This document shows positions 1 through 64,000 of a stretch of DNA of 64,000 bases, in pieces (the first letter of the stretch is position 1; each line of letters starts with the position of its first letter). Under the pieces are notes generated by a model. It did no database searches. It was not told where the DNA came from and saw only the letters and a program-made list of their open reading frames with translations. Both the position numbers and the translations under genes were made by a program. The stretch is from Lepidodermella squamata. Lineage: Eukaryota > Animalia > Gastrotricha. The stretch is taken from assembly GCA_047495785.1 (NCBI GenBank), contig JBLDXI010000031.1, positions 1,116,001 through 1,180,000 on the forward strand, given 5' to 3'.

Positions 1-283
1 GAAACTTTACGCCTAAAAAGTTCAAGAATGGATTTTGCATTCTTTGCTTTGATCTATCGAGAGATGGTAATATAAGTGGCACGAGCATTCGTCGCTCCGG
101 CACCCTAAGAGTCGAGCTCAGCTTTAACTCAGCCACTACATCTGTTCTTCACCTATTACTACTAGCTGAAAGAGATGCTGTAATCGAGGTCTGCTTTTTT
201 CCGATGGATCGTTTATTGTTTCTATAAAAAACTCGACTCCCCTTCAGATTACAAAAGCGCGAGAAGTTCTCTACGAATCATGA
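1..283 (+). CDS. Maverick major capsid protein (double jelly-roll), C-terminal part; exons <1-188, 248-283
   Basis: Frame from nt 3 reads FKNGFCILCFDLSRDG...SGTLRVELSFNSATTSVLHLLLLAERDAVIE. After GT-AG intron 189-247 it continues ITKAREVLYES*. This matches the typical Polinton MCP end (FDL...G.LRLE..F...E.D..IEI...R.V). Confidence 0.85.
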
Positions 284-819
284 ATACCGAGCAGATCAAT
301 CAATTTGTATCACATGACAAGTTTTTATCACAGGCTCGAACTCTGGTTGTGCCTTGCGATGGCCTCGTTGAAATAGGTCTCGTTCCAGATCTTAAGCGCC
401 CCTTAGGCATAATTGTTAATACGGATGAATCTCATCGGCCTGGTCGTCACTGGGTGTCTATTTTTCTGTCAAAAAGCAGCACTGAATTTTTTGACTCACT
501 CGGGCAAGAGCCTTCCTACTATAGCTGCTATATAGATAATTTTCTAAAGCTGAATGCCAAAGGAATTCCTTTTTCTAATGTTACCTTTCGTAGTTTACAA
601 CATTCGCGGAATAAAGTTTGCGCTTTATATTGTATTCTTTTTATCAGACATCGTAGCAAAGGTCTTAGTCCATCGCGTTTTCTCGCCTCATTTTCAGCGA
701 GTAACTTACATAGTAACGACTTGCTAGTTTACAAAAGCGCACGTAGAATATTCAAAGCCTATAAAAGGCTTCAGACCTGCATTCAGCCTATTTTACCTAG
801 AGATGGCAACATACTATAG
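280..819 (+). CDS. Adenain-like (C5) cysteine maturation protease
   Basis: IIVNTD...PGRHWVSI (His), EFFDSLG (Asp), LQ.....VCALYC (Gln/Cys) motifs. The ATG overlaps the MCP stop (ATGA). Confidence 0.93.
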   Translation: MNTEQINQFVSHDKFLSQARTLVVPCDGLVEIGLVPDLKRPLGIIVNTDESHRPGRHWVSIFLSKSSTEFFDSLGQEPSYYSCYIDNFLKLNAKGIPFSNVTFRSLQHSRNKVCALYCILFIRHRSKGLSPSRFLASFSASNLHSNDLLVYKSARRIFKAYKRLQTCIQPILPRDGNIL

Positions 820-1577
820 CTTATTATCACCACCGCCTCCATCAGCGCTGCCTATTATACACCCTTCAGCTAGTATAATTTTCGGGTTCGGTCTTTTTTA
901 TTCAACTTCCTTCTCTCTTCGCTTACACTGGAAATATTCCCAGACCTTCAGGATGTGGCAAATCAACGCTGCTTTATCGGATAATCGCGGCTGATCCCTT
1001 TTCAATCTATCCTTACCCGACTCGTATATTTTTCTATTACGGAATTTGGCAGCCGTTATACGATCGTCTAGCTTCAGCTACGAAATGCCTTCGAGGCATT
1101 GATATTGAATTCATACAAGGAATCGAAACGTTTAGCGTTGATAACATCGATTCAGCACAAAACTCGGTAATTGTTTTTGACGATCTCTACTCGGATTGCA
1201 ATGATTCGGCAGAGGTTCTTCGGCTGTTTGTAATGGGAGTACATCACAAGTCCTGCACCGTCTTTCTAGTTTCCCAAACTCTATTCCCTCGCGGATCCTG
1301 CAGCGTACAGCTTCGAAATAACGCCCATTACATTTTCTGTTTCGCAACACGTACCGACGCCGGTCAACTACGCAGATTTCTTCAACAAATTTTTCCAACA
1401 AATTGGCGACAAGTTCTCAAGTGCTATGAAAACGCCACAAACTCCACAGATGTCGATGTCGATGGAAAATATTTACTTCTCGACTTGAATCATGACACGC
1501 CTGCTGTTATGCGAATCCGAGCTCAGCCAGGCTTTGGTTTGAACCCGGGTTTTGCATATAGCATAGAAAATAATTAA
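803..1577 (+). CDS. A32/FtsK-like genome packaging ATPase; exons 803-885, 944-1577
   Basis: Removing intron 886-943 (GTTCGG...CCCAG) gives HPSASIIFGPSGCGKST (Walker A), then VIVFDD (Walker B), GVHHKSCTVFLVSQ and LRNNAHYIFCF. Confidence 0.92.
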
Positions 1578-1682
1578 TTACTTCTCGACTTGAATCATGA
1601 CACGCCTGCTGTTATGCGAATCCGAGCTCAGCCAGGCTTTGGTTTGAACCCGGGTTTTGCATATAGCATAGAAAATAATTAA
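1473..1682 (+). repeat. Perfect 105-bp tandem duplication of the ATPase 3' end
   Basis: 1473-1577 (TTACTTCTCGAC...AATAATTAA) is repeated identically at 1578-1682. Confidence 0.9.
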
Positions 1683-1725
1683 AAAAAGGCTAATTATCAG
1701 TTTTTGCACTTTTTTCTAGTTTCTT

Positions 1726-2076
1726 TTGTTAATGCAAAAGACTAAAGTTAAACGCAAACGACTTCTCCTTAACCTTGCTTTCATTATCAAGGCGAAGACA
1801 CGGCAACATCGTGCTCAACTAATAGCAATTGCCTCTTCGGCGATCATCAACTGCCTTGTTCACTGTGCCAGACACTTGGTTTACCGTAGCAAGACTCTAA
1901 ACGTACCTTCACGTCGCATTCTCGAGAAATTGAAGTCAAGTGGAACGAATACGGTTGAATTTAATCGCCGCGTGTTCCTCGAATACTTGCGAGAAATACC
2001 AAACGGCAGATTTTTCACTAAGCTTCTCCCCAAAGCGTTAAAGGCGGCTACCGAGAATTTGAATATCAAGCTGTAA
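1726..2076 (+). CDS. Small basic conserved Maverick protein
   Basis: K..RQHRAQLIAIAS..IINCLVHCARHLV resembles the small basic ORF found next to the ATPase in many Polintons. Likely ATG at 1732. Confidence 0.65.
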   Translation: MLMQKTKVKRKRLLLNLAFIIKAKTRQHRAQLIAIASSAIINCLVHCARHLVYRSKTLNVPSRRILEKLKSSGTNTVEFNRRVFLEYLREIPNGRFFTKLLPKALKAATENLNIKL

Positions 2077-3087
2077 ATGAGACCTACAACAACAAGAACT
2101 AATCCGGCTAAAAGAATGGCTATAGTACCGGCTACTACTACCACTACTACTGCTACTACGCCGTCACAACTTCGCGAAAAACACAATCAGCCGCAGCTTA
2201 GCCATATGGCTGTTATCAATTCAAACCTCGACGCATTACTAGAAGCTGCATCTCAAGCGAAAACAAGCAGCGAAAAAGCAGCGCTCATGGCTAGTTTTCA
2301 CGATGGACTGAATAAATTTATTCGGAAAAGACGTGCCATTTTTTCTGAGAACGAAGACTTTTCCAAGCGATATCCCAGCGAGAAAACCAGTACTACTCCA
2401 CTTACTGTAACGTCAGCACCAACAGTAAAGCCGGAGCCTAATGCAGCCGTCGAACGTGATTTAAAGACTCTACTTTCGCGGCTTTTACATCAATTCGCCG
2501 TTGTGAAACGAGAACATCAACAACAACAAATTTCCCAGGAGGAGGAGGAGGAGGAGGAACAGAACACGAATGACACGGATGATACAGACTACGACTACGA
2601 TAATAACAACAACAAATTGCGAGTGAAACGCCTGTTTTCAACACCCAAAAGCCCACTGGTTAAAATCGAGCCACTCGAACTCATCCAACAGTTTACAAAA
2701 CCCGATAATACTGGTCCAAGCAGCACTGTAGGTGGCTCATTGTTGGGCTCGCAACAAGCACCGCCAAATATTATCGTCTCGCCAATGAAAACTCGTTCTC
2801 ATTATCATCAGCCTGACGCTGCTGCTGCCGCTGAACCCACCAAGCCCAAGAAGAATAATAAGAAGAGCAACGAAGCAAAAACTGCAACAATCTCCAAGAG
2901 TCAAAAGCCGAAACAGCAACAACAACCACGTCCGACAAAGAAAAAAGGCGCGCCTGCTGGTCCTACATCACCCCCTGCCTACCAACACCTGCCTCAAGAA
3001 GAAGAAGAACAGCCAGAACAACCGCAACAAGATGGCGCTGGTGCAAGCAATCTTCAAAAAGACAACTTTTGGAAATTGTTCTCGTAA
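2077..3087 (+). CDS. Maverick low-complexity protein (putative core/structural), C-terminal QDGAG motif
   Basis: 336-aa ORF starting immediately after the previous stop (TAAATG). T/Q/E/K-rich, ends QDGAG...FWKLFS. Confidence 0.7.
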   Translation: MRPTTTRTNPAKRMAIVPATTTTTTATTPSQLREKHNQPQLSHMAVINSNLDALLEAASQAKTSSEKAALMASFHDGLNKFIRKRRAIFSENEDFSKRYPSEKTSTTPLTVTSAPTVKPEPNAAVERDLKTLLSRLLHQFAVVKREHQQQQISQEEEEEEEQNTNDTDDTDYDYDNNNNKLRVKRLFSTPKSPLVKIEPLELIQQFTKPDNTGPSSTVGGSLLGSQQAPPNIIVSPMKTRSHYHQPDAAAAAEPTKPKKNNKKSNEAKTATISKSQKPKQQQQPRPTKKKGAPAGPTSPPAYQHLPQEEEEQPEQPQQDGAGASNLQKDNFWKLFS

Positions 3088-3233
3088 TTTATTTCATTAT
3101 ATTAATTTTTAAGTTTATGCAAAGCACATAAATAATAAAGAGGCATCAGATAATGTGTTCTTTTGTTCCTACAGCCACCACTACTAGTTGATATTCTCAT
3201 GTGCCATTGTCTTAGATGTGACGTGTCTTGTTA

Positions 3234-4649
3234 TCAGAACATATTTTCATCGTCGAGATCATTGTCGTCAGCGAGCGACGGCGGTGACGCCAAATTGCTA
3301 GTACTGCTGCTGGTCGTCATTGTCGAGCTACTGCCGCTACTAATGCTCAAATCGTTGTCAGCTCGCCACCAGTAGTAGTTGTTCGAAGAGCCTGGGGCGG
3401 CGACGGAGGAGCTCGCACCTGGCGCGTACGCGCCAGGTACGAGCTCGGAGGCGGCGGCGGCGGGGCCCGGGGAGGCGGGGAAGTTCGAGCTGGTGGTGAA
3501 GGTGTCCATGCTGTTGTTGCTGCTGTAAATCATAGGCTGGATCACCGCGACCGGGCGTAAGTTTTCAGTGTTGCTGTTATATTCATCTTCTGCACGCTGG
3601 TTGCGTTGTTGTTGTTGTTGTTGTTGTTGGTGGTGGACGGATGAAGCGGACGACTGTGGGACGACGGCAACGGGCAAAGGTGGTGGTGGCAGGCACTGGC
3701 ATTGTACTAGGCCCGGCCAGCAGCAGACACATGCCGCAGTAGCACCGCCTGCGCCACTTCGCCGTGATGGCGTCAGACCAGCCGCCAGCTCGTGCTGTTC
3801 ATCCAGCAACTGACACCATGCCCACATCGGAATCATTACGTTTTGTTGGCTCGCGACGAAGCTTCTGGTATTAGAAATAGACGTAGAGATGGAGTCTGTC
3901 GAAGAAGGAGACGATGCCCAGCTCGCTGGATGAATCCGCCGCATTGCACGTTCGATGATAAAATGAACATGCACAGCCCGAATTCGCTCACCTCGGAAGT
4001 TTCTCAGAGCATCGAAAAGCATGTGCTCGAGAAGAGCCTCGCGGCCGCTGTGATTACTTGCCGAGGTGAGCGAGTCGTACATGATCGAGCCTTCCGCATG
4101 CGGGTCGCGGTTCATAAATTTGGCCTCGAGAGAAATAGTCTCGTACATCGCCGTTGACTGCGTGCTGTCGATGTACGACAGTCGAGCAGCGTCAGTCAAC
4201 AGCGGAGGCCAAAAACTTGCCGCGACCAAAGCATCGTCGATGGTGGAAGTCGGTTCGCTGGTGCCGGCGGTCTCGTAAAGGTACGCCTCGCTGTCGCGTG
4301 AGTTTATGGCAAATATTTGGCACCATTGCCATACACCCACGGCGCTGTGAACAGGTCCGTCGCTCGGTCGGGCTAACATGGCGACGTCGATGTTAGGGGG
4401 ACAATGTTCACGAAGGAATGTACAGTCCAGCCGTCTGCTGGCTCGTCGTATCCATGTCCGGACGTGCTCCAGGGTCACGAATCGACCCCGGATGTTCGCC
4501 GCGAAGTCGAATAGTGCGGCCTCGAGAAACGCCCGGATACCAACGGCCAGCCAGACGGCAAAGACCTGTGAGTTCGCTCCAAACAGGTCTGGCGCGAACA
4601 ACATGATAGCAGCAGAAGCAGAAGCGGCGGCGCCGGCGATGGAAGACAT
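3234..4649 (-). CDS. Maverick accessory protein with a duplicated ~80-aa domain and Q/S-rich acidic tail
   Basis: Long open frame with a likely ATG at 4649 (MSSIAG). Two related segments: FLEAALFD...EHVRTWIRRASRR...WQWCQ and LLEHMLFD...VHVHFIIERAMRR...WAWCQ. Confidence 0.7.
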   Translation of the reverse strand: MSSIAGAAASASAAIMLFAPDLFGANSQVFAVWLAVGIRAFLEAALFDFAANIRGRFVTLEHVRTWIRRASRRLDCTFLREHCPPNIDVAMLARPSDGPVHSAVGVWQWCQIFAINSRDSEAYLYETAGTSEPTSTIDDALVAASFWPPLLTDAARLSYIDSTQSTAMYETISLEAKFMNRDPHAEGSIMYDSLTSASNHSGREALLEHMLFDALRNFRGERIRAVHVHFIIERAMRRIHPASWASSPSSTDSISTSISNTRSFVASQQNVMIPMWAWCQLLDEQHELAAGLTPSRRSGAGGATAACVCCWPGLVQCQCLPPPPLPVAVVPQSSASSVHHQQQQQQQQRNQRAEDEYNSNTENLRPVAVIQPMIYSSNNSMDTFTTSSNFPASPGPAAAASELVPGAYAPGASSSVAAPGSSNNYYWWRADNDLSISSGSSSTMTTSSSTSNLASPPSLADDNDLDDENMF

Positions 4650-4726
4650 GATGACAACGAAAAAATAATTTAAGATTAGAAGACTAAAGAACAATAAAGA
4701 AAAATTTGGTTAATTGTGCCTGTTTT

Positions 4727-7700
4727 TTATTGGTGATACCCATAAGGTAAAGTGCTAATGACAGATGAATTTATCGTCGATGTTTTTTGCTCAGTTAAAA
4801 TAAGAGAACGCTTTTCAAAACAAGTGAGTCGAATAAATTTTTGGAAACGTTCTTCCGAGCAGGTGAGGTGAGCGAGTGGAATCTGCTTATGTTGAATAAC
4901 ATCGCCTTGTTCAATCCCGAGGCGAGGTTCATCATCATCGTCATCACTGTCGTTCTCAACACCATCCGACGACTCGAGCGATTGCTGTTGGAGAGCCGAG
5001 AGTAAAAGACGAGACAAGGACTCGAAATTGAGTGTGCTTTGGGTTAAAAAACTCTGGCGTATTCCTTTGACCTTGATTTCGACGCGAAGTTTAGATGTGA
5101 GGTAGCAGTAGCTTTTTGCGCCAAGGCATGTAAATTCTATAATGTGCTCATCTGGATCCAATTGGTTGGACAAATCGCCTAGAAAATCACCAATATCCAG
5201 CAACAGCGGTTGATTACGTGGTTGAATCCAGAAAATCGAGTCGGTGTCCGTGTAGCAGGCGAGATTTTGCACCTTGAACAACTCACGAAACAGCTTGATT
5301 CGGGCGTGGCTAGTCACAAAGGCCGCAATAGGTAGGCAAACGTTGGCACTCGGTGCTTCTTCGTCATTCACACAGGTGTAGGCAACTTGCATTTTGAGAG
5401 GGTTCGTAACATTGTAGCCGACGGGATTGATTTCGCGAACCGTATTCGTGGAGCAGAGCAGAATTTCAGCTAGTTCTTTTTGTGAAGAGACGTACGTTTT
5501 GCGCGGTATTTCGATTTTCAGCGCCCATCGCCCAAAGAATGAGTTCAAAAGCAGCTTGCTCACCATTCGAAGGCCGGGGTTTTTCGCTTTCAATTTTTCC
5601 GGGTCCAAATGAATTTTTTCTCGGCGAAAATATTCAGCGATAAAATGTGTCTTTTTCTCCTCAGTGTTGGCTGAAGGCGGATAGCCGGATGCTTCTGCTT
5701 TGAGTTTAAGAAAATGTCGAATAAAACTTTAAAAAAAGGAATAGTAATTAGAGCCATTTTTGCAGGGGTTTTTTTATATATTGTTTACCCGTTGAAAATG
5801 TCACTGCGTCGTTCAGGATAATCGTAGATTTCATGCAATTCAACAATTTTGTAGTTGTGTTGTAGTGCTTCGTTCAACTCAATGGTCGTGTACGTTCCGC
5901 GGAAGGCTCGCATATCATCTGAGTGTTTACATTCCGTGTTGATGTGGTATCGATTTAGTCTCTTGAAGCGCGACGCCTCGTTGCTGCATGCATAGCAAAG
6001 TGAGAAACACAGCTTGCCGTGTGAATTGCGCATGGGCAGTATCGGGATGAGGAGGTTGCGGGGCGGGAGAAAGAGACCGGCAACGAGCCCGAGACATTCC
6101 CTATCAAACCCGTCTGTATTGAAGAAGCGTTTGAGAAGCATGTCATGATTAAGTCGTTGACGAAGAGTCCGCTCGCAGGGGAAACCGACGGGATAAACGT
6201 GATCAACCATACACGCCGGGTAGAGACTAGGTAACAAATAGTTAATAGTGGAAAAAAACCAATTCAAAGCGAAGTAAATGTTACCTACCTTATAAAGTCA
6301 GCAGATTGAATGGTTTCCTCACTTGTGTTGCATTTAACGCGTAGTTTAAATGGCTCGCATCGGCCGCCGAATAGAGAATCGCGAGGTCTGATGGGGGGAG
6401 GAAGATTGCCGAAGTCGGCAACAAATTCCCGGATTCGTTCATCGGCTTCGATCATTGCTCTGAATTCGCATTCGTAGATAAATTCGTACCGAACGTTGAT
6501 ATCGCGCAGTAGCTGTTGCCTTTCTGACACCTCATCGTGAAGTTCTCCGAAAAACTTGCCGAGGCGTCGATTGAAGTCGTGAGAGTTGAAGCATTTCGGA
6601 CAACCTTAGCGACGAAGATAATAATAATAATAAGGAATTCGAGAGATCAAAGAATACCGTGGATGTAGCAACCATGATAGTCAATTGCAAGCGCATCCAC
6701 AGCCTCGTGGGTTGTGGGGTGAAGATGAGCCGGGACATAACTAGACGGTAGAGATGGAGAAGACTGTAATTGAAAATTAACGAGCTTTGTTAGAGCTGTT
6801 GCCTCACATTAGCGTCGTCGCGTTCCGCAGGGAGATAAAATTAATATCACATTAAGTAAAGTAATATATACCCGTCGAGATGTAAGACTGTTCGCCGGCC
6901 TGACTTGATAACAACAATACGCTCTTCTCGTCCATTGTGCCCGTGTCGTAATAAGGCATAGTGCTCCGGTTGGAAGCGCTTGAGATACTCGAGGTAAATT
7001 ATAGCCCCTCTACTGGTAGAATCGTTTGCAGAAAATCCGCTGGGTGGATGAAGGGCTATCAGCTCGGGTTTGAGGAATAGCTTGCGAAAAATTAAATGAC
7101 CTGAGATGATGGTGGTATTATCGACAGGCAATTATCAAATGGAAAAATTGTAGGGCATTACTTAACGAGGCTAGTGTGCTAACGGCGAAGAAGGGGTCTG
7201 TGCTGCAATAGTCGATTATCAGACGGCGGAATCGGAGGCATGATTGTAGTAAAACATTGACATCTTGCCGGCAGTAGTCGATGAATGATTTGTGAAAGTC
7301 GAAAGACTCTCCATTTTGTTGTTTTTCAGCTAAAAACGACATCAGTTCGCCATATTCCGCTGTCGACATGGTTTCATAGCCATATGCATGTGGCGGTGGG
7401 TAAGGTCCGATATAGTTGTAGCTAAAAAAATATATTGTATTTTTTTCGTTAAGAAAAAATTAATGAATTTACTATTGCGGCTGATTCATTTTTCGAGGAA
7501 AAAAGGTCTTTTTAACCGAGAGTGAAAACATAGCCGGTAGATTTCGCAGTGGGGCAAAGAGAAACATCCAGCTATCGATGATTTTTATACGGCGACCAAT
7601 TGAAATTTGTATGAGTTTCCCATTGCGCTCAACAATTTGAAATTTCACATTGACTCGAGTTTGAAGCTCTGTTAGAAGGAACCACGAGTCGAAGCTGAAT

Positions 7701-9588
7701 TGAGGAAAAAAATGAAAATTAAAAAGCAAATGTTACGTGATTTATACCGTGCTGTGAAGTGGGCGATGGCTACTGAATGGGCGTTTTCCGGAGAGAGCAG
7801 AAAATCGAGAAATTGGGCAGCCGAATCGTCACCAGAAAAAACGTGCTCGCCACAGGACGTCGTACAGTTTTCCGATTGGATTATTGGTTCTTCATTCATA
7901 CATCCGGGACAGCATTTGAAGGCAACACAGAGGTTAGGAATTAGCCGACAGCTTGCTTCTTCAACTCGAGTTTCAAAGTCGAAAACAATGATATTTTTAT
8001 ATGAAGTGCGATCTACGAGTGGCGCAACTTGCATATAGCATTGATGCCTTGGGAGAGATTGACCGACTGGGAGGTTCTGAGCAGTGGCTAGGATAGAGTG
8101 ACAGATTCTACATCGCCGACCTTTGCAGTTTTTGTGTTTGGTCAGATCGATGAATAGCCGTGAGCAGTTGACACAGCGTTGCTTGGGCTGACATCGGTGA
8201 TTGACCTTGTGATTATTGTAGCACGTTGGGTTGTAGTAGTTTCGATGGCATTCGGAGCATCGTCGCCATTGTTGGGGGAGGCGACTGCAGTTCGCATCAG
8301 GTTGGAGACACTTATCACAAGCGAATTCACAAGCATGTGCCTGATCTCGCCGACTCAGCCCTTGATAGCAGCTTTGACAGAAAAACCGAGTCCCAATGAT
8401 TGAAGCGAGGTTGCTTAGGAGATGAATATGATTATCGCCTGTCACTAGCAGATAGATACTTTCCCGTGGAGTCGGGTCATTTGGTGAAGATGCTGGGTCG
8501 GTGGTCGTAACTCTTTGAACGGAGCTGCTGTAAACTATGACTTTAAAATCGCGATTGTGTAAAAGTTCCAAGGCTTGACGAAGGCTGGTCAGGTCGCTGC
8601 CTAAATTGTATCCAGCTTGGTTTACAGGTAACTTTGCCGTTAGTAGAAGCTGTATTGCGGCTTGGCTTTGTAATGATTGCCTGGGATCTCTGATTTGGTC
8701 GTAGTATTTTTTAAGCTGGCGATCAGCCTTGTTTGCCATATAGAGCAATCTAGCAGCACCGAGCATCAGTGCACGAGGTAGACAGCGGTGGTCTTCCGTA
8801 TTGTTAATCTGAATGACTGAGCGAAAGTTACTGAGGTGTTTGTCGATAATTTCAGGAACGGTTGGTCGCTTGGTCACATCTCGACGGCGTTTCCCTGAAA
8901 CTTTTATGCTCTTGGTAGGGTTTGAGCCGTCGCTACTGTCGTTTTCGGCGCTGGTTGTTGGGACTCGACATACTACAGCTTCGATGAACCAGTGACCCTC
9001 TAGGAGGAGATTTTCTTGACTATTAAGAATTCGCTCGATAAATGAGTAGATCCGCTCATCTGTCAACTTTTGGATCGGGTGAAACGGCAGGCAGATCGCT
9101 CTTAAATAGAAAGCTAGTAATCAATTGGAAGACAAGCTAGAAAAGAGAACCTGTGGAGTTGAGGGTGTTCAATTCGTAGTTTGACAAAGATGCGCTCCTT
9201 CTTAGGATTGATAGATACGTGTTGATTAATTTGGAGTCGAAGCTTGTCGGCTATATCAATTAGCATGATAACTACGCGGCGAAATCGCTGTTCTACGTCT
9301 TCAGATTCGATCTCACCGCGCTTCGCGCTTGGAATTGTGAATGTATGCAGGAGGGTAGACGAGTTGTTTGGCTCCGGAAATTCATCGTCGGCATTTTCTG
9401 GGGTTGCTCGATTTCGCCAACTACCAGGCCGACCAGCACCTAGCTGAGGCGGGTCTTGGAAATTTTCGTCGAGCAGGTGATTAAGGAAGTGTAGCTCAAA
9501 AATTTGACCATATATTTGAAATTTCGGAGCAAGGACGCGTTGATTAGCCCGAACAATTGAAAAGTAAAGCGGAGAGGGATCAATTCTC
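4727..9588 (-). CDS. polB: Protein-primed family B DNA polymerase (TP/vOTU-like N-terminus, Zn ribbons, exonuclease, VSR-like insert, polymerase); at least 9 exons, 5' exon unresolved
   Basis: Introns at 9101-9150, 7695-7747, 7422-7472, 7101-7161, 6741-6871, 6605-6657, 6227-6288 and 5727-5788 restore one frame. Motifs: ExoI VFDFET, ExoII AHFTARFD, ExoIII YCRQDV, motif A DFISLYP, motif B KLLLNSFFGRW, motif C YTDTDS, KSY and KVKG. Confidence 0.93.
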
Positions 9589-9728
9589 CTAAGAAAAAAA
9601 TTGAGAATAAAATTTATTATTATTAGACTTGTATATTGAGAGAGCAAGAAAAAACTATATAGGGGGAAAAAACTTGATCTTTCAATATTAAATATTATAG
9701 TTATTGTAGTCTTATTGCTGATGTGACG

Positions 9729-10634
9729 TCATTCGATGAGAATGACCTCGTCTTCATCCACTTGGTACCCATCCTCGTCATCTTCCTCCATTTCAGGCTC
9801 GGGCTCGCTGTTATCTGACGCCTCTTCCTCTTCTTCCATTTTCTTAGACGGTTGTTTGGCAGGTGGGATCACTATAGGGGATTGAACCTCAGATTTTTGA
9901 AGACTTTGTTGCGTTGATTCATATCGACTGTCGCTGGCAGCTGAGGCTATCATGAGTAGTTTGGGCGATTGTTCCTTGGTAGTAGATTTTTTGAGGCTCT
10001 TCTTTTTGACCAGAGAACTCGTTGGAGTGGAGGGGACTGCTGCTTTTTTAATAGCGTTGGATGGTGCTTTCTTTTTAGTGAGGGTCGTTGCATTTTTCTT
10101 GTTCCCTGGTGTCATAGTGCTCTGGAGAATTTCTAGCTGGCTGTCTACGTCTCGAATGAAGCCGGGCAAAACCTCGGTATATAGATGTCGGAATGATGCT
10201 GCGTCTATAAGAATGCCATTAACTGTAGGATAGCTGACGCCCGTATTAGCTAAGATTTCATTGAATAGAAAATTTTAAGTACTAATATATAATTTAAATT
10301 TACAGCCGTAAGGGCGAGTGAAATAACGGATGGCGACTCTGGCTGGAAGAGCTGGTGCTCGTTGTATGGAGAGTCGGACTAATTCAGCTATCAAATGACG
10401 TTCGGGAAACTCGTAGCTTGGATCCGCGATGGCGATTTCAAGCTGCCCGATCCACTCTGTGTCTTCGATGAAGTGGAGCTTGAGCGCAGCCAGAAAATCT
10501 TTAGCATCTGCTGTGAAATGGCGATGTTGGGACACGCGGTTGTTTATCCATATCGTGCCGGGCGGCCGAAAATTTATGGCATATGACGACCCGAACGAAG
10601 CTACAATGCAGTGCATTTTGGAAAGAGTGTTCAT
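9729..10634 (-). CDS. PC4/p15-like ssDNA-binding protein with basic and acidic tail; exons 10634-10304, 10249-9729
   Basis: Intron 10250-10303 (GTAAAT...CTTAG) joins two ORFs into RVAIRYFTRPYGSNTGVSYPTVNGILIDAASFRHL...IRDVD. This resembles the PC4 core (VDIREY...P..KGISL....W..L...I.DID). Confidence 0.62.
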
Positions 10635-10995
10635 TTTAATAAAGATTTAAACAAAAATTGAATAAAAAAATGAAATAATTTGATCTTTAAATAGGGCTGT
10701 GATAGGCTAAAATGAGATGGTCAGTCTCGTATTACAGGTGAAAAATGGCCTGGAGCCTAATAGCTCGGAGGCATTTCGACAAGTCTGACCGCTATTTTGA
10801 ATGTAACTTAGGATTGTTTATAGCTCTGTAGTGCTTAATAACTGTCATTAAACTTAACAGAGTTGATGAGATTATTGTTATTGTAAACAAGTAAACCACC
10901 TGCTTAGTCATTAACTTGGTGATTTAACAGCAGTAGGTCCAGGTTGTATTTTTCATTTTTTATATATTTCCAATATTTTCAATTTTTTCAAACGA

Positions 10996-11680
10996 ATGTC
11001 TCGAGTGTGGTGTTTCATCGACGGCTGTGTTGGCGTAGGTAAAAGTTGGCTTTTAAGTCGCATGCAAAGGGAGATTGGGGAGCAGTTTAATGGCCGTGAA
11101 ATTCGTTATTTTGAAGAACCGGTTAAAGAATGGCAGCAGCGAGGTGATCTATTGGCTGCATATTATAAAGATCCACATCGGTACGCATTCGACCTACAAT
11201 GTTTAGTTCATGGAGCCATGGCTAGGCAAACCGTCGAGATTGGCCGTTTGGAGCGAAATATTGTCGTAGTCAGTGATCGCTGTTGGCTTACATCCCCTCA
11301 CGTCTTTGTGAAGTTGGCATATTCGCGGTATGGTCTTGAGTAAATTAGGAAAAATATCAATTTTCATTATTTTATTCAGCGGTTATTTGACGGATACGGA
11401 ACTGAATATGCTGCGTTGTATCTACACGCCGTTAGATGAGTGGGCACCAAAGCCGTCGAGAATGTTGTTTTTGAAGGCCCCATTGTCGATTTTGCAACAA
11501 AGGATCCAGATGCGTGGGAGAGATGGTGAGACTTCGATAGATATGGAGCACTTAGCTGCTATGGATAAAAGTTTTGACCAATTTTTTGACGATTTTTCAG
11601 CTGGGAGTAAAATAATGTTGTCTGAAACCGATAAGGAACAAATTGATATGAAGTTATTGCTTGAAAAAATAATAAATTGA
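10996..11680 (+). CDS. Deoxynucleoside kinase (dNK/dCK family); exons 10996-11327, 11380-11680
   Basis: IDGCVGVGKS P-loop, EEPV.EW, LLAAYYKDPHRYAFDLQ, SDR and RIQMRGRDGE lid. The 52-nt GTATGG...TTCAG intron restores the frame. Confidence 0.93.
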
Positions 11681-11693
11681 TCAAAGGCAGAAA

Positions 11694-12034
11694 TTAGGTA
11701 TTTTTATTTCTCCGAACGGTATGGCAAGGTAGGGCAGAGCAGTTCATCATAAAGCCAAACAGGTTATTCAATAAAAATACATTGTGGCTTTCAAGCTCGA
11801 TAATTTTCCCCATACTTAATTGGTGAAATGCATGGATGACTTGGGCAAGTTCGGTGACAGCTTGAGTAGTAGTACTATTGACGCTGAAGTTGTATACTTG
11901 CAGTGAGACGTCGATAATAGCCGAGAGTAGGCAGCAGGAAAGTAGAACAATTTGAAGACCTGTGAAAAAAAACAATGGGAATTAGATGAAAAATGAGCAA
12001 AATATTTGTAATTACGCTCAGTTGAAAGATGCAT
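11694..12034 (-). CDS. Small signal-anchored/secreted glycoprotein (~94 aa); exons 12034-12016, 11959-11694
   Basis: ATG at 12034 plus intron 11960-12015 (GTAATT...TCACAG) gives MHLSTERLQIVLLSCCLLSAIIDVSL, followed by NFS, NST and NCS sequons. Confidence 0.55.
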
Positions 12035-12148
12035 GGTTGACTGATCGACGCAGAAAATTATATGAAGACTGAGTTTGATTTTGTTAGAAAGCAGGCAAGG
12101 CATTAATCGAGATCGCGTGCTGTCTGGGCTATTTTTTTCCTACCTAAA

Positions 12149-12817
12149 TTATTTTTTTAATAGAAATAACGCGATAAATGCTTTAATCAATGACGCTGTT
12201 GTTCCAAAGCTGTGAACACCAGTGATGATAATTTTGTTGGTATGAAAAAGAAGAATTGAGAGGGAATGTTTGGCATTACATTGAAGAGGGCGAGTTCTTA
12301 AGGCGGGAAATTTCTCTGGATGATATATTAGGAAATTAGAGTGTGCGGCAGCAATATGACTTAGATTAGTCTGAAATGGAAGCTTTCCAGTAAAGACCAA
12401 ATTTTTTATTTTAATACTTGAGAGTTTGACTGGATAACCAGCTATTAGAATTTTTCGCGCAATTTTTCGAATAGCTTTTCTGGCTATAGCAAGCGACCGG
12501 GCACCTGTACATATGAGGGTGCCGGACGAATATAGCATAAGCGTTATTAGTGGATTTTTGACTCTTATAAAGAGAGCTGAAGTCATTTTTTTCGGCTTAT
12601 ATTCACAGTTTTTAAGTAGGTAGCATAGCTGTTTTAGGTCTAACTTAGTTTGAAGGGAACAAATTGTTATTGTATTGACCAGTTCGAGCTTTATGTCGAT
12701 GACGGCATTGCCGGGGAGAGCGACGGTGGTGATGTCTTTGTGCTCTGGTGAAGAAAAATAATGCCAGGAGTCTGGAAATTGTGTCTGGAACAGACAGAAC
12801 CAGCAATGTTGAGACAT
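12149..12817 (-). CDS. TBP: Divergent TATA-box-binding protein homolog encoded inside the Maverick
   Basis: Two TBP repeats: LVNTI..CSL...LDLKQL...NCEYKPKK...LYSSGTLICTGARS...ARKAIRKIARKI...GY and IKNLVFTG.LPF...L..I...H.....YHPEKFPAL...LLFHTNKIIITG. Confidence 0.9.
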   Translation of the reverse strand: MSQHCWFCLFQTQFPDSWHYFSSPEHKDITTVALPGNAVIDIKLELVNTITICSLQTKLDLKQLCYLLKNCEYKPKKMTSALFIRVKNPLITLMLYSSGTLICTGARSLAIARKAIRKIARKILIAGYPVKLSSIKIKNLVFTGKLPFQTNLSHIAAAHSNFLIYHPEKFPALRTRPLQCNAKHSLSILLFHTNKIIITGVHSFGTTASLIKAFIALFLLKK

Positions 12818-13110
12818 TTATCAATCGCCTCGCATAGAGACGTGTTGATGTTGGGTGTGAAACAGATGGCAATGAAACTGTCTTGTGGCTTCAGATTAGG
12901 TTTAACTATTACAGATGCCTTCGACTTTTTCTTAATTGATTGATTAATTATGCTCTTTCGAGAAGCGGGTTTGCCTTTGACTGCGGACGGAGGCGGTAGC
13001 TCGTGTCTGGTTGGTGATGATGGCGAGGACGTAGAGTTGGAATTAAAAATATCAGCAAAGTTAGGGGATCCGATGTCAAAATTGAATGATTTTGAGGAGC
13101 ATTCATTCAT
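12691..13110 (-). CDS. Hypothetical S/P/K-rich protein overlapping the TBP 5' end
   Basis: Open frame with ATG at 13110, overlapping TBP by ~127 nt in another frame. No recognisable family. Confidence 0.4.
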   Translation of the reverse strand: MNECSSKSFNFDIGSPNFADIFNSNSTSSPSSPTRHELPPPSAVKGKPASRKSIINQSIKKKSKASVIVKPNLKPQDSFIAICFTPNINTSLCEAIDKCLNIAGSVCSRHNFQTPGIIFLHQSTKTSPPSLSPAMPSST

Positions 13111-13349
13111 ATTAGAAAATATGAAAGTTAACAAATGAGAAAAATAGGAAAAGTGAAAAAAGTGAGGAAAAAAGGTGCTCTTATATGAACAAAATGAAAA
13201 TGTTGCTAGAAAAAAAATGCTTTTATTCTCGATATTTAGCTAAAATAGGTGAATTAAGCAGCGGCGGATGTAAATGTCTTTGTAAGTCTTATAATGCTAA
13301 TTTTTACGCTCAAACAGCACGTAATTCGTGGACCCGCTGTAGTGTGCCC

Positions 13350-14264
13350 CTATCCTCCTCCTTTACTTTCGCGTGCAGTCTCCTGGAGTACGCGAATTTG
13401 TTTTCCGAAATATAGCAGCAACAGCAGTGGCTTGACGCAATAAACCCTGATGAATTCTTCATCTTTGAATTTTCCTGGATTCTCCGGATCCTCAGGATTT
13501 TCCGCTCGCTGCGCGTAAAGCTCGAGGACCATATCAATTTCATCTACTACGTCTCTCCTCTCCTTCAGTCTGTCCTCAGATCCGATTTTCGCAATAGTTG
13601 ACGACTTGGGCACCTTAGTTTCCACAAAAGTGCCGGTATTTGTAGGAAGCGCATTCGCCATCTGGGCCTCGCCGCAAATTTTACGGTTCAGACCGCGCTT
13701 CAACTTCGCTGGTTTTTCGTACTGCAATTGTCGAGCGAATTCTTTGCGCTTTTCTCCAGTTATACGGCGCGGTTTAGGCAGACCAGCCTCATGGTTGACC
13801 GGTTTATTCGGCCGAAGAAATATCTCAATTTCCTGCGCAGCATCAGGTTGAAGATTTGAGAATATATCAAATTCTCTGCAGCTGCTCGACCCACAATAAG
13901 CATTCCCGACCAATTCGTGGGTTTTTTTCAATTTTTTCGCATATCGAAAATTGATGGTACATTCCCCTGAAATTGGGGCAACTTTGTTGTCGAATATTAC
14001 CGACCATCCTGGCTGCAGCGCTCCTCGTTTATCGATCTCGATAGTGTCAAACTGCTCTTTGGCCATTTTGAATGATAGGCTCCGCATCGACGGATCTGAC
14101 TCCTCATTCGACGCTGGTGCTGCTGAGGTGGTGCTGGTGCAGCTATCGTGAGGCTGTTTAGTTGCTGGTTTCGGGGCGAAATATTGTGGCAAATGCCTTC
14201 TCATGACAGTATACAGGTGACTGCGTCTTTTCAGAGTGTTATCGCCATGTAACCTGCCGGCCAT
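13350..14264 (-). mobile_element. 3'-truncated NOF-FB/Mutator-like transposase N-terminal fragment
   Basis: C...C...H followed by RRITGEKRKEF...L and FIRVYCVKPLLLLLY...QIRVL resembles the region preceding the first catalytic Asp of NOF/MULE transposases. The ORF stops before any DDE core. Confidence 0.55.
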
Positions 14265-16763
14265 TGACGCAAAAACACCGACTTCGGGATTTGGACCTGT
14301 AATGAATGCAATCTTATGTTATTCCGATATGTACATATTCCTGGATTTTTGTATTCTTTTAACTATTGAAACTAATTACTGCAAACTAATTCACCCATTT
14401 ATACCTTATTAGTAAACTATACAGCGTGTCCCATAAGTTGCGCGACTATTTTTCAATTTTCCAAAATTTATGAGCGAGAATTAAAATATTTTTCCGAAAT
14501 TAAGCCTGACGGGAGAATGTTCCATCATTCATCCACGAAATTAACGAAAAAATTGAAAAAAATCCGGAGAAAACTCGGAAACCCCCGATGGTAACTGGTT
14601 CGGTAATTTTCGTTATTATACCCGGTTGGGCTAAATTTCTCGGGTTGGGAAATTCGGAATGTAGAATGTAGCAAATTTGTTCCTAATTAATTTTCCTGCA
14701 CTCCAGAATTGCTGTTTCCTTTTTGTCCTTATCTATGAGCTAAGGATATAATGGGTCCTAACTTTGGAGAAAGCAAGTTTTAAAATGTTTAAAATTTTGA
14801 TTTTCGTCTAAAATGTGATTTTCCTGTCATCCACGACCAAAACGGTCGGAGAAAAAATATCCTCCGAACCTCGCACCTCATGATTGATTCAAGATAATAC
14901 AAAAAGCTTGTAAACAAACCTGTTCCACTTGGGATCAGAGGTTGATCCTTCATAAAATCCTTGATTTTGTTTATCAAGACATCGTCATCCTCCTTGGACG
15001 ATTCCATAGCGCCAGAAAACGTAATCAAAACTATAGCAAGTTAAGGAATAAACAATAAGTATATGTGCAGATTTCGTCAACATAAGGAATTGAACGTATA
15101 AGGAATAATAAGGGGCATATATTGAAACGTTCATGGCTCATATAAAGGACGTCAACGCCGGTGCGGAATATGCGGCCTGCTTCTTCAAGTAGCGAAAATC
15201 GGTGATAATATTTTAGAATTGTGGGAAATACGTTTAGGTATATATGTGTAATTTTGAACACCCTGCCTTTAATCGTTTCCTCATATGTTCCGTATGTCAT
15301 GTTACCGCTTCTGCCGTTGTTTCAGCCGTGGAGTCTCCTCTCTTCTTTGTGCGCCGCACACCGAATCACCGTTATTGACGGTATTTTATAGTATTACCAT
15401 TAATTAATATAATTACCGCACCGGTTATATTATATATAGGGCGCGGCGGCGCACTGGCCGACGCACGCGCCCCTCATTTCAGCTCTATCGCTGTAAGCGT
15501 AAAAGGCACCTAATATTACACCTCGCCGCCGGTGATCGCAAACGACTGATTATCTGAAATCAGTATCCGAGTCAAAAAATGCGTATGACTGTTTCGGGTT
15601 GAAATAAGCCGTACTTTTATTGTCTGCCTCAATTTTATTTCTGTAATGGCTTTATGAGGGCTGTTAATTATTGCCTACTATGGACAATTTTGGATCAGCT
15701 GCAGCAAGATTCGTCGAATAAGACCAGGAAATATTTCAGCGCCGATAAATACCAGTCGTTAACAATAAAACTCGAGTAGTGACAGCATCTAATTTATTGA
15801 TCCTGAAAATTATCAATTACGAAACATCGATTCCGATTTGGTATTTATTTCAATTTCCGCCGCTATCAGAGGTCCGTCATTGCATCAAATCGCAAAATGA
15901 ATACCATAACAAGATTCAGCATAGTCGAATTAATAATTCCTGAAAAATTGGCACACATAACAGCTGTACCAAGCACAGAAGCTGCGAAAATATGTCTTGA
16001 AACACCCTATTTCAATGAAAAGTGTCCCGAACTGGGTCATAACAGTTTCCAATCTGAAATCTGACGCTGCCACGAGAATCAGCAGGGTCGAAAACCCCCA
16101 TAACAGTCAACTGAGCACGAGAAGCCACATAATAAGCGCAAAAGCTAAGAAAATTGTGTTGTGGACACCCTAAAACTTGAAGTCACAAGCCAAATTTGGC
16201 TTCTGAGCGACAGGTGCGTCGGGTATTGGCAAAATTAGTGCCAATCGACTCCAATGAGCCATAACAACTATCCCACAAAGCGGCAATTCTATAACAGCGG
16301 TGGTTTTCACAGAAGCCAAATTTGGCTTGTGACTTCAAGGCAGTAATTATGACCCGTCGTCGTGCAAGCAAAAAATGGTTTATTTGCGGCTGTAATAATT
16401 TTCATGCCGCGTGTTGAATTCGTGGTTGAGCTATAATTATGCGCGCTTAATTAGAGGGCGCGGTTAGTAGGCTAGCTTAAAGCAAGACTTCTTGTTGCCA
16501 GCACTCAGCACCTCGCCCCTCGCCAAGCCCGGAATAACCATTGAAAGTAGTAAAAATGAAAAAAGCGTTGAAAAGAATTCGGGAAAACTAGAAGTAGAAT
16601 ATAATATCAATTTTGCAAATACTTACGCAGTCCCGTAGAAAACGTCTAGCTCCTGACGTCATTTGGGGTAAAAATTTGTTAAATCGCCGAGTTTTTTATA
16701 CGCAGCTTTTACAGAAATATCTAAGTGATGCGAATTATAATCAACTCAACCTTTCGAGAGATA

Positions 16764-16924
16764 CAGGGTTGTGACCGATAAAAAAATGGAAATTGTTGGG
16801 TGATCCTGGCGGGCCAATTTGCAATTTAGCCAAGTAAGGCTAACGACTCGTAAAATTAGGCTCTTATCAGGTCGTTCATTGTTGCGCCACAAAAATGTTC
16901 ACTTTTCCTTCGATCGCAACCCTG
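16764..16924. mobile_element. Putative MITE
   Basis: Ends CAGGGTTGTGACCGA and TCGATCGCAACCCTG are inverted repeats (13/15 match) around ~130 bp of non-coding sequence. Confidence 0.45.
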
Positions 16925-18847
16925 AAAGCCAAAATCGTCAAAAGAATAGCATAGCATAGCATTTTCTTTATTTTATCTTTTCCTAATTGATCAATTAATT
17001 GATCAAAAATAACATAACAATAACAATTGAGTACAAGTACAGAGACGAAGAAAAAATAAGAAGGAAAAATGATAAAATAAAATTCACTCCGGTGTACCCA
17101 ATTCGCCGGGCGTGATGTAAATTTTGTTCACTCCAAGCGAACCGAGTGTCAAAGGAGGACCGGTAGCAAGCTATCGTCAAACTCAAAACTCACCCTTAAT
17201 CCGATATTTCAGTTTCACCAAAATAACAATGAATTTTATTGTCACAGTCAAATCCGATAAATTTAGGTAAGCGGGTAACATTTATTTACATAATGTGATC
17301 AACTTTCAGCCGATCAACTTTCAGCCTGGGCTTCCTGAAATGCCGGGGAAAATAAAATAAAACGCCCTTTCTTCCACAGCCATTCCCGGATCCGTGGTCA
17401 TTTGTGAGTAAAATTACCATAGACAACTCTATACAGATCGGAAACTAGCGATCTTCCTATAGTAAATAAATTCACACCAAAACTTGAAAAAGTGGGCACG
17501 CGACCTTCATTTTTATTCACTCATCGCCCTATCCGCCCATAGTAATTTTTCCAATTTTTAATTATTTTCTAAAATTCCCTGAGAAAATGTTTCATTTCCG
17601 ACAAATTTCAAACAAATTTTGCGGAATACTAGAAGCGCTCCTCTATCGAATGAGTCCCGTCTCATGAGACGGTTTTTTTTCTAACTTTTTTTAAATTATC
17701 TCAAAGTTGGTCACTTTTACGAAAAATCGCCATTTCAAGAGTCTTTCAGGACGGTAAAATTTTTCATTTTGAGCCGAAAAATTCCGAGAAAAATACTATG
17801 ATCTTATTCGATTTTTGCTCTGTCCAAAGATAAAAAACTTCTCTATCCAAGAGCTGATCAGAATTTTTTGAATTTCGCGAAATTTGCATTCGCTTGATAA
17901 TACTTTGAGCGAGCTAAAAATAGCTACAAAAAACCTAATAACTATTTTAAGATTTAGCAGTATCACGCAAAATCCCAATATTACAAGTCAGAAAATTTCG
18001 CGAAATTCGAAAAAAATTCTGATTTGCTCAAGTCGGAATAAATCATGGAACAGTTGAGTTTTCATGAATGACTTTGGTAATGAAAGCCAAAATTTGAACC
18101 AAAGAACGCATTTTAACAAAAACCATTTTTATTGAACGCTTAAACTGTGAGAGATGAGCTTATAAACAATCAAAATTGTCAGTTCTGAATATTTGATATG
18201 CACCGTGCAGCTATTTACTTGAAAACTGGCGTCGACCGTGAACTGGCGTGATTCAAACCGGTTCATCAATCTGTACAGGATCATCGCCCAGCAATGCCAG
18301 TCGCTTCGCATAGAGATTTTCATCCGAAAATCGTTGATCAGCTTAGTCGGCGAATCGTTTCCTGGAATTTTTCACCGTTCCAATCGTCTCAAACGCATAT
18401 TCGCTGCAGTTATTCAGCAATTCCTTCAAAGTAATCGCCGTCGTCGCCGTCGGACTGAACGCCGGAATCTGATTGGCCAAGATGAAATTCGGACTTTTGC
18501 TGGAGTAGTGCAATATCTTGAGCATTGCGGTTTTCACGAGCTGATTGGTGTTGATGCCAGCTGCCAGCATACTGCATTTGGTTAGAATCTACTGCGTTTC
18601 CGAGAAGTGATTTCCACCAAAAAAAATGCAGTCTCTTTCAACGCCGTTAAGGACTCCTTAATTTTTTCTTGTTCAGCTTTTTGTAATTTGTCGAGACTAA
18701 CGCCGAAATTAGACGCTCTTTGAATGGAAGGTTTCTCATTGCAAATCTGGAGTAGATGGCTACTTTGTTATCACGTCGCATCCATGGCACTTTCACAACC
18801 CATGGTCTTCTGCAGTTTTCAGGCTAATTCTGTTTTTCCTCTGGAAT

Positions 18848-21800
18848 TTAGTAGATGATAAACCCATCAGACGACCGCAGAGAAGAGTGTAGGGACCGCG
18901 TTTGAGCGGCATTTGCTAACTGTCCATTACGATCTACAAATGGAAATGAGCATGAGTATGGCGAATACAAGAGGTCAACGTGGCCATTTCTTACGGCCAA
19001 AGCCCCAGGCGTCTGGCCGTCTTTATCCTTAGCTTTCAAATCCGCTTTGCAGTTTCTGACCAGGAAATCCTCGACTTCAGTGCGTCCATTCTCCGCAGCC
19101 AAATGCAAAGGCGTTTTGCCGTTTTGATCAACAGCTTTCACATCCGCTCCGTATTTTTCGATCAGCATTTTGACGATTGCTTCGTGACCAGCCGATGCAG
19201 CAAAATGCAATGGCGTTTTGCCGGTTTTGTCGACAGCTTTCACATCCGCTCCGTATTTTTCGATCAGCATTTTGACAATTGAATCGCAACCAGCCGAACC
19301 AGCAGCAAAATGCAAAGGCGTCTCGCCGTGTTGATTAACAGCTTCCGGAAACAAATTGAATTTACCCCCGAAAAACGGTACTATTGAAGCCAAGCTAGCT
19401 ATTATAAAATAGAATAGAGACGTCCAGCTGTATGTAATTAATTTGTCCATCAGAAGCTTCACCACTGAATCGTGGCCAGCTATTACAGCCAAATGCAAAG
19501 GCATTTTGCCGTTTTGATCAACAGCTTTCACATCCGCTCCGTATTTTTCGATCAGCAACTTCACAACTGGAACTTGGCCTCTTTTCGCGGCCAGATGCAA
19601 AAGCGTTTTGCCATCTTTATCAATAACAGCATTCGCATCGACTCTGTATTTGTCGATAAGCAACTGCAAGGCTATAACGTCGCCTCTCTCTGCAGCGAAC
19701 TGTATTAACATTGGCGTCGGGTTCAGCAACTTCACGACTGAATTTTGCCTAGCAATTACAGCTAAACCCAGTGGCGTTTTGCGGTTTTGATCAACAGCTT
19801 TCACATCCGCTCCGTATTTTTCGATCAGCATTTTGACGATTGCTTCGTGACCAGCCGATGCAGCAAAATGCAATGGCGTTTTGCCGGTTCTTTCGACAGC
19901 TTTCACATCCGCTCCGTATTTTTCGATCAGCATTTTGACAATTGAATCGCAACCAGCTGATGCAGCAAAATGCAAAGGCGTCTCGCCGTGTTGATTAACA
20001 GCTTCCGGAAACAAATTGAATTTACCTCCGAAAAATGGTACTATTGAAGCGAAGCTAGCTATTATAAAATAGAATAGAGACGTCCAGCTGTATGTAATTA
20101 ATTTGTCCATCAGAAGCTTCACCACTGAATCGTGGCCAGCTATTACAGCCAAATGCAAAGGCATTTTGCCGTTTTGATCAACAGCTTTCACATCCGCTCC
20201 GTATTTTTCGATCAGCAACTTCACAACTGGAACTTGGCCTCTTTTCGCGGCCAGATGCAAAAGCGTTTTGCCATCTTTATCAATAACAGCATTCGCATCG
20301 ACTCTGAATTTGTCGATAAGCAACTGCAAGGCTATAACGTCGCCTCTCTCTGCAGCAAATTCCTCCGGCGTTTTATTAACAGCTTTCGCATAGGCTCTGT
20401 ACTTTTCGATCAAAATATCCACGACTGGTAAATGGTTATTCCGAACAGCCAGATGCAGAGGAGTCCGGCCCTCTTTATCGACATATTTCCCATGCTCTCC
20501 AAATTTTTCGATCAGCCACTTCACGACTGTAGCGTGTCCATTCTCCGCGGCCAAATGCAAAGGCGTTTTGCCGTTTTGATCAACAGCGATCATAACCGCT
20601 CGGTGGTTTTTGATCAACATTTCGACGATTGCATCGTGACCAGCCGATGCAGCCAAATGCAATGGCGTTTTGCCGGTTTTTTCGTGAGCATTCACATCCG
20701 CTCCGTAATTTACGATCAACAATTTCACAACTTGAACGTGGCCACTCCCCGCAGCCAGATGCAAAAGCGTTTTGCCGTTTTGACCGACAGCTTTCGCATC
20801 TGCTCCGTAATTGTCGATCAGCAATTTAACGACTGACTCGTGGCCGTTCTCCGCAGCCAAACGCAAAGGTTTACAGCGGTATTCATCGACTTTCTTGTTC
20901 GCTTTGAGGTAGTCGATCAGCAACTGAACGACAGATATAGCATCCCAAAACAGCGACATCAAGCCATATTCAGCAGCGGCTTTTGCCTCAGCATTCATCA
21001 GTATCTCCACGGCTTTAACGCGGCCATTCTGCGCGGCCAGTTGCAAAGGCGTTTTGTCGTTTTCATCAACAGCTTTCATATTCGCTTTGTATTTGTGGAT
21101 CAGCAACTCTATGACTAGAGCGTGCCCATTCTCCGCAGCCAAATGCAAAAGCGTCCTGCAGTCTTTATCAACAGATTTCCCATCCGTTTGAAATTTGTCG
21201 ATCAGCAATTCCACGACTGGCGCATGGCCGTTCTTCGCAGCCAAATACAAAGGCGTTTTGCTATCTTTATCAACAGATACATCCGCTCCAAATGTTTCGA
21301 TCAGCCACTTCACGACTGTAGCGTGTCCATTCATCGCTGCCAAATGCAAAGGCGTTTTGCCGTTTTGATCAACAGCTTTTACATCGGCTTTGTAGTTTTT
21401 GATCATCATTTCCACGACGGACACGTGGCCCTTTTCTGCTGCCCAATGCAATGGCGTCCGACCCTTATTATCAACAGATTTCACATCTGCTCTGTAGTTT
21501 TTGATAAGCAGCTTCACGGCTGGAGCGTGTCCATTCTCCGCAGCGGAATGTAATATCGTCCGTGCTTCGGTGTCGACGGCTTTCACGTCAATTCCGTAGT
21601 TGTCAATCAGCAATTCCACGACACATTTGTGGCCATTAGTTGCAGCCAAATGCAAAGGCGTCCTGCGGTCTCCAGGAACAGCTTCTGCATCCACTCCGTA
21701 ATTACGCAACAGGAACTGCAGAACTGAATCTACGCTACTTTTCGCCGCCAAGCGTATTGGCGCCCATCGTTTTGCGTGAACAGTTTTTACCTCCGCTCCC

Positions 21801-23840
21801 ATCAGCAATTCCACGACTGTAGCGTGTCCATCCATCGCTGCCAAATGCAAAGGCGTTTTGCCGTTTTGATCAACAGCTTTCACATCCGCTCCGTATTTTT
21901 CGATCAGCATTTTGACGATTGCTTCGTGACCAGCCGATGCAGCAAAATGCAATGGCGTTTTGCCGGTTTTGTCGACAGCTTTCACATCCGCTCCGTATTT
22001 TTCGATCAGCATTTTGACAATTGAATCGCAACCAGCCGAACCAGCAGCAAAATGCAAAGGCGTTTTGCCGTTTTGATCAACAGCTTTCACATCGGCTCCG
22101 TGGTTTTTGATCATCATTTCCACGACGGACACGTGGCCCTTTTCTGCTGACCAATGCAATGGCGTCCGACCCTTATTATCAACAGATTTCACATCCGCTC
22201 CAAATGTTTCGATCAGCCACTTCACGACTGTAGCGTGTCCATTCATCGCTGCCAAATGCAAAGGCGTCTTGCCGTATTTTTCAAGAGCTTTAACATTCGC
22301 TCCGTATTTTTGAATTAGCAACTTCACGACCGAAGCGTGACCATAACTTCCTGCCCAATGCAAAGGCGTCCGGCCATCGTTATCAACTGATTTCGCATCC
22401 GCCCCGGCCCTTCCCGTCAGCAACTTAACAATGCTGATGTGACCTTTCTCAGCAGCTAAATGTAAAGGCCGCTTGCCACACTCATTTTTGTAACCAACGT
22501 TTAATTCGTTCTTGAAGTTGGTAATGATTCGGCTAAGACGAAGCACCATCCCATGTTCGGCGCATCTCAGCAGCTCCTGTGGAGTTGATTGAAAGATATT
22601 ATACTTTAAAAACATTCAAAATTCAATTAGGTATAAACCTTTTCTGCGTCGTCCTTGCTTCCAGGCATTGGGTCGCCACCTATTTTTGCAGAAACCGCGA
22701 TTAGCTCGGCTGCTGTTGGTCTCTTCTCGGGTTGATCACCGGGGTCACTCATCATCGACAAAACTAGTTTACTTGTCTCCTGTGAATGTCCGATCAGTTC
22801 AGGCAATCCATTCAGCCTGAAATGAGAGTTTTGACGTTGCCTGAAGCAGAAACATCATAGCGTATTATACTCACAGTGAATTTTTAAGCGCATTGAAATG
22901 TTCCAATGGTTTTGTTTCAGCGACCTGGCCGTTGAACTGTCTCAGCCCCAAATATAATTAAAAATTAATATCATACATATTTGTATCTCACCGGTCTACG
23001 GCCATTTGCAACTTCGTAGAGAGTCACTCCAAGCGACCAAATGTCGCAAGGCTTCGTGTACTCCGAACGAATGAAAACAGCAGGCGATGCGTAGTCGTAT
23101 GTTTTTAGGACTGCCGTAATGTTTTTTTGATTGATACTTGAAATTAATGAGTAAATATAACAGGTTAGATGATTGCAAATGAGCAAACTCTTTCACGTTT
23201 TTGGTCAGTCCGAATCCGCCAAGTTTCAGAAACTTCCTATCCTCGCTAAGGTAAATGTTTTTCGGTGTGATGTCGCGATGAATGATGTCCTTGTCATGAA
23301 GGAGCGTGACCGCAAGCAATAGCTGAAAAATCCAGTCAGCAAATTGATCTTCGGGAATTGTCCTGTGAGGAAGTGAACGGATGTGGTCCTCCAATGTGCC
23401 ATGCGGGCAATATTCCATGACCAAGTAATACATCTCACAATCTGCCTTTGCCGTATCAGTTCCCTGGTATTTCTCTGCAAATGGTATATTTATTCATAGC
23501 GGATTGAGTTGAAACGGCTCACCTTTGAAGGCGCCAAAAACTTCCACAAGGAATTGATCATAAATAGTTACCAGTTTATCATGCTGTGTTTGAGGATGGG
23601 GATTTTAATAAAAAAATTTAATACATACATCAAATTAACCTCTTGCGTGCTGCTTGCAACAATGGTGTCAACGTATTTTTTGCCAAAGCGTTGATCTCGT
23701 CGCATTGCTGTTAAATTCAGTTCCTTCAGCGCGAATTCTTCATTGCCAACTTGAGCAAGGAATACTTCACCGAATTCCCCAGATCGCCCAAGGCTTCTGA
23801 CAATGGTGAATTCTGTGAATTTAGTAAATCTTATGGGCAT
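18848..23840 (-). CDS. Ser/Thr (NEK-like) pseudokinase fused to a long ankyrin-repeat array
   Basis: Multi-exon kinase domain: GRSGEFGEV, ALK, LVMEYC, HRDITPKN, LGGFG, YASPA, DIWSLG. Followed by a 1255-aa exon of ~30 GKTPLHLAA ankyrin repeats. 3' end is uncertain. Confidence 0.85.
19310..20360 (-). repeat. Near-identical internal duplication (660-bp period) within the ankyrin array
   Basis: Sequence at 19321-19700 recurs at 19981-20360 with few substitutions. Confidence 0.85.
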
Positions 23841-23913
23841 TTTCTTCGTAATACAATATCCTTTTGCGGCAACGGAAAAACTATGAATTCAGAAATGCTG
23901 ACAAATAAATAAT

Positions 23914-24133
23914 GTATGGGGCATAATAGTTGAACCAGGAGGGTACCTTCGTAGCTCATTCAGTTCGACTTCATTCTCATAAATCCAAATGACCATTTTC
24001 CACAGACATGTACAGGTTTATGGTTTTTCAAGGGCTTATTCAATTGGTAGAAGATTTATATGAGAATGGAAGCCGAATTGAGTGAGCTATACGAGGGTAC
24101 CCTGGTGGCTCAACTATTATGCCCTATACTGTA
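23914..24133. mobile_element. Tc1/mariner-type MITE
   Basis: ~75-bp imperfect inverted repeats (GTATGGGGCATAATAGTTGA... / ...TCAACTATTATGCCCTATAC). The right end reads TACAGT on the minus strand. Confidence 0.65.
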
Positions 24134-24539
24134 TCATACATGTATCAGAGAACTGAAGATGAGATAGCAGGCATAGACTGCAAAATATAGACTGAAAATT
24201 ATTAAGAGCAGTTCCTTTTTTATAAATATCACGTTCTACATATTAAGAGCAGTTACTTCGTAGCAGTTTAGATAAAGGAATGCATGATAACACGAAATAA
24301 TTCGCATCCTTTTGATAATAAACGATAGTTATCATATACCAAGAGAAGGCCGATGATGATTAATGAGTAATAATCATTATTTGTATCAATATCAATATGG
24401 AAAGAGATGCATAATTAGTCGTTATAATCAGGGCGTTACATCCATTGAACGCTGGAATCTGAATTTTCTTCTATATAAAATTGTTAAGATGTTTCTTTTT
24501 TGTAATTTTTAATGTGAACAACAGCGCAACGAATTTGCG

Positions 24540-25490
24540 ACCATTTTCCTTTTTTATTTAAGATAGTGACGTTTCGACGTCATCTGACGTCATCTTCAGA
24601 CATTAAAGAAATCTATAAGACATCAAGATAGAAAGCGGTTTAAAACTAGACAACAACAACAACAAAAATTAGAGTATAATTTGAAAGGAGGCTACAACAA
24701 GACAGATTAATCTATTTAAATAGTTTGGCCTTAATTGAATCCTTCTGGGTGTTGAGATCAGGGTTGTACCTCGCTATAAACAACATTCCATGTAAGAGGC
24801 AGTCGAACTTGCTTCGCCCTTATCGCAGCACAGTGAAACAGCTGGTGATGGTGTCCCGGCTTTTTCCATGCTTAGCCATGTGTTTACCAATTACGCTACT
24901 CTTGTGTTCAACAATACGCTTATGTAGGTGTCGGCCTGTATAGCCGACATAGTTGGAACTGCACCAACCACATTTGAATCGGTAAATCACGCATTGCTGA
25001 TTGACAATTAGCGGCTTCTTTTCCTTTGGTCCAAATTCGGCGTTAATCTTGCGACTGATGAAGACGGGCTGTACTTCCTGTTCGATCTTGTTGCTCAGTT
25101 CGCGCAGTTCAGTCTTTACTTTTCTTGACGCGTTTTCGCTCTTGTACGGTAGGAGTACTCGAACTGGATCCTTCTTTGACGCAGGGTCAGCGGGTTTGCC
25201 AGCAGGTATGGCAAATTTGTTCTCCAGGAACTTTTCGATGACTCGCTCGAACAACTCATCAGGATAGAGAAGGTTTTTGAACACGTTTCGAAGTCGAGAA
25301 ACTTCCATGTCGAAGAGGAGCCACGTCGAGGAAAGCTTGTAAGCGCAGTGAAGCATGGTAGAGACCATGCTACCATGCTTCTACCATGCTACCATGCTTC
25401 TACCATGCTTCTACCATGCTTCACCGCGCTTACAAGCTTTCCTCGACGTGGCTCCTCTTCGACATGGAAGTTTCTCGACTTCGAAACGTG
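24540..25490 (-). mobile_element. 5'-truncated Penelope-like retroelement (RT thumb + GIY-YIG endonuclease) with inverted segment
   Basis: VIYRFKCGWCSSNYVGYTGRHLHKRIVEH GIY-YIG motif with an in-frame stop at 24820. Segment ~25281-25360 recurs inverted at ~25410-25490. Confidence 0.9.
24566..24601 (-). ncRNA. Minimal hammerhead ribozyme of Penelope pseudo-LTR
   Basis: Minus strand GT-CTGAAGA-T-GACGTC-AGAT-GACGTC-GAAA-CGTC-AC: CUGANGA core, stem II, GAAA, palindromic ACGU stem III and GUC cleavage triplet. It lies just downstream of the GIY-YIG ORF and before AATAAA. Confidence 0.75.
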
Positions 25491-25571
25491 GCAATAACGG
25501 TGGCAATAACGGTTGAACGTTTGTTATATTATTGCTATCGCTTTCAAGTTGAACAAAAAACCGGCGTGGAA

Positions 25572-26153
25572 TTATTCCTTGCCTGGCGCTGTCTCTTGTA
25601 GAGACATTCGCTCCTTGAAGGCATCCAGCTTCTCTTTTTCGATTTTCTTCTTCTCAGCTTTCGACGAACTAAAGATAAATTGAGAGAGGAAATCGGTCAT
25701 AAATTAGATGATGATCACAAAAATCTTACTAGGCTTTAGTAGATCGGCCGATTTGAATTTCCCTGGGTTTTTCAAGGGCTGGTCCCGATCCCCAATCCTC
25801 CTCTTCCTCAGCGAACTGAACTGGTTTGGCTGGAATAGTCTGATTGCAGTACTCCGATATGTACAAAGCACCGTGAAGTGCGGCTTTTCGGCTCGGGCAT
25901 TGCGCCATGTGTTGCTCGACGCTTCGGCCCGGCGCCTTCAGCCAAATGTGGCTCGAATCGAACGGGCAATTTTCGACTTGATGCCGGTCAAAGTGCTACA
26001 TATTATTTGGAATGAAAATAAATAATTATGAGTATTACAAGAAAATATCGTAATTACCGCGCGGCATTTGATCAAGTGATAGTCGTAAGAGCTTCTCTTG
26101 ACCATGTGCGAAGGATTGAGCGGGCATTGCACCAGTTCTTGCTGGGGGTACAT
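25572..26153 (-). CDS. GTSF1: GTSF1/Asterix-like CHHC zinc finger protein (piRNA pathway), 3 exons
   Basis: Two CHHC fingers (CPLNPSH...HLIKC; CPFDSSH...HMAQC), an acidic EEEEDW motif and two short GT-AG introns. Confidence 0.8.
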
Positions 26154-27101
26154 TTCTCACAAAACTTTAAATTATTCGCCTAAAATAACTGTGAACCATT
26201 TTTTTAGCAAAGAACAGTTAAACCAGAGATGACTCAATGCAAAAATTTTATGCAAAATGATGTCCCAGTTTTTTAAGATGGATTTTAAATAATAAATACG
26301 AGACGAATAAATACGATTTCCCAGCGTGGAGATATGTCTTCTAGACACCCTGGGGTTGCAGTAACCATACAGGATTTTTTAAACATAGGGTGGCAGGGAA
26401 CGATGCCGTTGGGCTTCAATGGGTCAATTCCAAATTATTGTTGATGACCCAGAAACTGCTCGACGTAAGAAGGATCATTTCCGTTCGAAGAATGAGGTAG
26501 TTGGGAAAGTAATTGTCCAAGTCCTCGCTCATTGTGTGAAGAATATACGCTCAGGGACAATTATTTTTTGCCACTTTTGCGCTCCTTCTTTATTGCTTGC
26601 CCGGCTCAATGACCTAATGCTATAAAATTGAGTTAACGGTTAACGGCGACGAAATGATCCAACTAATACCTACTACTGGTAATTATGAAAAATTAATGTA
26701 AAAATAGGACTGCAACGCCGGTAATTTGTGTGTCATAATTTATAGGTCCAAGCTATAAATGAACAATTAATTGTCACGCGATTCTGGCTTCTTAAACGCA
26801 GTGCGTGCACCCATCAGGTAGGCAACTCGGACACGCGCATTCTTGTTGCGTGACTACTATGTTTGACTACTAGCCACTCTCAGTTGAAGTATTATCGAAG
26901 GTATGTGAAAACACCTTAATTTGTATGATCTAGCTAACACCTTGGTAAACTCTAGACTTGGCTAGAATTGGATAAATTCTTGAAAAATAGTCGACCCATT
27001 GGTCAGAATTTACCGAGCTGGTAATGAGGTAATGGAGAAAATGAGATGAAAAAACACCATAACTCAGTCCCTGAAAATTAGAAGCCGTGCTCTAATAGTG
27101 A

Positions 27102-27523
27102 TAGATCACTCGTTTTGATCCTAACGCTCCCTCTAGTAAACTTCGACTCGTGAAAAACTCATCTTCGTTTACAATTATTAACAAATCCGCCGAGTATTAA
27201 AAGGCGGATTTTTCAATAATTACGCGTTTTCTCGATTAGAATCAAAACTCGGTGCTCTAACATCTATTAGAGCACTGCTTCTGATTTTACAATGCAAATC
27301 GCACGATTTCTAATTTTGAGTTTTTTCACTAAGAACGCGTGCATTTTTCTAATTCGCATTTCTAATTCACTTCGAACACGTGCGTGCCTCTCGTACGCTT
27401 CGACCCGTGGAAAACGAGCTAGCGGAACGAGGCGCAGCCGAGTATATAGCGCGAGTTTCACACTCGTCTTCGTTTACTCGAGATCACGCGTTTTCTCGAT
27501 TAGAATCAAAACTCGGTGCTCTA
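27102..27523. repeat. Tandem degenerate MITE-like repeats
   Basis: ACGCGTTTTCTCGATTAGAATCAAAACTCGGTGCTCTA occurs at ~27222 and ~27486. Degenerate inverted copies occur at ~27102 and ~27268. Confidence 0.45.
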
Positions 27524-28022
27524 AAATATATTAGAAATAAATTCGTAGGCCTGAAATTAAATTTTAATTTCGCGTTATGTTTAAAGCTCACAGCTTGGAA
27601 ATTTTAGAAATTCCTAGGCCTGGTCCCACATGCCTGCTCCTGATCTAGAAGATGGTACTTTTTCAGCCGCCGCAAAAAGTGGTTGAAGTTGTTTCCAGAA
27701 TTTCGCAGGGAATGTGCTCTCATTCTCAAATTTGAAAATTCCTCGACTGATGATCTTGAACATGGGGTATCAAAATCTCGCTTTAATTAATGTAATTAGC
27801 AAAATCTCATTTTACGCCCTGTACCCTCTTACGTTGGACTACACGTTTCCATGTTATTCCATTTACATTTGAAGTCACTGGTTTCTGTCAAATTGTTATT
27901 ACTGGATTATTCAGCAGATTACCAAGCTTAATTAATTGCGCATCAGTATTTATTGAAACCCGTGGTCTTTGAAATTTTTTGAAATTTAAATTTTGAAACG
28001 GATATTTTTTATTATCTTCAAA

Positions 28023-28856
28023 ATGAAACTCGTCGGATTACTTTTACTTCATTTCTCGTTAGCCTCAGCGCATTGCGATGACAGCAGCGATTCAACGAGA
28101 AATTTGCCAGATGTTTGCTACATGAAACTCGGCTACTATCAATGCAGCCCTACAGCTGGCAAGGTTCGAACCCTCTACACGTTTGATTCGGATAAAAATC
28201 GATGCCGATCATTCCAAACTGTGAGTTTCTTAATTCAGATGGCATTTCGATTGTTGTAAATTAATTTAGACATGTTCAAACATGCAAGTGAAAGATAACA
28301 TTTACGCGTCGAGAAAAGATTGCGAGAAATCTTGTGGCCTGGCTCCGAATTGCTACCAAAAACTCGGCGCCTTCCAATGTGGTCCAAATGCCGGTCCGAG
28401 AAAAACCTTATACACCTATGATACAAAGCTTGGAAGCTGCCGCTCATTTTCCACGGTTATTTCAAATCATTGATTTGCTGTTTAGTTCATTTTTAACGTT
28501 TTCAGACATGTAACTTGGCGATCAAAGGCAATGTTCATGACAGCATGCAAACCTGTGAACGACAATGCAAGACGTTCGAAAAATCTATGCCAACCTCTCA
28601 GAGCGGTTGTACTGCGCCGCCGGCCTCGTCAGACTGCAGCCAATCATATCCTAAACGCGTATTCTTTTACTACGATCAGCGGCTTCAAAAATGCCGTTCT
28701 TTGACGACGGTAAACTTTCGTTAATTCTGATTGCTTTATGTGTTCATGTAAGCAATACTGCAGAGATGCGTGATGGCAGTTGGCAGAGATTTATTCATTA
28801 ACTTGAAGACTTGTCAAGATAGGTGCGGCGGCAGCAGAAGGATTTACCAACGATGA
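28023..28856 (+). CDS. Secreted protein with three divergent Kunitz/BPTI domains, 4 exons
   Basis: Signal peptide MKLVGLLLLHFSLASA. Three 6-Cys units (C...C...Y.YD....C..F..C...N.....C...C), each interrupted by an intron at the same position. Confidence 0.8.
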
Positions 28857-30735
28857 CAATCATCTTTCTGACTTTTTCGATTCCTTTCTTTTTCTATTTT
28901 GGCTACTTTCATCACTCGAAATCAAATAAATTATTTTGAGCTAACGCAAGTATTATTATCATTTGATCCATGGTGTTGCCAAACTGTGAATCATCAATGA
29001 TGAATCATTAGCCACGTTAATAATGAATCACGCGTACTCACGCATTACGCCCAACTTTGCCTTACCTTATCGAGTGTCGTCTCACTAGCTACCGCGAGAT
29101 TAATTTCCCTTTCATCGAGCGTATCTGCAGTTACGGTGATTCAGGTTGCGTTTTTCTTTGGATGCAGGTCAAGAGAAAATCATCATAAAGATCTGCTTAT
29201 CCGCTGCCATTTGATGCGGTTATTTGAACGAATTTTATGCGGTGAAGAAGGAGCTTGAGGAAGCCCTTTAATGTCAAGCAACATGAATTGCAAAGATTCG
29301 AAAGTAGAATTGAATCGATACGTCCATGCACTTCGTACCTACTGCTCTCATGGCAAGTCTTAAAAGGTTGCTGTTCCAATCGGAATAGCCTGGCCAGCAA
29401 GATTTTGCTCAGGCAGGTTTGATATTCAGCTGCTCGCCTGTTGCCTGTAAGCGACATAAGAGAGATAAAGATAGATTCAATATACAGCACTATTCTCTCC
29501 CGTAATATTTTGCGAAGCATAGGAAGAAAGCGTGGTGAGACCTCGAAATTCTGCTGCGCACAAAATAATTGATTCTTCCCCGATTCTTTTACTCGCACTG
29601 ATGAAATCTGAAATCGACTCCTCGGTATCTCTGGAAGATTAGGAATAAAGTTCAGTTACATTGATCATCACTAGAGCTCTTTACTTCTTTAATTGCATCA
29701 CTCATCGTAGCACCATAAAAATCGAATCGATCGACTTCTGTCTAAGCCCCAGAGTTCATCGCCCTTCCCATATCATGGCAATACGATTAGCTGCGTAATA
29801 CCAGCCTTCTATAAAGAAGACACTAGAAGCCTAAAATTGAACACCTGCTAAAGATGGCTCGGCAACCGAGAGGGCTGCAAGAGACCTAAAGGGTCGATGA
29901 ATCATCAAAAATAATCATGCGGCAAATCAATCATTTAAAAATGATTTAAAATTGATTAAATAATTTAACGTTGTTATTATCTTATTGAAAATAATGTAAT
30001 TACTTAAAAATAAATAATCTCTCCGAAAGGGGGTTTTTGAAGATTTTGAAAAACTTCGCCGACTCGGGCGGTTTGTTCCTTCCTACCTACTTATTTTGTC
30101 TTGTGTTTGTTTGTTCCCCGGTTTCCTTGTTACCTGTTTGTCATTTTGCGGCCAGCTGCAGCGCTCACGATCGCGTTAGCTTTTCAGGCATCGAGCTGAT
30201 TACCTCAAAGTTCTTGGTGGCGGTTGAATTTAGAATCACACTCTTAACACAGGCGCTGAAGATTGAAGATCGTCCTTAGCCTTCCTCGTTGTTATTATAA
30301 TATTCTTAACTAATCGCCCGCCAACGAAAACGACCCTCGAGGGCGCCCAGTGTACGATAATGGCGGCTTGAACAATTTCTTGTCCCTAAATGAGGATCAC
30401 AGATCGCAGATTGATAGTTTTGTGGCTACGCCTCTCTTGGCTGAGGGTATGAGCCCAATTCCATCCCTTCGTTCATGCCCCTGCATTTATCCCCCTGAAC
30501 AAGTTGCAAATGACTTCACGCATCTTCATTTCGTAGAGCTGATCTTGGATATATTATTGCTCTCATTTTTGCTTCAACATTCGGTTCTTCGGTTCTAGTA
30601 TCAAGTCTGCGACACAACCCTACCTTGCCCAAGTGTTTGCTATTAATCTACTTATGAATTTAGAAGAACGCTGGGTTATTAATTCAACTTCTTTAAATTA
30701 GGATTACTTCCAATATTTAATCAAATTATGACCTC

Positions 30736-32553
30736 ATGACTGCTCTCCGAAATAATGACCTCCAGAAAGTTGGAGAGCCTTACTCTCCAATAACTGGTCG
30801 TCATCAGATGATCATGAACCAGCAACATATTGATCACGGACAATGTAGCAGCTCTAACCTCAGCCGAAGTTCAGCAATATCTGTTTGTTCGAGTGGCAAT
30901 TTATCTTCCTCCGCTATTGGCAGCTCAAAATGCATGATAACCGTCGTTCTACCAGGCTGTAACAAGAAACAGAATACAATCGAACTTGTTGTTGATTTGA
31001 AATCTCGTCTTGATAATGTTCTGAGCCAGGTATAACGGTGTCTACTACAGTTTGGTTTTAGCTTATTATGTTTCCCTCGATAGGTTGCCGTTCTGGTGGG
31101 TCTCGTGGACGTTGAATTTTTTGGCCTGGCGCTGAAAACCTCCATACCCGACGATGAATTCCGGTATTTAGAGCTGGATACGAAAATGCAGAATGTTATT
31201 CCGCGGGAAATTCTGAAAGGGATGCGCCGTTCGACATCCGGATTCTTTCGCAAACAGCCTCCGTCTCATTTCAGTGATCAAAGTGCAGTAACTCTTTACT
31301 TGAGAGTCGTTTGTTACGTCGACAACCCAGCATTAATTCGTGATTGCGTTGCTCTACAACTGTACTTCGATCAATTGCGAGAAAACGCGTTGGAGTACGG
31401 TCAGTTGATCGTGCCAGAGTCTTGTTTCACACTAGCGGCATTAGCACTGCAAGCTGATCAACAACCGCTGCCCTATTCTTCGTATTTTGACTCGAAATCC
31501 CAAACCCCCGAGGAGATAACCCCAACTAACCCGAATCAACCAATTCCTACCGACTTACTCGGTCTGTACGTGCCAGATTGGGTGTTGAAAGACCAGGGCG
31601 TCTCGTTTTGCTCGCTGCAATTACCTCGCCTTCAACAGGAGTTGAGCGAGATGTCGCGAATAGAAGCCCAGCTAATGTATTGCCGTTACGCGTCACAACG
31701 CCCGTTTCACCACAACATTCACATGTACGGAATAAAGCGTAAAAAGATCGACTCCTACCACACTTTATGGCTCGGCATTGGCTTTCGAGGTTTGGATATA
31801 TTTGAAGACGTGGAAGGTCGTTTCAAGAAGCTGATTGGCACGTTTGACTGGGCCTCCATCGCCAAGATTCAAACGAATGGTAAATGCATCGATATGCGAG
31901 TCGTTGGTGGCAAGCATAAGTACACATACTGGGCGGATAGCGAGGAACGTGCGTGCAATATTTTGAGACTAATCCGCCTCGCTCATCAGCTGCAGCTTCA
32001 ACTGTCGAGAACTACAGATTCTCGGTTGCAAAGTGAGTTATTTATCAAGGAAATGGGCATCTTTTTCATGATTTTGACGTTTATAGTTACTCCAGCCTTC
32101 CGCCAGGACTTTCCTACTTTGAGAAAGGTGCTTCAAGTCCCGCCTCAAGAGAATACCTCTTCAATAAGCGCTGTGCGAAATATAGTGAAGGAACGATCGG
32201 AGCCCGGTGCCTCGTCGAGTTCCTCCGGCTGGTCGACGTCAGTTATCGCCCAGAAACCCAGCCATCCTAAAACAGAACCTAGTCCCCGTCGTTATAAAAA
32301 CCTCGAACAGTCGGAAAATGTTGGAAATTTCGACAATCCGGCGTTTTCAGACTCGCCCCTCGTGCAACCAAAGGTGAAATTCGCGACAGATTCGCCGTCG
32401 TTGGTCAGCAAAAGCAAATCACTCGATGCTTTGAGCTATCAAAATCGAGTGCTTAACGGGTTGCCAACAAGCAGCCCTCAACAACAGCAACGGCTCGGTG
32501 CAAGTTCTGAAACGCATCTGTACAGCTCTTCTATTGTTCCAGTCAGATTATAA
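30736..32553 (+). CDS. FERM-domain protein (FRMD6/Expanded-like)
   Basis: Intron 31031-31083 joins VL.QVAVLVGLVDVEFFGLA, then LYLRVVCYV, LYFDQLREN, LAALALQAD and LWLGIGFRGLDIF FERM motifs. Confidence 0.85.
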
Positions 32554-33247
32554 ACACGAGTCCTTTTCCTACGCTTCTTCTCTTATTGCCTCTGAATTTT
32601 AACTTTTATTGGAATTTCACTGAGATCAGAATTACCAGAGAAGAAAGTTTGAGAAAATCTTCCTTTAAATTGAAAAATAGCCATTAAAACGATAATTTCC
32701 ATAGGTGATTCAAGGGACATTTCTATCTAACTTTCTATCTGGTTGAAATTTTGATCTCCGTGAGACTTTTTTCAGTATTAAACGGCGTATCTAATAATCA
32801 CAATAATATTATTTATTCTCAATACTATAATTTCAATTATTCTTTGAAATCTCACGCTATCTCTCATTTTATCATTTTCGGTATTTCAATTGTATAGTCT
32901 CGCTTCCAATTTCTCATTCATTCGCTCTCAAGGTTGTTAGATCTATAATTCAATATTATTATAATCATGACCCGGCGGCTTCGCTATGCAAATACGCAGG
33001 ACCAAATTTTATTTCATTGTTAGTGAACGAAAATATTCGAATAATTAAGCCCGGCTCAGTTCACTTCACAGTAATAAGACGAAACTTTCAGTCAATAGTA
33101 ACCAATGCGATAATTCACGATTTTTTTTTCGGGTCATTGTTGTTTTTTCTAAACTTGTTGGTGAAAGAGTAAATACATAAAACTGACAGATTTTTAATAA
33201 TTTCAACGTTTTTTTCTAATTTTAGTGATTTTTTTTGCGATTAAAAA

Positions 33248-36200
33248 ATGGCTTATCGAGGTCAGTTTCAAGGCCGTGGTGGTCGTGCCCGTGGCGGAAA
33301 ACCAGGTCAGGGCCGGCAGCAGGGCCCGCCTCCGATGCCGAATTTCCAGAAAAACCGCGGTGGTGGTTTTAAAAATTACCGCGGCAACAAAAACCAATTT
33401 AAATGGTCCGCCTCGAATTTGAGCACCGGCGGCCGCCTCGGCGTTGTCGATGAAGACGGCGATGTTGTGCTGGGCGATCAGGAAATTTCAACCGTCGGCG
33501 GTCAAGGCTCGGGCCAAGCTTCGGGATTCGGCGAGGGGCGAGATTCGCGAATGGGATTTCACGGCAATCGTCGGGGCGGTAATCGGGGCGGTTTGGGCAA
33601 TCGAAATACGCTAAATAGGCTCGGATTGCCTGTTGATACAAGTCGACCTTTTTGGTTTAAGGTAAGGAATAACTTATTTATTATCGAATGGTTTTATCCA
33701 AATCGTTATCGATTAATTTTTCGGGTTGGAAATTGAAAAATTTGTATCAACATTGATTTTTTGCCTTTGATATCTCCAAAGCTTCGATTATTTACAAATA
33801 ATTCCTAGTAATTATTCGACATTTTAGTTTTAATAATTCGAAATTGTTAAAAATTGAAATCACTAAATTTCAGAACTTCACCTTTGATTGATTTTATTCT
33901 TAATTTTCTTGGTAAATTTTATTAGGTGATGCTGCCATTTTGTGCTCGACTAACTGAAGCCTACTTGTTGCAACTGCTTCGCCAGCACGCTGGCCAAGAT
34001 TTTACACCGTTAAATTTTAAAACCGAGGGCAAACAAGCTGTTTTCTTCGTCCGAACGAAAGACGAAGCGGAAGCGCTGCGCCGATCATCTGGCAATATCA
34101 CTCTGGACGATGGTTATAAAGTTAAAATTCACATCGCCCAACAACTGGCGCCTGATGTTGAAACGCTGACGCAAGATCAGTTGAATCTGCTGAAAGAAGT
34201 GATGTCCTCCCGATTTGACATCAATGTGAAGGCCCTGGATTTGTCTGATTTCGGAAACGATGACCGATTCAAAGCTGGCGGGATTGTGCTGAATTTAAGC
34301 CGGCCAGCGATCATGAAAGAAATTGGAAAAGTGATAACGGAACACATTCCTGAAGTTCAGGCGATTAATCTGTCGAAAAATCGACTCGATTCATTGGCTG
34401 TTTTTGGCTCGATAACTCCGGTCACCACTCAGCTGATCAAACTCGACCTCTCCTTCAATAAAGTAATTTTTCGTTTTTTTTCAAACTGTTTCAAATTTTT
34501 TACATTTATCACTTTGCTAAATTCCACCCAATTTTTTGTTTATTTCCGATTAATTTTTTGTTTTATAGCTTGGAGAAATGGCAGATCTGAATCCTGTTTT
34601 GGCGTTGCGGCTGATCGATTTGAACGTGGCCAACAATCCATTCATGCAGCACTTCAAAAACGAGCACGAAGTCACCAAGTCGGGATTTGTTTCAGTCAAC
34701 TACGACTACAACTACTACACTACGATTTTACCACTAGATGCACTCAGCTATAGCATATTCTTCTGATTTCGGAAAAATTCGATAGAAATTGGCCAGAATC
34801 GGACTCGTTTTGTAGCTGCTCAAAATTCAAAGCCTCTTCCTCTTATTCAACTTGATCCATTTCTAATCTTGATATTTGGTGCAAACTTATTCTATTTATT
34901 TACCTTAATTTTTCCATTTTGCTATTTTTTGTAAACGTCAAAATTACAGGAACATTAATTTTTCGGAATAATTTTGATTTTAAGGTGGAAAATTTGCTTG
35001 GTCAATTTTTGCCGGATCTATTGAGTAGTCGTGCGTTTCTCGCAACGCCTGTTGTTTATGTGTTCGAGGACAGTGTTTGGCACCACGAATTCGTTAAAAA
35101 AATACATGTTTTCGGTATCGGGGTTCGGTGCTTTCGGGCTCGGCCTCGTGTGGTGATCCATCGCGTTCTCGTGCTCGAGACACCGTCGGCTCTGTTTCAG
35201 ACCACGGCTGTTTTTGAGCAGTTCTTTCTATGTTTGTCCATCAGAAACGGGCTTAGCTTGATTCAATCGATTTGCTCGCTGTGATTTGGTGAATTTTTTT
35301 CAAGCAAATTTTCCTAAAATTGACATTTGCCGATGAGTTGTTGTTGAGAAAATTTCGGAAAAATATGAATAATGGGGGTAGAGTCCTGGAATTTTGCGTT
35401 AATTCTCCATCTTCCTGGCGAAAAAAGATCGGGTAAAGGCGCTACGATAAAATATGCCGATAAAAGATTCGATACCTGGGCAAAATGCTAATGTCAAGTA
35501 AACAATTCGACTGCCTAACATGGTCTTATCCTACGATATCAATCGATATTCTGCTATCAAATGGAACTTCAAAACGGAATAATGAATGCGCCTTTTGGTC
35601 AATAATGGACGAAAGAAAAAACCGATCTTGAATGTTACCGAAAATAGCGAATAGCCATCGAAGCAAAAAAAAATGGAAATCGATCAATCTATAAAATGGA
35701 AAGTCCTAATTTCCAACGTTGACCTTCAATTCGAGAAATGCTATCTTCATCCAAGTCTGGAAAAATGTCGAAAAACTGCCCCAATACGGCTGCTTTAAAA
35801 AATATGAAAAAATGAAAGATCTTACGAAAAATGCTCACTTTTCAATTGATTCTTGTCTTTTTTTTAGCTTGAAAATATCTAAAAATAATTGATCAATATT
35901 TTTTTATTACCTTTATTCTCAACTTTACTGTGTACATCTTGAAGAGGTTTTGAATTCCGCTCTAAACTCGTAACCACGTAATTGTCTTTTTTTGAGACAC
36001 GTTTCATGGCCATTTTCTACGTTGCTCAATTTTTTAAACTAAAATTGTATTTGAAATTCTCCATATTTTGTGATATCACGTCTTTCAAGGTGCGTTTTGT
36101 GAATTTTTGTACGAAACACGCGTTTTGCTTTTCAGGTTGATCCGGCGCAAATTCCCGCATTTGAGAAAATTGGTATTTTAAATATTTCGAATTTTGAAAA

Positions 36201-37387
36201 AATATTAATTTTACCTATTGATTTACAGAATGACAAAGATTTACCACCGGAAATTGGCTTCGAAGTCGAAGACGTGCCACTACCCACCCTGCAAAAGTTT
36301 TCAACCGTCCACCCCGAGGCGTCAACTGTTGTTATTCGATTCCTGGAGGCGTTCTACAATTTTTTCGACACGGCTGATCGACAACCCCTACTCGATGCTT
36401 ATGCCGATAAAGCCCTTCTATCAATCAGCGCCGGCTACGCAATGCGAAATTACGGCAATGGCGAGCCGTTGGCCAGATGGCTGCCAATCAGCCGAAACTG
36501 CGAGAAAATCGACTATAACCGAGCGAAACAGCTGCTGAAACGCGGCAAATTGAATGTGGTCGCGCATTTGACAGAACTGCCTAGAACCCTGCATGACTCT
36601 ACGACTTTTACGATGGATGTGAATTTCGCCTCGGATCAAATTATCGTCTTTTCGCTGACTGGGTTGTTTCGAGAGTGCAGCGATCTGAAGAACCTCGACA
36701 ACGGGCCGATTCGGTATTTCTCACGCACGGGCATTCTTGGCCCGCAAAATAACGGCTGGGTGTTGGCGAATGACATGTGGCAAGTTTCGACGGCCACCCG
36801 CGAGCAGCAGCAGTCGTTTACGAAGCGATCGACGGGTGCGCCGGCGGCTGCTCCGGTGGTCACAGCGGCGCCTATTGTGGCCCCGGCCGCGGTGCCTGTT
36901 GCGGCGGCCGTTGCGCCAGTTGTTGCCGGACCGACTCCGGAGATTAGACAAGCGATGATTGAACAGTTTTCAGCCCAATCTGGCATGAATTTCATCTTCT
37001 CCCAGAGGTTTGTCTACTTTTCAATCCGCCTTAACCTTAATTTTAGATGAAAAATCAAAAAGCATCAAAAAATTATAAGTTCAAGTGGGATTCAATTGGC
37101 CATCTTCTTAGCGAAAATACTTTTTTATTGAGCTCGATAGTAATTACTTATTGAGTTTCCGTAATTTCCAGTCGAAGTTCTCAGCATCTCTGAACACGCC
37201 AAAAAAGTTTTAATTTTAATATCATTTTATCTTTCGATTTCGAAATCTTCTTTGAAAAATATTCTAATTTTTTAAATTTTATTTCAGGTGCTTGGAAGAA
37301 AATTTATGGGACTACATGAAAGCTGGCGAGCGATTTCTAGCGCTGAAAAACGCAAATTCGATCCCACCGGAGGCGTTCGTGAAGTGA
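33248..37387 (+). CDS. NXF1: Nuclear RNA export factor 1 (TAP); RGG N-terminus, RRM, LRR, NTF2-like, UBA
   Basis: WFKV RRM, ALDLS and INLSKNRL LRRs, FLEAFYNFFD...LLDAY and LTELPRTLHD NTF2-like domain, FSAQSGMN..CLEENLWD UBA. Includes exons 34569-34678 and 36136-36172. Confidence 0.95.
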
Positions 37388-37537
37388 AAACTCTTCATCC
37401 ATTCGATTGTGTATAAAAATTGACCATAAAAACCTGTTGAAAAATTGAATAAAAATCGCGTATAAACTATTTGTAGCAAAATCTTGATTCATCTTTTTTA
37501 TTTTAGTTGGTAATTTTATGTGAGGTTGATTGGAAAA

Positions 37538-40500
37538 ATGAGTTACGCCGGTGGAGGAGGCGGGTATAACCCGTACGAAATGAATTCGCGGAATAACAAC
37601 CCTCAGGCGATGCGGACTAACAACGCTGCGAAGCCGTCAGTCTCAAATTCGAATCAACAGCAGCAGCAGCAACAGCAGCCGAATATGGCTAGAAAATCGA
37701 ATGAGCAAGCTCCGAATTTCGGTTCGGGTGCTGGGGGCGGGTGGCTGAGCAACAAACCGCCGGGGGGTGTTTCAGCTTCCTCGAGTGGAATGAGTCTTCC
37801 TGTGACTGGTCAACAAAGCAGTCGGCGATTGAGCTCGGTTTTGCAGGAAGCTGCCGCGTCTCTCCAGCCGAAATTGCCTGTCGGTTCTTCAATGTCACTT
37901 CCTAACCCGGATTCGAGTTTGAAGTCCCCAATGGGTTATCCAGGTAAGTAACTGCCAACCTCACTTTGATTTCTTTCAAATTTTGACGATATAACCAAAA
38001 TTATGGTAAAATTATTAATTACCATTTAACAATGGTGCTGTATTTCTCCAACTTTTTGTATGATTTATCCTGAAAAATTTGATGATGGCTTTTTAGATGG
38101 GTTGAAGGCCCCAACTCCTATTTTTGTTTGATTAAGATTCTTGAACTTCGAAGGATATTTTTGGGAGTATGTCGATAAAATGGTGAAATGGTATTATGGA
38201 TCTTTATTTTCGTCATTAATCAAAAAATAATTCCTGATTCCTGGGTTTTTTTAAGTCCATTTTCTCGTGAAAAAACTTGGAGAGTCACTTCTTTCATAGA
38301 TTGCGGCTTGTTGATCTTTGACCTTCGATTGCCAGCGTATTTCAGGCGAATTTTTTCCTTCACGTACACACGAAAGTCGATGCAATATAAGTCAGTTCGG
38401 GATCACCACGATGTATTTTTATTATAAGTTAATCGCCGAGAGAAAGTTAATCGAGATATTAGCAGTTTACGTTCGCCATCACGGCATTTCCTCGCCTGAT
38501 GGCCTCTGAAAACGCATTGTCTTCAGCGCAGTAGAAATCGGTGTTCGGGTCGAACCCGAAGTTGTTGATAAGAATAAGCACGGTTTCCAGGTTGTATTAT
38601 TTATACAAATATTATTACTTGATTGTCAGAGATGATTGGTAATTGATAATTAACTTCACGATGTTGATAGCTAGGGGCGCGGCGATGAAAATAATTCAAT
38701 TTTATATCAGGAGAAAATAAATCTTCAAGTACTGATGCACAATACCTCGAGACGCGACAAGTAATAATAGTAGTCTGCCACGTTCATTCTGGCACAATCT
38801 AGTTTCTCGCCATCGTTATGCTGGGTCTCGCAGGCATTTTTCTTGCAGGATTGCAATATTGCGTCGACTACACTTGTCCTTCCGTGGACCACCGCGAAAT
38901 GTATTGGGTTTCGCTTTGTGATATTTTCGACGTATATGCTCGTATCGTGCAGGGTCTTGAACGGCTCATCGACACCCAACGTAGCGCACAAACAAAGATA
39001 GTCAGTGCCATCAGAAGACATTTCCCAGGGATAGTCTTTTGCTTCGCCAGAATCTCGCCTGATGGCCTCTGAAAACGCATTGTCTCCAGCGCAGTAGAAA
39101 TCGGTGTTCGAGTCGAAACATTTCCCAGGGATAGTCTTTTGCTTCGCCAGAATCTCGCCTGATGGCCTCTGAAAACGCATTGTCTCCAGCGCAGTAGAAA
39201 TCGGTGTTCGGGTCGAACCCGAAGTTGTTGATAAGAATAAGCACGGTTTCCAGGTTGTATTATTTATACAAATATTATTACTTGATTGTCAGAGATGATT
39301 GGTAATTGATAATTAACTTCACGATGTTGATAGCTAGGGGCGCGGCGATGAAAATAATTCAATTTTATATCAGGAGAAAATAAATCTTCAAGTACTGATG
39401 CACAATACCTCGAGACGCGACAAGTAATAATAGTAGTCTGCCACGTTCATTCTGGCACAATCTAGTTTCTCGCCATCGTTATGCTGGGTCTCGCAGGCAT
39501 TTTTCTTGCAGGATTGCAATATTGCGTCGACTACACTTGTCTTTCCGTGGACCACCGCGAAATGTATTGGGTTTCGCTTTGTGATATTTTCGACGTATAT
39601 GCTCGTATCGGCAGGGTCTTGAACGGCTCATCGACGCCCAACATAGCGCACAAACAAAGATAGTCAGTGCCATCAGAAGACATTTCCCAGGGATAGTCTT
39701 TTGCTTCGCCAGAAGTGTAAAACTCGTATAATATCTCATATTTGTTTTCTACCGGTTTTCTTTCTTTTGAAATTGGGACGTTAATTATAGACTCTTTCGC
39801 TGTGTTATTCAAACTCGATTCGCTAATTTCTCTAATATTCCGTTGATTCATACGAACTTCTGTCGGAATCGTACAATACGTGGCGACTTATCGATGAATG
39901 TATTGCTGGGCTAAAAATGAGGCAATGTGTAGAAAACGGTACGATTCAGTAAGATCGTCAAAGCTGTAATCTCGGGTTGCAAATTCTTTGTGGTAGTAAG
40001 ATTTTGGCATGTTTGCGGGGTCGACTGGTTAAAGAAAAGAACAAAGAAAGCAGGGATGTTTGGATGATGATCTATCAGCATTCAAAAGCTATGCAATGGC
40101 AACCATGATGATTTTGAGATCAAAATAAAATACCTTTATTCATTGTTAAGCGCTGACCAATCACAACACACGACGAGTTTTATGGCAATCTTTCTCGCCA
40201 GTTCATTCCTCATATAGCTAGTTTTCGGTGGGAAAATCGCTATTTTGTTGCTAGCTACTGAAAGTGACAGCCTGTCAGGGTTAAAGCTTGTCGACATCAA
40301 GTCGATTTTGTGCAGATCATAGGCATCGCCAACGTAGGCAATAATATCTCGTTTGGTAATAATGGCACTTCGCGGAAACGTATACTCTTCGTTCAGTAAT
40401 TTCGAAGCCTTCCAAAAGTTATTCAAGAACATTGTATAGAAAATAGATCGAAGAAGCGTTGACAAAATAACACGGAAAAAGTCGGAGTTTAATATTTTAA

Positions 40501-43500
40501 TCGAGTCAAACATTTCTTTTAGTATATTTTACAAAATTTTCGTTCCATCCAAAATCGTTCCAAAATCGAAAAAATCCTTCACTAATTTTTTGGGAATTTA
40601 ATTAATTAATTTTTTTTTAGGTGGTGATATGTTCAAGCCGAGACAACAAGAACCGTCGATACCACCACTCTTCCAGCCCCAGAAACAAGACCCAGAACCG
40701 CTGTACCCACGGCCAGGCATGCCCCAGCAGCAACAACAGCAACAACAGCACCATCAGCAGCAAATGATGCAACAACAACAACAACAACAGCAGCAGCAAC
40801 AAGATATGGATTCATACCAGCGCGGTTACCCCGACGACCGGCGGCCAGCTACCGTTGAATCCGGATACTACAGCAGTGGCCCGGGTATCACCTCACCGCC
40901 GCTATCAGCCGGGCCTTACTCGGCTCAAAACTCTCGCCAGAGTTTTGATTTCAATCAATCGGAGTATCAACGACCGCCGAGCCAGCTGAGCTACGCACCC
41001 AGGGACCCACGGGCGCAAACCGCAGCTCAGAGCGGGCCGAGGGTTCAGGACGCATTCCCGCCGAATGCCGAACTAAACCGCCCTTATCAGCAACAGCAAC
41101 AACCGGGTCAAAATTTCCAGCAGAATGAAAACAGCGCGAATGAGTACGCTCAATACCGAAATCGGCGGGAAATAGCTGGTCGGGACAGCGCGGCCTACCC
41201 GGACTCGGCCCCGGTCGCAACCGCCTCGAATACGGGCCAGTCTTCCGGCGGCGGCGGTTTCACCGACGATTCAGTCATGAACGTGTTGAAAAAAATTGGC
41301 ATTGACGAGGACGTAATGCGTGCGATTAAAAATATTACGGAAAAGAACAAACCAGCCCCACAGCAACAAGCCCCGCCCCCTAAGCAAGATCCGCCGCCGC
41401 AGCCGCCTAAACAAAAACCGAGCCCGAATTCGTTCCACGGCATCGACCTAACGCAGTACCTACCCTCAGCGCGGTCGATGGGCCCGATTGATGTGCAAAA
41501 CATGGCGGTAACCGTGAGTTCGGTCATCTCTAACCTACCGCCCGAGGTTCAGAATGAACTAGCTGCGGATTCGACTATGCTGGAGACGTTTCGTTCGATG
41601 ATTTACGAGAACGTGAAATTGGTAGCTCAGCAGCAGCAACAACAAGCGCCGATGATGGACCAACAGGATATGTCAGGGATGCAGATTGATCGGCAGTTGA
41701 AACGCGAGAGATTGACGGCACTCAAAGCGGATGAAGACCGGTTGTTGATGCAGCAGAGGGATATGATCAAAACTATGACGAAATCGAAGCTGCTGACTGA
41801 ATCGAACCCGTTGCTTATGGCGAATATGGAGCTGTTGAACAGCGTTCAAGCGGCGACTCGCGAGTTGAGCACGGAGATTCGTCTCATGGAGAAGTATTTG
41901 GGGCCGAAGGCGAGCCAGCCGGTTGCGGACGAGTTGTTGAAGCAGGCGAAGGAGCAGCGCAAGGCGATGCGCCAACGGCCGGATACAGCGCTGGGCTACA
42001 AATTTACGGACGCGGGCGAGCACTGGTGCAGGTGTTGTAACGAAATTTTCGACTCGTTGCCGGCGTTTTTCACGCATTTGTACTCGAATCGTCATGTTGA
42101 GGTAATTTCATTGATATTCAGAATGTCAGATTTGCGAATTCATTAGAGGTTTACCACCTTAAAATCATAAACATACTTCAAGATTATGAAGGGAGAAGTA
42201 GGTTATGGCAAATTGTCTGAGAATTTCCTAGAAAATCTCAAAAAGTGTGTTTATTTGGAGAAAACAATTTTCTTCTCAAAAACTTCAGACCTTTAGAATC
42301 CTCCTTAAAAGTCTCATTGCTGGATTAGTTTAACGTGGAAACACTCGCGCGATACCCCAAATCAAACCCAGCATCCAACGTCTATGATCTAGTTGCGATA
42401 GCTGCAGTGGCCTCAGCAATTGTAAGGTCTCGAAATACATATTTTTTTTATGTGGCAAAACGAAACAACGGCGTCGTGTACTCGCTGCCGATAAAACGCT
42501 GAAACAACAAACGGCCTTCATCCTCTCCATTTCGAAACTTGTTGCCGATCTAAAGGCCTGCCATATCGAGCTCGCATCAGTGTGTGCCTCTTTTTGAATC
42601 AAGAACCGGTGTGAAATCACAAGTGCTTTTGCAGGCTTAAGTGTTCATATGTTGCATGAGTCGGTGTAACAACGTTCAGCATCAGTAAATAAATCAAAGG
42701 TAGAATTTTTATTAGATTCCATTAATTCGAAAAGACGTTGTTGTAGATCTTTGAAGCTATTTCCATCTAAGATTTCGGATAGATCCTTCAGCTCGCAGCA
42801 TAGCGCGGGTAGCATGAATTTTGAGTTGAAACGATTGCACTCAGTAACAATATGTTCGCCGTGACGAATTTGGCTTGCTTAGTACTACTTAATTCGCCGA
42901 AAAAATAACTTGAAAATGGAGTAGTATGTAGTTGCAGCGGAGTCAGCATAATTCAGCAAGGCGTCATTAAATGTTGAGATTCCAAATCAACATGATAGGT
43001 TTTAGGCCGCGATTTTTGAGCAAACCGGATCAACCCATTTGCAGAAAATAGCCTCATACCGTATACTTATATTTATTTATACTTTGAGACTAGAACGAAC
43101 ATTAACAGTTTCTTGGGGAGGAAATAGATGTGCCAAACGCGTCGTCGATTTCGGTTTGAAAGTTTTTTGGAAATACATCAGAATTGTAATCAGAATAAAT
43201 CATCAGAATAAATGCGGCAATATGCCGACATCAATTGTCCAACAACGTCGCACGCTTATAGCGATCCACATAGTATTCAATTGGTGAAGTAAAGAAAAAA
43301 AGTATGGCTAAAATACAGAAAAAAGCTAACATAAATGGTTCTGCACAAAAGTCATTGAGCACAATAGCATTGGGCAAAATTCACTCGAAAATGGCGCACA
43401 GATCCTTAACATAGAATCACGGAATGATGGAAAATTCCGAAGTGGTCGATTTGGAGATTGATTTACTGAGGCAGTGAGATTCGTCCAAAATGATTCTTTG

Positions 43501-44969
43501 ATATGAAAAAATCAAGTCTAAATTTCCGAAATATATATTTCAAGGCTGAAAGCACGGGCTAGAAATTTGTGAAATAGTTGGAGTTCTTCAGGAACAGTCA
43601 TATTTGAAAATCTTGAAATTTGATGGTTTATTTTAATTTTGTAGAATTTCGGCCATCATGATTTGCCGCAGTTGAATAAAGAAATCGAAAAGGAGGCAGA
43701 ACGCGAAGCTGCAGCCCTAGCCGCGGCGGTGGCCACCAACCCGAACGCAGCTGCCGAGATGCAGGAGATGCCTGTTCGCGGCGTTGAATTCGTCGTACCA
43801 GTCACGCAGACTTACTACTGCGTGTTGTGCCGGACGTTCGCGAATGGCCAGGAGAACATGGAACGCCACATCAAATCTCAGGCGCACTACTTGAAAACGG
43901 TCGACAGCGAGGAGGACCGGCCGTACTACGGCAAGATTTTCGACCTCGACAAGGCGATCAGTTACTTCGCGAAGAATAAGCAGATGCTGAGAAGTTTTTC
44001 GATTGCCAGGGGCCTGCCTGAGCCAACGGCGAAGCCGGGCGAGTCGAGCCGAGCCAGGTCCAGGTCGCGATCTCGGGGCAGAAATCGAAGCCGCGGCCGT
44101 TCTCGATCGCGGTCTCGCTCTCGATCCCGCCGCGATCGGTCGAGATCTCCGAAACGGTCGTCCAATCGCCGCTCGAGGTCGCGGTCACGGGGACGCCGGT
44201 CGAATTCGCCGCGTCGTTCGAGTAACAGCAACAACCGGCCGAGTGATAAACCGTCGTCGACTTCGGTTGCGAAATCGTCGAATTCTGGCGTAATTCACAT
44301 TCAGTTGCAGAAAGATGGCGGCGGTAACAGCAATGGCAGTAGAGGCCTCAACTCGAAACCGGCCGATGTTTTCAACCAGGGTGACGATTCTGTAAAAATG
44401 GAGTGTGAGTTCGCATAATTTTGACATTCTGATAAAAAATCTCGAAAGTTTCAATATTTTCAAGTTTTAGCACAAAATATTAGAATATCGACCATAATTT
44501 TAAAATGTTACTAAAGCATTCCATAATTTGCCCAACCATTTTCCGAGTTGCTACTTTTTACAGAATTTTTTCAAAATGTAAACCCTCGATGGGTTTACAT
44601 TTTCTATTATCGTGATTTCAGATAAAAAAAAATGAATTTTACCGGAGAAAACTCAGTGGTAACTGATTTGGTAATTATAGGTATTTTACCAAAATTATCC
44701 AGTCTTTTTCCTATCCTGTCGCCAATTTTCATAGCTTATTTCCATTCTGATGGCATTTCTCGCCTGTCATTATTAGACTCTCCGATCCAATTTCCGTGAA
44801 TTGCCAATGGCTGCTTCTTTTATTGAATTGTAATTTTTAGTTGAATTTTTGAATTTTTTCAAATTCTCGATTTTTTTCAGCTCAAAGCACTCAATCGACG
44901 CGCCCAATGCCACCTGCAATCTCGCTCAGTACCGGTCCGTATGAAGTTCTGGAAGAAATCAATCGCTAG
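37538..44969 (+). CDS. Q-rich, matrin-type zinc finger, RS-domain protein (ZNF318-like); exons ~37538-37943, 40621-42101, 43645-44404, 44881-44969
   Basis: DAGEHWCRCCN...FFTHLYSNRH and PVRGVEFVVPV..YYCVLC...HIKSQAH fingers, a coiled coil and RS repeats. Confidence 0.75.
38491..39712 (-). pseudogene. Tandemly duplicated, broken ankyrin-like fragment inside an intron
   Basis: ~663-bp period duplication plus a nested ~100-bp duplication. Translations include NPIHFAVVHGRTSVVDAIL and LILINNFGFDPN; frameshifts present. Confidence 0.55.
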
Positions 44970-45451
44970 AAATTGCAATTTCAAACAATTGTTGTCTAAA
45001 AATTAACGTTGCCACTCGGGTGTGTAATTTGAAGGAATGCTGATCTTTTACATTCAACCTGGAAATTCCGGTCGCCGATATTATTGAGATATATATATAT
45101 ATAAATAAATGTGTATAGAAATATTTAGTTCGAGTTTATGTATGTTTATCTCTTTCCGAAAAAATATATCTATTATGATTGAATGAAAACAATTTGAATG
45201 AAAATATCTCGAAGCACTGCTCAAAAACGGAGAAAATAAGAGAGTTTGTTCGACTCGCTCTAGTCTTTTCATTTTTCTCGTTGCTTCATGCGGCGCAAAC
45301 TGCACAACATATTTTACACTTTTTCGGTGAAAATTGGTGATTGCATTACTGTGGAAAAATCCTCTTCTATTTCTAGAATATATAAAAATCCATATAAACT
45401 TGAAATTTTTCTCAATTTCTGTTCATTTTCTATAGGAAATATTATTTTTAT

Positions 45452-48400
45452 ATGGATATAACCTCTTTTCGCCAAGATGCTGATAAATACAAGGCAAAAG
45501 CTCATGTTGCCGAGGGTAAAAATCAGTATCGAGAGGCGATTTTCTACTACACAGAAGCAATCGACGCCCTTCACGCGATTCTAATCCAGCAACAAACTAC
45601 GCCAAATTGCGGTTCAGTGGATGATACCCTAGCTGAAATCGATGGGCTATTGAAACGAGCGGAAGATATCAAGACCAAGCTAATCGCTAGCTTCTCTGGG
45701 TCGGGCGAGCCGCCTAATAATGGCGGCAATGGGGCTGCTTCGAATCCTGACCAACAAGACCTTGAATTGGCGAAATTTTTGTTCGAAAGAGCTATGGCTG
45801 CTGATGAAGAAGGTATGCAATAAAAAGTTCGGAAAGATTCAAAATCTGGAATGTGAAATTTCTCAAATTTCTAAAAAAATCCTAAATCGAAATCGATCTG
45901 GGAGAAAGTCATTTTTATTTAAAATATCGTAATTCATACTTCATCATTCTAGTTGATTCTTTTTCCTGAAATTCGCCGCATTTCTGTTACATTTATTTCG
46001 TATTTTTCTTCACGCAGAAATTTATGAAAAAAAAAATTGTAAAAAAATCTGCTTTCATCTTGTATTGCCTTTTTTAAACAACAATTTCAAGATTTTTCGA
46101 ATGAATTTTGAAGGATATAGCTGTATTTTTTTTTATTTTTTCTAAATTTTTCAAATTTCCCGAAAATTTGAATTGGAAAACTAATTGATTTTTTTATGTT
46201 TTAGACTCCGTTCAAGAAGCCGCTGATTTGTACATTCAATCGGTCGAAATTTTCCTCCGAGTTGCGAAATCGCCCAACATCCATCCAGATGTGCAATTAA
46301 AAGCCCGAAAATTCGCAAAACATGCAATCGAACGAGCCGAGGATATCAAATTGAAAAAGCGTGACTCAAGCGCCACACTCAATTTGGCCGAAAATCAAAC
46401 AAACGTAACTGCGTTTGAAACGTCGAATAATACCGGTGGTTCGTTTACGAAAGAAGAAATCAAGGTGCTATTCGAGACTTCGACGTTGAATGGCGTAAAA
46501 TGCCTGCCATTTCTGCCGAGTGATATCAGAGAAGAACGATTCGCCTATCCGTTGGTCTACATCGATTCCGAACTTCCAAACGGCGTTCTACGTCTCGCGA
46601 CGAAACAGGCGCAAAAACTCGACAGATGGGCCCGGCTGTCAGATTTATCGCCCGAGCCTTCGATTCTAGGCACCCTGTCGCCGAATGCCGTGAAACAAAC
46701 CGTAGTTTCAGACTGTTCATTCGTCGCCTCGTTATCAGTAGCCGCTCAGTTGGAGCGACGATTTCGAAAACCGCTGATTTCACCGCAGATTTACCCGAAA
46801 GACCGGTCCGGCCAGCCAGTCTACAACCCGTGCGGTAAATACATGATAAAACTCCACCTTAACGGAATATGGCGCAAAATTATCATCGACGACCAACTAC
46901 CTGTTGATCGCCACAATCGATTGCTGTGTTCTTACTCGCAGAATCCGAACGAATTTTGGGTGTCGCTGCTTGAAAAGGCGTATATGAAGGTGATGGGCGG
47001 TTACGACTTCCCTGGGTCGAATTCTTCCATTGATTTGAATGCGTTGACCGGCTGGATCCCAGAGCGGTTGTCGATTCACTCCGAGGTCGTGCCTTACGAT
47101 CGAGACCGCGAGTTTGACCGAATGTTCACCCGATTTCACCAGGGCCATGTGCTGATAACCGTCGCAACGGGTGAGTTATCGGCTGAAACCGAGGAAAGGA
47201 CAGGCTTAGTGCCATCGCACGCCTATGCCGTGATGGATATTCGTAAGGTGGATAATTTGCGGCTGCTGATGGTGAAAAATCCGTGGAGTCATCTGCGGTG
47301 GAAGGGCAAATTTAGCGAAAATGATGCGGCGAATTGGACGCCGCAGTTGCAGGCGAAATTGGGCTATGACCCTCGGAGTGCGCGGTTGAATGACAACGGC
47401 ATTTTCTGGATCGATTACGACTCGCTGTGTCACTTTTACGACGTTTTCTATCTCAGCTGGAATCCGGACATGTTCCCGCGAAAATCATGTAAGTAGCATT
47501 CCGTTGATAATTTGACGTATCGCCGGGTAATTTTAGAGGTGAATAGCTTTGCGATACCGAACATTGGAAATCATAGAGTTTAATGCAAAAAAATGCCCGT
47601 CAGTTGAGCTTTCGAGCATATCGTAAAGCCCAAAGTGGAGAACTACGGGATTTTTAAGAAATATTTCAAGCTTTAAATACGTTTTCGTCCTGTTGAACTA
47701 TTTTCTCACGTAAGTTTTTAAATTCATAATCGAATAAACCTGAAAAACTCGGGTAGCAGCTATTTTTAGATATAAATTCTTTTTTTAATTATTGAATTTT
47801 TTATGTAATATTTAGGCATTCATGAATCATGGCTCGCTGGTTCCGGCCCGCGGAAGGACCACTACGACATGAGTGGCAACCCGCAATTCCACCTTCGCGT
47901 GAAATCCTCATCGAAAGCCTCGGTCTGGATCGTCCTAACTCGCCACATCACAGATCGAGCTGATTTCGCCGAAAATCGCGAGTTCATCACGCTGCTAGTC
48001 TACAAAGTCGACGGCAAACGGGTTTACTATCCGGCTAGCCCCCCGCCTTTTATGGATGGGGTCCGCATCAATTCGCCACACTACCTATGCAAATTGACGC
48101 ATGACACGGGGAAGGACGAAGACTACACGCTGGTTGTGTCTCAATTCGAAAAATCGAACACGTTACATTTTACACTGAACGTGTATTCAACTTGCGATTT
48201 TGAATTGGCGAAAATCGTGGATCCCTACAAAAGCGAGTATACTCGGCAAATTACGGGTGAATGGAGCCAAACAACGGCAGGCGGGTGCTCGAATAACATG
48301 GCGGCGTACAAAAGCAATCCGGTTTTTTCTATGGTGATCTCTAAAACGGGTGATCTTCTAGTCACCCTGAAAGGCCCCCGGCAATACTCGGTTGGATTTG

Positions 48401-48609
48401 CGGTTTTCGCCGATAACAACGAACCGTTTTGTTCGCTACCTCCGCTGGCAACCAGCGGCCCGTACCGGTCGGGTTTCACGTACTTGGAGCTGAAAAAATT
48501 GCCGCCCGGGTCGTATCAAGTTGTCCCGACGACGTTCAGCTCCAACGAATTGGGGCCGTTTTTCTTGGAGGTGAAATCGAGTGTTCCAGTCACGCTACGC
48601 CCTAAATAA
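45452..48609 (+). CDS. CAPN7: Calpain-7 (PalB) with two MIT domains; exons 45452-45812, 46205-47488, 47816-48609
   Basis: MIT (EAIFYYTEAI), QTVVSDCSFVASL (Cys), HAY (His), KNPW (Asn) and two calpain-III domains. Confidence 0.95.
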
Positions 48610-48928
48610 TGCCGGTTTTTTAATGAAATGTCACTCAACGCTTGCGTCGATTTTTTTCTGGCTTATTTTTACTGTATTTATTCTTGACGTTTTTACGATG
48701 GTAATGACGACTGTGGCTTGAAACAAAGTTGCCTTTGCGCTTCCACACAATAATTTATTTATTTTGTTTTCTTTAGATTTTATATATAAATTTATTTGAA
48801 ATTTGCTGCCCCAGTGCTGTGAAGCATTCATCGACGTAAGGTAGGTTGCACTTTTTATGTGCTGCATTTTGGATACATTTTTAATATTTTATGATGCTTA
48901 AGAATTAAAATCTTCCTCTTATTGCACC

Positions 48929-50322
48929 AAAGGACAAGGGGCGTTAGATGGAAAATCGTCTTCAAAGTCTTCAAAGTTGAATAAAATTTAGCGCTGCTTT
49001 GTTTTCCTGCGTCTTGGGTTATTGTCGCTTTATGAAATGTAGCCGGCTAATTTGTCGCGAACGTTATTTCCCAAGTCCAGCTTAATTGTCGCAGGCGTAA
49101 TTGTTGCCAGTTACATTTCTACCCAAAGAAATTCAAATAAGGCTATTTTGTCACAGGCTCATTTGTCGCTTTGTCGAGTTGGACGGTACTTTTGGCCTCA
49201 GCAAAAACATTTTTTCGCAGCAATAATCTTTTTTCGGCATTTTTCTCGCAGTATCCACTTTTATCTTCAGCAAATCGTACTCCTTTTCACAGGAAATTTA
49301 GAAGAAATTCTGGCGACTCAGGGAAAATTATTTTTAAAATCGCGTGATTGAAATGCTGGTTGAAAATATTTGATTCTTCTGACTCTTCTTTCAAATGGGA
49401 CATCAGGCGTTTCATTAAGTTTTCAAGGTGAAACACTCCCTTTCAGTTGCATCATCACTAAACCGTTACGAGATTCCAGGCCGTTGTTTGTTGAAGCGAA
49501 TTCAAAAAACCTTCGTACTAATATTTCAAGGGTCCGTCGATAAATCGCGTTCGGAAAGACTTGATGAAACCACTGGCGTGTTTGTTAACAAGCCACTTCT
49601 TGCAGAATAGCCGTGAAGCCACTTTGAATTCAGAAGTAGACGACGCGACATTAAGAACTTGTTGAATATCAGATTTGACGCAAATACAGCTTGGGTTCCA
49701 GGGCAGCCCCTTCCAGTACTCTTTAACGATTGCTTCGCCGCCTGGAACAGCTTACACAAGCTTCCAACGCTAGTTGCTTCATAGCAAGCCTTACCTTCCC
49801 TCGCCCGGCGAGGTGATTCTTTTTAATGGCCTCGTGATGTTTTTTTCCAGCTCTGCGCGAGGGCTGTTTCTTCAGAAGGGACCCATTTCTTCCACGCGCG
49901 CTTCGATATCAATGCTGGTGAATCGTCAGAAATAGCAGGTTTCTCAGATCCAACCCCTTCGTCCTGAGACGAAACCAGAAGCTCGTCGCCTGAACAGCTC
50001 TCATCTTTTACTACTGGAACTGGCAAATTTCGCTTCTGACGCGAAGCAGCCACCGTACTGATACTGATACTGTTTTATTTTGCAATTTGTCTTTCAACGT
50101 TTAGCAATTAGGAATTAAACGAGAATTAAACGCAGAACGAGGCGCTGATTTCTCGCGCTTTCGAGTAGTAATAGAGGAAGTAGAAGTCCGGCTACTTTCC
50201 GAAGAAGTTCCGGCCGCATCTTGTAAGGTTGTTTGAGTCTGTCGAAACTAAACATTTTGCCGCACGCGATCTTAACGCCCTACTTTTGGTAGACTCCTTT
50301 GCGTTAGCGCCCCTCGTCCTTT
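48929..50322. mobile_element. Putative non-autonomous DNA transposon with short TIRs
   Basis: AAAGGACAAGGGGCGTTA at the left end and TAGCGCCCCTCGTCCTTT at the right end are inverted (16/18 match). Contains a decayed Myb/SANT-like KKWVPSEETAL frame and TTGTCGC repeats. Confidence 0.55.
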
Positions 50323-50367
50323 CCCTATATTCAATGAAAATCAGGAACATTTGAAATTCTTAGGGCT

Positions 50368-53300
50368 ATGGGACGAGCCGAAGACATCATAAGGCGAGAC
50401 TCGCCCCGATCGGCGGAAAATCAAAACAATGTGACTGCGGATGAAGCTCCAGATAATAACGGCGGTTCATTTACCAAAGAAGAAATAAACATGCTGACTA
50501 GTACTTCTACGATAAATGGCGTTGAATATCTGCCATTTCTGCCGAGTGTCGTGGAAGAAGAACAATTCACCTGTCCGTTGTTATACATCGATTCCGAACT
50601 TCCAAACGGCGTTTTGAAGCTCGCGACGAAACAGGCGCAAATATTCGACAGATGGGCCCGTCTGTCCGAATTATCACCCGAACCACCTTCGATCATAGGC
50701 ACCCTATCGCCGGACGCCGTGAAACAAACTGTCGTTTCAGACTGTTCATTCGTCGCCTCGTTGATAGCAGCCGCTGAATGGGAGCAAAGATTTCGTAAAC
50801 CGCTGATTTCACAGTTGATTTACCCGAAAGACCGGTCCGGCCAGCCAGCATACAACCCGTGCGGTAAATACATGATAAAACTCCACCTTAACGGAATATG
50901 GCGCAAAGTTATCATCGACGACCAACTACCTGTTGATCTTCATAATCGATTGCTGTGTTCGTATTCGCAGAATCCGAACGAATTTTGGGTGTCGCTGCTT
51001 GAAAAGGCGTACATGAAGGTGATGGGTGGTTACGAATTCCGTGGGTCGAATTCTTCCGTCGATTTGAACGCGTTGACCGGCTGGATCCCGGAGCGGTTGC
51101 CGATTCACTCCAAAAACGTGCCTTTCGACCGAGACCACGAGTTCAAAAGAATGTTAAAGCGATTTCACCAGGGCAATGTGCTAATAACCGTCGCAACTGG
51201 GGATCCATCGCCTGAAATCGAGTGGATGGGTTTAGTGCCATCGCACGCCTATGTCGTGATGGATATTCGAAAGGTGGATAATTTGCGGTTGCTGAAGCTG
51301 AAGAATCCGTGGAGTCAAGTGCGGTGGAAGGGCAAATTCAGCGACACTGATGCGGCGAATTGGACGCCGCAGTTGCAGGAGAAACTGGGCTATGACCCAC
51401 TGAGTGCGCGGTGGAATGATAACGGCATTTTCTGGATCGATTACGACTCGCTGTGTCTTTTCTACGAGGTTTTCTATCTAAGCTGGAATCCGGACATGTT
51501 CCCGCGAAAATCATGTAAGCAAATTTTGTTGATAATTTGGCGTAGCGCCAGTTAATTTTGGTGGTGAATAATCGCTTGGCGATGCTGTACAATAGAAATC
51601 ACAGGATTTAATGCAAACGATTCGACCGCCATTTGAACTTTCAAACATATCGTAAAGCCCAAGGTGTAACAATTTTCAAGAAATATTATAAGCAAAATAT
51701 CTTTTAGTGGCGCCAAATTTTTGATATTTGGTTAGAAAAAGGTCGCTTTTCGAAATTTCTGCGAAATTAAGGCAATGTATCGATTACATGCTGAATAATT
51801 CAGCCTTTACAATATAAAAACAGTCTAAAAACGATCACACCAACCTTCGACAAATCGCAAGTCATGCCAAAACTAAAAATGCTATCGCCATAATTGTTTT
51901 CAGATTCGGATAGAGCACAAAAAATAGTAAAAGGCACTAAATAGTCAAAAGGCACTAGGAAAAATTGGATGGCTCGAAAACACAAGTAAGTGGCGTTGCG
52001 CAGCTGGAGGGTTAATGATGATTTATTTAAAAATAGCGAGGATCAATCACGACAACCTTGAAAGAAATAAGAAATTCCAAAATTTGTTTTCGCAACAGGA
52101 AAATTTGGTTCCGCTAATAGTGAGACCCATTTATAAAAGGGTCCTCCTTTTACCGGAACCAAATTTTGGAATTTTCTAGAGGCCTGAAATAAGTTTTCGT
52201 GCCGGTCAAGATTGAGATAACCCTAAAGAAAAACACGAGTAAATTCAGCGTAACATTCTCTGTGAGATGGAGTGTTCATTTCAGAACGTATGCTTCGCCT
52301 CAAATTCGTAGAATTGTTCAAAAAATGACTTTTCGCTTATTTTGTCGTTGGTTCCGAAAATCGCAAATCTGTTTCCACTCGCCGTGAATTTGGTTTCGCT
52401 AAAAGATGTATTGTTTACAAAAGGGGCTCCTTCCTGAACTGGTTAGGTGGGGTGGCAGCAACAGTCATTAGTAATCGTTTCTCTCATGGGTACATGAAGT
52501 ACATGAGTAAATATGCGCGCATCAAACAGGTTTCGCAGCAGATTTAGATATATTTTAGATGAATTCTTGTTTATTTACTAAATTCATGTAATATTTAGGC
52601 ATTCGTGAATCATATTTAGGCATTCATGAATCATATCTCAAGGATTCTGGTCCGCAGAATGACAACTACGACATGAGTGGCAACCCGCAGTTCCACCTTC
52701 GCGTGAAATCCTCGTCAAAAGCTTCGGTCTGGACACTCCTTACTCGCCACATCACAGGTCGAGCTGATTTCGCCAAAAATAGCGAGTTAATAACGCTGCT
52801 AGTCTACAAAGTCAACGGAAAACGGGTCTACTATCCAGCTAGCCCCCTGCCATTCATGAACGGCGTCCGAACCAATTCACCGCACTACCTATGCAAACTG
52901 ACGCATGACACGGGCAAGGACGAAGAGTACACGCTGGTTATGCCTCAAGTCGAAAAATCGAGAACGTCACATTTTACAGTGAACGTCTATTCAAAGTGCG
53001 ATTTTGAACTGGCGAAAATCGTAGATCCTTACAAAAGCGAATTGACTCAAAAAATTACGGGTGCGTGGAGTCAATCAACGGCCGGCGGGTGTTCGAATGA
53101 CATGGAGGCGTACAAGAAAAATCCGGTTTTTTCTATGGTGATCTCTAAAACGGGTGATGTTCTAGTCACCCTGAAAGGCCCCCGGGAATACTCGGTTGGT
53201 TTTTCGGTTTACAGCGATAACAACGAACCGTTTTGGTCGCTACCTCCGCTCGCAACCAGCGGCCCGTACCGGTCTGGTTTCACGTACTTGGAGCTGAAAA

Positions 53301-53413
53301 AATTGCCACCCGGCTCTTACCAAGTTGTCCCGACAACGTTTAGCCCCAACAAAATGGGGCCTTTCATCTTGGAGGTGAAATCGAGTGTTCCAGTCACGCT
53401 GCGCCCTAAATGA
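50368..53413 (+). CDS. CAPN7: Calpain-7 tandem paralog lacking MIT domains
   Basis: Close copy of the upstream gene from the end of MIT2 onward. Catalytic C/H/N motifs are intact, the intron position is the same and the frames are open. Confidence 0.85.
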
Positions 53414-53899
53414 TGCCGGTTTTTATTACAATGTCGCTCAATGCTTGCGCCGATTTTTTCTGGTTTATTTTTATCATCTATTGTTAAAGTTTTTACTATC
53501 GTAATGGCAATTTTAAAGTTTTAAACTGTGATTTCTTGATAGCCACCGGCATATAATTTTCGCTGGGTTCCGGGGGGACGCGGAAGATTTCAGCGGTTTC
53601 ACCCTTGCGGACGCACGTAGAGATATCAGAAGGGATTACATGAGCCTTCAGTTCTTTCACGATTAGTCGCGTGCTTTTACAGAGACCTGCGGCGTGACAA
53701 TCATTAAACTGAAATCTAAGCTTTCAATGCTTGCTTCGATTTTTCTGGATTTTTTTTATTCCGTGTTATTTTGCCATGCGGATGGCCGATAAGTCCGAGT
53801 GAGGCAGAGGTGAACAAATTCTGATTTTTCATAATTAATTCATACCTAATTAATTACCATACTTTTGTTATAATATTATTCTCTAGAATCTTTAAAAAA

Positions 53900-54382
53900 A
53901 TGAGTTCATCACTTATCGACTGTTCTAAATTGGTGGTTGCTGGAGTCGAAACCCGAGTTGTCATAATCATCACAAATTCGTTCCTGACTACGATCAGTTT
54001 CTGCGCAGCCGGTGATTCGTACAAATTCGCCGTCAAGTCATGGGATGACTATCGCAGCACAACTCAAGAAGATCTCTTACTGCGATTTCACGCCCATTGC
54101 CACCGGGATGAAAAAACCTTTGGCCAGCTCGTAGAACGCGAAGATGGAAGCCGGCAGCTGGCAGTTTGTCGTGGTCAAAAAATTGAGTGCATTGATCAAG
54201 CTGCCCATGATGTCATGTCGTGCCTCGAGCAAATCTATACCGCGTATCCCGATTTGATGTTGCAATACGCGGCCTGGTTTCGCGAGAATGTCGATGATGA
54301 CATGAGTTATAGCTATTTGATAACAAAAGTCACATGTAATTGGATTGCTCATGCTAATTATTTGGTGCCGAAGATTGAATAG
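53900..54382 (+). CDS. Hypothetical protein, paralog A
   Basis: Intronless 160-aa ORF. Shares RFHAHC.RD...FGQ, DVMSCLE.IY and DDMSYS..ITKVTCN with 55339-55830. Confidence 0.7.
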   Translation: MSSSLIDCSKLVVAGVETRVVIIITNSFLTTISFCAAGDSYKFAVKSWDDYRSTTQEDLLLRFHAHCHRDEKTFGQLVEREDGSRQLAVCRGQKIECIDQAAHDVMSCLEQIYTAYPDLMLQYAAWFRENVDDDMSYSYLITKVTCNWIAHANYLVPKIE

Positions 54383-55338
54383 GATACTGTCATGTTTCGC
54401 TAAAATGATATATTTTTTACTAAGTGCATAATAACAAATTGTTTGTCTCAATTTTTGCAAAATATTGGCGATCCGAATTCTGCATTATTTTCTCAAATCA
54501 GAAGCTTGAACGAATGAGTGAAATTGTTGAGTCTTTGTTTTCCGGAATTGAATTGTCTGAGTGATTTTAAACTGTCATCATGAATGCAATTTCCTCTTTG
54601 CTGCATTTTTTACCTTTTTAATGAATTCTATTCGTGAGCGGTTGAGTTGACCCAAGTCTTGATTATTTATTCAATGCCTTGAAATTTCCGAATGGCATGA
54701 AAGTGACATTTATTCTAGTTTTCCACTGTTCAACGCTCTAATCATTGGCTGATTGTTGCTCGAATTTCTTGCCAAAATGAGAAAATTTTCATTGTGATCT
54801 TGCCGGTCTGCATATTGAGTTTTGATATTGATGATGCTAATTACACGCAAAGCTATTTTTGTTCTACAAGTCTCTCCATGACTCAACTTGGTACAATTGA
54901 ACTGCTCCTAAATGATCAGAAGTTGGCGTTGTTTTGCGGAACTAATTTTATTGTGATGAAGCAGAATTCCAAATATTTTGCATAATTCCGGAGGCTTCTC
55001 CATCAGTGAATAATGATGAAAATAATTATTGAACGTTTTCCGATGATAGCCGGTAAAAAATAAATTTCTCCGTGCTTCCTTGGAAATAATTGTGATTTTT
55101 TATTGTTTTTTAGGTTTTTTAATCTGTTGAATTCATCAGCCGTTCAATCTGTGCATTGGAATGAATGAATTCGATTTGCCAATGCTCAGCAGCTCAATTT
55201 TACTTTTTTGTATCCCGAGTTGATTTTTTTCGATGCAAAATACAAATTTTAGAAAAAGCCTAGCTCTCAATTGCTATGTATGCTCCAGATTCAGAGAGAA
55301 ATTCTGTATCTGAAAAATTTAATGTAGAATTTTAAACT

Positions 55339-55830
55339 ATGAATACTCTATTTATTGGCGAGTTCGATACGGTTCTAACTGGGGTAGATACCAAAGTCAC
55401 CGTAACCATCCTGAACTCATTCATGACCGCGCTCGATTTCAGTGTCGCCGGTGATTCTTACAATTTCAGCATCACCTCATGGACAGGTCGAGGTCTGCAA
55501 AACCTGCTCACCCGATTTCACGCCCATTGCCGTCGCGATATCGAAAAATTCGGTCAAATCATTGAAGACGACGACGGAAATCGGCAAGTGTTAATGGCTG
55601 TCGCCGAAAAGGTCAACGTTGTGTTCCAAGCTGTTCGAGATGTCATGTCGTGCCTCGAGAAAATCTATACCACCCATCGCCGGTCGATGTTAGAGTACGC
55701 GGTCTGGTTTCGTGAGCACGTCAATGACGACATGAGTTACAGCCATTTCATCACCAAAGTCACGTGCAATTGCATTATTCACGCTGATTTCATGGCGCCT
55801 AGCATTCAATGGTCCATTGTGAAGTTTTAA
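55339..55830 (+). CDS. Hypothetical protein, paralog B
   Basis: Intronless 163-aa ORF colinear with paralog A. Confidence 0.7.
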   Translation: MNTLFIGEFDTVLTGVDTKVTVTILNSFMTALDFSVAGDSYNFSITSWTGRGLQNLLTRFHAHCRRDIEKFGQIIEDDDGNRQVLMAVAEKVNVVFQAVRDVMSCLEKIYTTHRRSMLEYAVWFREHVNDDMSYSHFITKVTCNCIIHADFMAPSIQWSIVKF

Positions 55831-56197
55831 ATTCGTCGAATTTGGCAATTTTCCAGCCTTCTTTTCTTATTTTTGCCAATTAAATGTTGAAATCTCGTTC
55901 TATGAATGTCAACTAAATTTTTTTATAACTTTGAGCTATTTTGACTTCCGTATGACTCATTGGATCCTTTAATTTCAGTCTGTTATATTCCGAAATCATT
56001 TTTCAACTTTCCTACGTCTTTCACTTGGATGATGCTTTCAATATTCGTCGACATGAGTCGAAAATTAATTTTTGGCTGTTACAGCAATCTCGGTTCTTCT
56101 TTTTTCATTTTATTGCTCAATTGAATTTTATCTGTTGAAATTTCCGTATTGATTGAACATTTTCCTCTTTATAGAGATATTTTTTATCTGAAGTCTG

Positions 56198-59100
56198 ATG
56201 GCTAAAAGTCAAGGGGCTGAAGGTGCTACGAAAGCTGCGAAACCGGCCAAAAAAGCCCCAAAGGAGGAGCAAGCTGAAAATGACATCGACGTGGCTGAGG
56301 TGAGCACCTTTTCATTACTTACTCTCTGGAATCTTCGATTTTCAAAATATTTTTTGAAATAATAACGGCTTGAATGCATTTCACGAATTTTATTTCTGTT
56401 TTCGAAAATTTGAAATTTTGAAATTAAATGGGAATTAAATGGGGAAGAAAATTGAAGTAGAATTTCAATTTTTTCTGAATTTTTGCTGCAATGTGAAGTT
56501 CTTACGCTACTGTTTTTACTAGGTTTCAGCATTTTGGAACCAGATCCAGAAAGAATCTGCCGCTGAATTGAAAGCCGCCGAAAAATTCAAAAAGCCAGCA
56601 AAGAAAACCCCTCCGATTCCACCGAAAACTCAGCCTGAAAAGGTGCAAAAACCCGCTCCTAAACCGGTTGTTGCTCAGCCAAAAACTCCTCCTAAACCCG
56701 TCCAGAATGCAGCCGTAACACAGCCGAAATCTGGCGAAAAACGCGCGAGGACTGAAAATCTACGCGAGCAGCAGCGAAAAATCAAACAGGAAGCTGAACA
56801 AGAGGGTAAAAAGAACGTTCGCATAGTTTTCGGCGAAGACGACGGCGGGAGCAAAGATATCAAGCCAAAAATTGAAGTTTTAGCCCAAAAAACAACAGCT
56901 AGCCTACCCTCGAGTACAATCGACGGATATTTAACGCAACTAGAGGCGGAAATTAACTCGAGTGAACGGCCTCATGGGCAGTGTTTAATGCGGCAAAGGG
57001 CGACTCATCACAATGAGAAGAAGTGGTTTGAAGAATTTCCAGAGCCGTTGAACGACCCGAAAAATTCTTTAGGCTCCCTCACCCGGCCTCAATTCGAGCG
57101 GTTATCCACGCTATGCAACAAATTATTCGATATTGAAGTGAATAATTTCATGAAAAATCGGCGCAGATCGGCGGATGGCAGCTGGTCGAGGACTGTTATC
57201 AAAAAGGGCACATCGGCCGATAGAATGGCCGCGTTGGCTGTTAACGTCCAGGAATCGCCCGTTCATAACCTCGAATCGTTGAAAGAAATGATTCAAATGT
57301 GCTCGAAAAAAACGAGGCGTGAAGTTGTGACAGTTCTAGCATCGCTCGAGGAGCTTTTCGTCGATTTTTTGCTGCCGGACCGGAAGTTACGGTCGCTTTT
57401 TTCGTGCCCTGTAATGACAATAGCCTCAATTTGCGGATCGGATAAAATGGCGAGAGATCGTTATTTGATTCTCTTCGCTTTCGAGGCGAAATTGAAAGAG
57501 ATCTACGCAGAATTTGTGACCACCCTCGGCCAAAATATGTTGAATGACGAAATTTTGGTGGTGAAGCGGCGTGCATTGAATTCGGTTTTGCACATGTTGA
57601 AATCGAAGCAAGAACTCGAGAGTGAGTTGCTAGCGTTACTAGTCAATAAATTCGGCGATCCTGACCGGCCGACCGGCGCCTCAGTTTGCCATTTGCTGCA
57701 TCAATTGCTACTGGAACACCCGATGATGAAGGGCGTTGTAGTTCGGCACGTTGAAGATTTCATTTTTCGCCCGAATTTGCCGTCTCGAGCTCAATATTAC
57801 GCCGTGTGCTTCCTGTCTCACTTGTTCCTATCGCCGTCTGACGCGGCGATTGCTAATCAGTTGATTGGAATTTATTTCCGAATTTTCACTGGCTCGAACA
57901 GTGCTGATCCGAATGCTCCGGAGAAGAAGAAGAAAATGAAGACAATTAAGGGCAAACGGGGTAAGAAGAAGGTGGTTCAAACGCAGATTGATGAGCACTC
58001 GCCGCAGAATAAAAAGCTGATTGCGGCTATTTTGGCTGGTGTTAATAAAGCTGTGCGATTTGCGAATCTCGCCGATCCTGCTCTGTTGAAGAATATCGAT
58101 GCGCTGTACACAATTGTCCACACTGGCAGTTTGGCTATCTCCGTTCAGGTGGGTCATTTTTTATCAAATTTTCAGAATTGTTGTGTTCTCTAATATTCAT
58201 ATTTTCCGAAAAAACCGAACATTTTCCTAATAATTGAATTTTTGTTAATAGACTATAATCTGAATCTTGTAAAATTGGCTAATAATTGAACAAGAGAATG
58301 AGTCAATTTTAAAATCGAATAAAATCATTTTCAATATATTGAAAATTAGGTTGGATTTTTTATTTTTGTAACATTTTGTAAGTTATTTGAAGCAAAATTC
58401 TGTTATTGTAGTTCGAAATTCGTAATAACTCTTCGCAATATCGCAAAATCAAAATATATTCTGGTACTTTTCCCGATAATTGAGTTGAAAATCTGCGAAT
58501 TTTTTCATCTTCGAAATTTCAAGTTGAAAAAATGAAAAATAATCGATAATTATAAGATATTTATTTTGCTAAAATTAAACCATGCTTCCATGGATGCATT
58601 CACTCTAATTAATAATCATACAAATTAGAAGAACCAGAATCAGCTCGATTGTTTTATAATTGACTTTCGGGCCTTCGCTGAATAACTCGAATCCGTTTGT
58701 AATATAAAATTGCGGTGCAATCGAAGTCGCATTCTCAGCAATCGGTGTTGTAGTCGGTTTTTCTCTCGTGGTTCCACTAATTCCTAAATTAACTATGACG
58801 GTTTGTGTTTCCTGGATCGTAGTCGGCCGCATTGTAGTTACAGTCGCTTTCGTCGAAGCTTCGGTCGAAGTTTCGATTTCGACCTCTTCGAAACTCGACT
58901 CCGGTTCATCAGGCCCAGGAGTCGTCGAGGTGACTGACTCATCTTCATTATCGTATTCGAAAGACGGCGTTTGCTCGATAACCTCAACTTTCCCACTATC
59001 AATAGGCCCAATATTGATTTCATCCTCCTCAATAGCCGGCAGTATTGTATGCTTCGAGTTGGAACCCGACTCAGTCGTCGTAATTTTCGGCGGTTTTTCG

Positions 59101-61789
59101 CTCGGTTTCTCCGAAAATTGAAGCGCTATTGGGTCGTCCTTGCCGAAAGCGGGTACAAATCGGGTGATGTACAGCGTATCATGCTGTTTCGGCATGTAAA
59201 AACTCTCCTCGCCCAAATCCATCCATTCGACATCCGCCTCGGTCTCACTGAGAACGGCCATATCGCCCTCTCCTTCGTCTTCGGTCGAATCGTGAAGAGC
59301 CATTAGATCGGTTTCTTTCTCCGAGGCGCACGGGTTTGTCGCAGGGTGGATCAGTTTTAGAACGCTAAGCATAACCAGCGATGCTCGAGCGTCGCCGGAT
59401 GCTTTTCCGCACAGCGTGCGAGCGACGTATCGGTTGCATTCGAGGAAATATTCGATTGATGTTGCACACTCTGGGTCGACTTCGTTCGGATTTTTCGTGT
59501 TGTTACTTGCGATTGCTTGGCGGGGGTTTCGTTTCAATTTTCGCTTGCATTGCGCGTCGATAGTTGGCTGAATTCCGGCCAAGCATCCGAAATTTACCTA
59601 TGAAGCATTGGAGGAATATTTTTTAATTAATTTTTTTTATATATTGAAAAATATTGCTGGGAAATTCATAAGGATAGAAAGGTTTTCACATAAATTTAAC
59701 ATTTTTTCTTAATGCTTTTGGGACATTTTTTTATTTTATGGCGTGTTTCCTAAAATATCCCTGATTTAAGCTCAATTGATCGCCATTTTTCTTCGATAAT
59801 TGAGACTTTTTATATATTTTTTTGAAATGTATGAAATCTAAATAAAATCGTTTCTTAAAAAATAGTTTTAGAAAGTTGAGCTTTACCTTTGCGTAATTAT
59901 GTGCCTGGCAATAGGAATCGCTAGCTTGGCGTAGATTTTTGGATTGTTCGTCAAAATCGCGAATAAAGGCATCAACAACCGGCATTTCGCACAGCTGTCG
60001 AATAAGCGACGTACACGTATTGACCGTATTCACCAACCCGCAAAAATAGTGAATAACATTTCGAAATCGCTTCTCAAGATCTGTCTCACTTTCTTGTTGT
60101 ACGTTGAGCGTATACAGCCGTATTGCAACCACGTAATTCTCCATTAGCCTCGAACAGCGCGAGAAAATTTTGCTAGATGCGTCCAAATCACATTTTTCGG
60201 TCGTTGTTTTCGGACTTGGTGGCTTGGTTTCTGCAAAATCCAAAACTCATCAATGTTCAAAGTTGATAAGAAAAATTCAAAAATTGAAAACTCAAATTGA
60301 AAATTTTTAAAACCTGAATTTTAGAAAATTTGAGGTTTGAATTTGAATTTTCAATTAAAACTTTCAGAATATGTTGAAAAATGAAAAAGTTGAAAATTGG
60401 AATTTTACATTATTTCTTTTGCATGAACTCACCTTGGCCTAAAATTGAGGAAGCTTGGCCTAAAATGCCAAATAAAAGGAAGTGAAGTCTCATTTTATCG
60501 CAAAAATAACTCGATTAAATTCTGATGAGAAATTCTTGATTTAAAATTTCATTTTTATTCGATTTTTGCGTGATGAGTGATGATAATAATATTTCTATAC
60601 ATTTCATATCGCACAGGCGCTGCATCTGCTGTACCAGCTGTTAATGAGCCCGGCGCTGTCGCAGTCAGGCGGCGAGTTGACACAGCGCTTCTACGCCGCG
60701 CTGTACGCGAAACTGCTCGATCAGGACATTCTGAGCACGAGCACGAAATTACATGTGCTATTCAACGTGTTGTTCCGCGCGCTCAAGGCCGACGAAAATA
60801 TCTCGCGAGTGCGCGCCTTCGTCAAACGAATCCTACACATCGCCGCTGCTCACACGCCCTGCGTCGCAGCCTCGGTTCTCTACCTGATTTCAGAGCTGCG
60901 GAAAACCAAACCCGCCATTCTATCGAACGGGGTCAGTTTCGACGAGGAGGACGATGAGAAATCGGATGAGAAGCTGAGTGAGGAAGATCTGAGGCGGAAG
61001 GGCGCGAGGTACGACCCGTTGTATCGAAACCCGCTCTACGCCAATGCGACTGTTGATTCGATTTGGGAGTTGACCCTCTTCATCGACCACTACCACCCGT
61101 CTGTTCAGGTGTTTGCGAAGCAGCTTCGCGATGGCAAATCAATCGACTATGACGGCGATCCGCTGGCTGATTTCACGCTAGCCCGCTTCTTGGACCGATT
61201 TATCCACCGGAAACCGAGGGCGGACAATACGGAGAAATTAACGGCTGATGATGCGGAAAATGAGTTGTTCAAATCGTTTGACCAGGCCGCTTCCGCCTCG
61301 AAGGGCGAGTCGGAGAAATCGGTTGAAAAATCGAAAAATCAGCGGGATAAAAAGTCGAAGGGGAAAATGGATCTTGACGTGTCTGATTCCGAGTTTGACG
61401 CGTTTTTGGAGCAGCACGAGGACGAATTGTTGGATGAAATGTCGGATTTGGATGCGAATGAAGATGATGAAAATGTTGATGATGACGAATTTGTTGAAGA
61501 ATTGCCGTCTCCGGCTAAAAAGAGCCGAAAATCCGTGGATGAGGAGGACGAGGAAGAGGATGGCGAAGATTCTGATGATGAAGATGATTTTTCAGATTTT
61601 GACGACGAGGACGTCATGTCTGTTGACGATGAAAATGACGATGGTATGGCGTTGTTTGAAGATAAGGAGGATAGTGATGTTTCTGAGGCTGAAAATGCCG
61701 ATTTTTCGGACGATGACGATGATGGAAAAAATAAGAAGAAACGTGGCCAGTACACGTTTAGAAACGGGAAGAAGGTTCAGGTGCGATGA
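56198..61789 (+). CDS. CEBPZ: CCAAT/enhancer-binding protein zeta / NOC1 / Mak21; exons 56198-56299, 56523-58148, 60617-61789
   Basis: GTSADRMAAL, VQESPVHNL, LVNKFGDP, HPMMKGVVV, RAQYYAVCFL, RFYAALYAKL, YDPLYRNP, HYHPSV and GDPLADFTLARFLDRF motifs. Confidence 0.93.
58605..60493 (-). CDS. Nested antisense gene: secreted Cys-rich, mucin-stalk, C-terminally anchored protein; 3 exons
   Basis: Signal peptide MRLHFLLFGILGQASSILG, two Cys-containing helical units, a T/S/E-rich stalk and hydrophobic C-terminus LILVLLICMII. Lies within CEBPZ intron 2. Confidence 0.75.
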
Positions 61790-61930
61790 AAAACTGCTCA
61801 AAATTTTTAAAATTATGTTGTTGCTGCTGCTGAAAAAAATCATAAAAAATGTGCAAATTCTAATTTAATTCTCTGAATTTTTCTAGATTTTTTAATATAA
61901 TTATTGGCGATTTTTTCCGATTTTTTTTTA

Positions 61931-62890
61931 ATGGCGCCGAGGAAAAGTGCCGGGTCGGTGTTTATGCCGGTAAGTTGGTTTGTTTGAATTTTTGAATTTT
62001 TTCACTATTTTTTGTTCTGCAGACCAAAGTGAAGCGATTGATGCAGGCTGACAAAGAAGTTGGCAAAATGGTGGCCGAAGTGCCGATTTTGATGGCGTGT
62101 GCCGTTGAAATGCTGCTTGCCGACATTCTGAAGGCGGCTAATTCTATTCGGTTGCAAGGCACAACAAAACTTCTCACTGCCGCCCATTTGTAAGTTCCGT
62201 AGCCAAAAAATATTTAATTTTCGATTTTTGATCATTATTTTTCCATTGGTACGAAGACTTTATTATGAATCCCAGATTTTTAGCTGTCAGATTTCATTTT
62301 TGAAAAGTTATACATAGCCGATTTAAACTTGGAGGATTAGAGATACCTTCTTAAGATCTTTTGATAACTCATCATTTTCTCTGTTTTGTGGGTTGATTTA
62401 AAAATCCTTACCATCATGATTCTAAGCTAACGAGCTCAATTTTTCAAGTTTTACGCAAGGTTTAAATTCTATTTACGAATTTTCGTTTAGAGAGCAAATA
62501 ATGAACCAAAATCCAGAATACGTCGCAGTTCGACCTCCGCTGAACAGCAACTCAATCCCCCTGCACCCGCACGAATTCATCGCGAAATACAGCAAGCAGT
62601 CGTACGCGAATATGCTTCAGCAGCAACAACAGCAGAAACAGCCCGGTTTCGACCCCGCCCTCGGCCACATGCAACAGGTCGCCTACGGCCAGGTCGGCAC
62701 AACCAACCCGATGATAGCCGGAACGACGACGCACATGACGCTGCCGGGCGTGGGCGGTCCTCTCGGCCAGCTGGGCCTGGCGCGAGGAGGCATGGTCAAC
62801 ATGATGAATATGAGTAACAGCAATGACGATGAGGACGACGAGGGCGCGTCGGATGACGACCAGGACACGGACGATGATGATGCGGCGTGA
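61931..62890 (+). CDS. DRAP1: Dr1-associated corepressor (NC2 alpha), 3 exons
   Basis: FMP|TKVKRLMQADKEVGKMVAEVPILMACAVEMLL...LTAAHL histone-fold signature and an acidic tail. Confidence 0.85.
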
Positions 62891-63585
62891 TTGCTCAATT
62901 TTTTCTGTCTTATTGCGGCTTTCACATCTTTCAAGCAAGCGCTGCTACGTGTTGTAAATATGTATGATAAATATAATATTACTATCATTACTAATATTAT
63001 GAATTACTTATACCTACGCGTTTGTTTGTTGTTTCTACTTGTTCGTTCGAAAACGAGAGCATTCTGCAAGACTGGGATTTTTTCGAAAAATCCGGATAAT
63101 TATGGGAGATTAATTTATTTTTAGTATAATTTCAAGCTTTAGGCTTAGAGTTTTTCCAAACCTTCTGATTTTCGAAAAATTTAAATAATTAGAAAAAATT
63201 CCTTTGTTTTTAGGAGAAGTTTCTCCTCAAATCCTCTCGTTGTATTAAAAATCCTTGAAATACGAGGATTTCTTTACGATTTTTATTTGATATTCCGTAA
63301 TTTTTCAAAAATGAATTCGGTAAAAATTCATTTTCCGGTTGAAAAATCCAAAAGTTTATAGTGGAATGCTCTCGTATGACGCATCATACCGATAATATTA
63401 TATAATTACCAAGAGCTCTTACCAATATAAAACTACATACTTGAATGCTAAACAATACTGTGACGTCTGATACCACAAGTTATGTCTCGTTTTTTCGTTT
63501 TTTTCAACGGATTTTGCCTATTAAATGAGAGAAAAATTACCGTAATTTCTTCTTATTTATTTTATAGATTTTTTGTTGTTAAAAA

Positions 63586-64000
63586 ATGGCTTCCTCTTCC
63601 CGTCCACGGCTCGGCGCAGGGTTGGCCAAAAACGACAATCGAGCCGTTTTGGACGAATATCAGCAGTGGCAAGAAGAGAAACGGAAGCAGAAGGAACTGC
63701 TGAAGGTGTCTGAATCTATCGAAGAAAAACGCGCCCGTCGACTGGCGAAAAAGGAGGCGAAAGAGCGCAAACGCCTCAAAGAAATGGGCTGGGACGAGGA
63801 GTACATGGGCTACTCGAATTTTGACAACCCCTTCAACGATCAGCAACTTCTAAAGCCGTTTATGTGGCAGAAGAAGAATGAAAAGTTGAAGACTGAAAAG
63901 CAGTTGCGGGATGAAGAAATCGAGCGGAAACGCACGGAAGATCTTGAGAAGCATCGGCACGAACTCGAGCGGGTGAAGCAGCGTCGCCTCGACTGGGAAA
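63586..64000 (+). CDS. CACTIN: Cactin (spliceosome factor), N-terminal part, runs off window
   Basis: EEKRARRLAKKEAKERK...MGWDEEYMGYSNFDNPFND..L..PFMW.KK signature. Confidence 0.9.
   Translation, partial: MASSSRPRLGAGLAKNDNRAVLDEYQQWQEEKRKQKELLKVSESIEEKRARRLAKKEAKERKRLKEMGWDEEYMGYSNFDNPFNDQQLLKPFMWQKKNEKLKTEKQLRDEEIERKRTEDLEKHRHELERVKQRRLDWE

What the first reader, a model, noticed from the sequence alone, without database searches (positions are those of the whole stretch)
1..13367. Intron-rich but coding-intact Maverick/Polinton virus (13 reconstructed spliceosomal introns)
Seen: GT-AG introns at 189-247 (MCP), 886-943 (ATPase), eight in pPolB, 10250-10303 (PC4-like), 11328-11379 (dNK) and 11960-12015 (glycoprotein). 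Twelve are 50-62 nt, the same size class as host introns here. Several split catalytic motifs exactly (Walker A G|PSGCGKS, motif A DFIS|LYP, H|GCPKC). After splicing I found no stops or frameshifts in these genes. Known: Polinton core genes are usually intronless or intron-poor. Inference: this is a potentially active lineage that gained many host-style introns, and ORF-based virus searches would miss it or call it a pseudogene.
Basis: partly seen in the sequence, partly recalled or inferred. Interest (0 to 1): 0.9.

Follow-up and report, generated by a model that had tools for sequence, protein, structure and literature searches.

The report
Intron-riddled Maverick virus in animal genome
A virus-like Maverick/Polinton element in an animal genome has 13 short host-style gaps in its capsid, packaging, polymerase and accessory genes, two of them seen spliced out in a likely RNA sample and the rest predicted to be introns, so it likely depends on the host's splicing machinery and would look dead to intron-blind virus screens.

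Summary
Observation confirmed. All 13 gaps have GT..AG ends; 12 are 50-62 nt, one is 131 nt. Read exon by exon, the genes have no internal stop and keep the motifs checked. Contigs of run X2 (RNA by guess) skip exactly 189-247 (capsid) and 10250-10303; the DNA-like run X1 shows no joint at either. For 7 of 8 polymerase introns the homology-optimal cut has the GT-AG length. Against: X2 keeps the ATPase intron unspliced; the 131-nt intron's ends are uncertain; integrase, left end and TIR/TSD lie outside the window, so activity is not shown. Introns are rare in relatives (4 of 67 loci; 37 are one ORF), but the motif-A intron sits at the same codon and phase in a clade at 31-34% identity. Papers call Mavericks intronless; the one printed exception found is introners in dinoflagellate elements. 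This scan noted intron-bearing Polinton genes before in at least 5 other genomes. Verdict: an intron-rich variant of a known virus-like element; likely a recently mobile, spliceosome-dependent lineage.

The parts
1..283 (+). 3' end of major capsid protein gene (exons <1-188, 248-283); stop overlaps the protease ATG
   Evidence: 28% to residues 376-436 of the 448-aa double-jelly-roll-like ORF of L059, pairwise E 7e-6; 30% to L023
189..247 (+). MCP intron, 59 nt, phase 0
   Evidence: skipped exactly by an X2 contig of depth 92.8, 186 nt on the short side; no joint in X1
280..819 (+). adenovirus-type cysteine protease, no intron
   Evidence: PF00770 E 0.0055, below cut-off; tblastn hits in 5 of 92 loci; His/Asp/Gln/Cys motifs present
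803..1577 (+). packaging ATPase, two exons (803-885, 944-1577)
   Evidence: 2792 relatives at E<=0.001; Walker B and arginine-finger-type motifs present
886..943 (+). ATPase intron in Walker A, 58 nt, phase 2; retained in the X2 contig
   Evidence: cut ranks 6 of 2650, 69.3 bits against 59.3 unspliced; first in-frame ATG without splicing is 1233; X2 record 9 covers 246-1266 without gap
1467..1676 (+). 105-nt tandem duplication; second copy lies after the ATPase stop
1732..3087 (+). two ORFs of unknown function (1732-2076, 2077-3087)
   Evidence: covered by X2 record 11
3234..4649 (-). 471-aa ORF of unknown function with a diverged second copy in X1 and X2
   Evidence: 21 of 30 differing codons listed are synonymous; no Pfam, Atlas or usable fold
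4727..9732 (-). protein-primed DNA polymerase (pPolB group 1 type) in nine exons, possibly ten
   Evidence: PF03175 pieces; 108 relatives, best 39%; X-linked read-through has 0 internal stops and scores 945 bits; exonuclease and A/B/C motifs present
5727..5788 (-). pPolB intron, 62 nt, phase 2
   Evidence: rank 4 of 425 cuts
6227..6288 (-). pPolB intron in motif A, 62 nt, phase 2; same codon and phase as introns in L040, L062, L078
   Evidence: rank 7 of 1167; model position 859 in all four; X1 has a 1-nt deletion inside it
6605..6657 (-). pPolB intron, 53 nt, phase 1
   Evidence: rank 2 of 547
6741..6871 (-). pPolB intron, 131 nt, phase 2; ends uncertain
   Evidence: rank 519 of 2033, best of 5 GT-AG options
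7101..7161 (-). pPolB intron, 61 nt, phase 1
   Evidence: rank 8 of 1626
7422..7472 (-). pPolB intron, 51 nt, phase 2, in-frame stop
   Evidence: rank 1 of 744; X1 has a 1-nt deletion inside it
7695..7747 (-). pPolB intron, 53 nt, phase 2
   Evidence: rank 4 of 1712
9101..9150 (-). pPolB intron, 50 nt, phase 2
   Evidence: rank 4 of 1401
   Evidence: inferred: T-rich acceptor, GC 0.24 against 0.46 downstream, 107 open codons before the first ATG; nearest of 15 possible donors; no homology support, not seen spliced
   Evidence: open exons; no Pfam, PDB or Atlas match for the separate exons
10250..10303 (-). intron, 54 nt, phase 0
   Evidence: skipped exactly by one X2 contig, depth 11.4, 46 nt on the short side; no joint in X1
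10996..11680 (+). deoxynucleoside kinase, two exons; intron 11328-11379 (52 nt, phase 2)
   Evidence: PF01712 positions 3-98 and 98-182 meet at the intron ends
11694..12034 (-). small predicted secreted or membrane protein; intron 11960-12015 (56 nt, phase 1)
   Evidence: sequence shape only; no family
12149..12817 (-). intronless TATA-binding-protein-like gene
   Evidence: PF00352 E 5.7e-30; PDB TBP E 4.5e-27; related genes in L055 and L060
13305..13367 (.). likely right terminus (reads AGT.. inward); cuts an open 316-codon ORF of the flank
   Evidence: X1 contigs break at 13330/13375 and have loose ends at 13305 and 13359

Best explanation
This is the right-hand part of a Maverick/Polinton whose capsid, ATPase, polymerase and three accessory genes carry 13 GT-AG gaps, two seen spliced and the rest predicted introns, and which likely belongs to a recently mobile lineage that would need the host nucleus and spliceosome to make its proteins. 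Shown: the gaps, open exons, two exact splice joints in X2. Inferred: host RNA polymerase II reads the packed gene blocks (stops overlap or abut the next start at 280-283, 803-819, 2074-2079, 9729-9732), the spliceosome removes the introns, and any retained intron ends the frame. Inferred: the introns were gained one by one while the lineage kept replicating, because they share no sequence with one another and sit in genes that stayed open. Speculative: weak donors (MCP, ATPase, first pPolB introns) let splicing efficiency limit ATPase and polymerase output while capsid RNA is made.
For: Exact joints at 189-247 and 10250-10303 in X2, none in X1. Homology-optimal cuts for 7 of 8 pPolB introns, the ATPase and dNK introns. 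No internal stop and all motifs checked present. By one test, 5 of 6 breaks in the window score as introns, while 58 of 66 breaks in related loci do not and mostly look like point lesions. Longest string shared by two introns is 10 nt, so no introner family. The four one-base indels between X1 and the window fall in introns or between genes (2074, 6252, 7440, 11988). The right end cuts an ORF still open for 316 codons, as a recent insertion would. X1 holds variant contigs at 2074, 10970 and 11988. L040 and L062 keep the motif-A intron with unrelated intron sequence, so such introns persist in Polinton lineages; L059 has integrase, capsid, protease, ATPase and one pPolB intron.
Against: The X2 contig over the ATPase keeps 886-943. 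X2 is RNA only by guess, each joint rests on one contig, and 11 of 13 introns were not seen spliced. The tree does not group the window's pPolB with the other intron bearers (2-3 changes; AU p 0.234 neither rejects nor shows a clade), so the shared position may be parallel gain. No close relative was found (best 39%). The X1 indels lie in homopolymer runs and may be sequencing noise. The X1 variants may be alleles, not extra copies.
Confidence: 0.6

Rival explanations
1. A long-resident, host-kept (domesticated or latent) provirus: the introns were gained after integration at one inherited locus that stayed under purifying selection for a host benefit, as in polydnavirus-like domestication (recalled), and the element no longer moves.
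For: Expression in X2 with no other letters in the listed pieces; introns fit the host's short class. PMC12768974 states that introns in endogenous nucleocytoviruses are linked with decay or endogenization. PMC12166617 finds most introners entered viral elements after integration.
Against: A terminus that cuts a still-open ORF, full pPolB motifs, variant contigs in X1; introns at the same codon in distant Polintons; introns unrelated to one another.
Confidence: 0.25
2. An intron-rich lineage, but this copy is already disabled or silent for replication, for example by a lesion in the unseen left half or by failure to splice the ATPase intron.
For: ATPase intron retained in the X2 contig; 105-nt duplication at the ATPase end; left half not visible; 96% of vertebrate Maverick loci are degraded (PMC8097293).
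Against: No stop or frameshift in the genes examined; the duplication leaves the ATPase frame whole.
Confidence: 0.12
3. The gaps are copy-specific insertions or assembly errors in a pseudogene and the GT-AG ends are chance.
For: Some donors are weak; 11 of 13 not seen spliced; the 131-nt and 11960-12015 gaps have little support.
Against: Two exact joints in X2; X1 contigs run through the gaps; 1.4% chance per site against 7 of 8 matches.
Confidence: 0.03

Closest known systems
Mavericks/Polintons of animals (eupolintoviruses, adintoviruses)
   Same: pPolB, packaging ATPase, adenovirus-type protease, double-jelly-roll capsid, AGT-type terminus, two converging gene blocks.
   Different: [quoted passage not shown] Here six genes carry 13 introns, 2 per kb in pPolB.
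Introner-containing eupolintoviral elements of dinoflagellates (PMC12166617)
   Same: Intron-type inserts inside full-length Polinton-like proviruses.
   Different: Those are repeated introner families, about 25% in coding regions, mostly inserted after integration, intactness unclear (passages). Here the introns are unrelated to each other, all in coding sequence, in an animal, and two are seen spliced.
Intron-rich mirusviruses (PMC12768974) and punuivirus (10.64898/2026.10.09.758095)
   Same: Nuclear dsDNA viruses with many spliceosomal introns in genes that work; up to 0.65 introns per kb in a mirusvirus episome (passages); introns enriched in punuivirus latency genes (abstract).
   Different: Giant viruses of protists and algae from other lineages; this is a roughly 15-20 kb integrating element of an animal.
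Adenoviruses (recalled, not from a call)
   Same: Related pPolB, protease and ATPase; spliced polymerase and IVa2 mRNAs with tiny start exons.
   Different: Adenovirus introns join leaders and alternative acceptors; they do not cut the polymerase core into nine exons, and adenoviruses have no integrase.

Membership tests
Maverick/Polinton | [quoted passage not shown] | tested here: met
   PF03175 pieces, 108 relatives, 945 bits, motifs present
Maverick/Polinton | packaging ATPase | tested here: met
Maverick/Polinton | adenovirus-type cysteine protease | tested here: met
   PF00770 E 0.0055, under cut-off; hits in 5 of 92 loci at E 9e-14 to 2e-6
Maverick/Polinton | double-jelly-roll major capsid protein | tested here: met
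   C-terminal 62 aa match the L059 ORF, which has a weak PF21738 hit (E 0.0088); only the tail is in the window
Maverick/Polinton | retroviral-type integrase and minor capsid protein | not testable with these tools
   not in the window; no genome held; an X1 contig runs about 1500 nt further left
Maverick/Polinton | terminal inverted repeats, end motif and 6-bp target duplication | tested here: inconclusive
   right end starts AGT but is not the (AGT)2 motif of vertebrate elements; X1 loose ends at 13305 and 13359 fit a short terminal repeat; left end absent
Maverick/Polinton | intronless core genes (as described, a trait rather than a definition) | tested here: not met
spliceosomal (U2-type) introns | GT..AG ends, pyrimidine-rich 3' end | tested here: met
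   13 of 13 GT..AG; branch-like motif found in 9 of 13
spliceosomal (U2-type) introns | exact removal from RNA | tested here: inconclusive
   seen for 2 of 13, retained for 1, no informative cover for 10
introners | repeated, similar intron sequences | tested here: not met
   longest shared string among 78 pairs is 10 nt; the rest of the genome could not be searched
PC4-like ssDNA-binding protein | PC4 domain | tested here: inconclusive
   no match for the separate exons; the putative domain straddles the intron

The most novel reading that the evidence does not exclude
A replicating animal Polinton that has become spliceosome-dependent in all modules and uses selective splicing as a life-cycle gate (capsid intron removed, ATPase intron kept, polymerase start on a 5-nt exon behind an internal polyadenylation site), the densest member of an overlooked class of intron-bearing Polintons that share old intron positions and are missed by ORF-based virus surveys.
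Probability: 0.25. Interest if true: 0.85.

Novelty: new variant of a known kind. Interest (0 to 1): 0.66.

Why it matters
Surveys of Polintons call genes with intron-blind tools on the stated ground that these viruses have no introns (PMC10120064), and count intronless ORFs as the mark of an intact element (PMC8097293). An element like this one would be scored as decayed or missed, so intact Polintons of small-intron animals may be undercounted. Introns in capsid, ATPase and polymerase genes also place its transcription in the nucleus, and give a small system in which intron gain, rare in animal genes (own knowledge), can be dated against a tree.

Tried and rejected
No whole genome is held, so copies, the left end and empty sites could not be searched. 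Run search: no listed holder is on record as RNA. X2 has no cover over 4801-9600 (pPolB), dNK, TBP or the flank; this says nothing on expression. X3 gave only matches of 22-30 nt. Depth in X1 (135-185 on most of the element, about 104 on the flank and on 2075-3757) is no copy number and was not used as one. Word-based searches found no close relative: pPolB and ATPase in viral contigs, ATPase in the protein database. Atlas gave no usable hit for two unknown ORFs; the single-sequence fold of the 471-aa ORF had pLDDT 35.5 and was not searched. One flagged gap in L046 (GC 0.56, poor sites) was dropped from the intron count. A GT..AG at 4684-4739 would join pPolB in frame to the next ORF; set aside because it would cut the conserved pPolB tail, and X2 record 12 runs 6 nt past the acceptor. 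Fourteen-odd GT..AG options could join ORF 12691-13107 to TBP, all GC-rich (0.42-0.50), none favoured. A de novo scan for short host introns returned one candidate and missed the 56-nt intron read by eye, so it was not used. The N-terminal pPolB stretch 9151-9587 has no significant homology. The first IQ-TREE run did not finish. Nine literature searches found no report of an intron-rich animal Polinton; the library lacks most subscription papers and Repbase entries, and no supplements were read.
Full report
Setting. The window is animal DNA: its calpain-7 is 68% identical to an unnamed protein and 49-55% to flatworm and mollusc proteins. No whole genome is held. Positions 1-13367 hold the right-hand part of a Maverick/Polinton: capsid tail, protease, ATPase and two ORFs on the plus strand; an unknown ORF, pPolB, a two-exon gene, a small secreted-type gene and a TBP-like gene on the minus strand; a deoxynucleoside kinase on the plus strand. 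The integrase, minor capsid, most of MCP and the left end are not in the window; an X1 contig runs about 1500 nt further left.

The observation. The five introns given by coordinate have GT..AG ends. Relatives' pPolB proteins match the minus strand in changing frames, and each break has a frame-keeping GT..AG: 9101-9150, 7695-7747, 7422-7472, 7101-7161, 6741-6871, 6605-6657, 6227-6288, 5727-5788. Twelve of the 13 are 50-62 nt and one is 131 nt. They are poorer in GC (0.14-0.40) than five exons measured (0.41-0.49). Exon by exon there is no internal stop in pPolB, MCP tail, ATPase, dNK or the 10634-9729 gene, and every catalytic motif looked for is present (motif choice is from my own knowledge). 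Every intron ends the frame within 0-66 codons if kept.

Is it chance? I scored all stop-free, frame-keeping cuts near each pPolB break against a profile of 79 relatives, with X at the junction. For 7 of 8 the best cut length equals the GT-AG length (tied with +3) and the GT-AG cut ranks 1-8 among 425-1712 cuts. A GT..AG of preset length within 4 nt occurs at 1.4% of random sites. The 131-nt intron ranks only 519 of 2033, though first of 5 GT-AG options; its ends are uncertain. The ATPase cut ranks 6 of 2650 (69.3 bits against 59.3 unspliced), and without it the first in-frame ATG is at 1233. The two dNK halves meet at Pfam position 98. The last MCP exon gives 11 residues where L059 has 12. 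The 11960-12015 intron has no homology support. As a control the same intron-versus-lesion test was run on 66 breaks in 31 related loci: 8 were flagged as introns, one of which (L046) I dropped for poor sites; in the window 5 of 6 breaks were flagged, the sixth spanning two introns.

RNA evidence. Run X2 is RNA by guess; one loose end matches a cDNA template-switch primer (recalled). Its contigs skip exactly 59 nt at 189-247 (depth 92.8) and 54 nt at 10250-10303 (depth 11.4, 46 nt on the short side, marked 'between: not known'); the DNA-like run X1 has neither joint. Against my reading, the X2 contig that carries the MCP joint continues to 1266 without a gap, so 886-943 is retained there. Contigs drop rare variants and do not show single molecules, so this may be poor or regulated splicing, or the unspliced tail of a capsid RNA. 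X2 is filed under another organism code and study than X1, yet its listed pieces show no other letters and it shares the variants of a second copy of ORF 3234-4649; whether it is the same species was not tested.

Relatives. From the best 80 of 474 confirmed metagenome stretches (partial scan) and 12 viral contigs, 67 loci cover at least 500 profile positions: 37 are one ORF and 30 are split. Four (L040, L059, L062, L078) have canonical introns of 111-255 nt; in-frame introns without a stop would be missed, and many loci are near-copies. The window's motif-A intron lies at the same codon and phase as that of L040, L062 and L078, and L040 shares another position with L059. These are 31-34% identical to the window's last exon. 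L040 and L062 are close in protein but their introns are unalike (local score 23 against 243 for L062/L078), so the intron has outlasted sequence turnover. Trees put the window on a long branch apart from them (117 and 33 rows, chosen subsets of the proteins); the AU test does not reject holding them together (p 0.234). The site is a serine codon ending in AG, a likely gain hot spot (inference), so ancestry and parallel gain both stay open. The window's introns share at most 10 nt with each other: not an introner burst.

Host introns. By eye and frame continuity, nearby host genes have introns of 46, 56, 106, 264, 280, 327, about 390 and about 1080 nt. The viral introns match the short class, and one host donor is also weak (GTTTGT).

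Is it active? For: open genes; a right end that cuts a flank ORF still open for 316 codons; X1 contig breaks and loose ends at the terminus; variant contigs; four one-base indels against X1 all outside coding sequence; a second copy of ORF 3234-4649 with 21 of 30 differing codons synonymous. Against or open: left half unseen, no sister copy of a core gene, ATPase intron retained, indels in homopolymers. Activity is therefore likely but not shown.

Mechanism. Shown: GT-AG introns in six genes, two removed exactly. Inferred: nuclear transcription by the host, spliceosomal removal, frame loss on retention. Gene ends overlap or abut the next start at 280-283, 803-819, 2074-2079 and 9729-9732, suggesting long read-through RNAs. 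A candidate 14th intron (9589-9727) would give pPolB a 5-nt start exon; it is the nearest of 15 possible donors, has no homology support, and X2 record 13 covers its donor unspliced, which fits the 3' end of the upstream gene's RNA. That splicing gates the ATPase and polymerase is speculation.

Literature. PMC8097293 (passages and section 7): intact vertebrate Mavericks have no introns. 10.1101/2022.07.12.499685 (passages): nematode core genes intronless, cargo genes with introns. PMC10120064 (passage): prokaryotic gene calling used because endogenous viruses 'do not contain introns'. PMC8547959 (passages): no introns in endogenous mavirus-like elements. PMC12166617 (passages): introners in dinoflagellate eupolintoviruses. 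PMC12768974 (passages) and 10.64898/2026.10.09.758095 (abstract): intron-rich nuclear giant viruses. PMC10748475, PMC12220804, PMC8502044, PMC11296320, 10.64898/2026.10.13.758929 and PMC12721341 (passages) report no spliceosomal introns in Polinton core genes. Nine searches found no intron-rich animal Polinton; supplements, Repbase and most subscription papers were not seen. This scan's own notes list intron-bearing Polinton polymerases in at least 5 other genomes and ATPase introns in others; these are unchecked notes and no look-alike of this element was indexed.

Verdict. Real, more than chance, and partly confirmed by RNA-type contigs. A new, intron-rich variant of a known kind of element, with introns across capsid, packaging, replication and accessory genes. 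Interest 0.66: it contradicts a working assumption of Polinton surveys, but the elements and the introns are of known kinds, the trait recurs in other lineages, and activity and regulation remain untested.

Noticed in passing
window 9589-9732 (minus): Candidate ninth pPolB intron with a 5-nt start exon whose ATG overlaps the stop of the upstream gene, the same overlap as MCP/protease; a polyadenylation-like signal lies inside it at 9613.
   Followed up: partly
window 12149-12817 (minus); L055:8347-8802, L060:4205-4648: TBP-like gene inside Polintons; seen in 2 of 92 related loci. One literature search listed a single review, not read.
   Followed up: partly
L040:1317-3008, L059:6816-6935, L062:1196-1319, L078:768-891: Other Polintons with 111-255-nt GT-AG introns in pPolB; L040 has four; L040 and L059 share one position, L040/L062/L078 share the motif-A position with the window.
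   Followed up: yes
P0230: A related ATPase has a 17-residue insert inside Walker A that looks like an in-frame intron read through (1 of 150 examined); DNA not seen.
   Followed up: partly
window 13350-14318 (minus): 316 open codons of a flank ORF run into the element's end; no Pfam match; it resembles a transposase N-terminal part by recall only.
   Followed up: partly
window 3794-4464: A diverged second copy of the 471-aa ORF exists in X1 and X2; 26 of 34 listed differences are at third codon positions.
   Followed up: partly
window 1467-1676: 105-nt tandem duplication of the ATPase end.
   Followed up: partly
window 18848-22615 (minus): Intronless 1255-aa ankyrin-repeat ORF with near-identical internal duplications.
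   Followed up: no
window 45404-53413: Two tandem calpain-7 copies; the second seems to lack the N-terminal exon. Best named relatives are flatworm and mollusc proteins at 49-55%, so the host is an animal without a close named relative in the list.
   Followed up: partly
window 14420-14640: Very high-depth repeat in X1 (about 18,000 summed depth), also touched by X2 and X3.
   Followed up: no
window 24820-25380 (minus): ORF with a GIY-YIG-like tail, by recall like a Penelope-type retroelement end.
   Followed up: no

Follow-up and report, generated by a model that had tools for sequence, protein, structure and literature searches.

Gene content of the locus

The window, which is the whole 64-kb stretch of DNA that was analyzed, contains an intact gene for a TATA-binding protein (TBP) beside a series of virus-type genes and orphan open reading frames (ORFs), with host genes elsewhere in the same stretch (Table 1). 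The TBP ORF has no introns, and two in-frame stops lie upstream of its ATG. The PF00352 TBP profile of Pfam matched the 222-aa product in two stretches with 103.4 bits (cutoff, 22.9; E = 5.7e-30), and the top sequence match among solved structures was human TBP (E = 4.9e-27). The protein was modeled with AlphaFold2 from a 96-sequence alignment consisting of the query and 95 relatives (alignment A1). An unstructured 40-residue N-terminal tail is followed in the model by a two-repeat saddle core; the mean pLDDT is 84.6, and the core residues 41 to 205 exceed 90. Foldseek comparison with human, Arabidopsis, and yeast TBPs gave TM scores of 0.83 to 0.90 (target normalized) and rmsd values of 1.7 to 2.4 Å. 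This ORF is a complete two-repeat TBP, far beyond chance, and the profile score and structural matches bear out the original prediction of a full, intronless protein of this type.

TABLE 1 Features of the TBP locus, with positions in the window
Feature	Position	Strand	Evidence and remarks
Adenain/Ulp1-family cysteine protease	280..819	+	Peptidase_C5, E = 0.004 (below cutoff); solved viral cysteine protease, E = 2.4e-5
Protein-primed PolB, broken	4727..9066	-	Two PF03175 pieces, 23.5 and 24.7 bits (cutoff, 25.8)
Three orphan ORFs (177, 146, and 119 aa)	9114..10634	-	48 to 106 nt apart, co-oriented with PolB
Deoxynucleoside kinase (dNK), highly divergent	10996..11680	+	Two frames; each piece hits Pfam dNK, at consecutive profile positions
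TBP gene, intact, 222 aa	12149..12817	-	ORF scan, Pfam, solved-structure match, AlphaFold2 model, Foldseek
TBP repeat 2, residues 131 to 205	12203..12427	-	Phe170, Phe191, and Asn139 kept; His166, Lys169, 4-residue stirrup insertion, Gly194 to Asn; alignments
TBP repeat 1, residues 41 to 130	12428..12697	-	Met78, Tyr96, Asn48 kept, one inserted residue; alignments
147-aa orphan ORF	12691..13134	-	Another frame, overlaps TBP start; no Pfam match
304-aa orphan ORF	13350..14264	-	Last long ORF before ORF-poor stretch; host-like codon usage
ORF-poor stretch	14265..18847		No ORF of >115 aa; 4.6 kb, reaches host ankyrin gene

The Maverick-type genes are the PF03175 PolB, whose pieces each score just under the cutoff, and the adenain-like protease. 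Adenain/Ulp1-type proteases are carried by Mavericks and by large DNA viruses. The two PolB pieces are collinear, matching successive positions of the PF03175 profile in more than one frame, and even the best frame across the span has 34 stops; with its PolB broken, the element is decayed. The collinear PolB pieces and the adenain-family protease agree with the original prediction that the TBP adjoins Maverick-type genes. As a label for this block, “Maverick” is a putative assignment made from two Pfam families below threshold and one solved-structure match. Two other candidates had been judged by eye. The first, a packaging-ATPase remnant at positions 1233 to 1577, was dropped when Pfam and structure searches gave no support for it, and an OTU-like N terminus of PolB was dropped for want of search support.

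Three orphan ORFs next to PolB have element-like codon usage and Pfam matches at chance level only; the 146-aa member is Lys/Ser rich with an acidic tail. The dNK gene is convergent with the TBP gene, and its two-frame reading could come from a single frame change or from a single short intron. When its pieces were searched separately against solved structures, no solved dNK was found by sequence. It is as divergent as the TBP, and it too is of cellular type. The 147-aa ORF that overlaps the TBP start has a TATA-like, AT-rich leader, and the TBP's own ATG, which has no such leader, lies inside this ORF. This 147-aa ORF could be a small gene in its own right, an upstream ORF on the TBP transcript, or a product of chance. 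For the 304-aa ORF, we detected no relative in Pfam, solved structures, or the protein database, and a single-sequence model was unusable (pLDDT, 38).

Host genes in the window include two tandem calpain-7 genes and genes for an NXF1/Tap-type export factor, a FERM protein, and NOC3 and CBF/Mak21 homologs, as well as a 1,255-aa ankyrin ORF. These host genes contain introns. The host calpain-7 is only 50 to 58% identical to that of any catalogued animal, and none of flatworms, molluscs, arthropods, and vertebrates stands out as nearer than the others; the host is thus an invertebrate with no near relative sequenced in that collection. Searches of the 64-kb window for Rfam families and tRNAs found none.

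Surface, relatives, and selection of the TBP

TBPs intercalate DNA with two pairs of Phe residues, one per repeat, and in this protein the two pairs have fared differently. At position 78 the protein has Met, a residue that occurs there in none of the 95 relatives in alignment A1, 90 of which have Phe; at position 96 it has Tyr, which 2 relatives share, against Phe in 91. In the second repeat, Phe170 and Phe191 are retained, as they are in all 95 relatives, and the central Asn pair (Asn48 and Asn139) is also kept. A canonical TATA-binding TBP has all four intercalating Phe residues, and this protein has Met78 and Tyr96 in place of two of them. That the first pair is changed and the second retained was predicted originally and was recovered in both alignments; the predicted retention of both Asn residues was correct as well. 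Of the two kinks in the TATA box, the one at the first base step is due to the Phe pair of the C-terminal repeat and the one between base pairs 7 and 8 to that of the N-terminal repeat (PMC3142196). Because it is the N-terminal-repeat pair that acts there, the altered pair corresponds to the downstream end of the box.

The segment that contacts TFIIB, which lies just before Phe170, has also changed. Its first Glu is replaced by His166 (His in 0 of 95 relatives) and its Leu by Lys169, and the second Glu is retained, in agreement with the predicted change in the TFIIB stirrup. The C-terminal stirrup carries a 4-residue insertion at positions 179 to 182. With His166, Lys169, and this insertion, the segment departs in sequence from the canonical TFIIB contact.

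Other changes are spread over the core. One additional residue directly follows position 78; Lys100, which is Lys in 94% of relatives, has become Thr; and Gly194, invariant among the relatives (100%), has become Asn, a residue present in 0 of 95. The net charge of the core is +20, against a family median of +13, and only 1 of the 95 relatives reaches so high a value. Compared with canonical cellular TBPs (PF00352; 1cdw, 1qna, and 1ytb), the protein shares the two-repeat saddle, the Asn pair, the second Phe pair, and 39 of the 62 columns of alignment A1 that are at least 80% conserved, but it differs in its Met/Tyr pair, altered TFIIB contact, longer stirrup, Asn194, and more basic core. Family-conserved columns are retained at 20 of 33 positions in repeat 1 and at 16 of 26 in repeat 2. 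The asymmetry in the predicted “asymmetrically altered DNA-binding surface” is therefore limited to the Phe pairs, since both repeats have diverged equally.

An exhaustive HMMER search of 1.84 billion cluster representatives found 3,303 TBPs. The best matches are ordinary cellular TBPs of 34 to 38% identity from plants, a sea cucumber, a fish, and a mite, and the highest-scoring one is a tandemly duplicated plant gene model; over cellular TBPs more widely, identity is 30 to 38%. Of 150 matches, 19 carry names, and the top ones among these are canonical plant or animal TBPs and not a TLF group. The exact protein has no entry in a collection of ~15 billion proteins, a word-indexed protein search found nothing, and no relative above 38% identity was present in the protein libraries searched. 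Viral TBPs in BFVD, compared as predicted structures, are 8 to 20% identical and have lower TM scores.

In a distance tree with 200 bootstraps, the TBP never nested in the cluster of canonical eukaryotic TBPs. Its partners were unstable; the best, recovered in 70 of 200 replicates, were short metagenomic TBPs of 177 to 229 aa that look archaeal by length, a pairing that we read as long-branch attraction. By identity, the TBP is much nearer to cellular than to viral TBPs. It is an orphan long branch of cellular type.

The original prediction named neutral evolution as a captured retro-pseudogene among the findings that would refute it, and this was checked in two ways. When a TBP was allowed to drift to 37% identity by substitution only, the frame remained open in 0 of 300 simulations and acquired a mean of 6.6 stops, with indels uncounted. 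Conserved core columns are retained at 36 of 59 positions, compared with 23 of 99 elsewhere (Fisher's P = 3e-6). Together, these results rule out a decaying retro-pseudogene of canonical TBP. The divergence was gained under selection for the TBP fold, a conclusion that concerns the lineage and is drawn from one sequence.

Probable placement of the TBP in a Maverick-type element

From PolB to 14.3 kb, the genes and ORFs form a compact, intron-free array with spacers of 48 to 470 nt, beyond which lies the ORF desert. The codon usage of the TBP gene (GC3, 0.35; log ratio, +0.07) is like that of the protease and PolB, and nine of nine host ORFs have negative log ratios. On the grounds of gene packing, intron absence, codon usage, and the divergent dNK neighbor, we place the TBP inside the element and consider this fairly probable.

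The limits of the element are less sharply drawn. No terminal inverted or direct repeats were found in the 64-kb window, where at most one element end can fall, and no long inverted repeat links the region to any other part of the window. The element extends past the left window edge. The scanned window ORFs include no retrovirus-like (rve) integrase, and searches of the window with Pfam and solved structures detected no double or single jelly-roll capsid and no packaging ATPase. No element-side protein has a second copy within the window. Markov composition is host-like from ~13 kb rightward, although the test is weak in that the cross-validated distributions for element and host overlap. The right end of the element is probably at or within the left part of the ORF-poor stretch.

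The TBP could instead be a host gene, namely, a lineage-specific TBP paralog or its retrogene that sits beside a dead Maverick fragment and serves some host promoters. Animals do evolve extra TBP paralogs that are ~40% identical to TBP (PMC3142196). Insects have TRF1 and tapeworms TBP2, and the TBP2 of Taenia shares 42% identity with TBP1. Judged from calpain-7, sampling around the host lineage is sparse, and an unsampled host paralog would therefore look like an orphan. This reading would also accommodate the lack of terminal repeats that fix the element's limits in the window, the intact state of the TBP next to a broken PolB, and the host-like codon usage of the 304-aa ORF beyond the TBP. 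However, the TBP gene is intronless, whereas local host genes have introns and Taenia TBP2 is split into five exons; in codon usage the gene sides with the element and with none of the nine host ORFs; and it is packed together with a second divergent virus-type gene, the dNK. Its best matches, moreover, are canonical TBPs and not a known paralog family, and known paralogs such as Taenia TBP2 retain all four Phe residues. TLF/TRF2 (TBPL1) likewise shares ~40% identity with TBP, its DNA-binding residues have diverged, and it chooses different promoters (PMC3142196), but the present TBP differs from it in matching canonical TBPs best, in keeping two of the four Phe residues, in being intronless, and in lying in a virus-type gene block. 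Weighing these points, we consider a host gene unlikely.

A different view of the locus is that the present copy is a functionless relic whose frame is open by chance in a dead element. PolB is heavily interrupted, no capsid or integrase gene is visible in the window, no promoter-like leader directly precedes the TBP ATG, and a 669-nt frame may survive by chance for some time after the death of its element. Against this, the TBP frame is fully open, the fold-defining positions all have pLDDT values above 90, and most of the divergence cannot be neutral. Chance survival is in our judgment quite unlikely, and it concerns only the present copy, not the former purpose of the gene.

A candidate promoter-recognition factor and its precedents

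Our preferred reading, to which we give about even credence, is that the TBP is element-borne cargo that served the element's transcription. We propose that an ancestor of a Maverick/adintovirus-like element in an invertebrate animal genome captured a cellular-type TBP, whose later evolution would have been rapid, with selection keeping the saddle functional. Judging from its residues, the protein would still bind promoters and kink the DNA on the upstream side of a TATA-like box, because the retained C-terminal-repeat Phe pair acts there (PMC3142196). It would read the downstream end of the box differently and would thereby favor a variant box. Through an altered TFIIB contact, or a substitute for it, it would assemble host RNA polymerase II (Pol II) on element genes. 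The residues are the source for all that is said here of DNA binding, box preference, and factor contacts, and from them we infer the putative role as an initiator for host Pol II. Since the element is decayed, with its broken PolB, the present copy is probably a relic unless it has been taken over by the host.

Some expectations that accompanied the original prediction did not survive closer analysis. As it had stated, no RNA polymerase is visible: a scan of the window ORFs of at least 150 aa detected no RNA polymerase domain. The PC4-like and possible histone-fold neighbors that it described were not recovered, in that sense ORFs of at least 79 aa between 1 and 15.3 kb had no Pfam match to PC4, histone-fold, or other transcription factor domains at E values up to 5. 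An element-specific promoter motif also failed to emerge. The sharing of upstream motifs among 12 element-side ORFs was not above that in shuffles, two candidate upstream words were not enriched (4 versus 3.35 expected and 3 versus 1.85 expected), and no upstream word was common to the element genes beyond chance. The “transcription-hijacking module” is thus an extrapolation from one gene.

Viral TBPs had been described as occurring mostly in giant viruses with their own RNA polymerase, an account that leaves out the herpesvirus mimics, the mirusvirus core TBP, and an adinto-like virus map (PMC12529657, PMC4893493, PMC12768974, PMC8502044). In beta- and gammaherpesviruses, a TBP mimic works with host Pol II (PMC12529657, PMC4893493); this mimic is the closest working analog, and the action that we propose would follow the same logic. 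KSHV ORF24, of the UL87 family, recognizes TATTWAA promoters and is without acidic TFIIB-contact residues (PMC12529657). The herpesvirus mimic and the present TBP share a TBP fold, and each goes with a nuclear DNA virus or element that has no RNA polymerase of its own; of the acidic TFIIB-contact residues that ORF24 lacks, this TBP has also lost one. ORF24 differs in being much larger and multidomain, in having all four Phe residues, and in needing five viral partners, whereas the present protein is a plain TBP of cellular type with a short tail. A UL87-domain protein was a weak structural match to our model (rank 44; TM score, 0.39, query normalized), and the UL87-type architecture of an N-terminal polymerase-binding domain and a C-terminal DNA-binding domain is absent from a 222-aa protein with a 40-residue tail. 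The TBP is not a member of the UL87/ORF24 family.

Mirusviruses, for which nuclear replication is predicted, have TBP among their core genes (PMC12768974). The TBPs of mirusviruses and of Nucleocytoviricota are virus-encoded homologs, as ours would be, but the 8 to 20% identity of the BFVD members leaves this TBP much nearer to cellular TBPs. Giant viruses also carry their own RNA polymerase, and none was seen beside this gene. The nearest precedent in kind is a “TBP” marked on the map of an adinto-like MELD virus in the Fig. 5 legend of Starrett et al. 2021 (PMC8502044), where it appears under non-animal eukaryote datasets and with no analysis. That virus is of the Polinton class and has an adintovirus-like PolB. 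It differs in that its TBP is a map label only, from a non-animal dataset, whereas the present TBP is in an animal host. In view of the virus-borne TBPs already on record, the adinto-like map label included, what appears to be new here is the unusual surface and not a new system. In the literature that we searched, no work on a TBP carried by an animal Maverick turned up.

Very unlikely, in our estimate, is that the TBP is decoy cargo, sequestering TFIIA, NC2, TAF1, or Mot1-type factors or blocking host TATA boxes and so damping the transcription of the host or of rival viruses. Two of three TFIIB-contact residues are changed and the stirrup is lengthened, so the protein might bind DNA yet not recruit TFIIB; TLF/TRF2 has been reported to act as a repressor that ties up TFIIA (PMC3142196); and no promoter motif was found among the element genes. 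But the changed Phe pair argues for altered rather than preserved TATA recognition, and the known TBP homologs and mimics of nuclear viruses act as initiators.

The case is weaker than it seemed at first reading: the TBP is a single copy in a decayed element, no terminal repeats bound that element in the window, and virus-borne TBPs, among them the one on the adinto-like map, were already on record. The broadest form of the proposal is tentative, and we think it rather doubtful. It holds that an animal Maverick lineage had its own promoter factor, a captured TBP with a half-remodeled surface and TFIIB contact that would redirect Pol II to a variant box, as an independent, one-protein counterpart of the late-gene initiation complex of herpesviruses.

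Mavericks/Polintons are believed to rely entirely on the transcription machinery of the host, and we know of no mechanism described for how their genes are switched on. If element-borne cargo is the correct reading, some Mavericks/Polintons bring their own promoter-recognition factor, as herpesviruses, mirusviruses, and giant viruses do, which would suggest that small DNA elements of the nucleus converge on this solution again and again. With one Phe pair altered and the other intact, the intercalation surface also offers a natural variant with which to dissect the role of each pair in the choice of box.

A deoxynucleoside kinase gene beside the TBP gene

Convergent with the divergent gene for a TATA-binding protein (TBP), in a compact array of virus-type and orphan ORFs, lies a deoxynucleoside kinase gene. 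The kinase was recognized by a Pfam profile search, and it is so divergent that a sequence search of solved structures matched no solved deoxynucleoside kinase. The kinase and TBP genes make two fast-evolved genes of cellular type in this array.

Features of the element and the surrounding host DNA (window positions)
Feature	Positions	Strand	Remarks
486-aa ORF	3234-4694	-	between protease side and polymerase (PolB)
Deoxynucleoside kinase	10996-11680	+	two reading frames
Ankyrin-repeat ORF, 1,255 aa	18848-22615	-	intronless; 102-nt units
Calpain-7, tandem duplicate	46228-48609, 50368-53413	+	host gene
Two paralogous ORFs, 160-163 aa	53900-54382, 55339-55830	+

Left part of the element

The 486-aa ORF (GC3 of 0.62) has a hydrophobic N terminus, Ser/Ala-rich tracts, and a poly-Gln run, and it had no database match. 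Because it contains long antisense ORFs, it may or may not be a genuine gene. Also in this part of the element is a perfect 105-bp tandem duplication (positions 1467-1682; 2.0 copies, 100% matches), which overlaps the 3' end of ORF 1233-1577.

CpG content, repeats, and duplicated genes

Observed/expected CpG ratios were about 0.9 to 1.5 all along positions 1-30000, in element and host alike, with no sign of depletion, and heavy cytosine methylation is therefore unlikely there. An 81-nt inverted repeat (arms 25282-25362 and 25410-25490, 99% complementary) adjoins an ORF with a weak GIY-YIG match (E = 0.004); together (24820-25490), they may represent another mobile element. Direct repeats within 38491-39453, 100% identical and 663 nt apart, overlap ORF 38725-39180.

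The calpain-7 copies share 84 to 92% DNA identity over matched exons, and the paralogous ORFs, for which no Pfam match was found, share 72 to 76% in matched segments. Within the host ankyrin-repeat ORF, 300-nt duplicates that lie 660 nt apart are 99% identical, which suggests recent internal expansion.
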